Virus record (IMG/VR): IMGVR_UViG_3300045988_183585
Coordinates: 1-64,000 of that record
Direction: 5' to 3' (one strand)
Source of the DNA: a virus
DNA length: 64,000 bases
A model generated the notes under the pieces. That model did no database searches. It saw nothing but the letters and a program-made list of their open reading frames with translations, and was not told where the DNA came from. Made by a program: the position numbers and the translations under genes. Below, one piece after another: positions 1-64,000 of the stretch. The number at the start of each line of letters is the position of its first letter. Positions within the stretch are counted from its first letter, which is position 1.

Positions 1-3000
1 GGAATGGTTCAGTGTGGACAGCAACTAAGTATGATTCAAACAGGGTTCTGCCGAACTTTGATGACTTCACGTTCAGCCTGCCGGGAGTTACTACCATTCA
101 AAGCGGCTATAATTTGACAATCAATGCTACAGCCGAGGCTGCTAAGAGTATGCTAAACGGTATTGCGTCGTATGCTTCTGAGGGCAATGTGATTGACCCC
201 GATAGCGTCAACGCCTATGTTCTTGTCGCTGGCGGAGACAAGCAGGACTGCGTTGCTCTGAATGGTTGGCCTGACCCTGTTACGGCTTACGTCAGAGCAA
301 AGGTCACGAAGACCACCGGCGACCTGACCATTGCCAAGACCTCTGAGGATGGCAAGGTCAGTGGCGTGAGCTTCACCGTGACCGGTCCCAACGGTTTCAA
401 TAAAACCGTGACGACTGCTGCCAACGGCAAAATCACCATTGCTGACCTGCAGCCCGGTACGTACACCGTGACAGAGAAGATGTCGGATAACTACATTCCG
501 ACGACGTCTCAGACCGTGACCATCGCAATCGGAGACGTCAAGACAGTGAGCTTCAACAACGTTCTGAAGAAGGGCACTGTCAAGATTACAAAGATGTCTG
601 AGGATGGTCAGGTTGCCGGTCATACCTTCCGGCTGTCCGGCACTTCCGCCGCCGGTACGTCCGTGAACATGACCGCTACTACCGATGCGAACGGCGTTGC
701 CACTTTCAACAACGTTCCCATTGGTAAGAACTACAAACTTGAGGAAATCAATACCGCTGCAAAGTATGTGGTTCCTGAAGTTCAGGCTGGTGTTGTCGTT
801 GAGTACAACGCCGCCACTGAAGCCAAGTTCGAGAATAAGCTGGCTCGCGGTAATCTGAAAATCACGAAGACTTCCGAGGATGGCTTCGTGTCCGGTATGA
901 CTTTCCGCCTGTCCGGTACTTCCATCTCCGGTGCGGCTGTCAACGAGACAGCTACCACCGATGAGAACGGTGTGATTCTGTTCAAGGATATCCTTATCGG
1001 TAACAACTACACCGTGCAGGAAATCAATACCGCTGAGAGATACGTCGTTCCTGCCATTCAGGAGGGTGTGACCATTTCTCTGAACAAGACGACAAGCCTG
1101 CAGTTCGAGAATAAGCTGGCTCGCGGCGCCGTTGAGGTCAAGAAGACCTCTGAGGACGGCAAGACCGCTGGTATCACGTTCCGGCTGTACGGCACGGCCA
1201 TCAATGGTGAGACCGTTGATATGACCGCTGTTACTGACGCAAACGGTATTGCTACTTTCAATAACGTTCTGATTGGCAACAATTACAGCGTTGAAGAAGT
1301 CAACACCGCTGCGAAGTACGTTGTTCCTGAGGTAAAGGCTGGCGTCAAGGTAACGCTGGGCAACACCACTGATGTGGAAGTCTACAACAAGCTCAAGCGC
1401 GGCGACCTGCGCGTGACCAAGACATCCGAGGATGGTTTAGTCGAGGGCATTACTTTCCGTCTGTACGGCACTGCCATTTCCGGCGATGCTGTGGATATGA
1501 CCGCTACCACCAACGCTGACGGCGTTGCCATCTTCAAGGATGTCCTGATTGGCAACAACTACACGCTGGAAGAGGTCGATACCGCTGTGAAGTACGTCAT
1601 CCCCGCTGTTCAGGAAGGTCTTGTGGTCGAGTACCAGAAGACGACCGATACGGCTGTGAGCAACGTACTGAAGAAGTGGAAGGTCACTGTCAAGAAGACC
1701 GACTCCGAGACCGTTGACATTCCTCGCGGCGATGGCGTTTTCGAGGGTGCTGTGTATGGTCTGTATAAGGGCGACGAGCTGGTGAAGGAGTACGTCATCG
1801 GTAAGGACGGCACGTTCACGACCGACGAGTACATCTGCGGCTACGATTACACCATCCGTGAAATCAAGGCTCCTACCGGCTATCAGATTGACGAGACCGT
1901 GTATCCCGTTGGTACTGAGCCTGAGAACTACACCATTGAGCACAACTCTGCTCCTCTGATTACCTCTGTTGAGGTCATCAACCGTGGTACGTTCGCTATC
2001 ACCAAGTTCATCTCCGATGGCACTTCCGGCCCCGCTAAGTTCGAGGGCGGCGCTGAGTTCATCTACTGGCTGCAGTCTGCTGGCTCCTATGAGAACGCCA
2101 AGGAGGACGAGCGTGGTACGCTGACCACCAATGAGCTGGGTTACAGCGGCAAGTCCATCGAGCTGCCTTACGGCACCTATGTGGGGCGTCAGACCAAGGC
2201 CGGCGACAAGGGCGCAGGCCTCGCACCTGAGTTCACCGTTCTGGTTGGCGAAGTTGACCGTGACCATCATGATTTGGCTGTCAACAACGGCCCCATCACT
2301 GCGTATCTGCGCGTTGTGAAGGTCGATGAGCTTGACGGCGAGGTCATTCCTTGGGGCGGCGCGAAGTTCCAGATTTACGACCCTGACGGGAACAAGGTGT
2401 CCCAGAAGGTCACTTACCCCACGGTAACTTATATTGATACATTCGAGACCAATGATGAGGGTTATTTTGTGACCCCGCTGGTTCTGCCTTACGGCGAGAA
2501 CTATCATCTGGTCGAAATCGTACCCCCGAAGGGTTATGAGCTGATGGATACCCCGATTACCTTCAGCGTTACGCCCGATACCATTTCTCTGGATGCCGAG
2601 ACCGGTCTGGTGACTGTGAATATCATCGCCGAGGACGAGGCGGTGACTCCCAAGGTCAAGACTACTGCAACCGACAAGGAAGGCAACAAGGAAATCGTTC
2701 CGTCCACCACCGTCACTATCGTCGATAAGGTGGAATGCACCGACGTTATCCCCAACAAGACCTATACGGTCGAGGGATATCTGGTGGTTAAGTCCACCGG
2801 CGAGCCTCTGCTGGACGCCGAGGGTAATCGCATTACCGCCTCTAAGACCTTCAAGGCTGAGGCCGACTTCACTGGCTTTGTGGAGCTGGAGTTCACCTTT
2901 GATGCGTCTCTGCTGGGTGGCGAGTCCATCGTTGTTTTCGAGGACCTGAAGCGCGGCAACCGTGTCGTTGCTACCCATGCTGACATCAACGATGTTGACC

Positions 3001-4685
3001 AGACCGTTGTAATCCTGAACCCCAAGATTGGCACCACGGCCAAGAACGCTGTTGGCGGCAAGGAGTTCATGCCTCTGGCTGATGTGGTTCTGGTGGATAC
3101 CATCTCCTACGAGAATATGCCCGTGGGTAAGGAGTTCATCGCTATCGGTACGCTGATGGATAAGTCCACCGGCAAGCCCGTTACCGATGCCAACGGCGAC
3201 CCCGTTACCTCTTACAAGGTGTTCACTCCCGAAGCTGCCACTGGTACGGTGGATGTGAAGTTCGTCTTTGACGCTTCCAAGCTGGCCGGCAAGTCTCTGG
3301 TGGTATTCGAGCGTGTGTATCTGGGCAACGAGATTGTTCCCGGCGACTCCAATAAACCCGTGTTTGTGAGTCACGAGGATATCAACGATGAGGGGCAGAC
3401 CGTCACCATCGGCGTTCCCGAAATCGGTACAAAGGCCGTGAACAACGCCACCAACGGCAAGACCCTCGACCCCGAAGCCCGCGCTGAAATCAAGGATACC
3501 GTGTCCTATAAGGGCCTGATTGCTGGCGAGAAGTACACTGTTTCCGGTAAGCTGATGAACAAGGCTACCAACGAGCCCCTGAAGGATAAGGACGGAAAGG
3601 AAATTACCTCCTCCGTTACTTTCACCGCTGAGGCGTCCAATGGCACTGTTGACGTGTTCTTCGTGCTCGATGCATCTCTGCTGCGGGGCCAGTCCATCGT
3701 TGTGTTCGAGTCCCTGCAGTACAAGGACATTGAAATCGCAGTTCACGCCGACATCGACGATGTTGACCAGACTGTGACTGTCAACAGCCCTGAAATCAAG
3801 ACCACCGCTAAGAACGCTGCTGATGGCAAGAAGGAATTCTGGGCCTACAGCAAGGTCGAGCTGGTCGATACCGTGTCCTATAAGGGCCTGATTGCCGGCA
3901 ATAAGTACACCGTAATTGGTAAGCTGATGGACAAGGCGACGGGTGAGCCTATTCTGGGCCGCAACAACAAGGAAATCACCGCCACTACCGAGTTCGAGGC
4001 CAAGTCCTCTGACGGTACTGTGGATGTGAGCTTCGTGTTCGATGCCTCCATTCTGGGTGGCAAGACGCTGGTCGTGTTCGAGACTCTGACCCGCAATGGC
4101 ACTACGGTCGCTACGCACACCGACATCAACGATGTTGACCAGACCGTGACTATCAAGCGCATCCCGACCTATTCCGGTCCGAGCATCTCTACGACTGCCA
4201 CCTTCGACGGCAAGGACAAGAAGAACTCCGTGGCTGGCAAGAACGTGAAAATCGTGGACACCGTCAACTACACCGGCCTGACTGTGGGCAAGACCTACGT
4301 GCTGGTTGGTACGCTGATGGATAAGGATTCCGGTGTTGCCCTCAAGGACAATAAGGGGAATCTGGTAACGGCTACCACGACCTTTACGCCCAAGTCCTCC
4401 AACGGGGCTGTGAATGTTACGTTCAAGTTCGACGCATCCAAGCTGAAGGACCATGCGCTCGTGGTGTTCGAGACTCTGTATGAGGGTCGTGCTGAGGCGG
4501 GTAATGTCATTGCTACCCACAACGACCTGATGGACGGTGCTCAGACTGTGTACTTCCGCGATAGCGTCCAGACCGGCGATGAAGGCATCGGCCTGTGGGC
4601 TATGCTGAGTACGTTCAGTGCCATCGCTTGCTGCGCTACGGCGATGTTCATGTTCCGTCGCAAGAAGGAGCAGTTCGCCGAGTAA
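1..4685 (+). CDS. cell-wall-anchored surface adhesin, 5'-truncated by window edge: Cna-B-type repeats followed by VaFE/TQXA (Thr-Gln ester) repeats; C-terminal hydrophobic anchor plus basic tail
   Basis: Frame open from nt 1. ~92-aa KTSEDG..FTVTG modules repeat ~5x. A second module type carries (L/I)VVFE and INDVDQTV motifs 5x. An RGD motif is present. The tail GLWAMLSTFSAIACCATAMFMFRRKKEQ follows a degenerate sorting motif (SVQTG). Confidence 0.8.
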   Translation, partial: NGSVWTATKYDSNRVLPNFDDFTFSLPGVTTIQSGYNLTINATAEAAKSMLNGIASYASEGNVIDPDSVNAYVLVAGGDKQDCVALNGWPDPVTAYVRAKVTKTTGDLTIAKTSEDGKVSGVSFTVTGPNGFNKTVTTAANGKITIADLQPGTYTVTEKMSDNYIPTTSQTVTIAIGDVKTVSFNNVLKKGTVKITKMSEDGQVAGHTFRLSGTSAAGTSVNMTATTDANGVATFNNVPIGKNYKLEEINTAAKYVVPEVQAGVVVEYNAATEAKFENKLARGNLKITKTSEDGFVSGMTFRLSGTSISGAAVNETATTDENGVILFKDILIGNNYTVQEINTAERYVVPAIQEGVTISLNKTTSLQFENKLARGAVEVKKTSEDGKTAGITFRLYGTAINGETVDMTAVTDANGIATFNNVLIGNNYSVEEVNTAAKYVVPEVKAGVKVTLGNTTDVEVYNKLKRGDLRVTKTSEDGLVEGITFRLYGTAISGDAVDMTATTNADGVAIFKDVLIGNNYTLEEVDTAVKYVIPAVQEGLVVEYQKTTDTAVSNVLKKWKVTVKKTDSETVDIPRGDGVFEGAVYGLYKGDELVKEYVIGKDGTFTTDEYICGYDYTIREIKAPTGYQIDETVYPVGTEPENYTIEHNSAPLITSVEVINRGTFAITKFISDGTSGPAKFEGGAEFIYWLQSAGSYENAKEDERGTLTTNELGYSGKSIELPYGTYVGRQTKAGDKGAGLAPEFTVLVGEVDRDHHDLAVNNGPITAYLRVVKVDELDGEVIPWGGAKFQIYDPDGNKVSQKVTYPTVTYIDTFETNDEGYFVTPLVLPYGENYHLVEIVPPKGYELMDTPITFSVTPDTISLDAETGLVTVNIIAEDEAVTPKVKTTATDKEGNKEIVPSTTVTIVDKVECTDVIPNKTYTVEGYLVVKSTGEPLLDAEGNRITASKTFKAEADFTGFVELEFTFDASLLGGESIVVFEDLKRGNRVVATHADINDVDQTVVILNPKIGTTAKNAVGGKEFMPLADVVLVDTISYENMPVGKEFIAIGTLMDKSTGKPVTDANGDPVTSYKVFTPEAATGTVDVKFVFDASKLAGKSLVVFERVYLGNEIVPGDSNKPVFVSHEDINDEGQTVTIGVPEIGTKAVNNATNGKTLDPEARAEIKDTVSYKGLIAGEKYTVSGKLMNKATNEPLKDKDGKEITSSVTFTAEASNGTVDVFFVLDASLLRGQSIVVFESLQYKDIEIAVHADIDDVDQTVTVNSPEIKTTAKNAADGKKEFWAYSKVELVDTVSYKGLIAGNKYTVIGKLMDKATGEPILGRNNKEITATTEFEAKSSDGTVDVSFVFDASILGGKTLVVFETLTRNGTTVATHTDINDVDQTVTIKRIPTYSGPSISTTATFDGKDKKNSVAGKNVKIVDTVNYTGLTVGKTYVLVGTLMDKDSGVALKDNKGNLVTATTTFTPKSSNGAVNVTFKFDASKLKDHALVVFETLYEGRAEAGNVIATHNDLMDGAQTVYFRDSVQTGDEGIGLWAMLSTFSAIACCATAMFMFRRKKEQFAE
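300..1690 (+). repeat. tandem coding repeats (~276 nt each) encoding Cna-B-type domains of the adhesin
   Basis: The KITKTSEDG..FRLSGT/FRLYGT protein blocks recur, with recurring nucleotide strings (aagacctctgaggatggc, ttccggctgt). Confidence 0.55.
2650..4560 (+). repeat. tandem coding repeats (~370 nt each) encoding VaFE/TQXA ester-bond domains
   Basis: Five modules share TTAKNA..GxKYTVxGxLMDK..FDAS.LxGxxLVVFE..H.DINDVDQTVT. Confidence 0.55.
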
Positions 4686-4721
4686 GCACATCCCCACCTG
4701 AGCAATCACTCAAAGTGAATT

Positions 4722-4758
4722 CAGGGGCGCAGACCTTGTGCCTGCGCCCCTGATTTTG
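4722..4758 (+). terminator. intrinsic terminator after adhesin gene
   Basis: Inverted repeat caggggcgcag / ctgcgcccctg followed by attttg. Confidence 0.6.
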
Positions 4759-4810
4759 CAAAAATAAAAAAGCAGGGGAGCAGACCTCCCCAGAAAGAGA
4801 GAACAGAACT

Positions 4811-5173
4811 ATGGATTTTTCTTTTGGTGTGAACGGAAGTGACGCTATTGTCAACGGCGTTGAGTCTTTTTCCACGGGAACTTTGCTTGCACTGACCGGA
4901 TGGCTTATTGTTTTGGCAATCGTCTTATACCTCGTCCTCTGCGTAGGCGCGGTATTCTCCATTATTGGTCTGGTGCGAGGCATTAAGGCAAACAACAAAA
5001 CTGCCATTATCCTTGGCGGCGTAGGTGCTGGCTGCTGTGTAATTGGAGCCCTTGGTGTGCTCATGCCAATCTTTGCCATCGGAGGATTGGTCTGCGGAAT
5101 TATTTCATTCAAGAAGAGTAAAAACACCACTGAAAAGCCTCAGAAGGAGAGCAAAGAGCATGAAGTATTGTAA
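4811..5173 (+). CDS. small membrane protein (two TM hairpins, DUF4190-like)
   Basis: ORF with hydrophobic segments and an AGGGGAG RBS-like sequence upstream. Confidence 0.5.
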   Translation: MDFSFGVNGSDAIVNGVESFSTGTLLALTGWLIVLAIVLYLVLCVGAVFSIIGLVRGIKANNKTAIILGGVGAGCCVIGALGVLMPIFAIGGLVCGIISFKKSKNTTEKPQKESKEHEVL

Positions 5174-5471
5174 CAACTGAGGCAAGGAAGTTCTGGATAA
5201 TGCCATTATTTGCCCTTTCTGCGGCTGCGCCGTGGCGAGCAAGAATGTTGAGGTGGACACGCCTTCTACCGGCCTGAACATCCTGTCTTTCCTCATCCCT
5301 CTGGTCGGCCTGATTCTGTTCCTGTCATGGCAGAATACCACGCCTATTAAGGCCAAGGCGGTCGGCAAGTGGGCACTGATTGGCTTCTGCGTGGCTGTCG
5401 GTCTGAGCATTATCGGAGCCATCGTATCCGGTGCGCTGCTTTCCAGCGTTGTTGGTGGATGGTACAACTGA
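5160..5471 (+). pseudogene. zinc-ribbon plus membrane-domain protein interrupted by an in-frame TGA at 5178-5180 (MKYCNN*GKEVLDNAIICPFCGC...); the downstream part (5232-5471, GTG start) is still an intact ORF
   Basis: Translating from ATG 5160 gives a CxxC...CPFCG zinc ribbon in which a TGA sits at the first Cys position of the CxxC pair. The reading frame is unchanged. Confidence 0.35.
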
Positions 5472-5532
5472 TACAAGCGAATAAATTTCAGCAGGGGAGA
5501 AGGATAGCTTTCTCTCCTGCTTTCATAAGTAG

Positions 5533-6249
5533 GTGAACTATATGAACGAATACATTGATACAGAAAAAGACTGTGAAGAAAGCGAAAGGCGATTTCGACG
5601 TTTTTTGCTTATTACGGTCGTTGCCATTGGATGTCTACTGTTAATAATACTTTTGCTTTTTGCCGACCGTTACAACTGGTTAGATTTTCTTGCTATCCCT
5701 CTAAAAGATATGGCAAGGTTTGTTCGCCGTAATTTGTCGTATATTGTAATAGGCTTTTTCTGTGCAGCGGCTCTTTTTGCTCTATTTGCTTGCGACATTG
5801 CAAGTACGAAATATGCAAACAAAAAACGTGCAGACATTGAACGCAATGTGTCTGGGAGTATCCCTATACCCCTTAATGATTTTATTTACGACTGGAATTC
5901 GCTCCCATCAAATTACAAAAAGAATGCACTGTATGACCTTTCTCAATACGGTTACAAGTACGTCTATTTATCTGGTATATACGTCATTGCGGAACGTAAT
6001 GATGAGGCACAAAGTCTTGTTCCAATTTTCGTAGGCTCTTCGTTCGTAGGTGCCTGCTGCTCCCGTGCTTATGCACGGCTTTCTGGGTTCACAGACAAAA
6101 CTCCTTATGGTCGTTCACCAGTTGCATCAGACAAGGACATCTATATTATATTCATTCCATGCCAAAAAGAATTCGCATCTGAAGTGAAAGCTGATATTGT
6201 TTCATACCTTGCTGAAGCATACACTCATATTCCGGATAGCGGTAAATAG
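5533..6249 (+). CDS. membrane-anchored hypothetical protein with GIY-(x12)-IFVG motif (possible GIY-YIG-like domain)
   Basis: Two N-terminal TM helices. The C-terminal domain contains LSGIYVIAERNDEAQSLVPIFVGSS. This stretch is lower in GC than its neighbours. Confidence 0.5.
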   Translation: MNYMNEYIDTEKDCEESERRFRRFLLITVVAIGCLLLIILLLFADRYNWLDFLAIPLKDMARFVRRNLSYIVIGFFCAAALFALFACDIASTKYANKKRADIERNVSGSIPIPLNDFIYDWNSLPSNYKKNALYDLSQYGYKYVYLSGIYVIAERNDEAQSLVPIFVGSSFVGACCSRAYARLSGFTDKTPYGRSPVASDKDIYIIFIPCQKEFASEVKADIVSYLAEAYTHIPDSGK

Positions 6250-6279
6250 TTCTGGAAATATGTTCGATTTTGTAGTACA

Positions 6280-7836
6280 ATGGAGATGCGAGAAAATAAA
6301 AGGGGACTATTCACAATGGCAATGGATGCAGATTACACCCTCGTAAAAAAGTGGCGCAACTGGTTCGACCGGAAATACGGCGACGGTTATGGGCCAGCAA
6401 ACCTATTACAGCGGAGGACTATGAATACTGCGGTCGTCACTGTGAGTACACTGCAAAATATTCCTTTTGCTGAGTTATCTTCTTCGCTGTACTTCTTTTG
6501 TAGTGATATAGAGAGCAAGGAGTTCTCTCGTCTGTATGAGTCTCAGGTGGAGTTGGCCGGTGCCAACCCTGACAAGTTCATCAAGGGCCTTCATAGCTTT
6601 TTCAATACCACGGCCAAAAGAATCAAAAACGAATCCGAATACGCCCTGTTCTTTGATTTTCTCATGGCTGCATCTCGCCTTCTTTTTACCGCAAAGGAAG
6701 AAAAGCAATCTAACATCAACATTGATGTGGTGTACTGTTACTTCAGTATCCTCCTTCAGCAGACGGAATACCTGCGTCCAGATAAGTTCGACTTAACCAA
6801 AGTCGTCTGCGGTTTGAAAACGACCGGCGAACTGTTGGTCATGGAAGATACCTACCCCTTCTTGGATAAGCCTGCTTTTGAGTTGGAGCGCCGGCATCTT
6901 GATGGAAAGGTTCATTCTCCTATGGAACTGGACGCCCAAATCAAGGAAATCTATGGTAAATGGGGATATGACTACATCCAAAGCACAGATGATTTGGAAC
7001 TCTATACGCAAGTAGACAGAATTTTTTCCAATCAGATTGCGGGCATGGCTGCGCTCATCAACGAATACACCTTCGACATACTCCCACAACACCGCTTTTC
7101 TGCTATCGCAAATAAGTTCTTTTCTATTGTTGCGCTGCCCGTGATGATGCCTGATGAGATGCATGAGCTGCTGCGGACGAAACGAAGTTCGACGCTTCCT
7201 GCCAACGGCGCAGTTTTTGAATTTGCAAGCGAGAAGGATATCATCCGGAAAGTCTTGCTCAAGGAAACTCTATACGGCGATTCCATCTATATGCTTTACC
7301 GTCTGGACACCTGTGAGGGAGACTTGAGCGGGTACTATGATACTAAGACAGGGTTCTTCTTTTCGGTTTTCCTCGATTCAGAGGACAGAGTCATCTACGG
7401 GAACATAAGGCGGCTCGTTTTAACTCTCTATGCCTGTGCCGTAACACGTAAGGGCCCAGAACTGCTGGCGAGCCTGAGTGAACACATCAAGTACCTGTCC
7501 CTCGACGAAAAGGGTATTCGAAAGTTTGAGGATGTGTCCATAAGCTACTACGGTCGCGGAGGACGCCTCAGGAACGTCTACGACGGCACGGAAGCGACGG
7601 GGAAGGGTGGATATGCCCGCAAGGGCGACGAAGCCTATGAGGAGTCCCCCAGAGCCATTCAGGGCTTTATCCGCAAGGTGGGGGAGGGGAGGACACCCTC
7701 CCGCGAAGCTGTAGAGTATGCGGAGGCGCTTGGCTACTCTCTTGCGCCTGATGAGACTTATGTCCGCCCATTCATCCGGCGTGTTTTGCGTTTGCGGCAG
7801 AAGCCTGATAGAGAGGATACGATAACAATAAAATGA
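6280..7836 (+). CDS. hypothetical protein
   Basis: 518-aa ORF with no recognisable motifs; RBS and stop codon look normal. Confidence 0.55.
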   Translation: MEMRENKRGLFTMAMDADYTLVKKWRNWFDRKYGDGYGPANLLQRRTMNTAVVTVSTLQNIPFAELSSSLYFFCSDIESKEFSRLYESQVELAGANPDKFIKGLHSFFNTTAKRIKNESEYALFFDFLMAASRLLFTAKEEKQSNINIDVVYCYFSILLQQTEYLRPDKFDLTKVVCGLKTTGELLVMEDTYPFLDKPAFELERRHLDGKVHSPMELDAQIKEIYGKWGYDYIQSTDDLELYTQVDRIFSNQIAGMAALINEYTFDILPQHRFSAIANKFFSIVALPVMMPDEMHELLRTKRSSTLPANGAVFEFASEKDIIRKVLLKETLYGDSIYMLYRLDTCEGDLSGYYDTKTGFFFSVFLDSEDRVIYGNIRRLVLTLYACAVTRKGPELLASLSEHIKYLSLDEKGIRKFEDVSISYYGRGGRLRNVYDGTEATGKGGYARKGDEAYEESPRAIQGFIRKVGEGRTPSREAVEYAEALGYSLAPDETYVRPFIRRVLRLRQKPDREDTITIK

Positions 7837-7842
7837 AACAAG

Positions 7843-7880
7843 GAGAGCAATCCGGTCGGGTTGCTCTCCTTTATTTTGAA
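7843..7880 (+). terminator. intrinsic terminator
   Basis: ggagagcaa..ttgctctcc hairpin followed by a T-run. Confidence 0.5.
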
Positions 7881-7930
7881 AACAATGTATTCATATAATA
7901 TATCACATTATTAAGTTGTTAAAAAAAAGG

Positions 7931-8515
7931 TCAATCGTCTTTTTCGTATACGATTACACCGATACTTGAGATATCCTGAGCGAAGTTCGCGTATTCGTTC
8001 TGGATGTACGTTTCAGCCTTCTGGCGAGACCAGTTGAACTCGTTGCAGACATCCGTCACAAAGTCAGCACGATTGAGGTAAATCCGGCTAATCGGAGTGA
8101 CGACGAGATTCTTGCGGCGAAAATCCCACATAAGCAGGATTTCTCTTGCGGAGAAGGGCCGCCCAATCCCTTCCTCCTCAGGTGTGAGTTTATGCTTTGA
8201 GCTCACGCCATAAATCTCTTGGTTCTTGGTTAGTGTCTTTAACCGGAGTTCAATCATATCAAGAAGACGTTTGACTTCTTCGGGGTCTTCATCGGTGGAA
8301 AACTCAATCACGGACAGGCCAATGTCCATGAGGGAAAGAGAGTCTTTCACGGATGCTTTGATTGACTCGCGTACAGCCGGCTCGTCCGACCCAGTAAATT
8401 TAGCGAGGTCATCGACGAGCGCATCGTGGGGTGCATCGCTTGAATGTTTTCCGTTGTTTGCTTGGTGTCGCGGGGTTCCATGTCCGTTGTTCATACTGCT
8501 GTTATTCTGCGCCAT
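7931..8515 (-). CDS. hypothetical protein
   Basis: The ORF-track first M is TTG immediately after GGAGGAGG. The likely start is the ATG of MAQNN at 8515, with the RBS 11 nt upstream. Confidence 0.5.
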   Translation of the reverse strand: MAQNNSSMNNGHGTPRHQANNGKHSSDAPHDALVDDLAKFTGSDEPAVRESIKASVKDSLSLMDIGLSVIEFSTDEDPEEVKRLLDMIELRLKTLTKNQEIYGVSSKHKLTPEEEGIGRPFSAREILLMWDFRRKNLVVTPISRIYLNRADFVTDVCNEFNWSRQKAETYIQNEYANFAQDISSIGVIVYEKDD

Positions 8516-9052
8516 CTTAATTCCAACCTCCTCCTGCAATTCATGTGTCAGCGCGTTTGTTCCTCTCTACCCAATACCGATGCCACACATTTGAAATGCG
8601 GACATTCGAACTCCAAATCTGTCTGCTGGAAGATTTGGTGAAATATTAAAAACAGTGCTGGTACGGCCTTGTTTTCTCTGCCGCAAAAAGAATCCGTTCA
8701 GTGTCTCGGTGCATCTGCGGCAGGAAAAGCGGCCTGCCAACACTGTTTTTTGTTCTCGCACACTATACCACAATGCAATAATAATGTCAAGCCTTTACGC
8801 ACAAAAATGTTGTGAAATTCAACAATTACGCCTTGTCGTTTTGACGAATAAACGTGAGATTTTATTGTGCAGAATGACGTTAAATTGTGCGGGCCCCCGT
8901 CATTTCAAGCCGCTTTTTCCTCCACTTTTCCCCACTTTTTTACTAATTTTGCTACAAAAAAATATTTTTCATTTTCGGCTGCTCGTACCTTTGTTTTGTC
9001 TTGTGTGTTGTTTTTCCTTACCCACTATATATTGATATGCCGTCTCAATAAC

Positions 9053-9081
9053 TTGACATTTTTTTACACTCATGCTAATAT
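9053..9081 (+). promoter_or_regulatory. sigma-A-type promoter upstream of topoisomerase III
   Basis: TTGACA - 17 nt - TAATAT within a ~590-bp AT-rich non-coding stretch. Confidence 0.5.
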
Positions 9082-9125
9082 AGAGTTACAGATAGCGATA
9101 GAAGGCGAAAAAAGTCGTCACATTT

Positions 9126-11423
9126 ATGGAAAGGTCGTGTTCTCACATTAAACTAATACTGGCTGAGAAGAAACAGCTTGGTGATTTGATTGCTCAAGCT
9201 ATCCCCGGCACGGCACGTTCCGACCGTGGCGCTACCGTAAAAGGTGAGTATGTCATCGTGTGTTCTCAGGGACACCTATTGTCTTTGAAAGAACCTGAAG
9301 ATTACGATGCCGCTTTTGGTAAGTGGGATTTGTCTGCACTGCCCATATACTTTCCCAACTGGCAGGCCAAAATCAAAGAATATAATGGCAGGGGAGTGAA
9401 CCCCAATGAGCGCGTTGCCCGCATTGGCGAGCTGCTAAAACAGTGTAGCTGTGTTATACACGCTGGCGACCCTGACGAAGAGGGACAGCTCCTTATTGAT
9501 GAACTGCTTCGCTGGCATCACTATCGAGGGCCTGTCTACCGTCTGGCGACAGGTGACACATCCATTCCTGCGTTGCAGCGTGCGCTCAATAACCTCAAAG
9601 ATAACCGTTCCTTTGAGAACATGGGGTGGTCTGCCTATGCCCGCAGCGTTGCGGACCTGATGGTTGGCGTCAATATGAGCCGCTATTATTCTTTGGTCAA
9701 TAATGCTTCGCTGACGGTTGGCCGTGTGCAGTCCCCGACGCTGGGGCTCGTGGTAGAGCGTGATAAGCTCATTGAGAACCACGTAAAGACGAAATACTAT
9801 GAAGTCATGGCAAACACCTCCGTTGCGGGTAAAGTCATTGAAGCGAAGTACAAGCCAAAGAAGGATGACCCTCATCTGGCCGACGGGCTTATCTTGGATA
9901 AGCCTTACGCAGAGAGTAAGGCTGCGATGGTTGCGGGAAAGCAGTTCTCTGGAGCGACTATCACGAAGAAGGTCTCCAAAGAGCAGCCGCCGCTGCCGTT
10001 CGATATGTTGGAATTGCAGGGCTACTGTCTGAAGAACTTCGGCTATAAGCTGGATGACACAATGGAAATCACACAGTCCTTGCGTGATAACTATAATGCC
10101 ATTACCTACAACAGAACTCAGGTGCGCTACCTCCCCGAAAACTACTTTGCGGAAGCACCTGCCACGTCCCGTACTGTCATCGCAAACATCAACACGGTAG
10201 GGAAGGGCAACTTCAATCCCATTCAGGGCATGGACTTCAAGACGAAGGGCCGCTGCTTCGATGACTCTAAAATCGAAGCCCATTTTGGAATCATCCCTCA
10301 GAATGTAAGCCTCGACCTCAATAAGATGACGGAGCGGGAACGGAACGTATATCTTGCAATCTGCAAGTATTACCTTATCCAGTTCTTCCCGCCTGCCGAG
10401 AAGGAAACTACAAAGCTGGCCGTTCCCCTGCCGGACGGCGCCACATTGGAGGCTTCCAGCACTGGCGTCCTGAAGCCCGGTTATCTGGTGATGATGCGCG
10501 AGGGTGTTGATACACCTACGGCATTGAGTATGATACCTGCCGGCAGCTACGACGCCTTTGTTTCTGATGCTCAGGTTTTGGAGAAGGAGACCAATCCGCC
10601 TCCGCGTTATACCCAGTACACGCTGGCGAAGGACATGAGCCGTATCGCCAAATATGTGACCGACCCTTTCATCAAAAGCACGCTTCTCAAGAAAGATGCT
10701 GACGTGGAGGAGAATAACGGTGCCATCGGAACCAGTGCGACCCGCGACCAGATAATCTCCGGACTTATCTCCAGAGGTTTTTTACAGGAAAAAGGGAAGT
10801 CCCTTATCTCGACACCTCTCGGACGCGAGCTGTATCGCATTCTTCCTGACGCTCTTCGTGGTCCTGACCTTACCGCTTTGTGGTGGGTCATTCAGGAAGA
10901 GATACATGAGGGGAAGGCAACACCGGAAAAGCTGGAACAGAACGTTCTCGCTATGCTCAAGGATTTCTTGCAGCAGCCGCATCCGAAAGTTGACCCCAGC
11001 ATTATCCCGACTCGAAAGGGCTATACACCGATTGGTGTGTGTCCCCGCTGTGGCGGGAACATCATCGAAGGAAAGATTGGCTTCGGTTGCTCCAACTGGA
11101 AAAACGGTTGTAAGTTTACCATCTGGAAGAAGCCCAAACCTTCACTGTTCCAGCACATTACCTTTACCGAGAAGGATGTCAAGAACTTTCTCGACGGCAA
11201 GCCCGTCCACAAGACGAAGCTGACCAAGAAGGACGGCGGCACGTTCGCCGCAGACCTCGTGATGGATGATAGCCAGCGCAGCGATTGGGGACCGAACTTC
11301 ACGCTTCAGTTCAACAATACCAAGCCTGCAGGTACGTCCTCGCGTTCTGGCAGCGGCAGCCGTTCCGGTAGCCGCAGCACATCGCGCAGCAGCTCTCGTG
11401 GCCGGCGTTCCGGTCGTAGGTAA
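9126..11423 (+). CDS. topB: DNA topoisomerase III (type IA) with C-terminal zinc ribbon and SR/RGG-rich tail
   Basis: Toprim KLILAEKK. Motifs HAGDPDEEGQ and GRVQSPTL (the topo IA signature). C-terminal CPRCGG..GCSNW..GC. The tail is SSRSGSGSRSGSRSTSRSSSRGRRSGRR. Confidence 0.85.
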   Translation: MERSCSHIKLILAEKKQLGDLIAQAIPGTARSDRGATVKGEYVIVCSQGHLLSLKEPEDYDAAFGKWDLSALPIYFPNWQAKIKEYNGRGVNPNERVARIGELLKQCSCVIHAGDPDEEGQLLIDELLRWHHYRGPVYRLATGDTSIPALQRALNNLKDNRSFENMGWSAYARSVADLMVGVNMSRYYSLVNNASLTVGRVQSPTLGLVVERDKLIENHVKTKYYEVMANTSVAGKVIEAKYKPKKDDPHLADGLILDKPYAESKAAMVAGKQFSGATITKKVSKEQPPLPFDMLELQGYCLKNFGYKLDDTMEITQSLRDNYNAITYNRTQVRYLPENYFAEAPATSRTVIANINTVGKGNFNPIQGMDFKTKGRCFDDSKIEAHFGIIPQNVSLDLNKMTERERNVYLAICKYYLIQFFPPAEKETTKLAVPLPDGATLEASSTGVLKPGYLVMMREGVDTPTALSMIPAGSYDAFVSDAQVLEKETNPPPRYTQYTLAKDMSRIAKYVTDPFIKSTLLKKDADVEENNGAIGTSATRDQIISGLISRGFLQEKGKSLISTPLGRELYRILPDALRGPDLTALWWVIQEEIHEGKATPEKLEQNVLAMLKDFLQQPHPKVDPSIIPTRKGYTPIGVCPRCGGNIIEGKIGFGCSNWKNGCKFTIWKKPKPSLFQHITFTEKDVKNFLDGKPVHKTKLTKKDGGTFAADLVMDDSQRSDWGPNFTLQFNNTKPAGTSSRSGSGSRSGSRSTSRSSSRGRRSGRR

Positions 11424-11461
11424 TCTGCGTTCCTATCAATGCTGTATCGTCATATCGTGAT

Positions 11462-11500
11462 TGACATTCTATCATACTTTGTGGTATAGTACAAGTGTTC
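11462..11500 (+). promoter_or_regulatory. promoter (TTGACA - 18 nt - TGnTATAGT)
   Basis: gtgattgacattctatcatactttgtggtatagt upstream of the hydrolase gene. Confidence 0.5.
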
Positions 11501-11520
11501 CAATTAACAAAAATTCACCA

Positions 11521-11534
11521 GAACATTTGTTCAA
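11521..11534 (+). promoter_or_regulatory. candidate LexA/DinR (Cheo) box
   Basis: GAACATTTGTTC fits the Firmicutes SOS box GAAC-N4-GTTC, just downstream of the promoter. Confidence 0.45.
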
Positions 11535-11624
11535 GATGCTTGTTATTTTCCTGCAATTTTCGATAGGAATAACAAGATTCTTGTTATTGTGCTGTACCCC
11601 GTCCTCTTTTATAGGAGGTGAACT

Positions 11625-12173
11625 ATGGACGGGCGAACCCATACTTTTGCCGGTTACACGGCTGGCCTGCTGCTTGTGCAGGCACAAATCAACGGATTGT
11701 TCGAGCTTCCGGCGCCGGAGGGGTTACTTCCGGCCCTCGGAGTGGTCGGGCTGTCCATGGCAGGCTCTCTCGCGCCTGACATCGACCTTCCGTGCAGCAA
11801 GGCGGGGCGTAAGAATAAACCCGTCTCCGCTGCCGTAAACGCCCTCTTTGGGCATAGGGGTATCACTCATGCTCCTTTCATTTGGGCGGCCTTGTACGCA
11901 GCCCTGAGGCTGTTTCTGGGCATTGAATGGCTGCCCTATATCCTCGCGTTTGTAATTGGTGGAGCAACTCATATCTTGCTCGACCTTTTCAACAAAGCCG
12001 GCGTTCCTCTTCTTTGGCCGATTTCCCACCGCTTCTGGATTTTCGGCATCAAGACCGATGGTGCATCTGGACATACTTTCTCGTTCATTTTGGCGTGTGT
12101 TGCCATTCTCTGTACTGTCAGTTTTGTCTACGAGTCCGGCGATTTTTTCAAGGAGGCGATTAGATTTGTGTGA
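11625..12173 (+). CDS. membrane-bound metal-dependent hydrolase (YdjM/DUF457-like)
   Basis: HRGITHA and GATHILLDLF motifs; multiple TM segments. Members of this family are SOS-regulated in other bacteria. Confidence 0.55.
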   Translation: MDGRTHTFAGYTAGLLLVQAQINGLFELPAPEGLLPALGVVGLSMAGSLAPDIDLPCSKAGRKNKPVSAAVNALFGHRGITHAPFIWAALYAALRLFLGIEWLPYILAFVIGGATHILLDLFNKAGVPLLWPISHRFWIFGIKTDGASGHTFSFILACVAILCTVSFVYESGDFFKEAIRFV

Positions 12174-12222
12174 GTCAACAAATGATACACGTAAGTCAGA
12201 AAACGTGCAGTGGGGCGAGCGC

Positions 12223-12873
12223 ATGGCGACCTATGTAGGTCTTATGAGGTGGAACGGCTACTCTGTTCAGGAGATTGCCGAAAATCTCAACATCTCTCGC
12301 CAGCAGGTGTATCTGCACCTGCAGAAAATTCCCTTTCCCAACGAGAAGGCAAGGCGGTATCCCCGTCCTGTTCTGGATGAGGAGCAGGTACGTGCTGTCA
12401 TCAGTTACTTTGCCACCAACAAAGATTCATCTGTCACCGCTGCTGCGGAGGCAACTGGAATTTCCCTGTCCGATGTTACGATGCTCTGCAACAACATTCG
12501 TGGCGCACACTCATGGTATTTCAGCGAAGGGTATCCCCTCATTGCGGATTATCTGAACAAGGAGGGAGTCACGCTGGATTATCTGGAGCAGCTTGCAGGC
12601 GTGCAGGGCCTTGCTCAGTATTTGTTCTCCACATACCCCTATAAGGAGATGCCCCAGTCCCGTGCAAAGGCAGTTGCGGCGGTTATCGACGTTCCTGTGG
12701 AGAAGATGATGGCAGTCGCATTTGCATCCTGCAACATGGCAAATGGAATGGCTACTCCTGAGGAAATGGCCTTGGTTATTGGTTCCGTGACTGGTCGTGA
12801 AGCGAATACTCGTCTGTTCTATCGCGGACGCCGCATCGCACCCTCGCGGTCTCGTATTGGAGGTGATGCATAA
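12223..12873 (+). CDS. HTH-domain hypothetical protein
   Basis: YSVQEIAENLNISRQQVYLHLQK is a helix-turn-helix. The start is chosen at ATG 12223 (a GTG at 12205 is also possible). The longer track ORF overlaps the upstream gene. Confidence 0.5.
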   Translation: MATYVGLMRWNGYSVQEIAENLNISRQQVYLHLQKIPFPNEKARRYPRPVLDEEQVRAVISYFATNKDSSVTAAAEATGISLSDVTMLCNNIRGAHSWYFSEGYPLIADYLNKEGVTLDYLEQLAGVQGLAQYLFSTYPYKEMPQSRAKAVAAVIDVPVEKMMAVAFASCNMANGMATPEEMALVIGSVTGREANTRLFYRGRRIAPSRSRIGGDA

Positions 12874-13409
12874 TGTCCGACAAAAACTCCGTGTGCAATT
12901 ATGACGAGCACCTCGACGAAGAACACCCTTATCCCGCAGCTCTGCAGCAGATGACGACCAAAGGCCTGTTGATGGCTGGAGCTATTGCAGTCATTCTGAT
13001 TGCGACCCTCGTACTTCAGAAAACACATTTTGCATCCATGATTCCTTTTGCCTGTGCCATTCTTCTGCTGGCCGCATATGTGGTCTACACTGCACTGCAC
13101 CTGCGGACAGAATGGGAGAACGGTGATATCATCTGCCATGTGGCTACGTGCCGTTCTGTACGGTCGCGGAATTGGCCGCGTGACAGCAAGGAAGTCATCT
13201 TTGTGACTGGAGAGGACGAGGAACAGGAAGCTCATGTGTTCAATCTTCCTGACCGGAAGAACAAAGACCTGTTCCCCGGCTTCAAATATACCATCTACGT
13301 CCGCGCCAAAGATGCTACGCGCCTTCTGGCCTATCAGGAAATTTACGTTCCTGCGGATGCCAAGGATACCGAGGAAGTCAAAGCGGAACTGAACTCTCGT
13401 GACAACTAA
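12873..13409 (+). CDS. membrane hypothetical protein
   Basis: The ATG overlaps the upstream stop (TAATG). Two TM segments. Confidence 0.5.
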   Translation: MSDKNSVCNYDEHLDEEHPYPAALQQMTTKGLLMAGAIAVILIATLVLQKTHFASMIPFACAILLLAAYVVYTALHLRTEWENGDIICHVATCRSVRSRNWPRDSKEVIFVTGEDEEQEAHVFNLPDRKNKDLFPGFKYTIYVRAKDATRLLAYQEIYVPADAKDTEEVKAELNSRDN

Positions 13410-13411
13410 AC

Positions 13412-13440
13412 AGCCGGCCCTAAAGGGCCGGCTTTCTTCA
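13412..13440 (+). terminator. intrinsic terminator
   Basis: agccggccc taaa gggccggct followed by ttcttc. Confidence 0.6.
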
Positions 13441-13446
13441 AGCATA

Positions 13447-13478
13447 TAAAAGAAAAGCCCCCGCCGATAGGCGAGGGC
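13447..13478 (-). terminator. intrinsic terminator for the minus-strand gene
   Basis: GC hairpin (gaagccctcgcc / ggcgggggctt) plus a T-run on the minus strand. Confidence 0.5.
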
Positions 13479-13490
13479 TTCCGATTTGGC

Positions 13491-13943
13491 TTAATACAGT
13501 GTGTAGGGATTGGCGTTTTCGGGAGTCTCTGTAGGTTCATCGGCTTCCGCGATTTCCTCTGCGGATTCGCCGTCAGCGGTATCGTCCTCATCGGCATCGG
13601 AAGCCTCAGCGGTGTCCTCGACGGGTTCTGCTGCGGAAGTACCAACGCCCCAGTTGAGGATGGCTTCATCCTCGTCAGAAAGGGCGATACGCTGCTTTTC
13701 GGCGGTGTCACGAATTTTCTTGACCATCTTATCGCGGTAAGCCTTAATAGCGCCCTGAATACGGGTAGCAGCCTGTTCATCAACGACGATTGCGGGCTTC
13801 TTGCGGCTCTTTGCGGATACTGTAAAGGCGTTATCCTTTGCGGCAATATCCAGCATAGTATTGATGTCGGAAACGGCTTTCAGGCCGTCCGTGACCTGCT
13901 GGAGCGCCTGCTGCTGCTTAGAATCACTGATAATAGCGGGCAT
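13491..13943 (-). CDS. hypothetical protein with acidic C-terminus
   Basis: Start moved to MPAIISD. AGAAAGGAGAG RBS at the proper spacing. Confidence 0.55.
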   Translation of the reverse strand: MPAIISDSKQQQALQQVTDGLKAVSDINTMLDIAAKDNAFTVSAKSRKKPAIVVDEQAATRIQGAIKAYRDKMVKKIRDTAEKQRIALSDEDEAILNWGVGTSAAEPVEDTAEASDADEDDTADGESAEEIAEADEPTETPENANPYTLY

Positions 13944-13962
13944 ATTTGCTCTCCTTTCTCTT

Positions 13963-14652
13963 TTACGTCGCAGGAACTGTGGTGTCAACAGCACCGTCGG
14001 CGTTTTCGATGACCTCGCTCATATCGGCGAGGAAGTAGATGTCATTCTCAGCATCATAGTCGATGTGGGCAACGACTGTTCCCAGCTCTTCGCCAGTAAC
14101 CTTATCGCAGACCTTGATGGTCAGCGTTTCAGAACCGGAGTCGCCATCCACAAGACTGGAGTCCTGCCATGCCACCCCGTAGTTGTCTACGTCGTGATAG
14201 ACGGCATCCACACCCATGATGTCTTCATACCACTGGAAAGCAGCGATGCTGTTGGTATCCATGGCGGGGAAGTCGGCCAGCTTAACAGTGGCGAGTTCCA
14301 TCGGGGTAGAATACTGAGGGAACATCATGCGCTCGGCTTCGATATAGAAAACCGCGCCGTTGGGGTTGGAACAGGTGGGGTTCAGGTAGACGGCGTTGGA
14401 GCCTGCGTCCTTGTCGCCCATGCCCAGCGTGACCTCGTAGCCAGACTGCAGGGTGCAGGTCAGCTTCACGTCGTTGCGGTACTTTCCATCACCGATATAG
14501 CCCTTGGTATCCTCCATACCATCGGGAATAGGTTCGGGATTTTCCAGATTGTACTTCGGGTCGTCAGCGGGATTGTCTCCGTTCTTCTTTCCGCAGCCGG
14601 CGATAGTCAGCAGCATCAGCGCAGCCAGCACCAAGACAAGATACTTTTTCAT
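13963..14652 (-). CDS. lipoprotein
   Basis: Signal peptide MKKYLVLVLAALMLLTIAGC with lipobox. Confidence 0.65.
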   Translation of the reverse strand: MKKYLVLVLAALMLLTIAGCGKKNGDNPADDPKYNLENPEPIPDGMEDTKGYIGDGKYRNDVKLTCTLQSGYEVTLGMGDKDAGSNAVYLNPTCSNPNGAVFYIEAERMMFPQYSTPMELATVKLADFPAMDTNSIAAFQWYEDIMGVDAVYHDVDNYGVAWQDSSLVDGDSGSETLTIKVCDKVTGEELGTVVAHIDYDAENDIYFLADMSEVIENADGAVDTTVPAT

Positions 14653-14674
14653 GTTTTTGTCCTCCTCAAAACTT

Positions 14675-16168
14675 TTACTGCACAGGGTCAGTGTTCTGTA
14701 CGGTGTTATCTCCGCAGAGGATACGGTCTACGAACTGGCAGATGTTGAGCTGTGCGGCACGTTCGGGAGTGTTGGCTTCCAGTTCCTCCAGCAGCTCCAC
14801 GGTCGTTACTGTGCCGCTGGTGAGCGTCACATCAGCGCCCGTGACCATTGCTGCATCATACACGGTGGCAGCCTTCTCTGTCATACGGAAGCGTACGATG
14901 GTGGGAACCATCTTTGCAACACTGACATGGTTCTTCACATACTGGCTCAGTTCGCCCTGCGGGATAGCACCCAACTTGGCGTATACATCATACAACAGGG
15001 TGCCGTCGGAGTTCAAGAGGTCACTGACAACAGCTTTCAGCTTGATGGTCTCATGCCGACGATTATGCTCGTCTTTCTCGCTGATGGTGTACTCGATAGT
15101 GGGGTCATCTGCATACAGCTCCTCGCGGAGAGCGGCGTTGTTATCGTCCACAGTGCGGGTGATAGTGATGACCGCCTCACGACCGAACATCAGGAAACTG
15201 GTATCATCTTCCCACAGGTAATCGCGGACATCCTCGCCATCCTCAGCCAGCCAAGGATTTGCAGCAACGGAAGCTCCTGTAGTGCTGTTGACGCTGAACT
15301 GGTCGATACGAAGGATTTGACCGGCGCCGATATACTCGGTGGCATACTTCCCGACGACTGTGTTCGCCATTTCAACGTTGCACAACTTGGAGCCGATAGC
15401 TACAGCACAGTTGTAGACGTCAGCGGGAATGGTAGCCACGGCCAGATTGTCCTTGGAGAACTGCGTCCCCGGCAGGACATCGTCCGTGACCTGAATGACC
15501 TGAACACTGTCGCCGTGTACGTAAGACGTGGTAACAGTCGTACCATCGGAACGCTGAAGCACTGTGGGGTACTGATAGCCGATAGGCGTAGACCGGTTTG
15601 CCAAAATGGAATATACACAGAAAGCGATAGCTCCACAGGCGACTACAGCCACGACGGGCAGGACAACCTTCTTCATAAAACGCTTGAACGGGCTTACAGG
15701 CACCATACTGGTTCCAGCAGCATCACTGGCGGATACGGTAGGCTTACGCTTTTTCTTCTCCTCACGTTCCCGCTGCTTCTCGGCTTTCAGACGCTCCTCC
15801 TCCTGCCGCTTCAGCTCACGCCAGTCAGGGGCGTCAGCCGTACCTGAGGAGGGAGGCGTCGGTTCAGACTTCGGAGGTTCAGGCTTCTTTGCGGGCTCTT
15901 TCTTGGGAGGTTCCTTCTTTTCAGGGGGAGCAGGGGGAGGGTCATCTCCTCCATTGGTTGCGGGTACAACGATGGTCGTCTGCTTCTTTGCGCTGCCGAC
16001 ACGTCCGGTCAGCTTACCGTTATCGTCGCACTCATAGAAGCGACTGTTGGCATCATCGAAATATCCGGTGCAGACGTTGCCGGCGCCCAGCTTGAACTGA
16101 CGTTTGGGCAACTTGGTGATTTGTGCGACTTCCTCTGCAGTGAAAGTCCACGTGTTATCTCGTGCCAC
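14675..16168 (-). CDS. single-pass membrane protein with Pro/Lys-rich and charged coiled linker
   Basis: PPPAPPEKKEPPKK linker, TM VVLPVVAVVACGAIAFCVY, large extracytoplasmic domain. Confidence 0.6.
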   Translation of the reverse strand: MARDNTWTFTAEEVAQITKLPKRQFKLGAGNVCTGYFDDANSRFYECDDNGKLTGRVGSAKKQTTIVVPATNGGDDPPPAPPEKKEPPKKEPAKKPEPPKSEPTPPSSGTADAPDWRELKRQEEERLKAEKQREREEKKKRKPTVSASDAAGTSMVPVSPFKRFMKKVVLPVVAVVACGAIAFCVYSILANRSTPIGYQYPTVLQRSDGTTVTTSYVHGDSVQVIQVTDDVLPGTQFSKDNLAVATIPADVYNCAVAIGSKLCNVEMANTVVGKYATEYIGAGQILRIDQFSVNSTTGASVAANPWLAEDGEDVRDYLWEDDTSFLMFGREAVITITRTVDDNNAALREELYADDPTIEYTISEKDEHNRRHETIKLKAVVSDLLNSDGTLLYDVYAKLGAIPQGELSQYVKNHVSVAKMVPTIVRFRMTEKAATVYDAAMVTGADVTLTSGTVTTVELLEELEANTPERAAQLNICQFVDRILCGDNTVQNTDPVQ

Positions 16169-16195
16169 GGGTATCTACTTCCTTTCTTTCTGGTT

Positions 16196-16633
16196 TTACA
16201 TATTCTGACCGCCGTTGCTTCCAGCGGAGGGAAGAGGATTTTTCCGGAACGGGTCAGGGCCGGGGTAGGGGCCTTTGTACTCTGTGGGGTCAAAAGCCAA
16301 AATCGCATAGACGATAGCAGGGAACAGAGCCATCCAGAGTACCATTTTCGGCCTGTGGTAGCTGGTAAACCCCTGATAGTCCACACCAAACATGGATACG
16401 AACTTCACCCACGTTACGATGGTCAGGACGATGTTTACGATAGGCACCAGCATCAGCCACACGTAACGGGTATGTCCATAAGTGGAATAGAACAGGCAGA
16501 AGATATTGTAAATCGGCGTAAAGCCGGCCCAGATGGGATACCCTGCCTTCTTCAAAATGAATGCGTTGAGGAGGTAGATAACGATGATGTTACCTACGGT
16601 CCACACCGTTTTGAATTTTTCATAGCTGCTCAT
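16196..16633 (-). CDS. polytopic small membrane protein
   Basis: Four hydrophobic helices. Confidence 0.55.
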   Translation of the reverse strand: MSSYEKFKTVWTVGNIIVIYLLNAFILKKAGYPIWAGFTPIYNIFCLFYSTYGHTRYVWLMLVPIVNIVLTIVTWVKFVSMFGVDYQGFTSYHRPKMVLWMALFPAIVYAILAFDPTEYKGPYPGPDPFRKNPLPSAGSNGGQNM

Positions 16634-16663
16634 AGTAATTGTCCTTTCAATAGTTGGTTAAGT

Positions 16664-16897
16664 TTAGAATAGCGTGGTGAGCCAGCCGATGATTGTGTAG
16701 AAAATGTTGGGTACGAGGAAATACAGACCAGCCAGCACTGCAACGATGGTCAGCGCAATAGACAGTCCCTTCCTGACGACCTTACGTGCCACATACAGAG
16801 CGGCAATCAGTACCAGCAGGCTCACAATTTGCGAAGGTGTAAGTGACAAAACCCAGTCTCTTACAATTTCAAATTTTTTGACAAGTTTTTCAAGCAT
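16664..16897 (-). CDS. small membrane protein
   Basis: Start moved to MLEKLVKK. Two TM helices. Confidence 0.45.
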   Translation of the reverse strand: MLEKLVKKFEIVRDWVLSLTPSQIVSLLVLIAALYVARKVVRKGLSIALTIVAVLAGLYFLVPNIFYTIIGWLTTLF

Positions 16898-17100
16898 AAA
16901 TAAGCACCTCCGCTTGCAGGTATCTTTAAGGACAACATTCCCCAAATGCCCTTATTACCTGCATTTATTACATATTCTATATTACCACATTCGAACATAT
17001 TGTCAAGCAATTTAGCCTGAGTTGACTTGACATTTTTTTATATTCGTGTTATAGTAGAATCATAAAAACACCTCTTGCAGAAAGGACGAATTAGGACATT

Positions 17101-17892
17101 ATGGCTAAGAAACCAAAGAAGAAACAGACAAACATGAATGTCGTTCGCGGCTTGCTCGCCTTCTTGGTAGCAATCGCAGTGTTCTATGGTGCGAAGCTGA
17201 TTCCTCAGCTTACGAACACTGCCAATCCCGATACCAACCCTCCGTATAGCGATACGCAAGGGAGTACCCAGACAGGGTATTCGACGGAGTTCTCGTTGGA
17301 CGACATAGAGCCATTCAGCGGAGAGCCGTACACCGTTGTGAACGGTGATGTACCGTACTTCACCGAGGACGACATCACTACCGAGCCTTTCGAGCTGTTT
17401 ACTGACTTGGACGACCTCGGACGCTGCGGACCGGCCTACGCAAATGTGTGCCAAGAGCTGATGCCTACGGAAGAACGCGGGTCTATCGGTTCCGTGAAGC
17501 CGTCAGGCTGGCACCTGAACAAATACGACTGCGTGGATGGCAAGTACCTCTACAATCGTTGTCATCTGCTGGGCTATCAGCTTACCGGCGAGAACGCCAA
17601 CGTCAAGAACCTCATCACCGGAACCCGCTACCTCAATGTAACTGGTATGCTGCCGTTTGAAAACGAGATTGCTGATTATGTTCACGAGACAAACAACCAC
17701 GTTCTGTATCGTGTGACTCCCGTTTTTGAAGGCGACAACCTTGTGGCAAACGGCGTCTTGATGGAAGCTCTCTCCGTTGAGGATGATACCATCGAGTTCT
17801 GTGTGTTTTGCTACAACGTGCAGCCCGGTGTCAAGATTGATTACGGCACCGGCCTCAACTGGGCGGACGCGGAATACTCCGCTGAAAACTGA
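17101..17892 (+). CDS. membrane-anchored DNA/RNA non-specific endonuclease (EndA/DNA-entry-nuclease-like)
   Basis: N-terminal TM, then YNRCHLLGYQLTGENANVKNLITGTRYLNVTGMLPFE, resembling the active-site region of this nuclease family. Confidence 0.6.
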   Translation: MAKKPKKKQTNMNVVRGLLAFLVAIAVFYGAKLIPQLTNTANPDTNPPYSDTQGSTQTGYSTEFSLDDIEPFSGEPYTVVNGDVPYFTEDDITTEPFELFTDLDDLGRCGPAYANVCQELMPTEERGSIGSVKPSGWHLNKYDCVDGKYLYNRCHLLGYQLTGENANVKNLITGTRYLNVTGMLPFENEIADYVHETNNHVLYRVTPVFEGDNLVANGVLMEALSVEDDTIEFCVFCYNVQPGVKIDYGTGLNWADAEYSAEN

Positions 17893-17918
17893 CTATAAAG
17901 AACAAAGGAGAAAGAACT

Positions 17919-19355
17919 ATGTTTGACCTGCTCTTTGGGAACAAGGCTGTTCTCGTTCCCGCAATTATCGTGATTGCGGTCCTCATCATCTGTATTCTGG
18001 GGTACATCAAGGCACCGCCCGATATGGCGTATATTATCTCTGGTCTCCGCAAGAAGCCCAAAATCCTCATTGGTCGTGCTGGTGTCCGTGTTCCGTTTCT
18101 GGAGCGCGTCGATAAGCTGATTGTCCGTCAGATTTCCGTGGATATCAAATCCGATGGCTACATTCCCACACTGGACTTCATCGGCGTTGATGTGGATGCC
18201 GTTGCCAAGGTCCGTGTTCGGACGGATGATGAAGGCATTAAGCTGGCTATGCGGAATTTCCTGAACATCACTGATGCCCGTGGCTTTGAGCAGGCGATTT
18301 CGGACTCTCTTCAGGGAAACATGAGAGAGATTATCGGTACTATAACGCTCAAGGAAATCTGCAATGACCGCAAGAAATTCGGTGATGAAATCCAGTCAAA
18401 GGCGCAGGTTGACATGAATGCGTTGGGTATCGAGATTATCTCCTGTAACATCCAGCGTGTAACCGACGAGAAGGGTCTTATCAATGCTCTGGGTCAGGAC
18501 AATATGAGTCAAATCCAGAAAAATGCTTCTATCGCCAAAGCCGAAGCGGAGCGCGATATTCAGATTGCTCAGGCGGAAGCGGCTCGTCAGGCGAACGAGG
18601 CGCAGGTTGCATCCGATACACAGATTTCTATTCGGAAGACCGAGCTGGCTATGAAGCAGGCCGAGCTGAAGGAGACCTCCGACATCAAGAAGGCTGCTGC
18701 CGATGCTGCCTATAAGATTGAGGAGCAGAAGCAGCGCCGGAGCCTCGATATTGCTTCTACCGATGCCGACATTGCGAAGCGCGAGAAGGAAGCAGAGCTG
18801 GCCGAGCGCGAAATCACGCTGCAGGAGCGTCGGCTGGATGCTGATATTCGCAAGAAGGCAGATGCCGATAAGTACGCTGCCGAAAAGAAGGCCGAAGCAG
18901 AGCTGTACGCTCGCAAGCAGGAAGCCGAGGCCAAGCGCTTCGAGCAGGAGCAGATTGCCGAAGGTATCAAGGCCGTTGGTGCCGCAGAAGCCGAGGCTAT
19001 CAAGGCCAAGGCTCTGGCCGAAGCGGAGGGTATCGACCGTAAGGCTGAGGCCATGAAGAAGTATGGTGAGGCCGCAGTGGTCGAGATGATTATGAACGCG
19101 CTTCCCGAAATCGCCAAGAACGTGGCTGCACCTCTCACTAATGTGGATTCTATTACCATGTACGGCGAGGGCAACAGCACCAAGCTGATTGAGGACATCG
19201 TTTCTTCTACCACTCAGGTCTCCAACGGTATGCTGAATGGTCTGGGTATCGACCTGCGGAGCCTGCTGGCCGGCTTTGTCGGTGGTAAGGTCGCAGTTCC
19301 CGCATCTGCTTCCAGTGTTGAGCCTACTGCCGTTACTGAGGGCGACACCGAGTAA
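17919..19355 (+). CDS. flotillin / SPFH-domain protein
   Basis: N-terminal TM, SPFH core, then a long Ala/Glu/Lys-rich coiled coil (AEAERDIQIAQAEAARQANE...). Confidence 0.85.
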   Translation: MFDLLFGNKAVLVPAIIVIAVLIICILGYIKAPPDMAYIISGLRKKPKILIGRAGVRVPFLERVDKLIVRQISVDIKSDGYIPTLDFIGVDVDAVAKVRVRTDDEGIKLAMRNFLNITDARGFEQAISDSLQGNMREIIGTITLKEICNDRKKFGDEIQSKAQVDMNALGIEIISCNIQRVTDEKGLINALGQDNMSQIQKNASIAKAEAERDIQIAQAEAARQANEAQVASDTQISIRKTELAMKQAELKETSDIKKAAADAAYKIEEQKQRRSLDIASTDADIAKREKEAELAEREITLQERRLDADIRKKADADKYAAEKKAEAELYARKQEAEAKRFEQEQIAEGIKAVGAAEAEAIKAKALAEAEGIDRKAEAMKKYGEAAVVEMIMNALPEIAKNVAAPLTNVDSITMYGEGNSTKLIEDIVSSTTQVSNGMLNGLGIDLRSLLAGFVGGKVAVPASASSVEPTAVTEGDTE

Positions 19356-19397
19356 GTATAATATCCCGCCGTAGGCACTCCCTGCGGCGGGTCATAC

Positions 19398-19486
19398 GGA
19401 GAGATGGCTGAGTGGTCGAAAGCACCGGCCTTGAAATCCGGCGATGTCAAAAGCATCCGTGGGTTCGAATCCCACTCTCTCCGCCA
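19398..19486 (+). tRNA. tRNA-Ser (anticodon UGA), long variable arm, encoded CCA
   Basis: GGAGAGA acceptor stem pairs with TCTCTCC. Anticodon loop is CTTGAAA. T-arm is GTGGGTTCGAATCCCAC. 3' end is GCCA. Confidence 0.85.
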
Positions 19487-19644
19487 AAGAAAATAAGTAC
19501 GGACGGTATAACCGGAATTTACGTCTGTGGAGACAAAATCTGTCGCTGAAGCAGGAACTTGCCATGGCTGAACACCGCGTGAGAGGCGGTACAGCACCGA
19601 GGCAGGAGTGCCGTGGGGGAACATGAGCAAGCGTACAAAAATCG

Positions 19645-19866
19645 GTGGAATGGCAGGTGACTTATGAATGGCAGACTATTTCAAAGTTGTATATTCGCGG
19701 GAGCTTTCCTCAGAATATTGACCATGCTTGCCCCGGCTTTACGGAGAAGCACCCTTCTTGGATGGTAGACCTGTCAGAATGGAAGCTCGTCGAAGATGTC
19801 CATAGCCTCCATTCCCGCAATGTATCGAAATTTGTGAGATGGTATGCTCAGAAGGAGGCGTCCTAA
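19645..19866 (+). CDS. small hypothetical protein
   Basis: ORF with no strong RBS; first of four co-oriented small ORFs. Confidence 0.3.
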   Translation: MEWQVTYEWQTISKLYIRGSFPQNIDHACPGFTEKHPSWMVDLSEWKLVEDVHSLHSRNVSKFVRWYAQKEAS

Positions 19867-20085
19867 ATGGAAGCTACACCTGCCATAACCTCACGGTTGC
19901 CTTATAGACATTGTGCCAAGTGCGTCAACCGTATCGTACTTCACGCATTCTCCGAAAGCCATTGTCTCGAATGCGGCAAAGTCATCATCTGCTTTAATAC
20001 CCCTGCAGACTCGCTTTGTCCTGAATGTGCCATCAAACTGAACCGCTGCATCCATTGCGGCGTTGAACTGGATAAGGAGGATTAA
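19867..20085 (+). CDS. Cys-rich zinc-ribbon protein
   Basis: AGGAGG RBS. Four CxxC pairs (CAKC, CLEC, CPEC, CIHC). Confidence 0.5.
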   Translation: MEATPAITSRLPYRHCAKCVNRIVLHAFSESHCLECGKVIICFNTPADSLCPECAIKLNRCIHCGVELDKED

Positions 20086-20088
20086 ATC

Positions 20089-20361
20089 GTGCGTAACATT
20101 GTCATCATTAAGCACCCCAAGTGCCCGCAGACATTCCTGTTTTCCGTCCCTGACGGATGTGAGCTCCATACCGGAGATTTCGTGACAGTGGACACAAAGA
20201 AGGGTAAGACCGTTGGCATCTGCGCCTCGGACAGCTTCTCCGTTCCTGAGAGTGCTTTGAAGCACATCGTTACTGCTTTTGGCGGTTCTGAGCCCCTGCG
20301 TACAGTTGTCGGTATGTTGGAGGAGCGCCCGCTGGTCAGCGCTGTTAAGGAGGCATCTTAA
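20089..20361 (+). CDS. hypothetical protein
   Basis: GTG start 3 nt after the previous stop, with a GGAGG RBS. Confidence 0.45.
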   Translation: MRNIVIIKHPKCPQTFLFSVPDGCELHTGDFVTVDTKKGKTVGICASDSFSVPESALKHIVTAFGGSEPLRTVVGMLEERPLVSAVKEAS

Positions 20362-20564
20362 TGGCCGCCGGCAAACAGCGTGCAGGCGCCGACCGACGCT
20401 ATATCGTCTTCTGTACCGCTTGCGGGCAGGTTGCCCCACTGACCGATAAGGTGGATGTGGATGGACACCTCATGTACGACTGGCACCGTCCTTGTCCTCG
20501 CTGCGGCAAGGAGGAGTGGGCGACACGATTCATCAACCCCATCGGCACCACAACCAAAAAATAA
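20361..20564 (+). CDS. small zinc-ribbon protein
   Basis: Start overlaps the upstream stop (TAATG). CTAC..CPRC. Confidence 0.5.
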   Translation: MAAGKQRAGADRRYIVFCTACGQVAPLTDKVDVDGHLMYDWHRPCPRCGKEEWATRFINPIGTTTKK

Positions 20565-20569
20565 GCAAA

Positions 20570-20601
20570 GGCGGCTCTGCATCTGGCAGAGCCGTTTTTC
20601 C
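20570..20601 (+). terminator. intrinsic terminator
   Basis: ggcggctctgc atctg gcagagccg followed by tttttcc. Confidence 0.6.
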
Positions 20602-20823
20602 ACTTCTTCCACACAGCTTTCCACAATATATTGTATGTATGCCATTTCTCTACACAATATGCTATATATTCCCATTTCCCACACCCGTTTGCAGTTTGCG
20701 AACACGGAATGTAAAGTGCAAATGTGAGTTTGCGTATCTCTTTGCTTATTTGCCCAATCTCTTAGCTTTTTCCTTGCAATTTAGTTTGGTTTGTCGCAAG
20801 TTGGTTGCAACCTTGAAAAATAA

Positions 20824-20854
20824 GCAAAAAGCACCTCTCAAAAGAGAGGTGCTT
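20824..20854 (-). terminator. intrinsic terminator of minus-strand unit A
   Basis: agcacctctc aaaag agaggtgct, flanked by A/T runs. Confidence 0.6.
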
Positions 20855-20860
20855 TTGTGT

Positions 20861-22225
20861 TTAGAATTTGAGTTGCTCTTCAGTTATTTTTGCGATTTGC
20901 GGCAACTTGCGAGCTTCTTCGGTACGGAGCTGGAACATATCCAACTCATAATTACCGAGCCGGACGCGGTCAAGCCCATCAGCGTCTTTGAAAATATCAA
21001 AGAGTGTTTTGACGCGCAGCGCATCCTGCCTATCCCTCCAGTGTTCCGAGATGAAGTCGTAGCCTTCCTTATCGGGGCGGCAGTGATACTCCATCAGAAA
21101 CAGTGTGATGGGGTCTGTATCAGGATATGCTTCCTGCAGCATCCTTGCGCTCTCGCCACCGTGTGTATTATCCTCGGAATCGCTACGTCTGCCTGTGTCG
21201 TGATACAGTGCAGCCTCAATCAGAATTTCCTTGTCTTCCAAGTCCAGACCCTTCATATATGCCAACAGCATACACATGAACAGGACACGGCCAGCATGAG
21301 CCTTTCCGTGTAGTTTGCTTGCCATTTGGAAAGGAACGGCATCATAGTCGGCAGTCCTCTGATAGAGCCAGAAGTCATCTATCGCGCCGTCATCCACGGC
21401 CTCATTGAGCCAGTCGATACCATAGAGGGGAAAGTCTTCAACCTCCTTGATGTCATCAGGAGATACGATAATTTCAGCCTCCACGCCTTCGAAATACTCA
21501 ATGACAGAGGCTTTTTCGACTGTAGCCCGAAATACCTTCGCATTGTCAGACGGGAAGCGTGTGGCGAAGAACACGGCCACGGCAGGGTCCAGCGTCCAAG
21601 AGAATGCCTCCTCCAGACTTGCGCTTTCATCGCCGGCGCCACGGTAGACCGTCAGGGTGTCGGGATACTTCTTGAGTCCCTCCTCCGTTGCCTGAATCTG
21701 TTCCGGTGTTTTCATGCTCTTGAGCTTCAGTATGCCGTCCCGTCCAAGTGCGGAGCATCCGTAATCGGAAAAAGGGTAGACATCATAGAACAGTTTGTAA
21801 GCGCCATCAAAGCCCTCATCAACGAGCTTCTTCAGATACTCTATCCGCATCCGGTCGTTGAGTGCCGTGATGATGAAGCTACAGTTGCCTGAAGCAATTT
21901 TCTCCTTCAGTTGCTCAACAGCCCCTCGGATTTCAGGTGTTTTATCCTCGCCGTCGGCTGCCATTGTGAGACTGTGGCAGGGGAATATGACCTTATCCTT
22001 ATCCCAGTAATAGAACGGGGTGAAGCCGCAGCCATAGTAGAGGTTCTTAATGATGTCGTCGGTCAGATGAAACTTCTTCCGCAGTTCATCGGCTGTATAG
22101 AGCGCCATATAGCCGTTCCGACTGGCAATCGCCTTTGCTTTCTCTGATGTGACAGACGCAGCAGGGAGGAGGTTGCTGAACGATTCGACATTGCGGGATT
22201 TCATCACCACATCAGCGATGTTCAA
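20861..22225 (-). CDS. HD-domain phosphohydrolase with large unknown N-terminal domain
   Basis: C-terminal H..HD..H..D motifs (HGKAHAGR, ALYHDTGRR, DADGLDRVRLG). Start set at the second TTG, 9 nt after AGGAGG. Confidence 0.65.
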   Translation of the reverse strand: MNIADVVMKSRNVESFSNLLPAASVTSEKAKAIASRNGYMALYTADELRKKFHLTDDIIKNLYYGCGFTPFYYWDKDKVIFPCHSLTMAADGEDKTPEIRGAVEQLKEKIASGNCSFIITALNDRMRIEYLKKLVDEGFDGAYKLFYDVYPFSDYGCSALGRDGILKLKSMKTPEQIQATEEGLKKYPDTLTVYRGAGDESASLEEAFSWTLDPAVAVFFATRFPSDNAKVFRATVEKASVIEYFEGVEAEIIVSPDDIKEVEDFPLYGIDWLNEAVDDGAIDDFWLYQRTADYDAVPFQMASKLHGKAHAGRVLFMCMLLAYMKGLDLEDKEILIEAALYHDTGRRSDSEDNTHGGESARMLQEAYPDTDPITLFLMEYHCRPDKEGYDFISEHWRDRQDALRVKTLFDIFKDADGLDRVRLGNYELDMFQLRTEEARKLPQIAKITEEQLKF

Positions 22226-22421
22226 ACTTTTCAACCTCCTTCAACAATTTCTCTATCACTTCGGCAGCATCAGCTTCAAGGCTGTTAATGTTGCAGGCCC
22301 CGTCCACATCTCGGTATTTGCATCGCTTATCGCCGCAACCGAAGTTGTCTTCAGCGTCCGTGCCGTAGCAGCGGAGTCTTTTGACAACTCTCAGCGCGTC
22401 GCTTTTTAGCTTTGCCGTCAT
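22212..22421 (-). CDS. small 4-Cys protein
   Basis: CYGTDAEDNFGCGDKRCKYRDVDGAC. Overlaps the HD gene start. Confidence 0.35.
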   Translation of the reverse strand: MTAKLKSDALRVVKRLRCYGTDAEDNFGCGDKRCKYRDVDGACNINSLEADAAEVIEKLLKEVEKFEHR

Positions 22422-22445
22422 CGCGTTTTCTCCTTTCTTTTTTGG

Positions 22446-23492
22446 TCAAGCTCGAATGTATCGTGCCTTTTTGGACATTCCGATACGTTTAATGCTTCCT
22501 TCCTTCACCATGTGTCCCAGCACAGCTTCCACAGTGGACGGGCTGACATCAGGATGAATGGCACATATCTCTGCTTTGGAAATTGGCATCAGGCTGCCAA
22601 GTACCGTAGCTTCGATTCGCGTCATCTTCGTGATTTTCTTCCCATTGACGACTGCAAACCGCTTATCCAACTCCTTATAGCACTGATACAGTATGGACAA
22701 GAAGTTTTGAATAAATGGCGCATAGTCGTTGTTGTTCTCCATCCAGCCCTTCGAGGATTGCTCCAGTGCGTCGTAATAATACGCCTTGTGCTGGTTGATT
22801 TGTTCCTCGAAAGAAATGTACTTTCCTACATCGAAGCCGTTTTTGTAGAGCAGCAGAAGTGAGAGCAACCTCGACATTCTGCCGTTGCCGTCACGGAATG
22901 GATGGATACAAAGGAAGTCCAAAATAACGCAGGGAATAAGAAGAAGCTGGTTGATATTAGAGTTGGAACAGGCATCCAAATAGGCCAGTTCCAGTTGCTC
23001 CATAGTAGCCGGTGTCTCTGCCGCAGGTGTGGGACGAAACCTCACACGCCGCGTGCCATCCGCCGCGACTTCCAGAATCACATTGTCATCCGTTTTGTAC
23101 TGCCCACCGTTCTCGTCGCCTGCGACTGCCATCATGGTTTCATGGAGCCGCAGAATGTCAGGAACGCCGAAAGACAGGTACTCATATCCTGAATGCACAG
23201 CGTTGAGTGCATCTCTGTATCCGGCAATTTCCGCCTCATCATGGTTCAGAGGCGCACTGCTGTGGTTTACGATTTCCGCAATGCGCTTGTCGCTGGTCAC
23301 AATGCCCTCAATGGCGTTGGAGCTCTTTACTGACTGAACTCGCGCAATGGATTCCAGTTCAGTGAAGACTTTTCCAAACTCCTGCTTACGGAAGCCGGCT
23401 TCAGTACGAAGAGAGTAGATTTTGCTCGTGATGTTCACAAGGCTTGCAGGAAGCAGCCCGTTATCGAGGAAAGAATAATCAAACTTTCTCAT
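22446..23492 (-). CDS. Fic/DOC family protein
   Basis: HPFRDGNGRMSRLL is the canonical Fic motif. Start moved to MRKFDYSF, with an AAAGGAG RBS. Confidence 0.85.
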   Translation of the reverse strand: MRKFDYSFLDNGLLPASLVNITSKIYSLRTEAGFRKQEFGKVFTELESIARVQSVKSSNAIEGIVTSDKRIAEIVNHSSAPLNHDEAEIAGYRDALNAVHSGYEYLSFGVPDILRLHETMMAVAGDENGGQYKTDDNVILEVAADGTRRVRFRPTPAAETPATMEQLELAYLDACSNSNINQLLLIPCVILDFLCIHPFRDGNGRMSRLLSLLLLYKNGFDVGKYISFEEQINQHKAYYYDALEQSSKGWMENNNDYAPFIQNFLSILYQCYKELDKRFAVVNGKKITKMTRIEATVLGSLMPISKAEICAIHPDVSPSTVEAVLGHMVKEGSIKRIGMSKKARYIRA

Positions 23493-23567
23493 AACACCAG
23501 CTCCTTTCTGCACATTATTATACATCATTATATGCAGAAAATCAACTCCTTCCTGCAGCAAATGGGC

Positions 23568-23804
23568 TTAAAGAACAACATCAGCAAGAACTTCCTTGGA
23601 AACCGTGTTGTTCCACATCCGCACACTTTTCCTGATACTGCTGGCATAGATTTTTGTGCCGGCATAGGTCTTCAGGTTTGCGTGGAACGGAAACCCCTTT
23701 TTGCAACTCTGACATACAGCCTTACAATCGGGCTTGCCACAGTGGGAATACAGCTTGATTTTGCCACCACACACAGGGCAGGGAGCAATGTAACCTAAAT
23801 CCAT
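23568..23804 (-). CDS. small zinc-ribbon protein
   Basis: CPVCGG..HCGKPDC..CQSC. Start at MDLGY, with a GGAGA RBS. Confidence 0.5.
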   Translation of the reverse strand: MDLGYIAPCPVCGGKIKLYSHCGKPDCKAVCQSCKKGFPFHANLKTYAGTKIYASSIRKSVRMWNNTVSKEVLADVVL

Positions 23805-23822
23805 AGTATTATCTCCTTTCAA

Positions 23823-23850
23823 GAAGAGCCACCCCGAAGGGTGGCTCTTT
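23823..23850 (-). terminator. intrinsic terminator
   Basis: agagccaccc cgaa gggtggctct. Confidence 0.55.
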
Positions 23851-23858
23851 AGTTGTAG

Positions 23859-26087
23859 TTAGACCTTCAGCCGTTTCTTGACGATTTTGACCATTGCCTT
23901 GGGGAAGGTGGACAGGTCAGTAATGTCAAGGAACTGGTCGCCGTAAATCTTCTTGAGGTACGCTTTGTCGTCGCCGATAGCTGCTGCAACAATCTCAACA
24001 CCGCGCCGGCGATTGCGGGCTACGATGTCTTTGATGTCCTTCGCCGCAGAATCTCCACCATAGGAATCATCATTCGGCTTGCCGTCCGAGATGATAATGA
24101 GGAGCTTCGTGCGCTCAGGTCTCGCATTCAGCAGGTTCGCAACGACCTCCAGAGCTGCACCGTCACGGTTACAACCTCCGGTGGAGAGCTTGGCAAGGCG
24201 ATACTTGTCACGCTTACCAGCCTTCAGGAAGTCCGTATAGACGAACAGGTTGACCCTACCATGCATGGTCACGTTGTGGCCGTACACAGCGACAGGAACA
24301 TGAACACGCTCTGCATAGTCATGCAGGAGCATGGTGGCCTTCATAGCGGCGCCCATGCGCTGTCCGCACATGGAGCCGGACTGGTCAACGAGAACAGCCA
24401 CGGCCATGTCAGGCAGGTCCTGCGGCAGCTTGGTGTCGCTGAAGTACCGGCAGTCGGGACGCCACATATCATTGGCTACGATATCTCTACCGTACATCCG
24501 ATTTCTGCGGACATCGCCATCTTGCAGGTCTTTCAGTTCCTGCTGCATCAGCTTCGCCAAACGCTTGGAATACTGTTTCACATCCTCCATCATTTCTCCG
24601 TAGAGCTTGATGTTTGCGGGTGTTACTTCAACCTCGCGTTTGACGTCGATTTTATGACCCTTGTGCGTGGAGCTGCGGTCCATGATGTCAACATCAGCGA
24701 TGATTTGGGACTTCAAATCCTGTTCCATCTGAGCTTCGGCCATGTCACCGGCAACGGAGGAAATGATGGTCTGCAGAACATTTGCCAACATATTGTCAGC
24801 CTGCTCCTGCTTCTCATTCTTATCCTTTCCATCGCCGTTCTTACCAGCCACAGCAGCGGGAACGTTGCCCTTATTGGCATCATTACCGCCGGAACCGCTG
24901 CCGCCCTTTTTGCCCTTTTTCTTACCAGCAGACTGAGCATCCTTGGTAGCTTGCTTGGCTACGTTGGAAGCCTTCTGGTTCTTGGGCATCTGAGAGCCGC
25001 CGCCATTCTGTGCGGCCTGAGCGATTTGCTGGAGCACCTGCTGAATGGCATTTGCGCTGGGCTGGGAGACACCTCCGCCGCCCTGCTGGTTCTGGCTGTT
25101 TTGACCGCCGCCGGAGTTGCCGCCGGAAGAGGACTGGCCCTGCTGCCCCCCCTGACCGTTCTGGTCGGAGCCGGACTGCTGACCTTGCCCCTGCTGGCCT
25201 TGGCCTGCCTGAGCATTCTGCTGCTTGTCACACTTATCTATTGCATCCTTGATGTAAGGCCACATAAAGAGAAGCATCACATTGATTTGAGCATACAGCT
25301 CTTTAGGGTTATCCGTGTTGGTGGCAAGCTCAATGGCCTGTGAGATGTCTGTCAGCTTCTTGGCGTACTCATTGGTATAGAGCGTCTGCTCATCCGCAAC
25401 GAGAATTTCACCGAAGCGTGCGAACTGGAGAACGAGGCTTGTCATGATAGACAGCGGCTCATTCTTGTTATTCGTATAGCCTTCCAGCGTGTGAAGCTGT
25501 CCCTGAAGGGAAGATGCTGCCATCTCAATACCACGTGCAACAATGCCGCCGTAGTAGTCGCTCATACGCTCCTCGTCGTGTGCGTCGATGATGCAGTTGA
25601 CGAGTTCGTCCCGCAGCGACTTGAACACCTTGCGGTATTCAGGATGCTTCAGCGCCTCCTTCATCTCATCCAGTTCTGTCTCGTCGTCCGGTTCAGGCAT
25701 CCGTCCGTAGAGTGTGCCGTTCTCTTCCAATTCCTTGTCTGCCAACGCATCGGCGCGGAAGTCGTGGAATCGGATGTGGGCCAACTCATGATAGACGATA
25801 CCCATAACCGTTGCGAATCGTGAGGAGGGGAGCTTATACCACGTGATGACACTATTCGCCGTATTCTGATAAAGATTATTCCCATCAGTACAGGCGGTGA
25901 TGTCTGAGTTTGGGTTATGCATCAGAGAAACGGAGATGTGCTTGTCAAGGTCCTTCGTCATCGAATCGACTGTCGCCTGCACATGACTCCGAAACGCTTC
26001 ACTGGTGTAGATGTCAGCATCCGTGAGCTTCTCGCTCATTTCATTGGCACCCACACGGATTTGCCTCCAGATAGATTTCTGGTCCAT
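23859..26087 (-). CDS. vWA-domain protein with N-terminal HExxH putative metallopeptidase region (DUF2201-like) and Q/G-rich linker
   Basis: YHELAHIRFH (HExxH motif). Low-complexity QGQQGQGQQSGSDQNGQGGQQ linker. C-terminal VLVDQSGSM is the vWA MIDAS motif. Confidence 0.75.
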   Translation of the reverse strand: MDQKSIWRQIRVGANEMSEKLTDADIYTSEAFRSHVQATVDSMTKDLDKHISVSLMHNPNSDITACTDGNNLYQNTANSVITWYKLPSSRFATVMGIVYHELAHIRFHDFRADALADKELEENGTLYGRMPEPDDETELDEMKEALKHPEYRKVFKSLRDELVNCIIDAHDEERMSDYYGGIVARGIEMAASSLQGQLHTLEGYTNNKNEPLSIMTSLVLQFARFGEILVADEQTLYTNEYAKKLTDISQAIELATNTDNPKELYAQINVMLLFMWPYIKDAIDKCDKQQNAQAGQGQQGQGQQSGSDQNGQGGQQGQSSSGGNSGGGQNSQNQQGGGGVSQPSANAIQQVLQQIAQAAQNGGGSQMPKNQKASNVAKQATKDAQSAGKKKGKKGGSGSGGNDANKGNVPAAVAGKNGDGKDKNEKQEQADNMLANVLQTIISSVAGDMAEAQMEQDLKSQIIADVDIMDRSSTHKGHKIDVKREVEVTPANIKLYGEMMEDVKQYSKRLAKLMQQELKDLQDGDVRRNRMYGRDIVANDMWRPDCRYFSDTKLPQDLPDMAVAVLVDQSGSMCGQRMGAAMKATMLLHDYAERVHVPVAVYGHNVTMHGRVNLFVYTDFLKAGKRDKYRLAKLSTGGCNRDGAALEVVANLLNARPERTKLLIIISDGKPNDDSYGGDSAAKDIKDIVARNRRRGVEIVAAAIGDDKAYLKKIYGDQFLDITDLSTFPKAMVKIVKKRLKV

Positions 26088-26109
26088 GCGTCATTTCTCC
26101 TTTCTAAAT

Positions 26110-26532
26110 TCACTTGTGCCGGTTCTTGAAAATCTCAACGGTAAACTCAAGGCAGAAATCTGCCACCTGCAAACGGTCTTTAGGATTGCCAGTGAACACG
26201 GGGTCAATACCGTTGGCGACAGCCATTCGGTTGAGAATGCCGCATCCAGCCATAGCTGCCTCGTGTGCCGACCGGCGTCCCGCGTCGATAGTCTGCAGCG
26301 TGTCGATGAGGTCTTCGCCTTCGAGACGATTATGGGCGATGATGATGCGAGTTTCGCTCATATCAACGGTCGTCACATAGTCGAGGAAAGCACCGGCGCA
26401 GCGCCGTTCGATGTTGTCGAGCATCTTATCAGCGTACTGGACGCCGTTTTTGATGCACTCACCGACCTTAGCGCAAAGCGCCTTATAGCTCTCGTGATTA
26501 AAGAACTTGGCGTTCTCATAGTTGTGAGTCAT
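26110..26532 (-). CDS. hypothetical protein
   Basis: Start moved to MTHNYENAK, with an AAAGGAGAAAACATC RBS. The longer track ORF overlaps the upstream gene. Confidence 0.5.
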   Translation of the reverse strand: MTHNYENAKFFNHESYKALCAKVGECIKNGVQYADKMLDNIERRCAGAFLDYVTTVDMSETRIIIAHNRLEGEDLIDTLQTIDAGRRSAHEAAMAGCGILNRMAVANGIDPVFTGNPKDRLQVADFCLEFTVEIFKNRHK

Positions 26533-26611
26533 GATGTTTTCTCCTTTCTTGCTTTCGGTCCTGAAAGCAAGAAAAGAGGCTCCATGCCTCTCTTCTCCTT
26601 TCAGGACAAGC

Positions 26612-28489
26612 CTATGCCACCTTGCTGATGACCTGCGCCGCATTGGAACGAATCTCGTTCTGCTCGACGGGGTCATTCGTGCATTTGGCGATGAGGCACG
26701 TGTCAATGTAATCTTCCAAATGAGCCATGTATCTGTCGTCACACTGCACGCAGCAGACGAGAGACTCCAGCTCGCAAATAGTGCAGGAACCTTCCGTGAT
26801 TTCCTTGTCGGCGCAGTAGCTCCGAATCTGCTCAAACACGTCGTACAGAGCGTTCAGCGTCTTGTCGTCACGGCTCCAGCCGGTGTTGTACTTGATGCGC
26901 TCCAGCATAGCCTGCTTTTCGATTTCAGTGCTGTCGAAAATCATCCGGCAACGCCGAATAACAGACTGGTCGATGGGGCGGCAGGAAGCATAGCCGACGT
27001 TATCCGTGAATACCACAACGGCATCCTTCTGACGATACGTGAAACCGCCGTCCACCAGCGGAATCATAGCACCCGGCAGGTCGTACTGGTTCAGTGCGAC
27101 CATAACGCCGGAGTCCTTGATACGGCTGATTTCCTGAATCTCGCAGATGTAACCGCGAGAAACGGCTTTCACGAAAGCGGACTCGACCACCTTCACAGGG
27201 GAAGTGCAGCCGGCGCGGGCAACCAACAGCTCAGAATACTTTGCGAAGCATTCCTCAGATGTGATGCCCGTGCCATCCTCGCCCGTCATGGTCGTCCACG
27301 CGGATTCGGGGTCGAAGGAAATCTCATCGAACGTGGGAAGTTCTCCACGCGCCGCATCCACGGGATTGCAGGGGACGAACTCAGAAATCAGGTCCTTCGC
27401 CAGCATATCGGTATGGCAGGTCAGCTCCAGCCGAGGAGTGTGCAGGATGCACGCCAGAACCTTCGTGCCGGTAGACTTACCGTAACCGGTAATGCCGCGC
27501 CACAGGAAGTTGCGGAAGGGTACGCGCATATTGGACGTAGCGACGATTTTGTCGGCCATCTCGATAACCTCAGGCTGAACCTTGAAGTCATCATCGAAGG
27601 TGGGAATCAGCAGTTCCTCGTCGGGCGTCCACGGGTGTGCGTCAGCCCACGCTGCGTATCTGAGCTTGGCAGCCTTCACGGTCATGCCCTTGGTAGAGCT
27701 TGAGGTGCTGTTGGCGGCCATTGTGCCACCGATGATGGTAGGTGTGCCGACAATGATGGTGCCGTTGAAAGCGCCGTTGTTGACCTTCTGCCGCGTCAAC
27801 GTATCCATGTTCCCGTTCTGGACGTTCAGCGGGACTTTGCCCGTCTCACAGCCATAGTAGAACATATCACTGAAGATATACAGATAGTTGAAGGCGGTAG
27901 ATGCTTCCACCATGTGAGCGCCCCAATCAGCGGGGTACTTGGCGCACAGGGCGAGAATCTCGTCACGGACGGTCTTGAGTTCCGAGTTGTCATCCACGAC
28001 AGCCAACTCCGGTGCCTCGTAGTAGAGGGACAGGACTTGGGGTGTCATTGCCAGCATAGCGCCGCTGAGGTCGATGTCGTCAGACTCAGAACCGATAGAC
28101 GGAGTACCCGCCCACTGGCCGGAAGGCATCGTCACGGCGGCACCCAGTTTACCGACAGAAGGCGCATTGGTCTGGAACACCGTTTTATAGGTGAACAGCA
28201 ACGTCTTCACGGTCGTGCCGGTAGAGTTGTCGCGGAACTCAGCGCTCCACAGATTGTCAGAGACCTGCAGCAGAGCATAGTCCTCAACAAAGCCGGGGAT
28301 ACCCAGATATGCCAGAAATGCTCTGGTTGCATAGGCGTGCAGCGTAGATTGCCCCTTCATAGACGGTCTCTGCGGCGCATTCCACTTGGAGAACGTCGTC
28401 GTGCTGCGGTTAGGCATTTGGTTCAGCCCGAAGGGGAGGGTACTGATGTCGAACCCTTTCTTACTTCTGAAGAGTACACAATTTGCCAT
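26612..28489 (-). CDS. MoxR-like AAA+ ATPase with ~330-aa uncharacterised N-terminal domain
   Basis: Walker A GITGYGKST. MoxR-type Walker B / sensor region YICEIQEISRIKDSGVMVALNQYD. The start is the ATG after the conserved cassette RBS. Confidence 0.75.
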   Translation of the reverse strand: MANCVLFRSKKGFDISTLPFGLNQMPNRSTTTFSKWNAPQRPSMKGQSTLHAYATRAFLAYLGIPGFVEDYALLQVSDNLWSAEFRDNSTGTTVKTLLFTYKTVFQTNAPSVGKLGAAVTMPSGQWAGTPSIGSESDDIDLSGAMLAMTPQVLSLYYEAPELAVVDDNSELKTVRDEILALCAKYPADWGAHMVEASTAFNYLYIFSDMFYYGCETGKVPLNVQNGNMDTLTRQKVNNGAFNGTIIVGTPTIIGGTMAANSTSSSTKGMTVKAAKLRYAAWADAHPWTPDEELLIPTFDDDFKVQPEVIEMADKIVATSNMRVPFRNFLWRGITGYGKSTGTKVLACILHTPRLELTCHTDMLAKDLISEFVPCNPVDAARGELPTFDEISFDPESAWTTMTGEDGTGITSEECFAKYSELLVARAGCTSPVKVVESAFVKAVSRGYICEIQEISRIKDSGVMVALNQYDLPGAMIPLVDGGFTYRQKDAVVVFTDNVGYASCRPIDQSVIRRCRMIFDSTEIEKQAMLERIKYNTGWSRDDKTLNALYDVFEQIRSYCADKEITEGSCTICELESLVCCVQCDDRYMAHLEDYIDTCLIAKCTNDPVEQNEIRSNAAQVISKVA

Positions 28490-28694
28490 GGTCTTTTTCT
28501 CCTTTCTCCCTGCCTGTAATAAGGACTTACGGGAATCCAAAAAATGTTATATATAGAAAAAGACAGTCACTTCCCAGAAAAGGGAAGTAACTGTCTTGAT
28601 TCTTTGTGGTGACTTGAAAACGGAGATAATCTCCTTTATAAAAATAGCTTCGTAATTATAATTCTATACTACCACAGTTTGATATTTTGTCAAT
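28490..28694 (-). promoter_or_regulatory. reiterated promoter-leader cassette, copy A
   Basis: Minus strand: TTGACA - 16 nt - TGgTAGTAT, GGAGATTATCTCC palindrome, covarying hairpin plus U-run, conserved CCCGTAAGTCCTTAT..GGGAGAAAGGAG, then ATG. Confidence 0.6.
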
Positions 28695-28706
28695 CGCTTT
28701 TGCTGT

Positions 28707-28737
28707 AAAAAAAAGAAGCTCCCGAAGGAGCTTCTTT
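28707..28737 (-). terminator. intrinsic terminator ending unit B
   Basis: agaagctcc cgaa ggagcttct flanked by T/A runs. Confidence 0.6.
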
Positions 28738-28835
28738 TGAAAAAATGTGGTTTGTCTTGAAGCGAAAGAATCAAAGGATTTTTGCTCGGACGGGGGTATT
28801 TAAGATTTGATGTGTTTTCCCACAAAACTTAATTT

Positions 28836-30320
28836 TCAGGCAGGGATAAAAACCATGCCAACATTCTTTGCGAGAAGCGCACATCTCTTTGTTAAAACCC
28901 TTGCTCCTTTCGTAGAATTGTAATAGTTCGGTGTACCATTGTTCCGTCCTGATGAGCCCTGAAAGACGCCAACAGCCCCATCAAAATCCATCACCGCACC
29001 CGGCATGATACGAGCCATGTCCTTGTACTGGGGCGAGTGGGGCCTTACGGTGAGCTGCGATACCGCAGCGTCGCCGTAAGCCTCGCGGAACTCCTCCAGA
29101 CTATCGGACTTTTGCTCAATGGCCTTATGCCGGTTTGCTGCAACGACCTTGCCATCCAGAAGGTACTTCCGGTCAACCATTTGGCGGATGCAGGATTGCC
29201 GGTCGTGCCGACGGAACTGCTTCAGCTTAAAGGGTTCGACAGGTGTGGAGACCGTCGTATCCGCATCCAAAATGGAACACGCAACACAGTAGGCATCCGT
29301 GTAATGTTCTTTCGGCACGTTCTTGGCAATACGGAAGCCCTTGGTGGACTTACCATCCGTGGCATAGACATCGTAGGGAGTCTCTTCACCGAGGTACTCC
29401 ATCAGGAACGGGATAATCTGATTTAACACACTCAGGGCGTGGTACTTTTTATTCATACCGCCCTTGCTTGTGACCAGCTTCTCCGCCCACGCCTTGTCCT
29501 TGTGGACGAGGGCGTGATGCCTCTCGCAAAGCCCGCACCGGTTTGCCAGCGTCTCGCTTCCACCCTTATGGCGTGGAACAACGTGGTGATAATGGTCAAT
29601 GGGCTTCTTGCAGAACAGGCAATGTCCGTCCTGCTGTGCGTACACCGCATCCTCCACGGAACCCAGTCCGCACAGCGGACCCTGCTGGTATTCCCACCGA
29701 CGGATATTGGGATTATCCATCGCCATGAAAGCAAAGCGGTTTAGCTCCACTACCACCTTTGTGATGGGTAGAACCTTTGCAATCTTCGCAATCAGGTTAA
29801 TGTGGGTCTGCAGCAGGTGATTTGCTGTAGGTGTCAACCAACCCGCAGGGCGGCTGCGGTTGTTGAACCGCGCCTCCTTATTGCGGATATGGTGGCACAC
29901 AATGGGTGTACTGTATCCGGGGAGCAATCTCTCGACAGAACCCTCGGCGATAGTGGTTCCTGCAGCCTTCGCACGACGCTGACGCTTCCTGCGCCGGTCC
30001 AGCGTACGATGGTTTCTCCGAAACGCAGCACGCTTCTTCATCAAGAGAGGTACTTCCTTGTTGCGAGTCTCCAGATGTGCGGAGAACACGCACTGGCCGT
30101 CCTCCTTGACGACAGCAACGCCGATATTCGTCCTGCCGGGGTCGATGCCAAGAATCAGGTCTTGGGTAACATCAGGGGTATCATAGTTCAACTGGATGGT
30201 AAACGGGGTAGTGCAAACAACTCGTGCTTTCTTCTCCTTCAGGAGAAGGCGCACATAGCAATAGCGAGTTGTCGGCATCAAAGGTTTACCGTCTTTGTTT
30301 TGCACATAGACCATTGTCAT
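28836..30320 (-). CDS. iscB: IscB RNA-guided nuclease (PLMP domain, split RuvC with inserted HNH)
   Basis: GKPLMPT (PLMP domain). LGIDPGRTNIGVAV (RuvC-I). R-rich bridge helix RRNHRTLDRRRKRQRR. HNH CLFCKKPIDHYHHVVP..N..CGLCERHH. VVVELN (RuvC-II). HYTDAYCVA (RuvC-III). Confidence 0.9.
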   Translation of the reverse strand: MTMVYVQNKDGKPLMPTTRYCYVRLLLKEKKARVVCTTPFTIQLNYDTPDVTQDLILGIDPGRTNIGVAVVKEDGQCVFSAHLETRNKEVPLLMKKRAAFRRNHRTLDRRRKRQRRAKAAGTTIAEGSVERLLPGYSTPIVCHHIRNKEARFNNRSRPAGWLTPTANHLLQTHINLIAKIAKVLPITKVVVELNRFAFMAMDNPNIRRWEYQQGPLCGLGSVEDAVYAQQDGHCLFCKKPIDHYHHVVPRHKGGSETLANRCGLCERHHALVHKDKAWAEKLVTSKGGMNKKYHALSVLNQIIPFLMEYLGEETPYDVYATDGKSTKGFRIAKNVPKEHYTDAYCVACSILDADTTVSTPVEPFKLKQFRRHDRQSCIRQMVDRKYLLDGKVVAANRHKAIEQKSDSLEEFREAYGDAAVSQLTVRPHSPQYKDMARIMPGAVMDFDGAVGVFQGSSGRNNGTPNYYNSTKGARVLTKRCALLAKNVGMVFIPA

Positions 30321-30485
30321 GTGCGCTCATCTCCTTTCAGTAGTGTCTCACCTCCAGAGGAGGCGGTAGTGTCTCCCTTACCTCGGCGTATGCTTGGCAG
30401 AGCTGCGAGCTGGGAAAACCCGCAGGTGCATCCGTACCCTCTATCTGAGGGACTTACATACGTCGGTGTGGCTGTGACTATTAGA
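30321..30485 (-). ncRNA. candidate omega-RNA scaffold region upstream of iscB (within IS left end)
   Basis: A ~165-nt non-coding stretch between the left inverted repeat and the iscB start. This is where IscB omega-RNAs are encoded in known systems. No structure was verified. Confidence 0.3.
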
Positions 30486-30503
30486 CTTTTGTGGGGTTCC
30501 ACA

Positions 30504-31574
30504 TCAAATCTTAAATAGCCCTCGGACGGTATAGGTGAACGGAGCTACCCCATCATCCGAACTCTTATCCCACGATTCCTTGATTTCGTTGATGGGTACA
30601 CCTGCCACACGACGCCAAGCGACGTCATCGGCGAAACCATCAATCATCGGGATGTCCTCCAGAAGCGCATCAAGCGCACCGCCTTGGCGCAAGTCAATGT
30701 ACTTCGGATTGAGCATAACTGCTCCCTCAGAGAGCAGCATACGCGCCCAGAGCTGGTATTCCAGCGACCAACGGGACGTTTCCGTCGGCAGGTCGCCATA
30801 CAGCTCATCCAGTTTCCGCAGGATGGAAGCGCAAATCACACAACCTTCAGGATGTCCGTGATGCGTACCGAGATACGGCAGCTTTGCAAAGAACAGAGGA
30901 TTCCCAGAATACTCATCTTCCGCATAGGCGTAAAACGTCAGCTTCATGTCAGCCGCCGCGAAGAACCGGTCAGGAAGGATGTCCTTCACTTTGCAGTTGC
31001 TCCAGACGACATCATCCGAAAGGAATCTGAAGCCGAGAGGCTCCGTTCTTTCCGGTGTGAGGTACTTCCACGCCATATGGCGAACGAGGGCAACGAGCCC
31101 CAGCTCATGCCGCAGCGTCGGCACATCGTCAAAGATTCTGCGGATGTTTGCCCGCAGCTTCTCTTCGCTTCGTTCCACGCACTCGAAAAAGAGCTTACAG
31201 GACGACCCGTTCGTGAACACAACGCTCAGTGTCACGAGCCAAGGTGCGAAATCATCAGGCTTCAGAACATACTCTTTCTGCCCAGTACAGGCGACCGGCA
31301 CAAACCAACCACCCGCACGAGTTTCGCTATACGAAGCGTCCTCCGCAGCATAGGCGGTTGTTCTGAAGGCATCGTCGGTGTCCTTATCAGGAATATCAAT
31401 GGTATCGCCCTTGCAGATATACTTGAAGGGGACATACATTTCCACCTCTCTAATGCCGTCGCCATCTGCATCATCCGTATCACGGCAGTAACGCACGATA
31501 TGGACCAATACGTTCTCGTCGCAGTGCAGCTTTCGCTTATTCGAAATCAGATTATCCATGTTTTCTCCTTTCAC
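30504..31574 (-). CDS. hypothetical protein, paralog A of a tandem pair
   Basis: Shares PLFFAKLPxLG..PEG..LxKLDExYGDLPxxTxxWxLEYQLWARMLLxEGAVMLNPK with the next gene. Its last ~4 codons and stop lie inside the IscB left inverted repeat. Confidence 0.6.
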   Translation of the reverse strand: MKGENMDNLISNKRKLHCDENVLVHIVRYCRDTDDADGDGIREVEMYVPFKYICKGDTIDIPDKDTDDAFRTTAYAAEDASYSETRAGGWFVPVACTGQKEYVLKPDDFAPWLVTLSVVFTNGSSCKLFFECVERSEEKLRANIRRIFDDVPTLRHELGLVALVRHMAWKYLTPERTEPLGFRFLSDDVVWSNCKVKDILPDRFFAAADMKLTFYAYAEDEYSGNPLFFAKLPYLGTHHGHPEGCVICASILRKLDELYGDLPTETSRWSLEYQLWARMLLSEGAVMLNPKYIDLRQGGALDALLEDIPMIDGFADDVAWRRVAGVPINEIKESWDKSSDDGVAPFTYTVRGLFKI

Positions 31575-31576
31575 CT

Positions 31577-32614
31577 TCAGCCAGTTACGATGCAGGTAAA
31601 AGCCTCATCGCCGGACTCACTCATGTCATTCTCCCACGCCTCGGCGATTACGCTGATAGGTGTTTTGACAGCCTTTGCCCACGCAATACCGTCACCGCTG
31701 TCTTTCAGCATTTTATTACCGAATGCCAGCGTTATGAATTCGTAGGAGCAGTCGGGGAGGTCGAGGTGCTTCGGATTCAGCATGACCGCACCTTCTGCCA
31801 GCAGCATACGAGCCCAAAGTTGATACTCCAGTGCCCATTTTTCTGTGTCTTCAGGCAGGTCGCCGTACATCTCGTCCAGCTTCTGCAGCAGTTCTGCGAT
31901 TGCAGCACGTCCCTCAGGCTTGTTGTACCGTTCGCCCAAATCGGGCAGTTTGGCAAAGAACAGTGGGGACGCTGAATACTCGCCGTCGGAATAGGCGAAG
32001 AACGTCAGCTCCATGGCAGGGGAATTGAAGAACTTCTCAGAAAGAATGTCCTTCACACCGCACTGGGTGAAGTTTACGCTGTCCGAAATGAGGCGGAAGC
32101 CGAACTGCTCCGTCCACTCGCGGGTAAGGTCTCTCTTTGCCATGGCTGCAACTATGCCGGAATGCCGTCCGCAGGTGTTTTTCGGCTCAACACGCGGCTC
32201 AAATCTCGCCCGCATATTGTTGACGATAGCTTCAGTATCGTTGAGGACACTCTCAAAAAGCAGCCGGCAGCCGCGCCACGCTCCTTCGTCGGTGACGGAA
32301 AGGCTGATGATGTAGGGGGCAAAATCGGCGGGATGGAGAACCATTACCGTCTTGCCGCCGTCCTCAGTGACCTTCACAGACCAACCGCACTCGTTCCCGT
32401 ATCGCTCGTTCTTCTTGAACGAAGCATTTGTGAGAACGGAAAAGTGCAGCTCGTGACCATCGCTGAAGACGCTCACAGAATCGCTCTTGCGGATGTCCTT
32501 GAAAGGAACGAAGGTGGTCTCGAATCTGTCGTACTTAGGGTTGTGGCGGTAGACCTTAACCAACGTGTTCTCGTTGCAGAAGGATGCAGCGGCTCTGATA
32601 GATGTATTACCCAT
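31577..32614 (-). CDS. hypothetical protein, paralog B of the tandem pair
   Basis: See paralog A. It ends ..FTCIVTG, whereas A ends ..FTYTVRGLFKI. Confidence 0.6.
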   Translation of the reverse strand: MGNTSIRAAASFCNENTLVKVYRHNPKYDRFETTFVPFKDIRKSDSVSVFSDGHELHFSVLTNASFKKNERYGNECGWSVKVTEDGGKTVMVLHPADFAPYIISLSVTDEGAWRGCRLLFESVLNDTEAIVNNMRARFEPRVEPKNTCGRHSGIVAAMAKRDLTREWTEQFGFRLISDSVNFTQCGVKDILSEKFFNSPAMELTFFAYSDGEYSASPLFFAKLPDLGERYNKPEGRAAIAELLQKLDEMYGDLPEDTEKWALEYQLWARMLLAEGAVMLNPKHLDLPDCSYEFITLAFGNKMLKDSGDGIAWAKAVKTPISVIAEAWENDMSESGDEAFTCIVTG

Positions 32615-32647
32615 AATTTTTCTCCTTTCTTTTTGAAAAAAAACAGC

Positions 32648-32866
32648 TCAGATTTTGTCGAAATCATCGACGCCCGGAACGAGCGACAGCGTGCGTCCAT
32701 TATCCCAACGCATATGAATCTGGCCGTTATCGTCCACATAAGTGACTTTACCGGTCGTGCCGTCTGCCACAGGAAACTTGCTTTCGTCCATGTGTTTCAG
32801 TCTGATTCTTGTGCCTTCGGGATACTCTGTCCTGATGGATGCGATTTCCGCAGTGCTGTATGCCAT
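32648..32866 (-). CDS. small hypothetical protein
   Basis: 72-aa ORF with an AAAGGAG RBS. Confidence 0.5.
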   Translation of the reverse strand: MAYSTAEIASIRTEYPEGTRIRLKHMDESKFPVADGTTGKVTYVDDNGQIHMRWDNGRTLSLVPGVDDFDKI

Positions 32867-32933
32867 TTGAAATTCTCCTTTCTTTTTTGTGAAAGCAGGG
32901 GAGAGGCAGAGTGCCTCTCCCGCAGGCTTTGAT

Positions 32934-33101
32934 TTAACCGGTTATGACCGCTACAATAACCAAAACAATGGTGAGCGCAATAGTACCAAAGGCAGCCGGA
33001 AGCATTTCTGGCTGGTCTGATTTTTTTGCGGCTATGACTGAGACGACCATTGCGGCGATGATAAGAACGACATAGGCTATAAACAAGGGGTTCGTCAGCA
33101 T
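32934..33101 (-). CDS. small membrane protein
   Basis: Start moved to MLTNPLF. Two TM helices. Confidence 0.4.
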   Translation of the reverse strand: MLTNPLFIAYVVLIIAAMVVSVIAAKKSDQPEMLPAAFGTIALTIVLVIVAVITG

Positions 33102-33126
33102 TTTGAACACGTCCTTCTCACCTCCG

Positions 33127-33288
33127 TTAATACCACCGAACAAGTGCGAACAGTTCCACCATAATAACGCCCACAGAAACGCTGCAGATGATTGGCGGTA
33201 AGAGGTCCTGTGTGTCCAGTCTCCTTATGCCAAGGAATATGCCGCACATCACGAGAATGGTCAGTGCAAAGTAAAGAATAATCGACAT
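33127..33288 (-). CDS. small membrane protein
   Basis: Start moved to MSIILYF. Two TM helices. Confidence 0.4.
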   Translation of the reverse strand: MSIILYFALTILVMCGIFLGIRRLDTQDLLPPIICSVSVGVIMVELFALVRWY

Positions 33289-33293
33289 TAGAG

Positions 33294-33935
33294 TTACTCC
33301 ACCTCGCTCTTTTCCAGCTCGGAAAGGTTGTCGCATTCAAATCCGCAGGTCATGCAGTGATATGAACCGTAGGGGTCAGACGACTCGTAGATGTTAGATT
33401 CGATTTCGTCGTTGATATTTCCGAGGAAATCTCCCGTTTCGATGTCAACCAACACATCAATGTGGAGGACCTGATGACCGGAGAAGGATACGCCGCCACA
33501 GTTGGGGCAGCAGCGGGTATATGCCTTCTGCTCCCGCTCTGATGTACCAGATTCGATGTCTTCAAACGCTTCGGCAAGCGTGAGAAGCATCTCGTCGATT
33601 TCCTTAGCGTCATCGACAAGAATCGACAGCTTCGGAACGCCGGACTCACCTCTCATAGAAGCCTCTGCGAACAGTCCAACGTGTTCGTCGATGTCAAAGT
33701 CATCGTAGACACGGCGCACCGCAGCAGCCACACCGTCGCTGAAGTCATCGTCGGCGTACAGGTCGAAGGAATAGTCCTCGCCGGCAGGCGACCCCTGCCT
33801 GAAGGTGAATACTCCGCAAACCTTGTTCTCGTCGATGACCCAGCCCAGTGCTTCTGCCTTTTCGCGGTAGTTGGACGGAATCAGGTCAGGAACGCTGGTC
33901 TCGACCTCCGCAGCGTTTTTTTGGTTATTCTCCAT
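33294..33935 (-). CDS. acidic hypothetical protein with two zinc-ribbon motifs
   Basis: Start at MENNQKN, with a GAAAGGAGAACAAATC RBS. CCPNCGG and CMTCGFEC. Confidence 0.55.
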   Translation of the reverse strand: MENNQKNAAEVETSVPDLIPSNYREKAEALGWVIDENKVCGVFTFRQGSPAGEDYSFDLYADDDFSDGVAAAVRRVYDDFDIDEHVGLFAEASMRGESGVPKLSILVDDAKEIDEMLLTLAEAFEDIESGTSEREQKAYTRCCPNCGGVSFSGHQVLHIDVLVDIETGDFLGNINDEIESNIYESSDPYGSYHCMTCGFECDNLSELEKSEVE

Positions 33936-33960
33936 GATTTGTTCTCCTTTCTTTTTTTCG

Positions 33961-34749
33961 TTAGGCTTCGACACCGAACACCTTTTTGCAGATGGAATGA
34001 ATAGCCACGAACTGTTCCTGAAGCTGTGCCGGCACGAGGGAGACGGAGAGACCGGCATCGCGCCATACACTTTGGCCTGCGAATGCTTTGTCCCACAGTT
34101 CTCCGCGTTCATGCTGTGCCTCCATCAGCCGTTCGTTCTGCTCTTCCTCTGTGCGCCCAGAAACAATATATTCCTGTGTGAACGCATCAAAAGACGAAGT
34201 GCTCATTTCCGTCTGGTCGGTGTACTCAAAGCGGGGATATGTGGAGTCGATGAAACGGGCTGTCTCTCTGGTGAGATTGAACCCTTTCATGTAGGTACTG
34301 CCATTATCGCCCTTGAGGAACAGCAATGATGCCTGCCAATCACGGGAGACGATTTCGTAGATTTCAGTGATAACGTCGAGCAGATTTCTCTTCTGCTCTA
34401 CTGTCAATGAAATCTTCCGTTTCTGTGCCTCATTCTGCAGAATCTGTTCCGCAGAGCTTTTGGCGTTATCCGTCATCGTGAAAGATGGCGTCCAATCGTA
34501 CATCAAAACGCACTTGTGAACGACGTTCGCGGCGATTGACGCAAAAACAGGCCTGAGTTCCTCGACATTCTCTACAGACTTTTTGGCGAAGATGATAGCG
34601 AGCTGGCAGAAATCGAGCGAGTTGTAGACAGCGTCCACGAAGGACTTCTGCTGCACTTCCCGAATCTCATTGCCGAGCTTGACCAACTCCCCGATGTCGG
34701 TAGAGTTGATACGCCAAGCGTCAAAGATTTTTGTACTCATTTCAGGCAC
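33961..34749 (-). CDS. hypothetical protein
   Basis: 262-aa ORF. Confidence 0.55.
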   Translation of the reverse strand: MPEMSTKIFDAWRINSTDIGELVKLGNEIREVQQKSFVDAVYNSLDFCQLAIIFAKKSVENVEELRPVFASIAANVVHKCVLMYDWTPSFTMTDNAKSSAEQILQNEAQKRKISLTVEQKRNLLDVITEIYEIVSRDWQASLLFLKGDNGSTYMKGFNLTRETARFIDSTYPRFEYTDQTEMSTSSFDAFTQEYIVSGRTEEEQNERLMEAQHERGELWDKAFAGQSVWRDAGLSVSLVPAQLQEQFVAIHSICKKVFGVEA

Positions 34750-35105
34750 CCGCCTTCCTTGAGAGTGTCCATGACCTTCTCCAGCACGGTCAACGGGGCG
34801 TTGAAGCCGAAGTCGCCAACGGTTCTGCGAAGAGCTATGAGCAATTCCGCCTGATGGTGATAGTCCTTGGCAGCCTGTTCCGTCTGATACAGCCGGTAAT
34901 CTGTACTCCAGTACATGGAGTTCTGCTGGAAGTAGGGATTTCTGTTCGCATCTTCGGAAGGAGCCTTGTAGTATCGACAGTCTCTATTGTCTGTCAGCCA
35001 CTTGGTTCCAACCTTGACCGTGACCTCATCCACCACCTTTCCGTGCCGCCGTTCGGCATTACTACCGATAATAGGCACGCGGTAGAGTCTCATCTCAACA
35101 GCCAT
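34737..35105 (-). CDS. hypothetical protein
   Basis: 122-aa ORF. Confidence 0.5.
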   Translation of the reverse strand: MAVEMRLYRVPIIGSNAERRHGKVVDEVTVKVGTKWLTDNRDCRYYKAPSEDANRNPYFQQNSMYWSTDYRLYQTEQAAKDYHHQAELLIALRRTVGDFGFNAPLTVLEKVMDTLKEGGCLK

Positions 35106-35304
35106 TGTTCTTGCTCCTTTCTTCGTCCGTCAACCCGCCATCCACAGCCATGTCCGTCAGCGTATTGATGACGCTGGTAAGGCGCTGTGCGAACGGGGTG
35201 TAGGGATTCGATAACTCACTGCGGCGTTCCATCAGAATCGCCATAGCGAACTGAGCGTCATTGACGTTCTTCAGTTCCTCGATAGTCCAACGATGCTTAC
35301 TCAC
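35095..35304 (-). CDS. hypothetical protein
   Basis: 69-aa ORF overlapping both neighbours by a few nt. Confidence 0.45.
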   Translation of the reverse strand: MSKHRWTIEELKNVNDAQFAMAILMERRSELSNPYTPFAQRLTSVINTLTDMAVDGGLTDEERSKNNGC

Positions 35305-35606
35305 TTCTGCTCACCTCTCTTCTTCATTGCTGCCGCATATGCGACACCCAGTGCGAACTCCATGGACGTAATCACCTCGGCGACAGTGGGCGCGGGCTTG
35401 CTCAAATCACGGGCATAGCCACGCCGGTCGTTCAGGTGGGTGGTCAGGGTATCGCGCACCTTACCGCAGACCTCCGGTAGCTCCAGTAGCTTGCTCAGTG
35501 CGTCGTTGACCTCACGGGCAGGCATCTTGTTGGAAGGGTTGAACAGCAGCTCGTTCCGATACGTGGACAGAGTGCAGTCGATGAAATGCAGCGTAGATGT
35601 ATTCAT
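35301..35606 (-). CDS. hypothetical protein
   Basis: 101-aa ORF. Confidence 0.45.
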   Translation of the reverse strand: MNTSTLHFIDCTLSTYRNELLFNPSNKMPAREVNDALSKLLELPEVCGKVRDTLTTHLNDRRGYARDLSKPAPTVAEVITSMEFALGVAYAAAMKKRGEQK

Positions 35607-35639
35607 AATAATTTCTCCTTTCTTTTGAAGTCGATTGCA

Positions 35640-35822
35640 TCAGCAGCCATCAGCAGGGTAGGGCGGGATGGTAACGGACAGGTTGTAGATGTGGTTGCCG
35701 CAGCGAACACACTCGGCATCCTTGTCCCACAACCCACGTTCCTTCATGCCGCGCACGCTGCCCGTACAGTGAATGGACGGGTGCGTGTCTCGCTCATGTT
35801 TGGTGAGCTTCTTGTACTTCAT
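35640..35822 (-). CDS. small Cys-containing protein, first gene of unit B
   Basis: The start directly follows the cassette RBS GAAAGGAGAAACACC. Confidence 0.4.
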   Translation of the reverse strand: MKYKKLTKHERDTHPSIHCTGSVRGMKERGLWDKDAECVRCGNHIYNLSVTIPPYPADGC

Positions 35823-36001
35823 GGTGTTTCTCCTTTCTTTGTTGTCGAAAAATGCAATAAATATATAAAAAAAGACAGCTACCCCAAGATTGGGATAACT
35901 GTCTGAATTTATGTGGTGACTTGGAAAACGGAGATAATCTCCTTTATAAAAATAGCTTCGTAATTATAATTCTATACTACCACAGTTTGATATTTTGTCA
36001 A
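35823..36001 (-). promoter_or_regulatory. reiterated promoter-leader cassette, copy B (lacks the CCCGTAAGTCC segment)
   Basis: Same TTGACA/TAGTAT promoter, palindrome and covarying hairpin as copy A. Confidence 0.6.
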
Positions 36002-36050
36002 TCGTTTTAGGTATCAAATTGCGTTTACTCTATTTGCACTGTTTTTTGAT

Positions 36051-36164
36051 TTTAGTCGGGATTTCCGAATTTTCAAATTGCAATTTTAGTCGGGAAATCA
36101 GAGTTTTAAGAACTAAACTTTAGTCGGGAAAAACCGAATAAAAATTTGAGATTTTAGTCGGGAG
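36051..36164. repeat. four direct repeats (iteron-like) of TTTAGTCGGGA at ~34-bp spacing
   Basis: tttagtcggga begins at ~36051, 36085, 36119 and 36154. These lie immediately upstream (on the minus strand) of promoter copy B. A half-copy ttttagtcg abuts promoter copy D at ~46702. Confidence 0.6.
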
Positions 36165-36255
36165 AACAGGAACAAACATAGTCCATGAAAACCGCATAAC
36201 CAAGCCATTTTCGAGCGTTTTCTTTCTTTCAAATTCAGCGAAAATTGAGAAAAAA

Positions 36256-36284
36256 AGAAAAGCCCCCGAAGGAGCTTTTCTTAG
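36256..36284 (-). terminator. intrinsic terminator ending unit C
   Basis: gaaaagcccc cgaa ggagcttttc followed by a long T-run on the minus strand. Confidence 0.55.
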
Positions 36285-36316
36285 TGGAAAAATCAGTGCT
36301 TTGCTGTGAAAAGTTT

Positions 36317-37723
36317 TCAGGAAAGATGCTCACCCATGAACTTGGCAAAATCATCCCAGAATCCGAAAAAACGATTGCGGATAAGAGTGGGGCGATTGCC
36401 GGCAGTGATATGTCCATCGGTTTCTTCGGCATTCAAGATGCCCCAGAGCTTAACAAGCAGCAGCTTGTACTCAGCGCTCTTTAGAACGATGTGCTGGTCC
36501 TCAACCATATTGTCCCAAAGAGTCCGCAACATCTCACGGTCCTTTGCCTTGGCAAAATCAGCCGTTCGGCAGTACAGCCAAATGGTCTTGAAGTCCCAGA
36601 AGGCTTCACTTTCCGATGACTCCTCCTTGGAGGTATTCTTGCCGCCAGTGACTTCCTGCTTCTTGCCATCGACATCAATGACAACGCCAGTATCGGAGTT
36701 ACGTGCAATAGCATGGATACGCAAGTCCTCGATGAGATTGGTCAGCGCCAAATTCAGGAGCACGTTCCAGTAGCCGTTCATGCTCATGGAAGAAAACCGA
36801 CTAAAGTCTCTGTCATGGATGATTTCAGGGATAGCTTCGACGAGGCAGTGCAGATTCCCCAGCCGCGAAGAGACGCGGTTGAAATCCGCAACGTCCATGG
36901 CAAACAGGTCGCCCTCGTAACCGAGTGCCTTCGCCAGACCGCCAGAGACCTCGTAGTGCTTCTCCACGTGGATGAGGTCGTCCCCATCGTCATCCTCGCC
37001 GGCACTGTCATCCGTGCCTAAATCGGTGAAGAAAGCAACGACTCCCTCAGGAGTCCACGAGTGTGTCGCATCCTCCCGAAGCGCGTTGAATACCCGAACA
37101 GCCAGATTGTTGTTGCCCTCACACACGGCGAGAATCTCGTTCCATGTGTACGAGGCAAACGGTGCCACGCTGCAGTCCTTTCCGGTGATGTAGCAGACCA
37201 AATCAGGGAAGGTCGCCGCATTGTAGACATTGATGTAGCCGTTCAGCCACTTTCCGTCTTTACCAAACGGCTTACCATCCTTTTTACTGCAGATGCCCAT
37301 GACCAGCAGGAGGTGAAGCTCCAGCATAGACAACGGAATGAGCTTCTCTTTGGTCTGATGCAGCCGTTCACGGATATAGAGCTCCGCCAGTTCCGTGGCA
37401 GTCACATTCACGACAGAGCCCTTCTCAGCCTCGGCAAAGAAAACGTCGCTCGCCCCGGAAGTAGGCAGCACGTAGCAGCGTTCTTTTACATAGGCCCGAA
37501 AAACGTTGTCATAAATCTTGATGCCCTTCTTCTTTTTTTCGTCGCTCTCAACCGGAACGAACCGGCAGGACATTTGCCCGAAAACATCATTCTGCATGAT
37601 GTCCTCGTAAGCCTTTGCGAAGTCGATGAGGTCGCCATCCACCACGATACGGTGGTCGCCTTCCATCTTTTCCAGTCCCTTTTCAGGAAATCCAAATAGG
37701 GAGTTGTAGCAAAACTGATTCAT
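36317..37723 (-). CDS. hypothetical protein
   Basis: Start at MNQFCYN, with a GAAAGGAGAAAAAAAGA RBS. Confidence 0.6.
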   Translation of the reverse strand: MNQFCYNSLFGFPEKGLEKMEGDHRIVVDGDLIDFAKAYEDIMQNDVFGQMSCRFVPVESDEKKKKGIKIYDNVFRAYVKERCYVLPTSGASDVFFAEAEKGSVVNVTATELAELYIRERLHQTKEKLIPLSMLELHLLLVMGICSKKDGKPFGKDGKWLNGYINVYNAATFPDLVCYITGKDCSVAPFASYTWNEILAVCEGNNNLAVRVFNALREDATHSWTPEGVVAFFTDLGTDDSAGEDDDGDDLIHVEKHYEVSGGLAKALGYEGDLFAMDVADFNRVSSRLGNLHCLVEAIPEIIHDRDFSRFSSMSMNGYWNVLLNLALTNLIEDLRIHAIARNSDTGVVIDVDGKKQEVTGGKNTSKEESSESEAFWDFKTIWLYCRTADFAKAKDREMLRTLWDNMVEDQHIVLKSAEYKLLLVKLWGILNAEETDGHITAGNRPTLIRNRFFGFWDDFAKFMGEHLS

Positions 37724-37746
37724 TCTTTTTTTCTCCTTTCGATTTT

Positions 37747-38331
37747 TCAATAGAACACGCCGACTTTCAGCGCCTCAATAGGCAGGGAAAACTCCGGGCC
37801 CGCCTCACCGTTGGAATCTGTGGCATACAGCCACGCCGCCGCAACGCCGTTTTCATCGACGCCGGTACGTACCACAGTGACGACCTCGCCATCACAGCAG
37901 CAAAGCATACCTTCGCTGTTGAATAGCTCATAGTAAGTCGGTTCGCTGCCGTCAGGGAAGGTCTCAACTTCCAGCTTATTGGGCGCTACGCTCATATTGC
38001 AGTCATTGATGACCTTCAACGAGATACCGATGCGCTCGCCGGCCTTGATGGTCCATTCACTGCAGGAAGTGGGTTCGCCGGAAAGTGAAAACCGCTTTGT
38101 TTTCCCTTTCGTTTGGAAACCCTTCTCGGCTTCATCCACCTTCTTGCGGATGGCACTGAACATGGCATTGACCTGTTCTTCTGTGTAGTATCCGCTATAA
38201 CGGGTAGACAGGCACTCCAGCATATTCAGACTCTCCAAAACACGCTCGACACGCTTTTCGGCGGTTCTGATGAACATATCCCGTTTTGCCTTGGCGATTT
38301 CTTCGGCGGAACGAGTTGCTTTACGTCCCAT
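37747..38331 (-). CDS. hypothetical protein
   Basis: 194-aa ORF. Confidence 0.55.
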   Translation of the reverse strand: MGRKATRSAEEIAKAKRDMFIRTAEKRVERVLESLNMLECLSTRYSGYYTEEQVNAMFSAIRKKVDEAEKGFQTKGKTKRFSLSGEPTSCSEWTIKAGERIGISLKVINDCNMSVAPNKLEVETFPDGSEPTYYELFNSEGMLCCCDGEVVTVVRTGVDENGVAAAWLYATDSNGEAGPEFSLPIEALKVGVFY

Positions 38332-38347
38332 AATTTTTCTCCTTTCT

Positions 38348-38581
38348 TCACCAGTCGTCGCCCGTGCATTCCCGCAGGATGACGAGCTTTGTGTTCACAA
38401 CCTTACAGTCGCAATAGACTTTGAGCCTTTCACCAAGCAAGTCCTTGAGTTCCGGCGTGGGTGGCAGTAATGTCGGCTGGATGCAGCCGCACTCGCTCAT
38501 TGCCAGAAACGGAGCGTCGGGAGGGAAGATTGGCCGCTGGATTTTGACTTTGTATACGCGGTCATCAGCCTTCTTACTCAT
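38348..38581 (-). CDS. small hypothetical protein
   Basis: Start at MSKKADDR, with GGAGG 6 nt upstream. Overlaps the upstream gene's 3' end. Confidence 0.4.
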   Translation of the reverse strand: MSKKADDRVYKVKIQRPIFPPDAPFLAMSECGCIQPTLLPPTPELKDLLGERLKVYCDCKVVNTKLVILRECTGDDW

Positions 38582-39380
38582 GGACGACCTCCACTTCCGG
38601 CACATCGAAACGACTGTCTTTATACAGTGTGATGTCGTTTTTGACCAGCCGAATCGACGTGACCAGTGAGGTGAGCTCATGCGCCCCTGCCCACTTCTTC
38701 TCGAAATCCATCAGCGTATAATCGCCATTTACATTCGAGAAGGGAATGGACAGAATTTCACTTCCCGCATCGTAAGAAACGGCGGGTACGGTAGCAGCCA
38801 GAGCGTCCCAATCCTCACGCAGCATACGCTGGACGTTCTCACAGACGGAGTTGAAGAAGTTTGTACCGCAAGAGCCACGGGTTGTGAAATCGAAATACAG
38901 ATAGCTTACAAAGCCATCCATCGTATTCAGCCGCACTTCTGTCGTGAATCGCTGCTCGGCATTGCCGGCCCCGATGACAGGAGTCTCACAGCGAGGCAGC
39001 CAGCATCGTGCCTCAGGGTTTTTGTAGATGATATAGAAGCACTCAATATCACCATACGACCCGTCAGGCAGGGAAGACACGCAGTTCTTCGTCGCCAGAT
39101 ATTTCGCACACGGTGCAAACAGCAACGCATGGAAAATCTGTTTTTCCTCAGAAACACCCTTGTCGCACTGCAGCGCTGAAACCAGCTCGCCGGTCTCGAC
39201 GATGCGGTAGCCCGCCATGAGTCCCGTAGTGGGCAGACAGTCCATCACATACTCGCGGTCGTCGATGCGAAAACTATGCAGTGCAAACGACGGAGTTCCC
39301 GGCGCAGCCTCATGGATGCGAGGGTCGAGGAACTCCGCGATTTCACGATGCAAAATAGGCATCTCGATTGTCCTTTTCAT
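38574..39380 (-). CDS. hypothetical protein
   Basis: 268-aa ORF. Confidence 0.55.
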   Translation of the reverse strand: MKRTIEMPILHREIAEFLDPRIHEAAPGTPSFALHSFRIDDREYVMDCLPTTGLMAGYRIVETGELVSALQCDKGVSEEKQIFHALLFAPCAKYLATKNCVSSLPDGSYGDIECFYIIYKNPEARCWLPRCETPVIGAGNAEQRFTTEVRLNTMDGFVSYLYFDFTTRGSCGTNFFNSVCENVQRMLREDWDALAATVPAVSYDAGSEILSIPFSNVNGDYTLMDFEKKWAGAHELTSLVTSIRLVKNDITLYKDSRFDVPEVEVVHE

Positions 39381-39448
39381 AGCTTTGCTCCTTTCATCCC
39401 CTGCGTCCCCTCAAAAGTGAGGACGCAGGGGCTTGTGTTATTCGAAAA

Positions 39449-39757
39449 TTATGCTTCACGCACGGGCGGCCACACATAGTTGAACGGAAACATCCCGCGA
39501 TACTTGTGCGAAACCGCCCGCTTTGCGGCCTCAGCGCTCTTGTATCCATAGCCCTGCGCGTCATCGTAAATGATGCCGATATTCTCGGCATCCACTACGA
39601 TATAGCGGAACAATGCCTCCCCATCGTAACGATGCGGGTACAGCCTCGCAGAGACAACACAAGGTTTCGGGTCTACCACCGCAATGGGCAGCAACGTGAC
39701 AGTGCCGCAAATGGCGTTCTTGAGATAACGCTTGTCAGGGAATCTCAGAAGGCTCAT
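39449..39757 (-). CDS. hypothetical protein
   Basis: 102-aa ORF. Confidence 0.5.
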   Translation of the reverse strand: MSLLRFPDKRYLKNAICGTVTLLPIAVVDPKPCVVSARLYPHRYDGEALFRYIVVDAENIGIIYDDAQGYGYKSAEAAKRAVSHKYRGMFPFNYVWPPVREA

Positions 39758-40179
39758 GCCTCATCACCGCCGCTGACCGCCTCGTAGTTGAGACGCGCCT
39801 GCAGGATGTTCAGCACTTTCTCGACGGCGTTCTGCCACGTGGAGTTGACGTCATTGTTGCAGTCGGCATCGTGCTCAAACTGAGCGACGATATCGTTCAG
39901 CACATAGTTCGGAGACTCCTCATCGACCAGAGATACCGGCTCAGTGTCACCGAACTTTTCCTTGAAGCTCTCCAGCTTCTCGGCGTCGTCCTCGTTATCA
40001 GGGTCGAAGTCGCTGACGTCGAAGCCCAGATACGTGCAGAGCTGGCCTTCCGCATCCATCAGCCGGTAGTATCGCTCCTGTTCGCGGTATGCGGTCTCCA
40101 GCTCGCTGCGGGTCAGCTCGATTTCGACAGTGATAGTGGCCTTGGGGTCGGGAATCGGAATATTACGGGTGATAGTCAT
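39754..40179 (-). CDS. acidic hypothetical protein
   Basis: 141-aa ORF. Confidence 0.5.
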   Translation of the reverse strand: MTITRNIPIPDPKATITVEIELTRSELETAYREQERYYRLMDAEGQLCTYLGFDVSDFDPDNEDDAEKLESFKEKFGDTEPVSLVDEESPNYVLNDIVAQFEHDADCNNDVNSTWQNAVEKVLNILQARLNYEAVSGGDEA

Positions 40180-40212
40180 GTTTTTTTCTCCTTTCTTTCA
40201 AAAAGCTGGCGC

Positions 40213-40656
40213 TCAGGCCAGCAGTGACATACCAAGCCGAACAGTCTTCAGAGGAAACTGGTCGGCATCGAGACGGAATGTTGTGCCGCAGTCGGAGCAA
40301 CGTGCTTCGGGACCGTAGGCACTTCCGTGCTTCGGGCCGAACTTCAGGCTTCCGCAGATGGGACAGGTGGCACAGAGCAGAGTCGCTCCTCGTACCTGAA
40401 TATCCAGAACGCTGGTGCCGGCAGGTGAGTTCGTCCAGCCCGCCAGATAAGCAGGGGAGACGCCCAGCACCTCAGCGAAGCGTTCCAAAGTCTTCAGGGG
40501 GATATTCTCCACTCGCCCAGACTCATACTTGTAGATGGTCTGCGGTGTCACTTCACACCGTTCTGCAAGCTGGCTCTGGGATAGTTCCAGAGACAATCGT
40601 GCATTCTTGATGCGGACAGCAGCAAGCGGCAGGGAAGTGGTCTGAGAAGTGCTCAC
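40213..40656 (-). CDS. XRE-family HTH regulator with C-terminal zinc ribbon
   Basis: LSQSQLAERCEVTPQTIYKYESGR is a helix-turn-helix. C-terminal CPICG..CSDCG. Confidence 0.65.
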   Translation of the reverse strand: MSTSQTTSLPLAAVRIKNARLSLELSQSQLAERCEVTPQTIYKYESGRVENIPLKTLERFAEVLGVSPAYLAGWTNSPAGTSVLDIQVRGATLLCATCPICGSLKFGPKHGSAYGPEARCSDCGTTFRLDADQFPLKTVRLGMSLLA

Positions 40657-41276
40657 ACCGCATCTCCTTCCTCAAAGGGCTGCCAATAAGCAGTCATCTT
40701 GTAGAAGGAAATGAACGGCTTCTCCAATCCGTTTGCCTTGGCAAATGCTTTCGCTGCCGCCTCGTCCTTGAATACGATGGAGTCCTGAATACACTCGTTG
40801 AAACGAATGCTGTAGGAACCCACAGAAGGGACAACGGAGAGGTCGATACCAAGCGTCTTATCCTGCTGGTTCAGCAGAAAGACGTAGGTACAGAACACGC
40901 TCTTGACCTTCTCCAACATACCGGTGTCCTCGATGTCGATGCCACGGGACTCGTACACCTCTGCGATGCGCTCATAGCCCATCTCTTTGAAAGCCTCGCG
41001 GATGCGGGGGTCAAAGCAGAAATGGGTGACACGCAGAATCTCGCCCTCCAGCTTCATAATCCGGTCGTCGATGGGGACGTCCTGATTAAAGGCGGAGCAG
41101 GCATCTTTCGCAGCGTGTTCCAGCCAGTTGGTAATACCATCAATGTTCCTCCCCGCAGCGGAGATGATTTTCTTGATGGGGATTCTCACAATCTTGTTCA
41201 CAACAAGATTGCAGAAGGCCAGATAGAAGCCGGTCTCGTTCAGTGCTTCAACGACCGTCTTGAAGTTCTTGGTCAT
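40653..41276 (-). CDS. hypothetical protein
   Basis: 207-aa ORF. Confidence 0.55.
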   Translation of the reverse strand: MTKNFKTVVEALNETGFYLAFCNLVVNKIVRIPIKKIISAAGRNIDGITNWLEHAAKDACSAFNQDVPIDDRIMKLEGEILRVTHFCFDPRIREAFKEMGYERIAEVYESRGIDIEDTGMLEKVKSVFCTYVFLLNQQDKTLGIDLSVVPSVGSYSIRFNECIQDSIVFKDEAAAKAFAKANGLEKPFISFYKMTAYWQPFEEGDAV

Positions 41277-41318
41277 GGTGCTTTCTCCTTTCTTCTTGAG
41301 TATAGCGTGCGGGAATGC

Positions 41319-41882
41319 TCAGACACGGTCGTGTACGCAATCACCATTCCCATCCATCACAGAATCGTGCTGGAGGAAGGTGTCGTGGTACAGTGCCTTG
41401 CCAAACGCCTTGCAGACGGGGCATTCCCAGCTCACCTCCGTACCATCGTTGTAGTCGATTTCACGGTCGCCCTGATATTCGACCTCGGCGCCACACACGG
41501 GGCAGACGTCCTCCTCATCGCCGTTGGGGTGCAGGAATGGGATACGCTTGCCCTGAGGGTCGGTGAAGGGAACGACTATGCGCTGAATAACGGCCAACAG
41601 AACGTCGATGTCGGCGTTTGCCATCATCAGCGCGATGCGTCCGACCTCCAGCTTGAAGTCCTCGGAAAAGATGTTCCCTTGGATAGTCGCCGCGATAGCC
41701 GCAGGATGCGCCATGGCCGCGACGGTATCACGTCCCAGCGAAATGAGGGCGTTGAGTGCCATAATGAACACGGTATGACCGGATTCGGTATAGGCCTTAT
41801 CAAGCTCCTCATAGGCGGTGGCATCGTGATTCTTACGACGCTGTGCGTCCAAACGGGCAATTTCATTAGGATAGTCAGTCAT
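41319..41882 (-). CDS. hypothetical protein with C-terminal zinc ribbon, first gene of unit C
   Basis: CPVCGA..CPVCKA. The start follows the cassette RBS. Confidence 0.55.
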   Translation of the reverse strand: MTDYPNEIARLDAQRRKNHDATAYEELDKAYTESGHTVFIMALNALISLGRDTVAAMAHPAAIAATIQGNIFSEDFKLEVGRIALMMANADIDVLLAVIQRIVVPFTDPQGKRIPFLHPNGDEEDVCPVCGAEVEYQGDREIDYNDGTEVSWECPVCKAFGKALYHDTFLQHDSVMDGNGDCVHDRV

Positions 41883-42082
41883 GAATTTCTCCTTTCTCCC
41901 AGCCTGTTATAAGGACTTACGGGAACACAAATGTATGAAAATATATAAAAAAGACAGCTATCCCCGAAAAAGGATAACTGTCTGAATTTACGTATGGTGA
42001 CTTGGAAAACGGAGATAATCTCCTTTATAAAAATAGCTTCGTAATTATAATTCTATACTACCACAGTTTGATATTTTGTCAA
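41883..42082 (-). promoter_or_regulatory. reiterated promoter-leader cassette, copy C
   Basis: Same elements as copy A. The hairpin is agacagctatcc ccgaaaa aggataactgtct, with compensatory changes relative to other copies. Confidence 0.6.
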
Positions 42083-42096
42083 TGATTCTGTGGGTA

Positions 42097-42124
42097 AAAA
42101 AAAGAAGCCCTTTCGGGCCTCTTT
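42097..42124 (-). terminator. intrinsic terminator ending unit D
   Basis: aagaagccc tttc gggcctctt plus an A/T run. Confidence 0.55.
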
Positions 42125-42126
42125 AA

Positions 42127-42348
42127 TTACTTCTTAGAGCGCTTTTCCATCTTTGCTACAAGTTCAGCAAGCTGCTGCTTTGTCTCGCCTCGGACGATTC
42201 CCTCGAAAATTTCCCACACGCCATCCTTGCGTTTGTAAACTGCTGTCTGTGGAGCTTTCTCCTTGCGGGCAGTCGTAACCTCGTTTTCAGTGATGTCGGG
42301 AGGTGAGCCCGCTATTTTGCACCATGCGCGGATATATGGATAATCCAT
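42127..42348 (-). CDS. small hypothetical protein
   Basis: Start at MDYPYIRAW, with an AAAGGAAG RBS. Confidence 0.45.
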   Translation of the reverse strand: MDYPYIRAWCKIAGSPPDITENEVTTARKEKAPQTAVYKRKDGVWEIFEGIVRGETKQQLAELVAKMEKRSKK

Positions 42349-42350
42349 TC

Positions 42351-43070
42351 TCACAGACTTCCTTTCGGTTTGATTTTCGGCGCATACATATCTTTGCCCT
42401 GCTTTTCGTAGAAAAGCGTCTGCGTTTTGTTTGTCCCATCAGGTCTGATGTTCTGATACGAAGGATGCTTTGGAAAAGCTGCCATCAGCTTTCTGAACCG
42501 CGCCACCGCCTCTGAAGGCTTGCATTTTGCGGCCACATAGTAGTTCAACGGGCTTGCCTGCCCAAATGTCATAACTTCGGAATGTGGGCGCTTCATCATC
42601 TCAATGACCTCGTCCGTGAAAGCCCCACGGATTGAATCCGGTGTCTTGGTGCCATCCTCGTTGGCATAGGCCTCCAGATTCATTTTATCGAAACGAATAA
42701 TGGGGTCGATGATGTGCTTGCCATCCACGACAACAAAGCTGTGGTGGGTAGGGACGGCATCGCCTACGAATAGCCAGCCGGCATACGGCACGGCGTTCTT
42801 CACGCCTGCGGCAGCCAGAGCGTCCAGTATGCGCTGGGTGTTCTGATAGCAGTAGCCAACATCGACCTCCGTGGCATCGAAGGTCTGACGGATGGTGTCG
42901 GTCTCTGTACCTGAGGGGAAGGGACGTGTGTTGTCATAGCTAAATACTTCCATTGTCCCTGTCAGCGGATACATCTGCGAGGGTATTTTAATAGGTTTTT
43001 CGCTGAATGATGGGTTGGTGTAGATAGCGTGAGAGCGTAACACCTCAAGGCTGCTTTGGTTATTCTGCAT
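42351..43070 (-). CDS. hypothetical protein
   Basis: 239-aa ORF. Confidence 0.55.
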   Translation of the reverse strand: MQNNQSSLEVLRSHAIYTNPSFSEKPIKIPSQMYPLTGTMEVFSYDNTRPFPSGTETDTIRQTFDATEVDVGYCYQNTQRILDALAAAGVKNAVPYAGWLFVGDAVPTHHSFVVVDGKHIIDPIIRFDKMNLEAYANEDGTKTPDSIRGAFTDEVIEMMKRPHSEVMTFGQASPLNYYVAAKCKPSEAVARFRKLMAAFPKHPSYQNIRPDGTNKTQTLFYEKQGKDMYAPKIKPKGSL

Positions 43071-43218
43071 TTAGGTCCTCCATCATCTTTGCTACTGTCT
43101 CGTAGGGCCCGCGTAGGTCTTTGTCTTGTTCAGACAGGCTCATTGCAGCAACGGTCGTTTCGTTCGGGACCTCAGCGATATCGTCGATTGTAGGGTTAGG
43201 CTTTATAGACATATTCAC
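43060..43218 (-). CDS. small ORF (~52 aa) below the ORF-track cut-off, overlapping the downstream start
   Basis: GTG/ATG start with AGGAGG 8 nt upstream. Product MSIKPNPTIDDIAEVPNETTVAAMSLSEQDK... Overlaps the next gene by ~11 nt. Confidence 0.3.
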   Translation of the reverse strand: MNMSIKPNPTIDDIAEVPNETTVAAMSLSEQDKDLRGPYETVAKMMEDLNAE

Positions 43219-43336
43219 GCTTATATCCTCCTATTACTCTTGTTTTCATTATAGCTCATTTGTTCATTTCCGTCAAACAAAGCCTGAAAAAAGGGCTACC
43301 ATAAAGGTAGCCCTCAGACGTTGTAAAAATCTCCTT

Positions 43337-43951
43337 TCAGGGGCGAATTGCATCAACGCAGCCATTTGTCTCCTTGCTTAAAGTAGACAGCGTTTCGTTA
43401 CAAGCCGTATCTGCACCCTCTAAAATCAATCGCAAGAACTCGCTGAGTTCTTCTGATTGGTGTTTAATAGATTGGTACAATACTGTTCTTTTCGCACCTT
43501 CCCCTGTCACTTTGCACTTTGCTTGCACTTTCACCAAAGCGATAACTCGCTCAAACACCTCATCAAGATTCTCTCTCGTAAGTGCTTTATAGATGTTATC
43601 CTTTTGGGAATCTTCAAGCGGTTCCACAGCATTTCGACAGGACTCATATATGACTTTTGCCAGTTTTCTGGGGCTTGCACCAGACAGCTCATCAGCCCGC
43701 GCAAGAGCATCATTACTGAGCCCAAGCAAATAATCTGAAGAAATATAGTAGATTTCCGAGATTCGCTTGAGATATTCCCCGCTGGGAACGACTTTCCCTT
43801 GACGCCACTTCGCAATTATCGCCGCCGAAACATTGAGCTTTGTGGTTGCCGTTGCTGATGTATCACCGTTGGCAGCCATCAACGCACGGAAACGTTTACC
43901 GAAAACCTTAGCCGTCTCTTTTTCAAAGTTTTCCATCTGTACCTCCATCAA
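43337..43951 (-). CDS. XRE-family HTH regulator
   Basis: The HTH region ends ..YYISSDYLLGLSNDAL. The start is either M1 or M6 (MENFEK, with a GGAGGT RBS). Confidence 0.6.
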   Translation of the reverse strand: MMEVQMENFEKETAKVFGKRFRALMAANGDTSATATTKLNVSAAIIAKWRQGKVVPSGEYLKRISEIYYISSDYLLGLSNDALARADELSGASPRKLAKVIYESCRNAVEPLEDSQKDNIYKALTRENLDEVFERVIALVKVQAKCKVTGEGAKRTVLYQSIKHQSEELSEFLRLILEGADTACNETLSTLSKETNGCVDAIRP

Positions 43952-44400
43952 AACGGCAAATCAACAGGCCCATCTGTCAGAGATACAGATACGCTCTCAG
44001 TAGCGGGCTTCTGCTGCATCGCCTTCAGAATAGCGTTCTGTTGCTGCAGCAATGCATTCTGTTGGGCAATGAGAGAATTCTGCTTTGCTATGAGCTGCAG
44101 CGCCGAGTTGTAGAAGGCTCGTGCGGGAACAGCCGGATATGCCGCCTCATCGGGGATGTCTTTTATCTGCTGGGTCTCAGATTGACCCAGCAGATAATCA
44201 ACAGAGACATTGTAAACATCCGCAATTTTAGCGAAGTAATCAATGCTCGGCACGATACGCCCACGCAGCCACGTTGAGACAGCTTCCGGAGCGACACCGA
44301 TAATCCTTGCAGCTTCCGTCACGGAGTCGCCGTTGTCTTCCATCAAAGACGTAAAACGTTCGACAAAAGACTTTTTGAGCTTTTCCAAAAAGGCATCCAT
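43948..44400 (-). CDS. XRE-family HTH regulator with Q-rich coiled C-terminus
   Basis: Start at MDAFLEKL. HTH EAARIIGVAPEAVSTWLRGR. ..NVSVDYLLGQSE. Confidence 0.65.
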   Translation of the reverse strand: MDAFLEKLKKSFVERFTSLMEDNGDSVTEAARIIGVAPEAVSTWLRGRIVPSIDYFAKIADVYNVSVDYLLGQSETQQIKDIPDEAAYPAVPARAFYNSALQLIAKQNSLIAQQNALLQQQNAILKAMQQKPATESVSVSLTDGPVDLPF

Positions 44401-44414
44401 TGTGGGCACCTCCC

Positions 44415-45263
44415 TTACAGGCAGACAGTAGTTTCCGCTGAGACCCGAATGACACGCAGAGTGCAAAGGTCCATATCTGGATAGAAGTCCATCACCGTTT
44501 TCCGCAACTCATCGAGAGTCTTGAAATCCCTGTCAATGAGCAGAACAGGACCGCTGGTATCGTACCAGTTATCCTCGTTTTCCTCGGAATAGATATCTTC
44601 ATCTTCGTCGATGGTGCCGCAGTAAATCTGAGCGTCTCTGACGTAGGGACTGTCCGTGAAGACCATATACCGTCCAGCCTCAGAAGTCTTGTCCGCGACG
44701 CTGGCCGTGCAGCCCGCATCGCACTTGCTGCAGAAATCGTCGCAGCCATCCTCGTGGATACGCGGCGCGGCGCCGGTAATGAACGGAGCACGGCAAATAC
44801 CGGAAGCATCCGCAAAGGCGCACAACTCAGAGTCGCACTCGCAGCACAGCTCGTTCCGATAAGTCAGAGTAGCGATGGTAGCTGTGTTGTCCTCGCCATG
44901 ACCGTAAAGCAGCGCAGCGATGCCCTTGGAATAGCGTTCATCGAACCAGTGCCAGATGTCTTCACGAGGAGTGCCGGCGGGGAAGTGGAGGAACGCATCC
45001 TCCATCTTCTCGGTGTCCGGATTCATCGGGACATCCGTGAACTCATCCCACAGTTTTTCCAGCTCGGCGTCTCGCTGCTTCAGCGGCATGAACTTCACCG
45101 TCTCAACCTGTCCCTCCAGCGAAGCGACACGCTTATTCAGCTTATCGTATTTGACGGCGTGGGCGCAGTTGGCATCGGGGAAGTCGCGGTTATAACAGAC
45201 ATCCTTGCAAAAGTAAGTGGCAGGGCAGGTCCTGCAGCGGGTCTTTGTATTGTGCTTGGTCAT
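44415..45263 (-). CDS. Cys-rich hypothetical protein
   Basis: Numerous Cys pairs (CRTCPATYFCKDVC, CCECDSELC, CSKCDAGC). Confidence 0.55.
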   Translation of the reverse strand: MTKHNTKTRCRTCPATYFCKDVCYNRDFPDANCAHAVKYDKLNKRVASLEGQVETVKFMPLKQRDAELEKLWDEFTDVPMNPDTEKMEDAFLHFPAGTPREDIWHWFDERYSKGIAALLYGHGEDNTATIATLTYRNELCCECDSELCAFADASGICRAPFITGAAPRIHEDGCDDFCSKCDAGCTASVADKTSEAGRYMVFTDSPYVRDAQIYCGTIDEDEDIYSEENEDNWYDTSGPVLLIDRDFKTLDELRKTVMDFYPDMDLCTLRVIRVSAETTVCL

Positions 45264-45315
45264 GTGTTTTTCTCCTTTCTTTCTTCGTCCAGAATCGACA
45301 CTAAACTACACGTTT

Positions 45316-46497
45316 TCAGGCGTGAGTACCGCCCTTGGCCGCGTCACTGATAACCTTCCGTTCTGCCTCCGTGAGCAGCGCATCATCGTCGTTCTCACGA
45401 TGGCCGGCGTTCCAGCTCACACTGGTGGACTCAGTATGCAGGACATTTTCGATGAGGGTGACTGCATTGTCAGCGAAGTTCTCCAAATCTGCATTGGAGA
45501 ATGCGAACGGAACCAGCTTCTCAATGATGACATCGAAGGAACCATCATCATAGGTGAATGTGCCGGCGCCGCTGCCGAAGTTCGCTTTCAGCGCCGTGCG
45601 TACCTCAATCATATCGGCGGGACGGGGGAACGCGGCTCTCAGCCAAAAACGCATCTTGTCCTGTCCGGAAGCCTTGTCGTAGTAGACATAGCACTGGCAC
45701 TTATCGCCGCAGATATCCCGCACGCGGATGTCGGCATTTTCGTCAGAGGACGTGTTTTTGGAGGTGGAATCGGTGCTTTTCAGCTCCACGAATGTGGCAT
45801 CACTCTCCATGTGCTCACTCAGCCACTCGTCGATGTTATCGACCTCGCCGGAGGGAACCTCGACGATGTAGGCAGGACCCACATTGGGGTAGACCTTAAA
45901 GCGCATGGCATCCACATTCCGCCCACCAGCAGGAATCTGTACGGACGCCTGCTTACCGTCGATGGTGCCGAACTGTGCCTCGAACATACTGATATAGCTG
46001 CTGATGTGCTGGAACTGATAGCCGATTTCGGCGGTGTAGTTGGAGGTGAAGCAGTAAAGTGCGTGGCCGATACCCTGACGGGAAATCCACCACGAAATCT
46101 TCTTGTTCACCCCGTTACGCACCGGCGTGAAGTTGTAGAGTCCGTAGGCGAAAGGGATGCCAACATGGACAGCACCACTCTGCGTCTGACCCTTTACGGG
46201 CAGCTCGTCCCACGCATCGCTTGCGTTCACGAAACGTCCCACGAGGACGTCCGCGCTGCACGCTGCGATGAGATTTGCTTCGCAGGGTTCGATACCGACC
46301 AGCTTCGCATACACAGCCTCATCAGCGGCGTTCACCTCATGGAGACCGACAACAGCCGGTACGAATGTACCATCACCGTTGGTAGCTGCCATCATAACAG
46401 CAAAACCATCCTTGGTGATTTTGCCGTTGACGATAACTTCCTCACGGATAGCCTCCATGTTTTCGCCAGTGTGCTCGAAGATAACTTTGGTTTTCAC
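45316..46497 (-). CDS. hypothetical protein, first gene of unit D
   Basis: GTG start 8 nt after the cassette RBS AAAGGAGAAACAA. Confidence 0.6.
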   Translation of the reverse strand: MKTKVIFEHTGENMEAIREEVIVNGKITKDGFAVMMAATNGDGTFVPAVVGLHEVNAADEAVYAKLVGIEPCEANLIAACSADVLVGRFVNASDAWDELPVKGQTQSGAVHVGIPFAYGLYNFTPVRNGVNKKISWWISRQGIGHALYCFTSNYTAEIGYQFQHISSYISMFEAQFGTIDGKQASVQIPAGGRNVDAMRFKVYPNVGPAYIVEVPSGEVDNIDEWLSEHMESDATFVELKSTDSTSKNTSSDENADIRVRDICGDKCQCYVYYDKASGQDKMRFWLRAAFPRPADMIEVRTALKANFGSGAGTFTYDDGSFDVIIEKLVPFAFSNADLENFADNAVTLIENVLHTESTSVSWNAGHRENDDDALLTEAERKVISDAAKGGTHA

Positions 46498-46698
46498 TTG
46501 TTTCTCCTTTCTCCCTGCCTGTAATAAGGACTTACGGGAACTCAAAATGTATGAAAATATATAAAAAAGACAGCTACCCCAAGATTGGGATAACTGTCTG
46601 AATTTACGTATGGTGACTTGGAAAACGGAGATAATCTCCTTTATAAAAATAGCTTCGTAATTATAATTCTATACTACCACAGTTTGATATTTTGTCAA
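46498..46698 (-). promoter_or_regulatory. reiterated promoter-leader cassette, copy D
   Basis: Near-identical to copies B and H. Confidence 0.6.
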
Positions 46699-46716
46699 TC
46701 GTTTTAGTCGAAAAGA

Positions 46717-46742
46717 AAAGCGCCCCGTCAGGGACGCTTTTC
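46717..46742 (-). terminator. intrinsic terminator ending unit F
   Basis: aaagcgcccc gtca gggacgcttt. Confidence 0.55.
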
Positions 46743-46767
46743 GCAGTAGATGATTCTCCTTTCACAA

Positions 46768-48789
46768 TTAACGCGCTTCAAGCAGCTTCTCAATGTCAAA
46801 ATCCTTGATGATGTACTCATCAGGATTTGCGACGACTGCATCGTACTCCTCACGGCTTTGGAAGCTGTCAATGACTTTCTTTTCAGCGTTACTCAAAGCA
46901 TCATACGGCTTGGTGCCGTAGTCAGCAGGCAACCAGCCGCGATTCATTCCGACGAAGATATTGAGCCGGTCGATGAGCAGCTTGGCGGAGTCCTTGAACT
47001 TCAGCTTCAGAATGCCCTTCTTATAGAAGGAACCAGTAAAGAACGTGAATGCGATGCTCTTACCGACGCTTTTTCCGCTCGTGACATTATCGTTGACAGC
47101 AGTCATCGGGTCAATAGAGTTAGGTGTATTCTTGCCACCGTTGAGAAGATACAGAGCGCGTTCCATATCATTCACCACATATGCGGCTTTATCCTGATTG
47201 AAGTCGTCTCTATAGCGGTCGAAGACGTAGGAATACATAGAGAGCTTCGGGAATGCCAAACGGAACCCAGCGGTCTGTTTCTTGTCGAAAGAGCAATATT
47301 TCTGGGTGTTCTCACTTGATAGCGTGTCCGCATCGTAATCGTACACATCATACCGTTGCCTACTTCCCATGCTCCCCAGCCTATCGAACAGGTTCAGCAG
47401 GGAAGTGGTGCAACCTCTACGCAGCTCCCGCCGAATATCCTCCATTACAGTCCTCACAGTGTAGTCGTTGAGGTCGTAATCCTTCAATTCAGCACGACGA
47501 CGCTTGTAGTCTTCTTCCATGTTGGCAGGCATCAGACCGATGTTCGCGGCTTTGTGGATGAAAGTGTCCCAGTAACTTGCGCGGATACTTTCCAAGCACG
47601 CCATTCGAAGTTCAACGCCGGAATCCCTCCAAGGATGGTCGTCCACGGCCAGTTTGACATAGGGCTGGTCGTAACGCTCAGAGCCGCTCATTATAAAGGG
47701 CTTAACCTCTTCGTAGGAGCCAATGAAGGAGTTGCAAATACGAGCCTTGAGCTCAAACTCCTCAATGATGTCCTGCGGAAACTTCTTCCGCCAATCGGGA
47801 AGGAACGGCTTCTGTACCTCGTAGTCGCGCAAAGTCGTAAGATTCTCACTCAACACATCCGCCTCATTTCTGCTGTTTGCGTTCGACGGCTTGACATTGA
47901 CATGGATGATGACCCACTCAGGGGCCGTCCGTCTCGTTCTGTCACGCTTGAACTCCTTTTCCACATAGAACATAGAGGCATTGATTCTCTTCGTTTCCAG
48001 CATATAAGACAGCGAAGTGTCTGCAGCCAGTGTGGAGTAGGGAAGGATGGCGAGAAGCTGACCACCGCATTTCCGCAGCATGGTCAAAGATTTGCCAATC
48101 CATCGCGCAGCGAAAGCAGGGGAGACCGCCGATGTGTGGGCGAACATGATGAGGGGATAGGGTTTCAGTGTGTTGAACTTTGCAAAGTCGTCGTAGACGA
48201 CACGGATGCCTTCTTCCTTCAGCGTTTCCGCCACACAAACATCTTCTACCACGGTATCCAAATACTTTTCACCGTAATATGCGCTTTCGTGCTGCCAGAC
48301 CTTGTTCTTGTTTCTGTACCAGCCGGCAAAGCGGCGGAAGCACTCGTGAAGCTGCAGCTCACTCATGTCCCCGCAAATGGGGTTCAGAATGTCGCCATCG
48401 CGCACGGCAGACCAGTCCACCATGCGGAGTGCCTTACCGCAGACGTAAGGGGTGAGAGTTTCAGGTGCGGTGGCGTACCGCTGCCTGACCTTGGGCGCGG
48501 ACTTCTCGTAAGTGCCCACGCCGTCGCGTTCGAACCAAGCTCTGAACTTCTCCTTCGCTCCTGCGATGGTAGAAGATTGGCTGCCATAGATGTACTCGCC
48601 GCGAGTCCAATAATCAGTGCCGCAATGGGCGAACCGATATGCCATATAGTTCTTGGTGTCATCGCGGAAGTTATCTTTGTTCTCAAGGATGTACCCCACA
48701 TTCATACCCTTGTAGTAGATGTCCGTTACGGTATCTTTGTATCCGGAATTCTTTCCGGGGGCTAAAAAGGACAGATGAATTCTACTCAT
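46768..48789 (-). CDS. large hypothetical protein (possible degenerate SAM-MTase motif I, DILNPICGDMSEL)
   Basis: 674 aa. Start at MSRIHLS, directly after a partial cassette RBS. No NPPY-type motif was found, so the MTase assignment is weak. Confidence 0.55.
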   Translation of the reverse strand: MSRIHLSFLAPGKNSGYKDTVTDIYYKGMNVGYILENKDNFRDDTKNYMAYRFAHCGTDYWTRGEYIYGSQSSTIAGAKEKFRAWFERDGVGTYEKSAPKVRQRYATAPETLTPYVCGKALRMVDWSAVRDGDILNPICGDMSELQLHECFRRFAGWYRNKNKVWQHESAYYGEKYLDTVVEDVCVAETLKEEGIRVVYDDFAKFNTLKPYPLIMFAHTSAVSPAFAARWIGKSLTMLRKCGGQLLAILPYSTLAADTSLSYMLETKRINASMFYVEKEFKRDRTRRTAPEWVIIHVNVKPSNANSRNEADVLSENLTTLRDYEVQKPFLPDWRKKFPQDIIEEFELKARICNSFIGSYEEVKPFIMSGSERYDQPYVKLAVDDHPWRDSGVELRMACLESIRASYWDTFIHKAANIGLMPANMEEDYKRRRAELKDYDLNDYTVRTVMEDIRRELRRGCTTSLLNLFDRLGSMGSRQRYDVYDYDADTLSSENTQKYCSFDKKQTAGFRLAFPKLSMYSYVFDRYRDDFNQDKAAYVVNDMERALYLLNGGKNTPNSIDPMTAVNDNVTSGKSVGKSIAFTFFTGSFYKKGILKLKFKDSAKLLIDRLNIFVGMNRGWLPADYGTKPYDALSNAEKKVIDSFQSREEYDAVVANPDEYIIKDFDIEKLLEAR

Positions 48790-48835
48790 TATTTTCTCCT
48801 TTCTCCCAGCCTTTAAGGTCTTATGGGAACAAAAT
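48790..48835 (-). promoter_or_regulatory. partial cassette copy E (RBS-proximal segment only, no promoter or hairpins)
   Basis: CCCATAAGACCTTAAAGGCTGGGAGAAAGGAGAAA on the minus strand, within an operon. Confidence 0.4.
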
Positions 48836-48855
48836 GGTGACATTGAAAGTTACCT

Positions 48856-49899
48856 TTAATGCCGTTTTCGGTCTTCCACAATCGCAGAAAGTGTCTCATC
48901 AATCGGTAGCTGAATCACTTTCCCTGACAGCGGTCCGTCTTCGTCCACGCAGCGAACCACAATAGGATAGGTGCGTGCGTTGGGCTGGATGCCGATGATA
49001 ATATAATCATGGTCAACCACAGAAAAAAATTCCCGGTACGCAATGTCGATACCTCTCCATGTAAGCCAGTGTTGGATGTGTGACTTATTTCTGTAAAAAG
49101 CAGCCTCCTCGTCTCGTTCCTTTTCCAGAGCCAGCGCATCCTTGTCTTCATACTCTTGCTCATAGAGGATTTCGGACATCTTCTCACGGAGAATACGAAC
49201 TTCCTTGTGGTCAGACCCGTTTCCGATGCGCCGCCCGACGACATATTTCTCCGGGCGGTATTTATCGGCGGCGGCAAGTTCGTATTCGTACCGTCCCATT
49301 TTGAACACGATACCGAAATCACTCGGCTTCAACTTGCGCTTAGTTGGAACATTCTGCTGTAGGTCAGCGAGGCAAGCACAGAAGGCATCCCATTCGAATT
49401 TCTCGGTGGGAATACTTTCGTCATCGTAGTGGGATGTACGGTAAAACCGACACTCGAACTCATCTGCCAGCCCCACCGTCTTGCCAGCAAATCCTCTCGC
49501 TTGGGGGAGTTGCCTTTCAGTAACACGGACCGTGTCTCTCGACAAAACGACAGACCTCGTACCAAACTGTGATGCAACGTGCTGAATACATGGGAGCACA
49601 TCACGGAGAATAAGCTCGCGGCACACCTGTGAGCAGTAGGATTTATCCACTACAACACGGATTAAGACGACAACAGCGTTGTTGCCGACCTTCTTAATGC
49701 GGGCACTGTCTTGACGCTTAACATTGAAGCGACCTGTGCCGAAGGGGTCTTTACAACAGTATTCCTTGTCCTTCAGCGCTTCCTCCACGGAGTCCAGCAG
49801 CATATCACGAATCTGTTTGTCCATACCTTTTTCAAAAGGGATGGTCAGGTTGTCGTCGCTCCAGTTTCCGGACTTGTTGATGAGGGTTTGTGTATCCAT
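48856..49899 (-). CDS. P-family paralog 6 (uncharacterised; YCCKDPFG / IPTEKFEWDAFC / YREFF motifs)
   Basis: See the paralog-array finding. Confidence 0.65.
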   Translation of the reverse strand: MDTQTLINKSGNWSDDNLTIPFEKGMDKQIRDMLLDSVEEALKDKEYCCKDPFGTGRFNVKRQDSARIKKVGNNAVVVLIRVVVDKSYCSQVCRELILRDVLPCIQHVASQFGTRSVVLSRDTVRVTERQLPQARGFAGKTVGLADEFECRFYRTSHYDDESIPTEKFEWDAFCACLADLQQNVPTKRKLKPSDFGIVFKMGRYEYELAAADKYRPEKYVVGRRIGNGSDHKEVRILREKMSEILYEQEYEDKDALALEKERDEEAAFYRNKSHIQHWLTWRGIDIAYREFFSVVDHDYIIIGIQPNARTYPIVVRCVDEDGPLSGKVIQLPIDETLSAIVEDRKRH

Positions 49900-50016
49900 G
49901 TTTTTTTCTCCTTTCTTCTTTTTTACGGAAGTTCAGTCGGCGATGAACGCTGCTCTGTCCAAACCGCACAGGGCAGGGCGGGGGGAGAGGCAAAGCCTCC
50001 CCCGCTGCTTGATACT

Positions 50017-51135
50017 TCAGCCCGTTTCCCGCGCCTGTGCAACGTAGTCCAGAAGCTCCCAGCCAAAGGGAAAGACGTGCCCGCAATCGGGGCTTCCATC
50101 CTCAATACAAACAGCAGAAAATTTCCGCGTTCGTCCGTTGGGATAAATGGCCGTAAGCATAAAGCTCTTTCCGCTGACATCGAAAATCTCTTTGTACGAG
50201 AGGGTTTTAATGCCTGCAGCGGCCAGTTCATTGTCAACGAGAGGTACATTCTTGAGGAATGCCTCCTCCTCATCTTTCGCTGTTTCCACGGCGATGGTTT
50301 CTTCGTCCTTTCCTTCCTGCTCAAAGAGGGCCTTTTCTACATCCACCCGAAACAGGCTTTCCTCCTCGCCGGCTTTTTCGCCGGTCTCGCGTCTCACCAA
50401 AACGCGGGTGAATGGAGTTTCAGCGTCTACGCCAATAATGCGGACTGTTGCGTCGTTTCCCGTGCCCAGTGGGTACTGGAACGCCTTACCGAAATCCTCT
50501 GCGAGAAGGTCTCGCTTTGGCTTCTCGCCCTGCTTGCGGGCGGCGGCACAAAGTTCATCCTGCCGCTGCAAACGCACACAACGGCAGTACGAATCCCAGA
50601 TGATTTTATCGTTGGGAACCATACTGCTGTTCGCATAGACCGAGTGGAAGAACCTCACAGAGAACCAGTATGGTTGAGGTTCACTTTGGTTTCCGCTTTG
50701 AGCCGAGATGCCAAAGATTCTTCCGTCTGACGTACGAATACTGTTCGGCTTCACTGTGTAGCGAGCAGACCAGCGAGACGCAACACTCGACACGACCGGT
50801 TCAAATTCGGACATGATATAGTCTCGAAAAAGACCGCTCAGGCGCAGGACTTGCCCTCGTTTCTCGTTCAGCAGCAGGCCCACCACAAACTCTGTAAAGT
50901 ACGGACTTGCGGCTTCGTTAGGAACCAGCTTGCAAAAACGTGAAGGAGGTGTACCACAGCGCCTTACGCCGAAAGGGTCTCCATCACAAAAATAGTCGTC
51001 AGAGAACTTCTTTGTAATGGAATCAATGAGGTCGTCGTGCAAATTTTCTGCTACGGAATCGTGGGCACAGTAAGTGTCGTTTTTCAGAAAAGGACTCTGC
51101 ATTACTGTATCCAGCTTTTGACTGAATGCGCTCAT
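50017..51135 (-). CDS. P-family paralog 5
   Basis: Start at MSAFSQKL after the cassette RBS. YFCDGDPFG, VPNDKIIWDSYC, EEAFLKN, YKEIF, FGWELL. Confidence 0.65.
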   Translation of the reverse strand: MSAFSQKLDTVMQSPFLKNDTYCAHDSVAENLHDDLIDSITKKFSDDYFCDGDPFGVRRCGTPPSRFCKLVPNEAASPYFTEFVVGLLLNEKRGQVLRLSGLFRDYIMSEFEPVVSSVASRWSARYTVKPNSIRTSDGRIFGISAQSGNQSEPQPYWFSVRFFHSVYANSSMVPNDKIIWDSYCRCVRLQRQDELCAAARKQGEKPKRDLLAEDFGKAFQYPLGTGNDATVRIIGVDAETPFTRVLVRRETGEKAGEEESLFRVDVEKALFEQEGKDEETIAVETAKDEEEAFLKNVPLVDNELAAAGIKTLSYKEIFDVSGKSFMLTAIYPNGRTRKFSAVCIEDGSPDCGHVFPFGWELLDYVAQARETG

Positions 51136-51340
51136 ATAACAAAATCGTCTCCTTTCCCCCTGCCTCAGATAAGGACTTATGGGAACATAAAATATATAAA
51201 AAATATAAAAAAAGACAGCCACCCAAGATTGGGGTAACTGTCTGAATTTACGTATGGTGACTTGAAACGGAGATACTCTCCTTTATAATAATAGCTTCGT
51301 AATTATAATTCTATACTACCACAGTTTGATATTTTGTCAA
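51136..51340 (-). promoter_or_regulatory. reiterated promoter-leader cassette, copy F
   Basis: Slightly diverged copy. The palindrome is GGAGAtACTCTCC. Confidence 0.55.
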
Positions 51341-51366
51341 TGATTTCAGGCAAAAGAAAAGCGCCC

Positions 51367-51390
51367 GTAGGGGCGCTTTTCGGTCGTAAG
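51367..51390 (-). terminator. intrinsic terminator ending unit G
   Basis: aaagcgccc gtag gggcgcttt. Confidence 0.6.
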
Positions 51391-51400
51391 GTCTCTCCTT

Positions 51401-52489
51401 TCAGGCGGGAAATCTGTGTGCGCTGATAATGCGGAGCAGCTCCCAGCCAAAGGTCTTTTTGTGAGCCTTTTCCTTCCCCTCATCATCGTCAAGACAAATG
51501 GCCGTGAAGACGTGCTTTCGTGCCTTGGGGTGGATGGCGGTGATGACATAGCTGCAGCCGCAGAAGTCGAACATCTCACGGTAGACGATGTCGATGCCTT
51601 CCTCGTCGAGTCGGCGTTGTATGACCTGCTTGTTCTTGTAGAACATAGCCTCCTCTTCCTTGCCTGACTCAATATGCTGGTCAGCAGCCATGCTGTCCTC
51701 AATATCACGCAGAATCTCTTCCACGCGGTTGAAAGGCCATTCAACGGTCTTGCCGGGTTCCTTGCCGTCCATCTGGCGGAGGGATACTCCGATGGGGAGG
51801 CTATTTTTGTCGATGCCCTCGATACAGTAGGTCGTTTCAATATAAGAGAACAACCTGCCGTAATCGGAATACTTCAGTTTATAGACCGGCTGCATGATAG
51901 CTTTATCCGCTTTGTGAAGCCTGAAGTGTTCCTCCCTCTGCCGGCAGAAGGCATCCCAGATGATTTTGGAATCAGGAATATCCTTGTCGGCATAGTAGGA
52001 TGTCCGATAGAAGGCAAAGGAAAACTTTGCAACATAGGTTTTCTCGACTCGCGGCAAAGAATCAGGCTTTTCATTTGAGTAGACGCTCTTCGACATACTG
52101 GCCCAGTCCGGCTGAATACGTGGTACAGTACCCAGCACCTGTTTCGGTGCAAATACACGAGCACTGTGCTTCGCCGCAGCCTGCTTCGCAGCAGCCATGA
52201 CATCATTATACATATCCGTCCAACAGAGCTTCATCCCACGCTTATTATCTGCGAAGAGCATATTGTTGAGGCAGATTGCAAGCGATACATGGGTGATGGT
52301 TGCGGCTCCGCCGGATACGTAGCAAATGTTGATGCGGCGGTTGCCACAGCGAGCCTCGCCAAAGGGGTCCTTGCAACAGTAATCCTTGTCCTTCAGCGCT
52401 TCATAGACGTAGTTGCATAGTGTCGTACAGAGGGATGAACCCTCTGTGCGTCCTATGTCGGCTGCGGTGTCAATGGTTTTCAAATCCAT
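51401..52489 (-). CDS. P-family paralog 4
   Basis: YCCKDPFG, IPDSKIIWDAFC, EEAMFYKNK, YREMF, FGWELL. Confidence 0.65.
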   Translation of the reverse strand: MDLKTIDTAADIGRTEGSSLCTTLCNYVYEALKDKDYCCKDPFGEARCGNRRINICYVSGGAATITHVSLAICLNNMLFADNKRGMKLCWTDMYNDVMAAAKQAAAKHSARVFAPKQVLGTVPRIQPDWASMSKSVYSNEKPDSLPRVEKTYVAKFSFAFYRTSYYADKDIPDSKIIWDAFCRQREEHFRLHKADKAIMQPVYKLKYSDYGRLFSYIETTYCIEGIDKNSLPIGVSLRQMDGKEPGKTVEWPFNRVEEILRDIEDSMAADQHIESGKEEEAMFYKNKQVIQRRLDEEGIDIVYREMFDFCGCSYVITAIHPKARKHVFTAICLDDDEGKEKAHKKTFGWELLRIISAHRFPA

Positions 52490-52510
52490 AGCTTTCTCCT
52501 TTCTTTGTTT

Positions 52511-53548
52511 TTAAGCTCCCCGACCGCTGCGGTCGGCGATGATTCTGTCGATGACCTCTTTATACATGAACATGACCTTATCACCGACAGCTTTGCCTTC
52601 CTCGTCCTCAACACAAATAGCGGTGAAGACATAGAGACTTTGTGCATTCGGCGTGATAGCGGTCAAGGCGTAGGTACGCTTGGCGTACTGGAACATTTCA
52701 CGATACATGAGGTCTACACCGTCACGGGCGAGGGCAGCTTTAATGCAGTCCTTGCCTTCGTAAAAATCAGCTTCCTCGTCCTTCGCAGCTTTCAGCTTTC
52801 GTGCGGGTATGTCGGCATCATCATCAAAAAGAGGCCTCCGAAGATTTGTCAACGGAACCACGATGATGCCTTCGTCTCCTGTACTTCCCGCAGGCTGCAG
52901 TCGCACGTCCAAATAACTGAACTCGTCCGCAAAGCCAACAATACGATACATGGCACCCTCATAGAGAAACTCACGCTCATAATCGGTTGCTTTTAGCGGA
53001 TAGAAAGGCATATGAGGAGGGCCGCTGGTGCGTCCTTTTTCATCTTCAATATCCTCTTGCAATCGCAGGCATCGGGCATCCCAGACGATTTTCTCATCAG
53101 GTACGTTGGGGTTGTTGTGGTACGGCGTCCGGATGAACTCGATACCGAACACCGCAAACCTGAATCTCCGTCCAGCGCCATTGCGCTTTGTTCCGAACGA
53201 CGGCTTTTGTACGAAAATTCGCGCCTTATACGTCTCCGCCACATACCACAAAGCCGCCTTAATATCATCGCGCATCTCACCAACACATGACTCAACGTAC
53301 TTGTGATTGTCTGCGTCTACGATGAGGTTGAGTGTGACTTCTGTGATATTAGCTTTTTCGTACGATACCTTGCACGGGTGGGGAAGGTCGGGGTCATTTC
53401 CGTAGCGTTCTTTTCCGAAGGGGTCTTTACAGCAATAGGCCTGTCCCTTCACATTGAACTCAACAACCTGTTTGATGAACTCACAGAGCCCATTCTTGCT
53501 GGTGATTGTTCCCGCACCAACGGTGGTGTCAAGTGTGTGCAGGTTCAT
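52511..53548 (-). CDS. P-family paralog 3
   Basis: YCCKDPFGKERYG, VPDEKIVWDARC, EEADFYEGK, YREMF. Confidence 0.65.
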   Translation of the reverse strand: MNLHTLDTTVGAGTITSKNGLCEFIKQVVEFNVKGQAYCCKDPFGKERYGNDPDLPHPCKVSYEKANITEVTLNLIVDADNHKYVESCVGEMRDDIKAALWYVAETYKARIFVQKPSFGTKRNGAGRRFRFAVFGIEFIRTPYHNNPNVPDEKIVWDARCLRLQEDIEDEKGRTSGPPHMPFYPLKATDYEREFLYEGAMYRIVGFADEFSYLDVRLQPAGSTGDEGIIVVPLTNLRRPLFDDDADIPARKLKAAKDEEADFYEGKDCIKAALARDGVDLMYREMFQYAKRTYALTAITPNAQSLYVFTAICVEDEEGKAVGDKVMFMYKEVIDRIIADRSGRGA

Positions 53549-53565
53549 AGCTTTTCTCCTTTCTT

Positions 53566-54585
53566 TCAGCGTTTTCCTCCATCGCGTTCGGCACGAATCG
53601 CCTCAATGACATCTCCAAACGAGAAGAACAGGACATCATCAAAGGTTTCACCGGATTCATCCACACGGACAGCACCGAAGATATCCTTTACTTTGGTGGG
53701 TATGATGCCGACCAGTGCGTAGGTCAAGCCATCAAGCTCAAACATCTCACGATACATCACGTCCACGCCAACACGGTCCAGTAGAGCTTGGATGTGCTTC
53801 TTATTTTCATAAAAAGCAGTTTCCGTCTCCCTTGAAACACTGACATTCTGCATTTCTGCAAGGTACAGGGCGTGTTCAACGAGGGACAAAGATACCTCCA
53901 TGGTATCGCCTTTATCTTGACCGTCTACACCTTGCACGAGTACCTCGTCCATGCTGTTTTCACCCATTCCGATGATACGATACAGGGAGCCTCCGAGAAG
54001 GAACACTCGCCCGAAATCGGAATTTTGAATGGTGTAATCAGTTTTCTGGCCGGCAGCAAATCGCGTATCCCGAATCTTACCGCAGCGTTTACACCAAATG
54101 TCTCTGTTGGCATCCCAGATGATTTTCTCATCAGGAATGCCGGTATCCTTGGCGTAGGGCGTTGATATGATGTAGACGTATAATGCGGCTGATTGGAATA
54201 AGGCGCCTGAACGAGCACCCATTGCCGCAGAGCAAAACGGCTGCTTCTTGATGATAGCTCGTGCCGAGTGCTTGCTTGCAATAGGTTTTATTGCAGCGCT
54301 TACGTCCCTCAGAATGGCCGCAGCCACGTCACGAGGCAGCGGGTTTATTCCGTAGCCGCCATCCAACGCAATGTTGATGACCAACTTTAAGATGTTGTAC
54401 TCCTTACCGAAGACATAACACATATCCCCAGCATCAGCACCGTAGCGCCTTTTACCGAACGGGTCTTGTCCACAATAGGTCTTGTTCCGAAGAGTGTATT
54501 CAAGCCCTGTGCGAATGTCTGTCAACAGCAAATCGGAGTCGATTTGTTCAGCACCGTATGCGGTGTCCAGAGCATCTAAATCCAT
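53566..54585 (-). CDS. P-family paralog 2
   Basis: YCGQDPFGKRRYG, IPDEKIIWDA, ETAFYENK, YREMF. Confidence 0.65.
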   Translation of the reverse strand: MDLDALDTAYGAEQIDSDLLLTDIRTGLEYTLRNKTYCGQDPFGKRRYGADAGDMCYVFGKEYNILKLVINIALDGGYGINPLPRDVAAAILRDVSAAIKPIASKHSARAIIKKQPFCSAAMGARSGALFQSAALYVYIISTPYAKDTGIPDEKIIWDANRDIWCKRCGKIRDTRFAAGQKTDYTIQNSDFGRVFLLGGSLYRIIGMGENSMDEVLVQGVDGQDKGDTMEVSLSLVEHALYLAEMQNVSVSRETETAFYENKKHIQALLDRVGVDVMYREMFELDGLTYALVGIIPTKVKDIFGAVRVDESGETFDDVLFFSFGDVIEAIRAERDGGKR

Positions 54586-54697
54586 AGCTTTCTCCTTTCT
54601 TTTTTGCTTTCAGCAGGTCAGGCAGCGACACACACTGCTGCACCGCCGTCCGAACCGCGCAGGACAGGGGAGAGGCAGTACCCCTCCCGTGCCTGAG

Positions 54698-55882
54698 TCA
54701 ATCAGGGTCCCTGCATTCCGCCATGAGTTCGATGAGGTCCCACCCGAAAAGAACACGGTGTCCATATTCGGGGGAGTCTGCATCACAGCAGACAGCACCA
54801 AAGATGTTTGTCCGTGCATCCGGAAAGATTTCGGTAAGCACAAAACTTGTACCGAGCGTATCGAAAATCTCTCTGTAGGTTACATCGAGCTCTTTCCACG
54901 CTTCAAGCATTTCAGCCCAAGACGACATACTCGTCTGCCGTGAGTGGGCCATGCGTTTTGTGAGACTTATTTTGTTCTTGTAAAACAAAGCCTCCTCATC
55001 TTTAGCCTTCAGCACCGTCAGCACTGTTTTGTCTTCGAAGTCATCTTCGTAAAGTGCAAGTTCAATGTCCTTAGCCCTCACATCTACCTTTTTGCCAGCG
55101 TTTTTCCCCTTGACGTATTCGAGTACGACGGAGGAATTGGGCTTCTCATGGTTGATGCTGAGAATCCGGACAATGGGGCTGCGAGGTTTCCCCGGCTTGA
55201 GGGGGAATTCACGACCGAAGTCCGCTGCACACAGCTCGTGCTTCGGAAGCGACTCTTTGCTTACTCTCCGGTCAACCATTGCCTTTCGACAGTAGGCATC
55301 CCAAAAGATTTTCTCGTCTGGAATCTCCGGATTGTCGAAATACGTCGAGTGGGCGAAGGTGAAATCAAAGTGAAAGAGGGGAAATGCAGCTCCATTAAGG
55401 GTGAACCGTCGTTTCTCTCTGCCTTTCACAAAGCAACGTGCTGACCACTGTTCAGCGGCTACCTTTACGGCCCGTTCCAACTTTTCCTGCAGTTCGTCTA
55501 TAAACGTCGGCTGCGGGGCCCCCATCTGTGACAGCTTTTCGAGAAGCGGTGACAGCTTTTCGAGAAGCAAGATGTTCACAGAATAGTGTGTGAGATAGAA
55601 GCATTCATCGTCATCGGAGACTTTGATGTCTGCCAGCGCATCAGGAAAATCACTTCCGTAGGATACATAAGTCTCTGTTGTCCGGCAGAATGTAGTTGGG
55701 TCAATACCCAAACGCTTCACTCCAAAGGGGTCTCCCTCACAGTCAGGTTCATTGCTGAACGCCTTTTGGACGACATCAATGATTGTGTCACGGATATTCT
55801 CCATGATGATAGCATTGGCGTGATACTTTTCGTGCTTGAGGATAGGTCTTGGAACCATCGTGTCAATGGCACGCAAATCCAT
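54698..55882 (-). CDS. P-family paralog 1, first gene of unit G
   Basis: DCEGDPFGVKRLG, IPDEKIFWDAYC, EEALFYKNK, YREIF, FGWDLI. Confidence 0.65.
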   Translation of the reverse strand: MDLRAIDTMVPRPILKHEKYHANAIIMENIRDTIIDVVQKAFSNEPDCEGDPFGVKRLGIDPTTFCRTTETYVSYGSDFPDALADIKVSDDDECFYLTHYSVNILLLEKLSPLLEKLSQMGAPQPTFIDELQEKLERAVKVAAEQWSARCFVKGREKRRFTLNGAAFPLFHFDFTFAHSTYFDNPEIPDEKIFWDAYCRKAMVDRRVSKESLPKHELCAADFGREFPLKPGKPRSPIVRILSINHEKPNSSVVLEYVKGKNAGKKVDVRAKDIELALYEDDFEDKTVLTVLKAKDEEALFYKNKISLTKRMAHSRQTSMSSWAEMLEAWKELDVTYREIFDTLGTSFVLTEIFPDARTNIFGAVCCDADSPEYGHRVLFGWDLIELMAECRDPD

Positions 55883-56082
55883 GTTTTTCTCCTTTCTCCC
55901 CGCCTACAAAGAGGACTTATGGGAATCCCAAATGTATGATAATATATAAAAAAAAGACAGCCATCCCAAGATTGGGATAACTGTCTGAATTTATGTGGTG
56001 ACTTGAAAACGGAGATAATCTCCTTTATAAAAATAGCTTCGTAATTATACTTCTATACTACCACAAACAGATACTTTGTCAA
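55883..56082 (-). promoter_or_regulatory. reiterated promoter-leader cassette, copy G
   Basis: Same architecture as copy A. The -35 is TTGACA and the -10 region reads tggtagtatagaagtataat. Confidence 0.6.
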
Positions 56083-56099
56083 TGAATTTAAGGCGAAAA

Positions 56100-56128
56100 A
56101 AAGAAGCTCCCGAAGGAGCTTCTTTCAA
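56100..56128 (-). terminator. intrinsic terminator ending unit H
   Basis: agaagctcc cgaa ggagcttct. Confidence 0.6.
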
Positions 56129-56139
56129 AATTGTTGTAA

Positions 56140-56643
56140 TTATTCGGTTTTCACAGCCGGCGTGGTGACACCATCGAAGATATTGCCGATGACACGGTAT
56201 TTAGTGCCGAGCAGCTTGCAGAACGGTACGAAATGGCCGTTATCATAGGCTTCATCCATCAGCTCTGCCGCTGTCTTCGTCTTCAGAGACTCATTCACCA
56301 GCAGGCCAAAGGAACCGTTGCGGAACACGACTGTGTGCTCGTTAAAACGAGCCGTGGGGTGGAAGCCCTCAAAAGTCTCCACAATGTCTCCCTCGAATAC
56401 CTTGGTTCCATCCTTGTCGTCGATACCGGTATACTGCGTAACGGTATCCGCGTAGACACCGCAAACGTCGCGGCTTTCAGCCGTGTCGGACAAGTACGTG
56501 TAGATGATGGCGAAGTCCTTCGGGCTATTATGGGGACGTGCGGCGCCCCCGTAAACCCAAATTCCCGGCAAGGGTGCTCCGGTTGCCATGCGAACTTTCT
56601 CACCATGCCGCCGAATCTGGCCGCGAAACAGAATTTCTTTCAT
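56140..56643 (-). CDS. YopX-like protein
   Basis: MKEILFRGQ.. opening and a GNIFDG region, typical of the phage-associated YopX family. Start has a GAAAGGAGAAAAAACA RBS. Confidence 0.5.
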   Translation of the reverse strand: MKEILFRGQIRRHGEKVRMATGAPLPGIWVYGGAARPHNSPKDFAIIYTYLSDTAESRDVCGVYADTVTQYTGIDDKDGTKVFEGDIVETFEGFHPTARFNEHTVVFRNGSFGLLVNESLKTKTAAELMDEAYDNGHFVPFCKLLGTKYRVIGNIFDGVTTPAVKTE

Positions 56644-56664
56644 TGTTTTTTCTCCTTTCATTTT

Positions 56665-56967
56665 TCAATACATCCCATGGAGCTTTTTCCACTTGGCTTT
56701 ATCCATCCAAGGACCGTCGAAGCTGTCGTCCACACATTCAGTACGGAGACAGTTGGGGCAAACGAGACAGTCCACAGCCCGCCGAATACGACCGGTCTTG
56801 AAACGCACCCCATGCTGGATGATTTCTTCCTCCTCCACGAAGTAGCTCGGTTCAAGCTCGCAGCCACAGGTGCCGCAGATGCCGAATGGGTTCGTATCGC
56901 CCTTGTAGGTGCCGTTCTGCTTCTGGATGTTTTCCTGAATCACCACACGATAATCTGTCGCAGCCAT
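56665..56967 (-). CDS. Cys-rich small protein
   Basis: CGTCGC..CLVCPNC. Confidence 0.45.
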   Translation of the reverse strand: MAATDYRVVIQENIQKQNGTYKGDTNPFGICGTCGCELEPSYFVEEEEIIQHGVRFKTGRIRRAVDCLVCPNCLRTECVDDSFDGPWMDKAKWKKLHGMY

Positions 56968-57701
56968 CAAGATTGCACCTCCTCAAATTCAATGACCCAT
57001 ACCCACGGGTTCCCGTCCCACTTGGACAGGACCTTGTGTTCGGGAATCGTGCTGTCCCACAGCTTGATAAACTTCTCCTGAAGGGACGTGGTGTTCTCGC
57101 CGGAGGTACTGTCACAGGTGATGCCCTCCTTAGTGAAGTCCTCGTCCTTCATGTCATTCAAATGTTCCAACCGCACATCCGTCACACGCAGGAAAATGCG
57201 TGCCGCCTCTTTGGGCATATGAATGGACGGTGTCCAGCGAATGAGGGAACTCACCTCAGGGGAGTTTTTCAAATCCTCATCCGAATAATCGGCCTTGTAG
57301 AGCCAGCGGTTGAAATCGCAGGCACAAGTCGTCTCACGGACATACAGGATATCGCCCTTATCAAACGGGGCGCGAAAGCTGCGGATGACAGCATCCGTAT
57401 CAGCAAAGGCTGCCACGAGACGCCCATCACCGTCACGGTACAGACCTTCCGCTCGTTTGCCGGCGAAGTGAAACGCACCACGGCGTGTTACCGTCTTGCG
57501 CCCCTCGCGGATGGCACGTACCATCTCGCCGTTGAACAGGATAGGCTTCGGCTTCTTGTCCTTGAAGATGTCGGGGTCATAGTGGACACCGGCTTTCTCG
57601 CGCAGCTCCTTACAGCGGGAACCTCTGTAGATGCTGGTATCGCACTCTCTGACAGGGCAATTCGTGAAGCAGGCGCTTCTGTCCTCGGTAGGCTTTGTCA
57701 T
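56967..57701 (-). CDS. ASCH/PUA-like domain protein
   Basis: KPILFNGEMVRAIREGRKTVTRR resembles the ASCH-domain N-terminus common in phage-borne proteins. Start at MTKPTED, with an AAAGGAG RBS. Confidence 0.45.
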   Translation of the reverse strand: MTKPTEDRSACFTNCPVRECDTSIYRGSRCKELREKAGVHYDPDIFKDKKPKPILFNGEMVRAIREGRKTVTRRGAFHFAGKRAEGLYRDGDGRLVAAFADTDAVIRSFRAPFDKGDILYVRETTCACDFNRWLYKADYSDEDLKNSPEVSSLIRWTPSIHMPKEAARIFLRVTDVRLEHLNDMKDEDFTKEGITCDSTSGENTTSLQEKFIKLWDSTIPEHKVLSKWDGNPWVWVIEFEEVQS

Positions 57702-57721
57702 GTTTTTTCTCCTTTCTTCTT

Positions 57722-58273
57722 TCAACTGCTCCAGCGCATCCATTCAGGTACAGGTCCGTAGCCGCGCTGCGCTTGCGGGGCAGCAGGGTAGGGGTACGGT
57801 CTCGCTCCTGCTACATGAGCCACAGCAACCGTTCCGCAGCCGCCGGACGGTGTCCTGTACTGCCGAATCGCCGGCGCGTACAGGAACCCGTCTACAGCTT
57901 GCCTTACGGTCATAGCCGAAAACTTCGGCGCTCTCCAGCGATGCTCCTTCGAGTAATAGATTTCACGCACTCTGCACGTTGCGACCGTGACAGGGACACG
58001 TGGGTCATCTACTGTGTGCTCACAGACAATAGCAATAGATGTCTTGCCAACTCTGGCCGCATCTTCAACCATTCTCTGCAATGCAAGGCGCTGGCCGTAG
58101 GGCATAGCAGCATCACGGTGCTTTACTTCGAAAAACACATATCCCTTATCATGATATTCGATTAGTCCGTCGATATCGGTAGGGTAGAGGTTGTGCTTGT
58201 TTTCGATGGTCATGCCCGTGAAGCTGATGAGCTGTTTCATCCTCGTGGGAAATTTAATGTAGTCCTTCCTCAC
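57722..58273 (-). CDS. hypothetical protein with PD-(D/E)xK-like motif
   Basis: DIDGLIEYHDKGYVFFEVK. GTG start 7 nt after AGGAGG. Confidence 0.4.
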   Translation of the reverse strand: MRKDYIKFPTRMKQLISFTGMTIENKHNLYPTDIDGLIEYHDKGYVFFEVKHRDAAMPYGQRLALQRMVEDAARVGKTSIAIVCEHTVDDPRVPVTVATCRVREIYYSKEHRWRAPKFSAMTVRQAVDGFLYAPAIRQYRTPSGGCGTVAVAHVAGARPYPYPAAPQAQRGYGPVPEWMRWSS

Positions 58274-58305
58274 GGGTGTTTCCTCCTTTCTTTGAGGCAT
58301 CCCCC

Positions 58306-58638
58306 TTAGCGGGGGATGCCCTTGCCGTTTTTCAGCATCGAAATGACCTTCGCAGCAACGGCATCGTCGGCTACAAACTGGTTATAGCCGTTCTTCAGAC
58401 TGTTGCTGGAAAAGTCCTTTGTGTCCTTGGCGTAGCGGCACATAGACTGGCTGGAAATCGGGCCGTAGATGGAGTGCTCGGTGTTTACGTAGACACAGCT
58501 ATCGCCGCAGGTCACGAAACCGGAGCATCCGCGCCGCTGCCCATTGACAGCGATATTCTTCAGTTCGACCTTGATTTCCATACCGTGCTGCTCCGCCAGT
58601 GTGGTGAGGCTGTTTTTCAGCTTAGTTGCAAACAACAT
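58306..58638 (-). CDS. hypothetical protein
   Basis: 110-aa ORF. Confidence 0.5.
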   Translation of the reverse strand: MLFATKLKNSLTTLAEQHGMEIKVELKNIAVNGQRRGCSGFVTCGDSCVYVNTEHSIYGPISSQSMCRYAKDTKDFSSNSLKNGYNQFVADDAVAAKVISMLKNGKGIPR

Positions 58639-58641
58639 AGC

Positions 58642-59271
58642 TCACACCGCCTTTCGTTCCACCCAGACATCGCCCCGCTTTGCACACTCGTAGTGGTAGG
58701 GGCAGTCGTAGTGGGAATCGCAGCCTTCATCAACGAAGGTCTGGCAGGTGGCGCAGTCCAGATTGTGATGCAGCAGCCGCCGGATAACATCCCGTGCATT
58801 AACGGTTTCGACCGCAAGGTAGGAAAAGGCTCTCGCCTTGACGCTTGCGTCGTGCTCGTCCGTATAGTAGAGAGAAGACGCACAGAGAACCTTTGCTCCG
58901 AACACATGGCGGCACTCCTCATTGGAGAGCATCTCGCCGACGAACGGGAAAAGCCCGCGTCTGGCTCTGAGCTGATTGCTGACGAAAGCGTGTGTGTTCT
59001 TCGCCAGCTCCACGCCCTCATGAGCCTCCTCCAGTGTGTCGAAGGACAACGCACACACATCCACCAAAGAGCTTTCGCCGACAGGGGAGTGGTTCACATA
59101 GAGCATCACGTACTTCTTGCTGGGCAGAGTCGCAGTTCTTGCTGCATCCTCGCCCTTGAGACACACATAACGCGCCACGTTGTCGTTCCAAACGAACTGC
59201 TTACAGGAAGCACAGGTATTCTCCGGCTTGTCACATCCGGATTTTGTCTCAACGACCTTGATGTTTGCCAT
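58642..59271 (-). CDS. Cys-rich hypothetical protein, first gene of unit H
   Basis: Start at MANIKVV after the cassette RBS. Confidence 0.55.
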   Translation of the reverse strand: MANIKVVETKSGCDKPENTCASCKQFVWNDNVARYVCLKGEDAARTATLPSKKYVMLYVNHSPVGESSLVDVCALSFDTLEEAHEGVELAKNTHAFVSNQLRARRGLFPFVGEMLSNEECRHVFGAKVLCASSLYYTDEHDASVKARAFSYLAVETVNARDVIRRLLHHNLDCATCQTFVDEGCDSHYDCPYHYECAKRGDVWVERKAV

Positions 59272-59472
59272 AGTTTTCTCCTTTCTCCCAGCCTTTTGTA
59301 AGGACTTACGGGAACACAAAAATGTATGAAAATATATAAAAAAAGACAGCCACCCCAAGATTGGGATAACTGTCTGAATTTATGTGGTGACTTGGAAAAC
59401 GGAGATAATCTCCTTTATAAAAATAGCTTCGTAATTATAATTCTATACTACCACAGTTTGATATTTTGTCAA
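59272..59472 (-). promoter_or_regulatory. reiterated promoter-leader cassette, copy H
   Basis: -35 tgtcaa at ~59467-59472 (plus coordinates). -10 atacta at ~59445-59450. Palindrome at 59401-59413. Hairpin at 59345-59376 with an A-run at 59338-59344 (a U-run in the RNA). Confidence 0.6.
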
Positions 59473-59498
59473 CTATATACACAAACTAAAAAAAAGAA

Positions 59499-59524
59499 AA
59501 AGAGCCGCCGAAGCGACTCTTTTT
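59499..59524 (-). terminator. intrinsic terminator ending unit I
   Basis: agagccgc cgaa gcgactct plus a T-run. Confidence 0.55.
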
Positions 59525-59536
59525 CCGTTGCAAAGT

Positions 59537-60502
59537 TTAGTTTTCGATGAATATGGGCGTCATATCCTGCACGCAGGTGTAGCGGCCACGAAGAGCGTCG
59601 ATTTTTGCCTGAGCATCCTCGAAGGTAGCAAACTTCTGTGCGGAAGAGACAAAAGAGGTTATGTGCATCCTGCTGCGGCTGATTTTCTCCAAATACTTGC
59701 CGGAAAAACCGCCTTTGGCGAACATCACCGCATAGGGTTTCGGTGCCATCAGCTTGTCTGTGGCGGGTTTGACTTCCAGATTGAACCTCTGAAACAGGTC
59801 TCCGAGCTGTTCGGACGCATCTTCGGCGCTGGTAAACAACAGTGCATCGCACGCTTCCTTCACATAGTGGACCGTTCTTGAACCTCCGAACTTCTCGAAC
59901 CCGCTTACGTAGCCATAGCTACGATGCTTCAGCACGACAGGCCCATCCACAGCCTTTGTATTCTTCGGGGCGGGGCGCAGGCGTTCGCCGCGCCGCGTTC
60001 CGCTGAACGACATGAAGATGTAGTGGTCCTCGTGGTCTTTCAGCATCTCACGCGCCTCATCCAGCCAGACCTCCAGCTCGTCCGTCGTTCTGACGTACTT
60101 CCACAGAAGGTGCTCACCGGAGGTGTAGGGCATCAGCGTTACGTTCAGGTCATTGACGCCGGGGTTGCCTGCGAGGATGTCCTCCAAAGAGGCGGCGTCC
60201 TTCACCGCACGAGCGAACCACTTCCGTGTCTGAGCCCCGTTGAGCCACTTGCTGCCGTACACCATGCACTCGGTATCGTTCTCAGCGAAGGTGTCATTTA
60301 TCTTCGCCATGAACTCTTCTTCCGGCAGCTCCAGAGCGTTACGGCCCATCATAATGAACCAGTGACGCTCACGCACTTCACGGCGTTTGGAGTTTTTATC
60401 GTAGATAACCTCGGTGCAGTTGTTGCTGCCGCCCAGTGCCAAAGGAATGATGCCGCGAGTCGTCTTGATGAACGTGCGAGAATCAATGATAGTGTATCCC
60501 AT
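59537..60502 (-). CDS. hypothetical protein
   Basis: 321-aa ORF. Confidence 0.55.
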   Translation of the reverse strand: MGYTIIDSRTFIKTTRGIIPLALGGSNNCTEVIYDKNSKRREVRERHWFIMMGRNALELPEEEFMAKINDTFAENDTECMVYGSKWLNGAQTRKWFARAVKDAASLEDILAGNPGVNDLNVTLMPYTSGEHLLWKYVRTTDELEVWLDEAREMLKDHEDHYIFMSFSGTRRGERLRPAPKNTKAVDGPVVLKHRSYGYVSGFEKFGGSRTVHYVKEACDALLFTSAEDASEQLGDLFQRFNLEVKPATDKLMAPKPYAVMFAKGGFSGKYLEKISRSRMHITSFVSSAQKFATFEDAQAKIDALRGRYTCVQDMTPIFIEN

Positions 60503-60533
60503 GATTTTTCTCCTTTCTTTGCATGAAGCAGCC

Positions 60534-60803
60534 TCACATCACACCATCGTCAACGACATCAATAAAACCGTATTTCAGGCTGTCGTTAATGCCGTGAACG
60601 CTGTGCCCGTTATCGAAATCCTTGCGGAGCTGAGAAGCAGAGGTCTTGGCATCGCCTTCGCCATACTCGAACATCTCAGTCTCGACGCAATTCGACACGA
60701 TTTTCTTCAGCTTTGTGTGAGAGGTCGTTGCAGCGACCAAGCGCATGGAGTCTCTTGACTTCCATGCATCGCAGGAAAACACGATGTAAATTGGCTTATT
60801 CAC
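60534..60803 (-). CDS. hypothetical protein
   Basis: 89-aa ORF. Confidence 0.5.
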   Translation of the reverse strand: MNKPIYIVFSCDAWKSRDSMRLVAATTSHTKLKKIVSNCVETEMFEYGEGDAKTSASQLRKDFDNGHSVHGINDSLKYGFIDVVDDGVM

Positions 60804-61383
60804 AGTCCTTGCTCCTTTCTTTCCGGCCTTTACGGTCGATTTCAGCCACAGGATAGGGCGATGCCTTTCTCATGTTGCTGTCCATGATTCTCATTACATG
60901 AATGAGCATCTCGGAATAAGCACGATGCATCGTCTCGTAGCGGGCACGCCATGTATTATCATCATTGTCGTTGACGCGGGAACTCAACCCCATGCTGTAA
61001 TACAGCGCAGAGTCGATATCCACCATCTCCGCATCTGTCAGGTGGCAGATGTATGCTCCCAGCTCGTTCGTGGAGACTGCCATCGGCTGCTCACACAACG
61101 CCGTGCTGGGGCGGCTGGTGCTGGTGATGAGTACATGAGATGGAAGCTGCATCTTCGGGGAAGACGTGGTAAACACGACCTCCACGACGCTGCTGTACCG
61201 GTTCAGGTCGTCAGCGGATACGACGATAGCGGGACGATGGCCTCTGATAACAGAGCTGTTAGAGGGCTGGCCGTCCTTGTCTCTGAACTGACTTCCTCCC
61301 GGTGCCCAAGGAGAATAAATCTCAATCTCTTTGGCATTGACCCAGAACACATCACCCCTGCGGATGATGCCTTTTCTACCCAT
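60796..61383 (-). CDS. MazF/PemK-like toxin domain protein with ~70-aa C-terminal extension
   Basis: RRGDVFWVN..GSQ..RPAIVVSADDLN..VVEVVFTTS fits the PemK/MazF core. Confidence 0.5.
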   Translation of the reverse strand: MGRKGIIRRGDVFWVNAKEIEIYSPWAPGGSQFRDKDGQPSNSSVIRGHRPAIVVSADDLNRYSSVVEVVFTTSSPKMQLPSHVLITSTSRPSTALCEQPMAVSTNELGAYICHLTDAEMVDIDSALYYSMGLSSRVNDNDDNTWRARYETMHRAYSEMLIHVMRIMDSNMRKASPYPVAEIDRKGRKERSKDCE

Positions 61384-61591
61384 AGATATGGACCTCCTTT
61401 CCGTCAGAATTGGTCACGCACAGGGGAACGCCGAAAAAAGACAGAACCGACTCAATCGGCTCTGTCTCCATGCAGCCAAGGTGACAACGCTTATTTTCGT
61501 AGGTCGCCTCGACATATTTCTCGTTCACCATGATGGGTTCGTGGCAAATGCAGCATTCGCCGGCGTAACGAATTTTCTTTTTTACTTTCAC
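61376..61591 (-). CDS. small zinc-finger protein (possible cognate antitoxin)
   Basis: CCICHEPI..CHLGC. Overlaps the toxin start by 8 nt. Confidence 0.4.
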   Translation of the reverse strand: MKVKKKIRYAGECCICHEPIMVNEKYVEATYENKRCHLGCMETEPIESVLSFFGVPLCVTNSDGKEVHIYG

Positions 61592-61612
61592 AATGAATTT
61601 ACTCCTTTCTTT

Positions 61613-61816
61613 TCAATGTTGCCGAGACAGTGTTACGGCTGCTTGCTGGCGTCGTCTTTCACAGATTTTTCGCTGCTCTTCGATAGCTTCGTGAGCCTTC
61701 GCAATACACTGCTTCGCACGCCTATCCTGTTCAGAAGAGAAAGAGGCATAGCGCTCGGAGTAGACGGAATCCATACGCTCGGCTCTCTCGATTAACTCAT
61801 ACAGCGGTGTAGACAT
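61613..61816 (-). CDS. small hypothetical protein
   Basis: 67-aa ORF. Confidence 0.4.
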   Translation of the reverse strand: MSTPLYELIERAERMDSVYSERYASFSSEQDRRAKQCIAKAHEAIEEQRKICERRRQQAAVTLSRQH

Positions 61817-61832
61817 AGCTTCTCCTCCTCGT

Positions 61833-62105
61833 TTATTGAATGTTCATGCCTACAGCGCGAGGCCCTTCTTTGGACCAAGTTTCCTTGAGCCAGTGATAGG
61901 TGATTGTGCTATCTTCAGGACTCTTGTCTGGATAACAGGGAAGGTATGCTGCGGAGTACAAATCTCTGCATTGACTGAAATACACATGATTCCAGTCAGC
62001 CCACACATCGCCAAGAGAACTGATAGCTCGCTTGAACGACCGAAAGCTCTGCGGCGTGTGAACTACGATGGCATTTGCTCCGTTCCACTTTCCATTCCAC
62101 ATCAT
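61833..62105 (-). CDS. hypothetical protein
   Basis: 90-aa ORF. Confidence 0.45.
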   Translation of the reverse strand: MMWNGKWNGANAIVVHTPQSFRSFKRAISSLGDVWADWNHVYFSQCRDLYSAAYLPCYPDKSPEDSTITYHWLKETWSKEGPRAVGMNIQ

Positions 62106-62368
62106 TGCGCTTCACCTCCGCGATACGAAGGTCTCCGCTTGGACCTGAACGGCGGCATTATCGGTGCGTTGTAGCTGGTCAGCTCACCAGTCAACTTCAC
62201 GGGCACACAGGCGAGCAGACCTCGCTGCTGTCTGTACTGATGCGCCAGATTGTTGCGGGCCTGACGCTCCGATACGGCCATGGTCGTACCACCCCACTTA
62301 TTCGTGGAGATGTCGTCATATACACGGATAGGGCCGAGGTAGCGATAAACCTTTTTTGGCTGTGCCAT
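62102..62368 (-). CDS. hypothetical basic protein, first gene of unit I
   Basis: Start at MAQPKKV after the cassette RBS. Confidence 0.45.
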   Translation of the reverse strand: MAQPKKVYRYLGPIRVYDDISTNKWGGTTMAVSERQARNNLAHQYRQQRGLLACVPVKLTGELTSYNAPIMPPFRSKRRPSYRGGEAQ

Positions 62369-62549
62369 AGTTCATTTCTCCTTTCTTTTTCTTGTAAAAT
62401 GTATGAAAATATATAAAAAAAGACAGCCATCCCGAAAATGGGATAACTGTCTTGATTACGTATGGTGACTTGGAAACGGAGATAATCTCCTTTATAAAAA
62501 TAGCTTCGTAATTATACTTCTATACTACCACAGTTTGATATTTTGTCAA
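62369..62549 (-). promoter_or_regulatory. reiterated promoter-leader cassette, copy I (short form like copy B)
   Basis: Hairpin agacagttatcccattttcgggatggctgtct, with compensatory changes. Confidence 0.6.
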
Positions 62550-62567
62550 TTCTTTTTGGGCTTAAAA

Positions 62568-62600
62568 TATGAGGACGGATACTATTTGCATCCGTCCTCG
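62568..62600 (-). terminator. intrinsic terminator after the low-GC gene
   Basis: gaggacggat actatttgc atccgtcctc. Confidence 0.55.
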
Positions 62601-62605
62601 TTTGC

Positions 62606-63799
62606 TTAACTGTTTTTCAACTCGTACTCATACTGCGATACCCAGCAGTCGCAAAGTGCGTCAGAGATGATTTCATCTCTCTCTTCGCCGTTTTCGACCA
62701 TCAAAAGGGCAGACAGCGTTTTCCTTGCATTATCATCCAACTTTACTTCTTTTGTCCGCTTTTCTGCGTCCGGCGTGTTTGTTCTGACCAGAATGGTGTT
62801 ATATCTTGTGTAGTCAGGTGCTACAAAATAGTCTACCGCCATATTGAGCCCGATACTCAGTATCATCAGATTTCCAGTCGTTCCAAGCGGTTCTTTTTCC
62901 TCTTTTTTCTTCTTTTTGGGTTTCAAAGGTTCTCCAGCAATATCACAGAAAATAGCTTTGTCCGCTGCAGCAATCGCCTCGTTGGTAACATTGTAACATC
63001 TGTCAGAATAAATACGAAGCTGAGAATTCGCTTCTGTTCCGAATAGGGTTACTGCGGTGGAACAATCGTCTTCCATCTTTTCTTTCAAACGTTTTATATA
63101 CAATTCTTGGAAATCGACCGGAGCACCTTTGCTGTTTCTATAAACAAAATTGTTTTCTTTGAAACCATCCGCTGTACCCTTTATCATATAACGGTCTTTT
63201 GCTTCGCAGTTAGCCTGAATTTCCGACTGAATTTCGCGTGATTCGGCATAAGGCATAGCTGAAATTTGAGTAAACAGACAGGAATAGATGTTTGGCAGGT
63301 GGATGGGCGCACATTCATCGCCGAACAGAACTTTTTCACATGACCTATCTAAGAAAAAGTACGCCAATTTATACAAGCCCTCAACAGAGACATAAAATCC
63401 TTCCGGTGCTTTTCTGTTTACCTGTTTTCCTGCATCTATTCCGTTGATTAAAAGTTCATACGGACCAACGACCGTAGGAGTTCCTTCATCCGGTTCCCTG
63501 AGTCGTGTCATCTTCGATTCATTTACGCCGATTTCTGTCGCAAGGCCTCTCATATTCCACGAACCATATAGACGAGGGGCTTTAGTGATGGAATACAACT
63601 CCTCATAAACTCTTGCGGAAACAAGTCTGCGAACATTTGTCAGCTCCGTGCTAAACTCAGTATAGTTTTCATACGTCGAATTCCGAGGTATTCGGTTAGT
63701 GGAATTTAACTCACTATTATAAGAATAACGAGTATTCAAGGTCTCAGCCCATTTTTCGCAGTCGATGTAGGCGTCCATTGTATTATTTATTCTTTTCAA
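62606..63799 (-). CDS. hypothetical protein, markedly lower GC than the rest of the island
   Basis: 397-aa ORF in an AT-rich stretch. No recognisable motifs. Confidence 0.55.
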   Translation of the reverse strand: MKRINNTMDAYIDCEKWAETLNTRYSYNSELNSTNRIPRNSTYENYTEFSTELTNVRRLVSARVYEELYSITKAPRLYGSWNMRGLATEIGVNESKMTRLREPDEGTPTVVGPYELLINGIDAGKQVNRKAPEGFYVSVEGLYKLAYFFLDRSCEKVLFGDECAPIHLPNIYSCLFTQISAMPYAESREIQSEIQANCEAKDRYMIKGTADGFKENNFVYRNSKGAPVDFQELYIKRLKEKMEDDCSTAVTLFGTEANSQLRIYSDRCYNVTNEAIAAADKAIFCDIAGEPLKPKKKKKEEKEPLGTTGNLMILSIGLNMAVDYFVAPDYTRYNTILVRTNTPDAEKRTKEVKLDDNARKTLSALLMVENGEERDEIISDALCDCWVSQYEYELKNS

Positions 63800-64000
63800 T
63801 CTTCATCCGCCTCCATTCTTGCGATTTTTTCCTTGAATTTTTTTACGGCATTTCTGAATGTTGTTTTGTTGGCAGGAGACATGAAATAATAAGCGTCTAT
63901 AATGTCTTCTGTCGTTGCGTTTTCCGCATACAATCGCAGTGTGCTTGGCATTCCCATTAGCCAGTGCAATGAGGTTCCAAACGCTTTCGCAATTTGTGGT

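Follow-up and report, generated by a model that had tools for sequence, protein, structure and literature searches.

A short motif, repeated four times at a phasing of 34 bp, stands in front of only one of the at least 17 otherwise nearly identical promoter-leader cassettes of a large human-gut element, and it is identical in sequence to part of the operators in iscR promoters. The repeat is genuine, under constraint and confined to a single place in the element. With evenly balanced confidence we propose that the array offers phased docking sites for a regulator of the Rrf2/IscR type, which would give one of at least 17 operons its own control; both the binding protein and the regulatory outcome are what we infer for the array. 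Docking of a regulator is a more likely role than that of replication-origin iterons.

The array in its genomic setting

The window, i.e., the whole stretch of 64 kb that was analysed, is part of a 173-kb human-gut metagenome scaffold with close relatives among IMG/VR contigs of 181-192 kb and fragments. The element, which we regard as conjugative-type, encodes a type IA topoisomerase resembling those that are carried chiefly by conjugative plasmids. Other recognisable genes are a TQ/SpaA surface adhesin, an HD-domain protein, a pair of AAA_5 and VWA proteins, Fic, DUF4942, DUF4314, MazEF and two XRE-type HTH (XRE/HTH_3) proteins, while a relative carries RecD2- and RecG-like helicases, a large serine recombinase and DUF3846. 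Phage structural genes were not seen, and DNA similarity to known phages or plasmids was not found. Most proteins of the element are orphans, and Pfam, PHROGs, NCBIfam, a PDB sequence search, exhaustive HMMER and one AlphaFold run yielded nothing usable on the function of the proteins neighbouring the array. An RRXRR (HNH-type) endonuclease gene (28836-30320) belongs to a different operon in the relative L006 (L006:7848-9332) and thus behaves as a mobile gene. Insertions in relatives comprise an IS605-type TnpB (L011:3588-4706) and interruptions of the gene for a 468-aa protein (L008, L067). Six tandem paralogous genes of 339-401 aa with 24-33% mutual identity (48856-55882) and a separate pair of 345 and 351 aa, 41% identical (30504-32614), have no detectable family; both sets may be diversified anti-defence or establishment genes.

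The minus strand encodes all genes between 19.9 and 64 kb. The only switch of gene orientation and GC skew in the window is at about 19.5 kb, where a plus-strand block (adhesin, topoisomerase, nuclease, flotillin) runs towards the long minus-strand block, with a tRNA-Ser(TGA) gene (19398-19486) exactly at their meeting point. A promoter-plus-leader cassette of about 150-200 nt, nearly invariant over about 110 nt, is present in eight copies in the window (-35 boxes on the minus strand at 62549, 59472, 56082, 51340, 46698, 42082, 36001 and 28693) and in at least 17 copies per related element, all co-directional over about 92 kb. It is composed of TTGACA, 16 nt, a TG-extended TAGTAT and a leader with hairpin and U-run, followed by the ribosome-binding site. 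The strong hairpin and the U7 just ahead of the ribosome-binding site resemble a terminator within the 5' UTR, which suggests conditional read-through or antitermination. TTATCCC, possibly by coincidence the heptamer of the Reg576 operators of plasmid p576, occurs in the arms of the hairpin. Almost every cassette begins 15-27 nt past the terminator of the preceding operon (38 distinct copies, window and relatives). The clearest exception is the copy at 36001, where an insert of 250 bp, which contains a 35-nt block and the four repeats, parts terminator and -35 box; the other exception concerns copies in L023, L026 and L039, which adjoin a gene transcribed divergently and apparently open the series. 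The location given in the initial annotation, between the terminator of one unit (36282-36255) and the -35 box of the next (36001-35996), is correct. The features are listed below in the order of transcription, the last being a promoter elsewhere in the window; scores and ranks refer to the half-site matrix described further below.

36317-37723, minus strand: gene of the 468-aa orphan protein, last of the upstream operon, its end 150 nt from the array
36255-36282, minus strand: intrinsic terminator of the upstream operon, a 12-bp stem followed by a T-run, conserved in relatives
36183-36217, minus strand: conserved 35-nt block, CGCTCGAAAATGGCTTGGTTATGCGGTTTTCATGG, with a weak inverted repeat GAAAAY-N14-GTTTTC
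36153-36163, minus strand: core r1, farthest from the promoter, exactly TCCCGACTAAA; 15-mer TCTCCCGACTAAAAT, 15.0 bits, rank 6; invariant in six haplotypes
36119-36129, minus strand: core r2, exact; 15-mer TTTCCCGACTAAAGT, 16.7 bits, rank 4; invariant in relatives
36085-36095, minus strand: core r3, exact; 15-mer TTTCCCGACTAAAAT, 19.1 bits, rank 2; invariant in relatives
36051-36061, minus strand: core r4, nearest to the promoter, exact; 15-mer AATCCCGACTAAAAT, 20.8 bits, rank 1; invariant in relatives
36049-36076, minus strand: candidate second promoter P2, hypothetical; TTGAAA, 16 nt, TAAAAT, 10 of 12 consensus positions
36001-35974, minus strand: cassette promoter P1, one of eight near-identical copies, from their alignment and a promoter scan; -35 TTGACA (36001-35996), 16-nt spacer, TG-extended -10 TAGTAT (35979-35974)
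35873-35904, minus strand: 5' leader hairpin and U-run of the downstream operon (RNA fold z = -3.8), context outside the array
35822-30504, minus strand: genes of the downstream operon, served by the cassette promoter at 36001
46691-46715, minus strand: promoter of cassette copy D with CGACTAAAA; GACT-N7-TTGACA register as in Clostridial iscR operators, 17 of 25 Clostridial-operator positions

Exactly four copies of TTTAGTCGGGA were detected in the window on both strands with up to one mismatch allowed. They start at 36051, 36085, 36119 and 36153 (plus-strand coordinates), at intervals of exactly 34/34/34 bp, which bears out the four direct repeats at about 34-bp phasing that had been noticed before. 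Their spacing had been described as about three helical turns, an approximation only: 34 bp correspond to 3.24 turns of B-DNA, thus each site is turned by about 86 degrees against the next, and the sites do not share one face of the helix. On the gene strand (minus) the core of 11 bases reads TCCCGACTAAA(AT), and the conserved unit comprises 13 nt, ATTTTAGTCGGGA, from which copy 3 departs at one position. Among the four units 12 of 13 core columns are invariant, against none of 21 spacer columns, and the spacers of 21-23 bp are mutually unrelated. This sharp boundary between a perfect core and a scrambled spacer favours selection on the core over a young tandem duplication. The array is the sole equally phased repeat of the window. 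Three or more equally spaced copies of any 8-mer were obtained in none of 200 second-order Markov simulations of the window; together with the exact-match scan these simulations rule out a chance occurrence.

In related elements of about 180-190 kb the array occurs once per element and always in four copies. The search for the motif elsewhere that the initial annotation had called for found none beyond the four, at up to one mismatch, either within the window or across about 600 kb of related loci. Across six haplotypes none of the 44 core columns varied, compared to 41 of 196 other intergenic columns (one-sided Fisher p = 1e-4) and 9 of 69 columns of the spacers within the array (p = 0.009); since the relatives are close and differ by few substitutions, these statistics are supportive, not overwhelming. 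The spacing of 34/34/34 is kept in most relatives and is 34/34/33 in L067, a companion contig of L008 and, at about 84% protein identity, the most distant relative detected. An apparent loss of the array in L008 was an artefact of the mobile insertion in the 468-aa gene, as the array is present on L067. Among the six haplotypes 1 of the 35 columns of the 35-nt block varied, whereas of the 32 columns immediately upstream of it about half did; a T-to-C change in L067 improves the pairing of its inverted repeat.

Single-strand structure in the array region did not exceed that of shuffled sequences (folding z = +0.57). This fits the recognition of duplex DNA and argues against a single-strand origin or promoter. 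A structured RNA or single-stranded DNA element was also rejected for want of an Rfam match and of excess folding, and a CCGA/UCGG pairing of core and spacer is broken in one haplotype. Several other candidates were discarded. The start codon of a small ORF across the array (ATG at about 36210) is gone in L067. Against tandem sigma-A promoters with the core as -10, positions 12-13 of the would-be hexamer vary whereas the upstream TCCCGAC is invariant. The strand bias of TCCCGAC is common to its sub-words and reflects codon usage rather than a Chi-like or strand-skewed motif.

Core r4 starts 60 nt upstream of the -35 box of the cassette promoter, and the cores do not overlap the -35 and -10 of that promoter. 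They do overlap the consensus-level P2, the -10 of which is inside r4 and the -35 of which sits 6 nt downstream of r3. P2 is kept in L067, but its -10 is lost in the L006 haplotype, where it reads TAAAAA; P2 is therefore doubtful. The half-site that had been reported to abut the -35 of cassette copy D is real: CGACTAAAA (46710-46702) ends 3 nt upstream of it. The diverged relative L008 does not have this half-site at the corresponding promoter, hence it is probably non-functional.

Likeness to IscR and Rrf2 operators

An unbiased metagenome scan for two cores 20-26 nt apart retrieved nine stretches, two of them the element itself. One match, L072, is the promoter of a gene for an Rrf2-family regulator, with a cysteine desulfurase gene next in line. 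Two perfect 34-bp units are present in this promoter; each contains TCCCGACTAAAATACTTGACA and reads TCCCGACTAAAAT-AC-TTGACA. The matches L068, L069, L073 and L075 were palindromic REP-like or microsatellite repeats and were dismissed as unrelated, as were motif pairs of the same kinds in four reference genomes (Myxococcota, Saprospirales, Lewinellaceae, Lishizhenia). A 178-aa ORF of the human-gut contig OQKD01000050 carries at its 3' end (L070:7117-7170) an uninterrupted tandem run of five to six 11-bp units of TCCCGACTAAA, probably a chance microsatellite. On an unrelated low-GC contig (Ga0256845_1051360, L074:17-60) two solo TATCCCGACTAAAATT are arranged as a direct repeat 33 bp apart; the product of the downstream gene reads, judged from its sequence, as an AAA-type ATPase.

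Homologues of the L072 Rrf2 protein were fetched by protein similarity alone, and all of them are located in Rrf2-IscS(-IscU) operons. In L081, a Clostridiales MAG with an Rrf2 protein 73% identical, the 25-mer ATTCCCGACTAAAATACTTGACATT lies over the -35 box and is identical to that of L072, with TATCCCGACCAAATAACTCGGGAAA as a second, palindromic site. Three other Clostridial lineages carry AATTCCGAGTAWWTTACTTGACATT. The iscR promoter of E. coli K-12 presents ATACCCGACTAAATCAGTCAAGTAA and then ATAGTTGACCAATTTACTCGGGAAT, which we take to be the footprinted IscR sites A and B; site A is ATACCCGACTAAATC, and the 10-mer CCCGACTAAA of the array is identical in it. The 13-mer of the array is identical to that in the iscR promoters of L081 and L072. 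Rrf2-iscSU operons with an operator of the array type exist in Clostridiales, but TTCCGAGTA is used instead in three of five Clostridial lineages, and the iscR operator variant of the host itself may differ. The published consensus of IscR type-1 sites is ATASYYGACTRWWWYAGTCRRSTAT (PMC6599224). In terms of the IscR/Rrf2 operator, the array core equals the left half-site (TCCCGA) and the left part of the 9-bp centre (CTAAA). All four cores match the conserved half-site plus centre ATASYYGACTRWWW; the array has TCCCGACTAAA(AT) where E. coli has ATACCCGACTAAAT and Clostridiales have ATTCCCGACTAAAAT.

A 15-nt matrix was built from eight independent operator half-sites, with the array and L072 excluded. 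It ranked the four cores 1st, 2nd, 4th and 6th of the 128,000 positions on both strands of the window. Their scores of 15.0-20.8 bits compare to a median maximum of about 13 bits in 20 shuffled windows. Isolated half-site-like matches on the plus strand within genes, which may be due to chance since such scores arise in some shuffled windows, were AAAACCGACTAAAGTCTC at 36793-36810 (inverted relative to the array and 635 bp off), ATTTCCGACTGAATT at 63219-63233 (17.5 bits) and ATTTCCGAGGAAATC at 33417-33431 (16 bits).

The likeness ends at the second half of the operator. The dyad partner expected from TCCCGA-N9-TCGGGA had 0-1 of 6 matches in all four units, and the whole 25-mers agreed with the operator consensus in 14-16 of 25 positions; other full IscR-type sites in the window were matched at background level only. 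As the right half-sites are missing, the array consists of solo half-sites in direct repeat, whereas Rrf2 dimers normally require dyad symmetry. Such an arrangement is unusual and, on the sequence, weakens membership in the strict type-1 operators. The position differs as well: relative to the start presumed for the cassette promoter, the cores are situated at about -89 to -191, while characterised type-1 repressor sites overlap the -35 or the -10. A further difference to iscR promoters is the location on a mobile element for which searches of the window, of a further 51 kb from a relative and of related IMG/VR contigs yielded no Rrf2 gene. In common with the type-1 operators of E. coli and P. 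aeruginosa (sites A and B) and of the Clostridial Rrf2-iscS-iscU operons, the array has tandem sites by a promoter, and in the isc promoters such tandem sites bind IscR cooperatively (PMC6599224).

A precedent for single half-sites is the Rrf2 protein RsrR of Streptomyces venezuelae, which in vivo is present at hundreds of half-site targets, termed 'class 2' (PMC5015018). In these targets, as in the array, only one repeat of the inverted pair is recognisable, but they are single sites scattered on the chromosome in contrast to a phased array. They were bound in vivo and in vitro, artificial half-sites however only weakly (PMC5015018).

Direct-orientation solo half-sites misfit a symmetric Rrf2 dimer, a point in favour of another candidate explanation, which we rate as rather unlikely but not negligible: a different, element-encoded protein binds the array as a private operator or centromere-like site, and the IscR likeness is coincidence or mimicry. 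An XRE/HTH_3 protein, a small orphan of the downstream operon or a partition or handcuffing adaptor would be conceivable binders. Constant-spacing direct repeats with free spacers are typical of sites for ribbon-helix-helix, winged-helix and ParR/TubR-type proteins, the 43-bp repeats of F sopC being an example. The confinement of the motif to a single locus is what an autoregulatory or maintenance site should show, and nearly all flanking proteins are orphans. Against this explanation, no ParA, ParM, TubZ, ParB, Rep or ribbon-helix-helix family was detected in the 64-kb window and 51 kb of the relative; the predicted structure of a 101-aa neighbour was uninformative (pLDDT 54). Moreover, four coincidental matches of 15-21 bits to an independent IscR half-site matrix are improbable, and the array 13-mer recurs in genuine iscR promoters.

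The layout of the element, with the cassette at many co-directional operons, resembles the multi-operon establishment regulon described for the Bacillus plasmid p576 (PMC8708921). Both p576 and the element described here are mobile elements of Firmicutes in which several operons are under copies of one strong sigma-A promoter (PMC8708921). The Reg576 operators are direct repeats (PMC8708921); in the EGeRS2 promoters with their Reg576 'dual motif' operators, repressor-bound short direct repeats are positioned just upstream of the -35, comparable to the array, and one promoter copy is wired differently in both systems (PMC8708921). However, the Reg576 operators are 7-bp repeats 2 bp apart at every promoter copy, with a plasmid-encoded ribbon-helix-helix protein as binder (PMC8708921), in contrast to an array at one copy only, with 34-bp spacing and no known element-encoded binder.

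The 34-bp interval is common to the array, to L072, where two operators of a Clostridial iscR promoter are separated by it, and to L040. In the latter (IMGVR_UViG_3300030040_000294, about 165.2 kb; L040:1649-1725) three ACTTGACAA, which are -35 boxes, are phased at exactly 34 bp; the last one serves as -35 for the promoter in front of a RecG-like helicase gene. By eye, this L040 array follows just downstream of a stretch resembling structured-RNA or tRNA-type genes. The array might alternatively be a relic: an IscR-controlled promoter would have been duplicated in tandem in units of 34 bp, the upstream copies would have decayed, and the array would have no function now. L072 presents an intact 34-bp duplication of operator and -35, L040 the three phased -35 boxes in a related element, and the proximal part of the cassette promoter (CCTAAAACGATTGACA) resembles operator centre plus -35. 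But neutral decay would not spare 11-12 contiguous columns in all four units while every spacer column changed, nor does it agree with 0 of 44 core columns varying across haplotypes. A relic is therefore regarded as improbable.

Replication and partition

Phased direct repeats, a feature of iteron origins, are present with four copies at 34 bp, and origin iterons had been proposed as one of two functions of the array. In such an origin, an unrecognised initiator, e.g., the adjacent 468-aa orphan, would bind the array for initiation or copy-number control. The intergenic region with the four regular direct repeats is AT-rich (67%) and immediately follows a large orphan gene, and iteron sets downstream of rep genes are known, e.g., incA of P1 and incC of F. 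A distant relative of the element, L066, has repeats similar to iterons. It is related via a 34%-identical homologue of a 259-aa protein, and about 13 direct repeats of 30-33 bp (L066:270-690, Logan SRR25429213) with the core CCTATGTCGCAAAYRGTC and pyrimidine-rich spacers are situated upstream of unidirectional genes; from their sequence they look like iterons or a centromere.

The surroundings of the array do not agree with an origin. A perfect DnaA box is absent from the window, near-matches do not cluster at the array, and a single box with one mismatch (36376) is within 2 kb. AT-only runs beside the array do not exceed 11 nt, and a distinct unwinding element was not found. Between 20 and 64 kb the cumulative GC skew declines monotonically, with no turn at 36 kb, and the genes to the left and right of the array point in the same direction. 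The 468-aa protein has near-identical relatives only and matched no Rep, winged-helix or other family in Pfam, NCBIfam, PHROGs, PDB or exhaustive HMMER. No Rep family was detected within about 36 kb on one side and about 78 kb on the other (window plus 51 kb of the relative). Classical iterons have 17-22 bp and a spacing of about 22 bp; the array has a core of 11-13 bp, shorter than theirs, at the longer spacing of 34 bp, and a copy number fixed at four in every relative. With the iterons and centromeres of plasmids (R6K, F, P1, pPS10; F sopC) the array shares phased direct repeats, a conserved core and one locus per replicon, but it lacks adjacent rep or par genes, DnaA boxes, an unwinding element and an inflection of the skew. 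Origin iterons are hence unsupported and in our estimate very improbable, whereas the other function proposed initially, an array of regulator sites, is supported by its constrained cores, the identity with an IscR/Rrf2 half-site and the absence of single-strand structure.

For a partition centromere no ParA, ParM, TubZ, ParB or ParR family was detected in the window and the related 51 kb. Walker-A motifs were confined to unrelated large proteins. Actin- or tubulin-like partition proteins were sought among the 345-, 351- and 468-aa proteins; reading revealed no motifs, and BLASTP returned only the paralogy of the 345- and 351-aa proteins.

Proposed control of a single operon

In the proposed regulation an Rrf2-family protein of the IscR/CymR type would bind to double-stranded DNA at four candidate sites. 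As no Rrf2 gene was found on the element, the regulator is most likely encoded by the Clostridial host. Control of plasmid-borne genes by IscR has been observed in Yersinia (PMC4055776). Each 34-bp unit would offer one perfect half-site with the operator centre, (W)WTCCCGACTAAAAT; the DNA that comes next is AT-rich and not conserved. The 25-bp footprint of an Rrf2 dimer plus a 9-bp linker would allow up to four dimers abreast between terminator and promoter. Type-1 sites are bound by holo-IscR, thus the occupancy would track the Fe-S, cysteine or redox state of the host.

Occupancy could lead to a separate control of the single operon 35822-30504 by three routes. The cassette promoter may be modulated from upstream. 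Alternatively, the weak second promoter overlapping r3 and r4 may be occluded, the classical geometry of a repressor, although this P2 is doubtful. As a third route, bound protein may act as a roadblock or insulator against read-through out of the upstream operon.

A more far-reaching version, which we consider quite unlikely, extends this regulation to a distinct operator architecture of half-site direct repeats about 33-34 bp apart. Rrf2 proteins would form a phased multi-dimer filament, and a conjugative megaplasmid-like element would employ it to insulate two of its many identically promoted establishment operons from each other, or as a roadblock between them, in response to Fe-S or redox state. 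Instances of the direct-repeat layout at about 33-34 bp are the array with four and L074 with two solo half-sites, and L072 with full sites. By such a filament or insulator the element would eavesdrop on the physiology of its host without a sensor of its own.

For the annotation of the element the array is unfit as evidence for a replication origin, and a tempting mis-annotation is thereby removed. If docking of an Rrf2/IscR-type regulator is true, a large and almost wholly unannotated gut element would wire one operon to the iron-sulfur or cysteine regulator of its host, and phased solo half-sites would be an operator layout undescribed for Rrf2 proteins. The array would then provide a handle on the sensing of the host state by 'dark-matter' elements and on the reading of half-sites by Rrf2 proteins.

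Follow-up and report, generated by a model that had tools for sequence, protein, structure and literature searches.

The DNA analysed here, called the window in what follows, is a stretch of 64,000 nucleotides (positions 1 to 64,000 of the IMG/VR virus record IMGVR_UViG_3300045988_183585). Searches of this 64-kb window by nhmmer, and by a covariance model with filters off, revealed exactly eight full copies of a promoter-leader module of ~190 nt, with a G+C content of 32–35%, between 28.5 and 62.5 kb. All of them lie in register on the minus strand, which is the coding strand of the cassettes, and within 34 kb of the window each copy heads one co-directional gene cassette. The eight copies scored 95–106 bits and the best remaining match in the window 18.8 bits. 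A preliminary description of this DNA had spoken both of nine copies and of eight; eight is the number that stands, and the candidate ninth was rejected, as the stretch 48836–48786 is a partial copy of the HP3/SD part only. The parts of the copy c59 are the following, in the direction of transcription:

59495..59526, minus strand: terminator of the cassette upstream of c59 (stem, UUCG loop and U8), just ahead of the c59 promoter
59445..59472, minus strand: c59 promoter, with the −35 TTGACA at 59472–59467, a 16-nt spacer and the extended −10 TGgTAGTAT (−10 at 59450–59445)
59434..59439, minus strand: second, perfect TATAAT, at about −1 to +5 of the predicted start, within the palindrome AATTATAATT
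59401..59413, minus strand: HP1, a 5-bp hairpin GGAGA-UUA-UCUCC, followed by GUUUUC
59386..59393, minus strand: conserved single-stranded box (C)AAGUCACC, 10–13 nt upstream of HP2
59345..59374, minus strand: HP2, GACAGUUAUCCC(A)-loop-(U)GGGGUGGCUGUC, 13 bp including 3 G.U pairs, ΔG about −19.5 kcal/mol
59338..59344, minus strand: U7 tract, directly 3' of HP2
59269..59313, minus strand: HP3 (UCCC...GGGA, 59313–59286), adjoining the Shine-Dalgarno sequence GAAAGGAGAAAA, and the ATG (59271–59269) of the first c59 gene

In c59 the hairpin with its U tract reads 5'-cAGACAGUUAUCCCAAUCUUGGGGUGGCUGUCUUUUUUU-3' on the minus strand, from 59376 to 59338 of the window. The same feature was located in the other seven copies at these positions:

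62415..62451, minus strand: HP2 and U7 of copy c62 (module 62366–62549)
55948..55985, minus strand: HP2 and U8 of copy c55 (module 55880–56082)
51207..51242, minus strand: HP2 and U7 of copy c51 (module 51140–51340); 11-bp stem, in which U9 is changed to C and pairs with G
46563..46598, minus strand: HP2 and U6 of copy c46 (module 46495–46698)
41947..41982, minus strand: HP2 and U6 of copy c41 (module 41880–42082)
35867..35903, minus strand: HP2 and U7 of copy c35 (module 35820–36001), without HP3
28557..28595, minus strand: HP2 and U5 of copy c28 (module 28487–28693); 14-bp stem with two extra pairs (CUUCCC/GGGAAG)

HP2 starts 63–66 nt and ends 93–98 nt past the predicted start, and with its U tract it occupies approximately +64 to +100, in agreement with the earlier placing of a hairpin some 60–90 nt downstream of the −10. 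The stems are of 11–14 bp, or 12–15 bp when the flanking A-U pairs are counted (13–15 bp had been given before), with a ΔG between −15 and −24 kcal/mol. The U tract, 5–8 nt long, follows the last pair directly, both in the eight window copies and in the leaders from relatives; the seven or more U residues formerly ascribed to each copy are present in five copies, and not in c28 (U5), c41 and c46 (both U6). HP2 has the sequence features of an intrinsic terminator, namely a stable, G+C-containing stem-loop with a U run immediately 3', and in a consensus terminator scan these hairpins were level with the terminators at operon ends.

It had been suggested that the stem differences between copies are always compensatory. 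Within the window all 102 of 102 HP2 pairs are retained, 17 of them as G.U, and the copies differ mostly by one-sided exchanges between U-A and U.G, with only position 9 running through U-A, U.G and C-G; thus, pairing is kept, and two-sided changes become clear only after the addition of relatives. The covariation check, run on 26 distinct aligned leaders, confirmed that the stems are truly compensatory: pairs were found in 451 of 451 cells (100%), against 44–60% for slid partners, and nine pairs change on both sides, the exchanges including U-A/U.G/C-G and G-C/A-U, while none of 500 shuffles attained the observed values. In these leaders 49 of the 451 cells (~11%) are G.U pairs, which would turn into A.C mismatches in the complementary strand, so that the HP2 structure exists only in the sense RNA. 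In fact, the opposite DNA strand folds into a broken stem only, and the covariance model gives the antisense strand 12–17 bits vs 95–106 bits for the sense strand. In the leaders that we name type C the whole HP2 stem sequence is replaced, and the hairpin and U run stand at the same place, whereas the loop varies freely in sequence and length. The covariation, the sense-only G.U pairs and the stem replacement in type C support the view, already put forward in the preliminary description, that HP2 is a structure under selection in the sense transcript.

The rest of the leader is also constrained. HP1 covaries across leader types (A-U/C-G/U-A at position 3, A-U/C-G at position 5) with zero mispairs, and both hairpins are selected as sense RNA; the HP1 loops are of 3–4 nt and variable (UUA, GUA, UUUA, AAAA, AGAA, AUUA). 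The AAGUCACC box occurs with the variants CAGGUCACC, CAAGGCACC and UAAGACACC, the 5' end of the leader, UACGAAGCUAU, is invariant, and the leader between +1 and HP2 is nearly invariant among paralogues and among elements. Gene conversion between copies, rather than a binding partner, could partly maintain this near-identity of the 5' leader, which is a counterpoint to the attenuator model discussed below. The whole leader has a z-score of −3.8, and HP2 with its U5–8 stands ~50–75 nt ahead of the ribosome-binding site. The RNAalifold consensus of 53 leaders contains HP1 and HP2 only, and the 5' arm of HP2 stays single-stranded when the pre-terminator RNA of type A, B or C is folded; no conserved alternative antiterminator or zipper helix was found in either analysis. 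Rfam 15 at gathering thresholds returned tRNA only for the window and no leader family, and a scan of the leader at E ≤ 10 gave nothing near any gathering score. A leader peptide was considered and rejected: the SD-like AAGGAGA of HP1, itself absent in type B, has no AUG, GUG or UUG at a suitable spacing.

The promoter can be written TTGACA-16-TGnTAGTAT, with both hexamers invariant and a spacer that varies between copies; recognition by sigma-A is assumed from the consensus. The perfect TATAAT at about −1 to +5 of the predicted start is present in every window copy; its invariance in types A–C is partly forced by the scan pattern used to collect the leaders, and it is kept in types C and D, whose scan pattern left TATAAT out. 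Judged from its sequence and position, it could possibly serve as a sigma-dependent pause element, and it is the sole Q-like feature of the module. A promoter scan of the copies found no strong sigma-A promoter in the stretch from HP2 to the start codon. The one candidate there, TTGGGR-17-TATATT, matches 9 of 12 positions and its −35 is not conserved. With a consensus promoter 5' of HP2 and no credible conserved promoter 3' of it, expression of the cassettes must cross HP2. Most copies have their own upstream terminator, not conserved in sequence between copies, and HP2 is thus not needed to end the preceding operon. On the other hand, as a counterpoint to attenuation, the combination of a strong promoter with a leaky terminator behind it could be a mere fixed-ratio device.

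In related human-gut contigs of 47–200 kb, nhmmer recovered 138 full copies of the module, with 9–12 copies per contig. The element is carried, for example, by scaffold_46 of ERZ28576386 (SAMEA4545318) and scaffold_3 of ERZ28637690 (SAMN29183628). The leaders fall into four types (A–D), and essentially every one has retained the consensus −35, the extended −10 and a strong terminator; of all those recovered only L061, which lies at a contig end, is without the hairpin and U run. Types A and C co-occur within one element and differ in the stem and loop sequences of HP1. At the type B loci the module comes after an Xre gene, and the genes that it precedes are unrelated from one locus to the next; the sequence diverges just downstream of the module. 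The cassettes differ between relatives and are gained and lost at the leaders, and a hybrid leader in L051 marks a cassette loss by recombination between leaders. No strong terminators were found inside the cassettes by a terminator scan.

The genes of the element family comprise a relaxase, a tip pilin, an adhesin, TopoIII, an FtsK-like protein, a DarB-like anti-restriction protein and a methyltransferase. The relaxase, the pilin/adhesin, TopoIII and the anti-restriction-like genes give the element, of ~170–200 kb, the look of a conjugative plasmid, and the context of the module is plasmid-like; a regular expression for the His-triad of the relaxase found nothing useful. A phage origin, suggested by membership of IMG/VR, was rejected, as conjugation-type genes are present and no phage structural or packaging family appeared among the matches listed (the best 25 of 55–78 families per bulk Pfam/PHROG scan). 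Blastn of the leader against the INPHARED phages and PLSDB plasmids gave no match, a result that covers pLS20 and p576 only in so far as PLSDB contains them; tblastn of a family-conserved 397-aa protein against the same two collections gave none either, and a search of the GTDB species-representative genomes with the leader returned only a chance promoter match in Paenibacillus.

With a confidence falling just short of even, we tentatively favour the model in which HP2 is an intrinsic-terminator attenuator common to a regulon of variable operons and bypassed by a trans-acting factor; the eight cassettes probably share one transcription read-through switch. Termination at HP2, its conditionality and the nature of the factor are what we infer, as follows. 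A strong sigma-A promoter would drive a leader of ~100 nt containing HP1 with a U-run, the AAGUCACC box and the HP2 terminator; by default, most transcripts would end as a leader RNA of ~95–100 nt, and the cassette genes would be expressed only via the predicted read-through, the efficiency of termination at HP2 being predicted as well. As no alternative leader fold pre-empts HP2, read-through would most likely depend on a trans-acting factor, a product of either the element or the host. Such a factor could act like N-nut or LoaP, on the leader RNA (HP1 and the box), or like Q, on the polymerase close to the promoter by way of the +1 TATAAT. Since the same module stands on 8–12 operons per element, one factor would switch all the variable accessory operons together. 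The cassette operons are probably establishment or anti-defence operons. A more specific version, which we regard as doubtful, would have an element-encoded factor of a new family recognise the HP1/AAGUCACC RNA, or the complex stalled at the +1 TATAAT, and open 8–12 terminators at once, for example on entry into a new host; this would be an undescribed antitermination regulon of megaplasmids of uncultured gut Firmicutes.

Candidates for the factor were sought by Pfam and PHROG scans of the window ORFs and of ~213 ORF clusters from all fetched loci, with the best 25 of 55–78 families considered per bulk scan. No NusG/KOW, Q, N-like, ANTAR or CAT protein was found in the window, in the ~20 kb beyond it or in the flanks of the other copies. 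The regulators found were an Xre-type HTH protein of 147 aa and a 235-aa HTH/sigma-r4-like protein, and two sigma-factor-like proteins are encoded elsewhere in the element family.

By analogy, the module may fill the role of the establishment gene regulatory sequences (EGeRS), which on the conjugative plasmids p576 and pLS20 of Bacillus head 4–5 variable 'establishment' operons (PMC8708921, PMC6294495). In both cases a repeated regulatory sequence precedes clustered co-directional variable operons, 4–5 there and 8–12 here, whose genes are mostly of unknown function and some of them anti-restriction (PMC8708921, PMC6294495). EGeRS1 of pLS20, of 420–750 bp, is GC-rich, contains many inverted repeats and no promoter, and blocks read-through in one orientation only (PMC8708921), whereas the module described here has ~190 nt, a consensus promoter and two simple hairpins. 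EGeRS2 of p576 has a strong sigma-A promoter with an extended −10, is without a leader terminator and acts via a repressor that binds the dual motif TTATCCCnnTTATCCC next to the promoter (PMC6294495); here, by contrast, there is a terminator in every leader and no dual TTATCCCnnTTATCCC operator. No sequence similarity to the EGeRS was seen, the PLSDB search being empty within the limit given above for pLS20 and p576. It is known that F-like plasmids control establishment by ssDNA promoters and p576 by repressor-based zygotic induction; a promoter of the Frpo/ssi type, in which a long hairpin of the transferred strand restores a double-stranded −35 and −10, was rejected for the module, as neither of these two elements is part of a long duplex when the template strand is folded as ssDNA.

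In the PR'-qut-tR' unit of phage lambda, a strong constitutive promoter with a −10-like element at the transcribed start is followed, ahead of the genes, by a strong intrinsic terminator. The default product is just a short transcript (6S RNA), and Q, which binds between −35 and −10 and is loaded near the promoter, lets the polymerase through. The module resembles this unit in its promoter, in the −10-like TATAAT at the predicted +1 and in the HP2 terminator ahead of the genes. However, there are 8–12 units here and one per lambdoid phage, no Q-family protein was found in the annotated parts, the interval between −35 and −10 is the variable part, and the element looks like a plasmid rather than a phage. 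In the N/nut system of lambda, consisting of boxA and a boxB with a conserved, purine-rich, GNRA-like pentaloop, a dedicated protein attaches to the hairpin and alters the elongation complex. A protein also binds a leader hairpin in the LoaP-dependent leaders of antibiotic operons of Bacillus and Clostridia (PMC12691694). The module shares with both a short conserved linear element and a hairpin with a 5-bp stem in the nascent leader, upstream of the terminator, but the short and variable HP1 loops and the lack of a boxA consensus set it apart from nut, and neither an arginine-rich N-like protein nor a NusG paralogue was found among the matches listed. As the cassettes are without strong internal terminators, processive antitermination is not needed here.

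RNA-based processive antitermination by a cis-acting leader RNA has been reported for HK022 put (two stem-loops, ~65–70 nt), B. subtilis EAR (~120 nt), Tn916 canT (340–450 nt) and pLS20 conAn2, and is constitutive once the RNA is transcribed (PMC11658703, PMC8191782). As here, these are cis leader RNAs that precede terminators on mobile elements, of Gram-positive bacteria or of phages; unlike put, EAR and canT, the module has ~60 nt with one 5-bp hairpin before the terminator. Were a constitutive antiterminator to stand right in front of the single terminator it acts on, that terminator would serve no purpose. The preliminary description had invoked Q/put-type antitermination; of the module only the TATAAT is Q-like, the two larger, adjacent stem-loops of put, which act on the polymerase without a protein, are missing and no Q, N or NusG protein was found in the annotated parts, so that a Q/put-type mechanism specifically is not supported. 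The PeSL cassettes of T4-type phages, reportedly described by Arbiol et al. in 2010, are said to consist of a repeated promoter and stem-loop that flank variable genes and serve as a recombination substrate. The module likewise flanks variable cassettes and is used in recombination, but in PeSL the stem-loop, which is the terminator of the previous unit, precedes the promoter, whereas here the conserved terminator follows the promoter within the leader.

Other explanations of the module were weighed against the attenuator model. We consider unlikely that HP2 is a constitutive damper or insulator, a fixed leaky terminator that scales down a strong promoter and blocks upstream transcription with no factor involved, the leader being conserved by concerted evolution and by roles of HP1 and HP3 in mRNA stability or processing. 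The failure to find an alternative structure or a factor fits this proposal, as does the recombination seen in the L051 hybrid, which would homogenise leaders; moreover, EGeRS1 of pLS20 too blocks read-through from upstream (PMC8708921), and the stem-loops of the ardC leader of p576 raise expression, probably via transcript stability (PMC6294495). Against it, a weaker promoter would suffice, yet the −35, extended −10 and terminator are kept throughout the 138 full copies (with the one contig-end exception) and the four types; a dedicated upstream terminator already exists in most copies; and HP1 and the box persist, with covariation, in types without shared flanks, which gene conversion alone does not explain. 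It is decidedly unlikely that the promoter and HP2 define a multicopy sRNA gene, present in 8–12 copies per element, whose RNA of ~95–100 nt would act in trans with, for example, AAGUCACC or the 5' end UACGAAGCUAU as seed, the cassettes living on basal read-through; the preliminary description had put such sRNAs at ~80 nt, for which ~95–100 nt is the likelier length. Promoter, conserved unpaired box and strong terminator are indeed the anatomy of an sRNA gene, the sequence from +1 to HP2 is far more invariant than a plain spacer needs, and the type B module stands between an Xre gene and genes that change from locus to locus. Nevertheless, a ribosome-binding site and an operon without a credible promoter of its own begin a constant, short way past every copy, so read-through is needed anyway; no target complementarity was identified and no Rfam family matches; and the difference in HP1 between the co-occurring types A and C fits a structural role in cis better than a single trans-acting RNA.

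We regard as very improbable that the inverted repeat works at the DNA level and not as an RNA structure, whether as a palindrome bound by a protein (operator or roadblock) or as a site of recombination or attachment used to shuffle cassettes. The gain and loss of cassettes at the leaders and the divergence just past the type B module would agree with it, and the 5' arm of HP2 contains TTATCCC, the operator heptamer of the p576 repressor Reg576 (PMC6294495). In the window this heptamer occurs 8 times on the minus strand (5 in hairpins) and 6 times on the plus strand, with ~3–4.5 expected per strand; as it stands alone in the HP2 arm, with no dual motif and no enrichment outside the hairpins, a Reg576-type operator was rejected and the shared heptamer is regarded as a coincidence. 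Moreover, the G.U pairs (~11%) break the symmetry of a duplex and do not match on the opposite strand, the T tract always follows the hairpin, type C keeps hairpin and T-run with a wholly different sequence, the loop is free to vary in sequence and length, and homologous recombination across the 190-nt repeat explains the observed cassette loss. Alternative-structure leader attenuators are common in Firmicutes, and a leader terminator in a Firmicute-like element calls them to mind. In addition, many Gram-positive plasmids have zipper-type attenuators ahead of their conjugation operons (PMC13401043). A classical attenuator with a competing antiterminator helix (riboswitch, T-box, leader-peptide, antisense-RNA or zipper type) is even so hardly credible here, the least probable of the explanations: the Rfam, RNAalifold, pre-terminator fold and leader-peptide results reported above all speak against it, the complementarity between the 3' arms of HP1 and HP2 seen in type A is missing in types B and C, and type C has not kept the promoter-like site of the antisense strand.

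If the attenuator model is true, a single leader motif of ~100 nt would mark every operon of a co-regulated set, and most of the genes so marked would be uncharacterised accessory genes. They are carried by large mobile elements, which occur commonly in metagenomes of the human gut and are missing from the reference collections of plasmids (PLSDB) and phages (INPHARED) that were searched. As a covariance model with two covarying helices, the motif can serve to outline such regulons in metagenomes and flag candidates for establishment and anti-defence functions, while read-through of the leader terminator into a reporter offers a simple assay to fish for the factor, perhaps an antiterminator of a new kind. 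The idea of an establishment regulon would then be extended from Bacillus plasmids to Clostridia-like elements of the gut, by a different mechanism, and, should the reading with a new factor be true, this would be a third mechanistically distinct control of an establishment regulon, beside the zygotic induction of p576 and the ssDNA promoters of F-like plasmids.

Exactly eight full copies of the promoter-leader module were found in the window, at 28.5, 35.9, 42.0, 46.6, 51.3, 56.0, 59.4 and 62.5 kb, all on the minus strand. A direct-repeat search, nhmmer and an unfiltered covariance model agreed on this number, so that of the two counts in the preliminary description, nine and eight, only the latter holds. 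The covariance model assigned 95-106 bits to the eight copies, 18.8 bits to the next best match and 12-17 bits to the antisense sides of the hairpins. The plus-strand sequence of 59338-59376 is AAAAAAAGACAGCCACCCCAAGATTGGGATAACTGTCTG; the relevant strand is the minus one, which reads 5'-cAGACAGUUAUCCCAAUCUUGGGGUGGCUGUC-UUUUUUU. The module at 59.4 kb (c59) is organised as follows:

59526-59495, minus strand: hairpin followed by U8, the terminator that belongs to the preceding operon; upstream of the c59 promoter
59472-59467, minus strand: -35 of the c59 promoter, TTGACA, followed by a 16-nt spacer
59450-59445, minus strand: -10 of the c59 promoter (TGgTAGTAT), 3' of the 16-nt spacer
59439-59434, minus strand: a second, perfect TATAAT
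59413-59401, minus strand: HP1, a small leader hairpin, GGAGA-UUA-UCUCC, then GUUUUC
59393-59386, minus strand: box AAGUCACC
59374-59345, minus strand: HP2, the terminator-like hairpin under study
59344-59338, minus strand: U7 tract of HP2
between the U7 tract and HP3, minus strand: A/U-rich stretch
59313-59286, minus strand: HP3, a hairpin abutting the Shine-Dalgarno (SD) sequence, then GAAAGGAGAAAA and the ATG at 59271

In the eight copies HP2 extends from 63-66 nt to 93-98 nt after the predicted start site, has a ΔG of -15 to -24 kcal/mol and is followed by U5-U8; in a consensus scan these hairpins were among the top terminator-like sites of the region, level with the operon-end terminators. 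The stem, previously given as 13-15 bp, measured 11-14 bp (12-15 bp when flanking A-U pairs are counted), and the reported run of seven or more U was present in five copies, the other three having only 5-6. Apart from such details (strand, copy number, stem length and U count) the earlier description was right. Within the window all 102 HP2 stem pairs are standard, 17 of them G.U, and the differences between copies are mostly one-sided exchanges of U-A and U.G at stem positions 6, 7 and 9, with C-G also present at position 9; copy c28 has two extra pairs.

For additional divergence, public collections were scanned with leader patterns in which the hairpin was left unconstrained, and with one further pattern in which only the box and the 5' arm were fixed. 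The matching contigs, of 47-200 kb, came from human-gut metagenomes, and the largest carried 9-12 copies each. The relatives totalled 138 full copies with 61 distinct cores, and four leader types were found:

Type A (the window): HP1 GGAGA/UCUCC; HP2 GACAGUUAUCCC/GGGRURGCUGUC
Type B: HP1 GGCGC/GCGCC, GGUGC/GCACC or GGCGC/GUGCC; HP2 like type A, or GACAAUUAUCCC/GGGGUAAUUGUC, or GACAGCUAUCCC/GGGAUAGCUGUC
Type C: HP1 GGAGC/GCUCC; HP2 a wholly different stem, AGAGACCAUCAUC/GAUGAUGGUCUCU, with U5
Type D: HP1 GGAGA/UCUCU; HP2 like type A

In a structure-anchored alignment of 26 distinct leaders, pairing was complete in all 451 cells (100%), the arms being set by maximal pairing from the base, so that the two loop-proximal pairs, and not the core ones, are partly paired by construction. 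Shuffles gave 91.3 ± 0.8%, none of 500 reaching the observed value, and sliding the partners by 1-3 columns reduced pairing to 44-60%. Two-sided changes occurred in 9 of 19 pairs, as at HP1 position 3 (A-U 20, C-G 5, U-A 1), HP1 position 5 (A-U 18, C-G 8) and in HP2 (for example G-C 22, A-U 4). Moreover, 49 cells are G.U, where the complementary strand would have A.C mismatches; the opposite DNA strand folds only to a broken stem, and the HP2 loop varies freely in sequence and length. We conclude that selection acts on both HP1 and HP2 as folds of the sense transcript. The original observation holds, and more strongly than the window on its own could show.

HP2 has the textbook shape of an intrinsic terminator, and lies after a consensus promoter and ahead of the first gene of every cassette. 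No credible conserved promoter was found between HP2 and the first gene, the sole candidate, TTGGGR-17-TATATT, scoring 9/12 with its -35 within the variable loop. Most transcripts would end at HP2 as an RNA of about 95-100 nt, and cassette expression would depend on read-through. The two main rival readings are unlikely: that such an RNA acts as a multicopy sRNA, the less probable of the two, and that HP2 is a fixed leak by which expression is constitutively damped. Hardly any copy, of whatever type, lacks either the consensus promoter or the strong terminator, and an upstream terminator of their own is already present in most copies, so that conditional read-through, set by a trans-acting factor, is judged likelier than a fixed leak. 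This factor is the weakest step, since none was found among the Pfam and PHROG families listed for the window and the family loci. Candidate cis sites would be HP1, the U-run after it and the AAGUCACC box, in an N/nut- or LoaP-like logic, or the invariant -15 to +16 region with TATAAT at about +1, arranged like the sigma-dependent pause site at which lambda Q acts. HP2 as a target of attenuation or antitermination is plausible and the best explanation, proposed tentatively; the Q/put label given to it earlier found no support.

Other leader mechanisms were rejected. The leader had no match in Rfam. RNAalifold over 53 leaders returned HP1 and HP2 only, and nascent-RNA folds up to the HP2 loop left the 5' arm unpaired in all types, which rules out both a conserved antiterminator helix and a 'zipper' attenuator as recently described in pLS20 (PMC13401043). 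Pairing between the 3' arms of HP1 and HP2 is possible in type A, but in neither B nor C. No start codon follows the SD-like AAGGAGA of HP1, and type B has another sequence in its place, so that a leader peptide can be dismissed; the template strand does not fold as a Frpo-like duplex promoter would. The heptamer TTATCCC in the HP2 5' arm is the operator heptamer of the p576 repressor (PMC6294495); the dual motif that the repressor requires is nowhere present, and outside the hairpins the heptamer shows no enrichment, so that the match is taken as a coincidence. Nor does the module fit put, nut, riboswitch-type attenuators, Frpo, EGeRS1 or EGeRS2, whose defining features it lacks.

Further features surround the hairpin. 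AATTATAATT (59432-59441 and equivalents, plus strand) is its own reverse complement and yields an antisense promoter-like site, TTTATA-16-TATAAT, aimed into the bidirectional upstream terminator and not conserved in type C leaders. HP3 abuts the SD sequence GAAAGGAGAAA in six of the eight leaders (59286-59313 and equivalents), and its structure is kept with unrelated sequences in other leader types (loci L062, L065 and L113 from related contigs), one example being UCCGC-CUUCGU-GCGGA. The HP3/SD module also stands alone at 48786-48836, ahead of the internal gene at 46768-48843. It may stabilise the 5' end of the mRNA, mark a processing site or promote translation initiation, and resembles start-associated sequences known from some mycobacteriophages. 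The motif UACAU, at which B. subtilis EndoA/MazF cleaves, occurs between terminator and HP3 in five of the eight leaders (c59, at 59322-59326, c41, c46, c55 and c62), and the c62 cassette encodes a PemK/MazF-like toxin (60796-61383; Pfam E=7e-17), which could be a coincidence.

The window matches a 173-kb contig (ERZ28576386, scaffold_46), and relatives are 174-200 kb long. Each of the window's eight modules stands at the head of a cassette of 3-8 kb, all cassettes running in the same direction; most of their products match neither Pfam nor PHROG, the exceptions being PemK/MazF-like, YopX, DUF4942, RRXRR, DUF4314, Fic, VWA with AAA, and Xre-type HTH proteins. The c55 cassette (51401-55882, minus strand) is made up of four paralogous genes in tandem (362, 345, 339 and 394 aa), without Pfam or PHROG match. 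Two zinc-ribbon proteins of the c41 cassette (41319-41882 and 40213-40656), one of them an Xre-type HTH protein, match the restriction-alleviation protein Lar weakly and below threshold, which hints faintly at anti-restriction functions in some cassettes. Elsewhere, the window and the family loci encode a TQ/SpaA/thioester adhesin, a VWA tip pilin, TopoIII, a MobA/VirD2 relaxase, FtsK/SpoIIIE-like proteins, a primase, a DarB-like anti-restriction protein, a DNA methyltransferase, integrases, IS605 TnpB and two sigma-factor-like proteins. With these genes, and no capsid, tail or terminase family among those listed, the element has the look of a large conjugative plasmid or of an ICE-like element, although relatives are filed as viral in IMG/VR. 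A very large surface protein (12-4685, plus strand) has thioester, SpaA and five T-Q ester-bond domains, the latter encoded in DNA repeats of 276-399 nt; together with a VWA tip-pilin-like protein of the relatives (L073, 6750-9674) it accounts for adhesion or pilus functions, which Gram-positive conjugative elements typically have. A tRNA-Ser(UGA) gene (19398-19486, plus strand) lies where the plus-strand gene block and the last cassette converge.

In function the module comes closest to the 'establishment gene regulatory sequences' of two Bacillus plasmids, p576 (EGeRS2) and pLS20 (EGeRS1), in which a single conserved sequence is repeated ahead of several clustered, variable operons; that of p576 is a strong sigma-A promoter under repressor control with zygotic induction, and that of pLS20 a long structured region blocking read-through in one orientation, whose activation is unknown (PMC6294495, PMC8708921). 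Our module resembles them in layout and probable role and differs in size, sequence and mechanism (promoter plus leader terminator); it had no match among PLSDB plasmids.

Leaders are also found in other settings. Type C heads a primase-containing operon beside a Rep-like gene, in elements that also carry type A. Type B always directly follows an Xre-family gene of 105 aa (98-100% identical among 16 loci, such as L096, 4967-5445, QRFC01000098.1), beside chromosomal suf genes and ahead of at least five different gene sets; these loci may mark where an integrated element ends, or a hotspot of integration. At a contig end (L061, 4129-4183) promoter and HP1 are joined straight to a flavodoxin-like gene, with no terminator, which could have arisen by natural recombination or as a chimera of the assembly. 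The cassette sets vary among relatives: in L051 (about 14400-14560, compared with 51140-56082 of the window) the whole four-paralogue c55 cassette is absent, and the junction leader is a hybrid of a c55-type promoter spacer and a c51-like downstream part. This hybrid indicates recombination between leaders, so that the 190-nt repeats serve homologous recombination by which cassettes are removed or exchanged.
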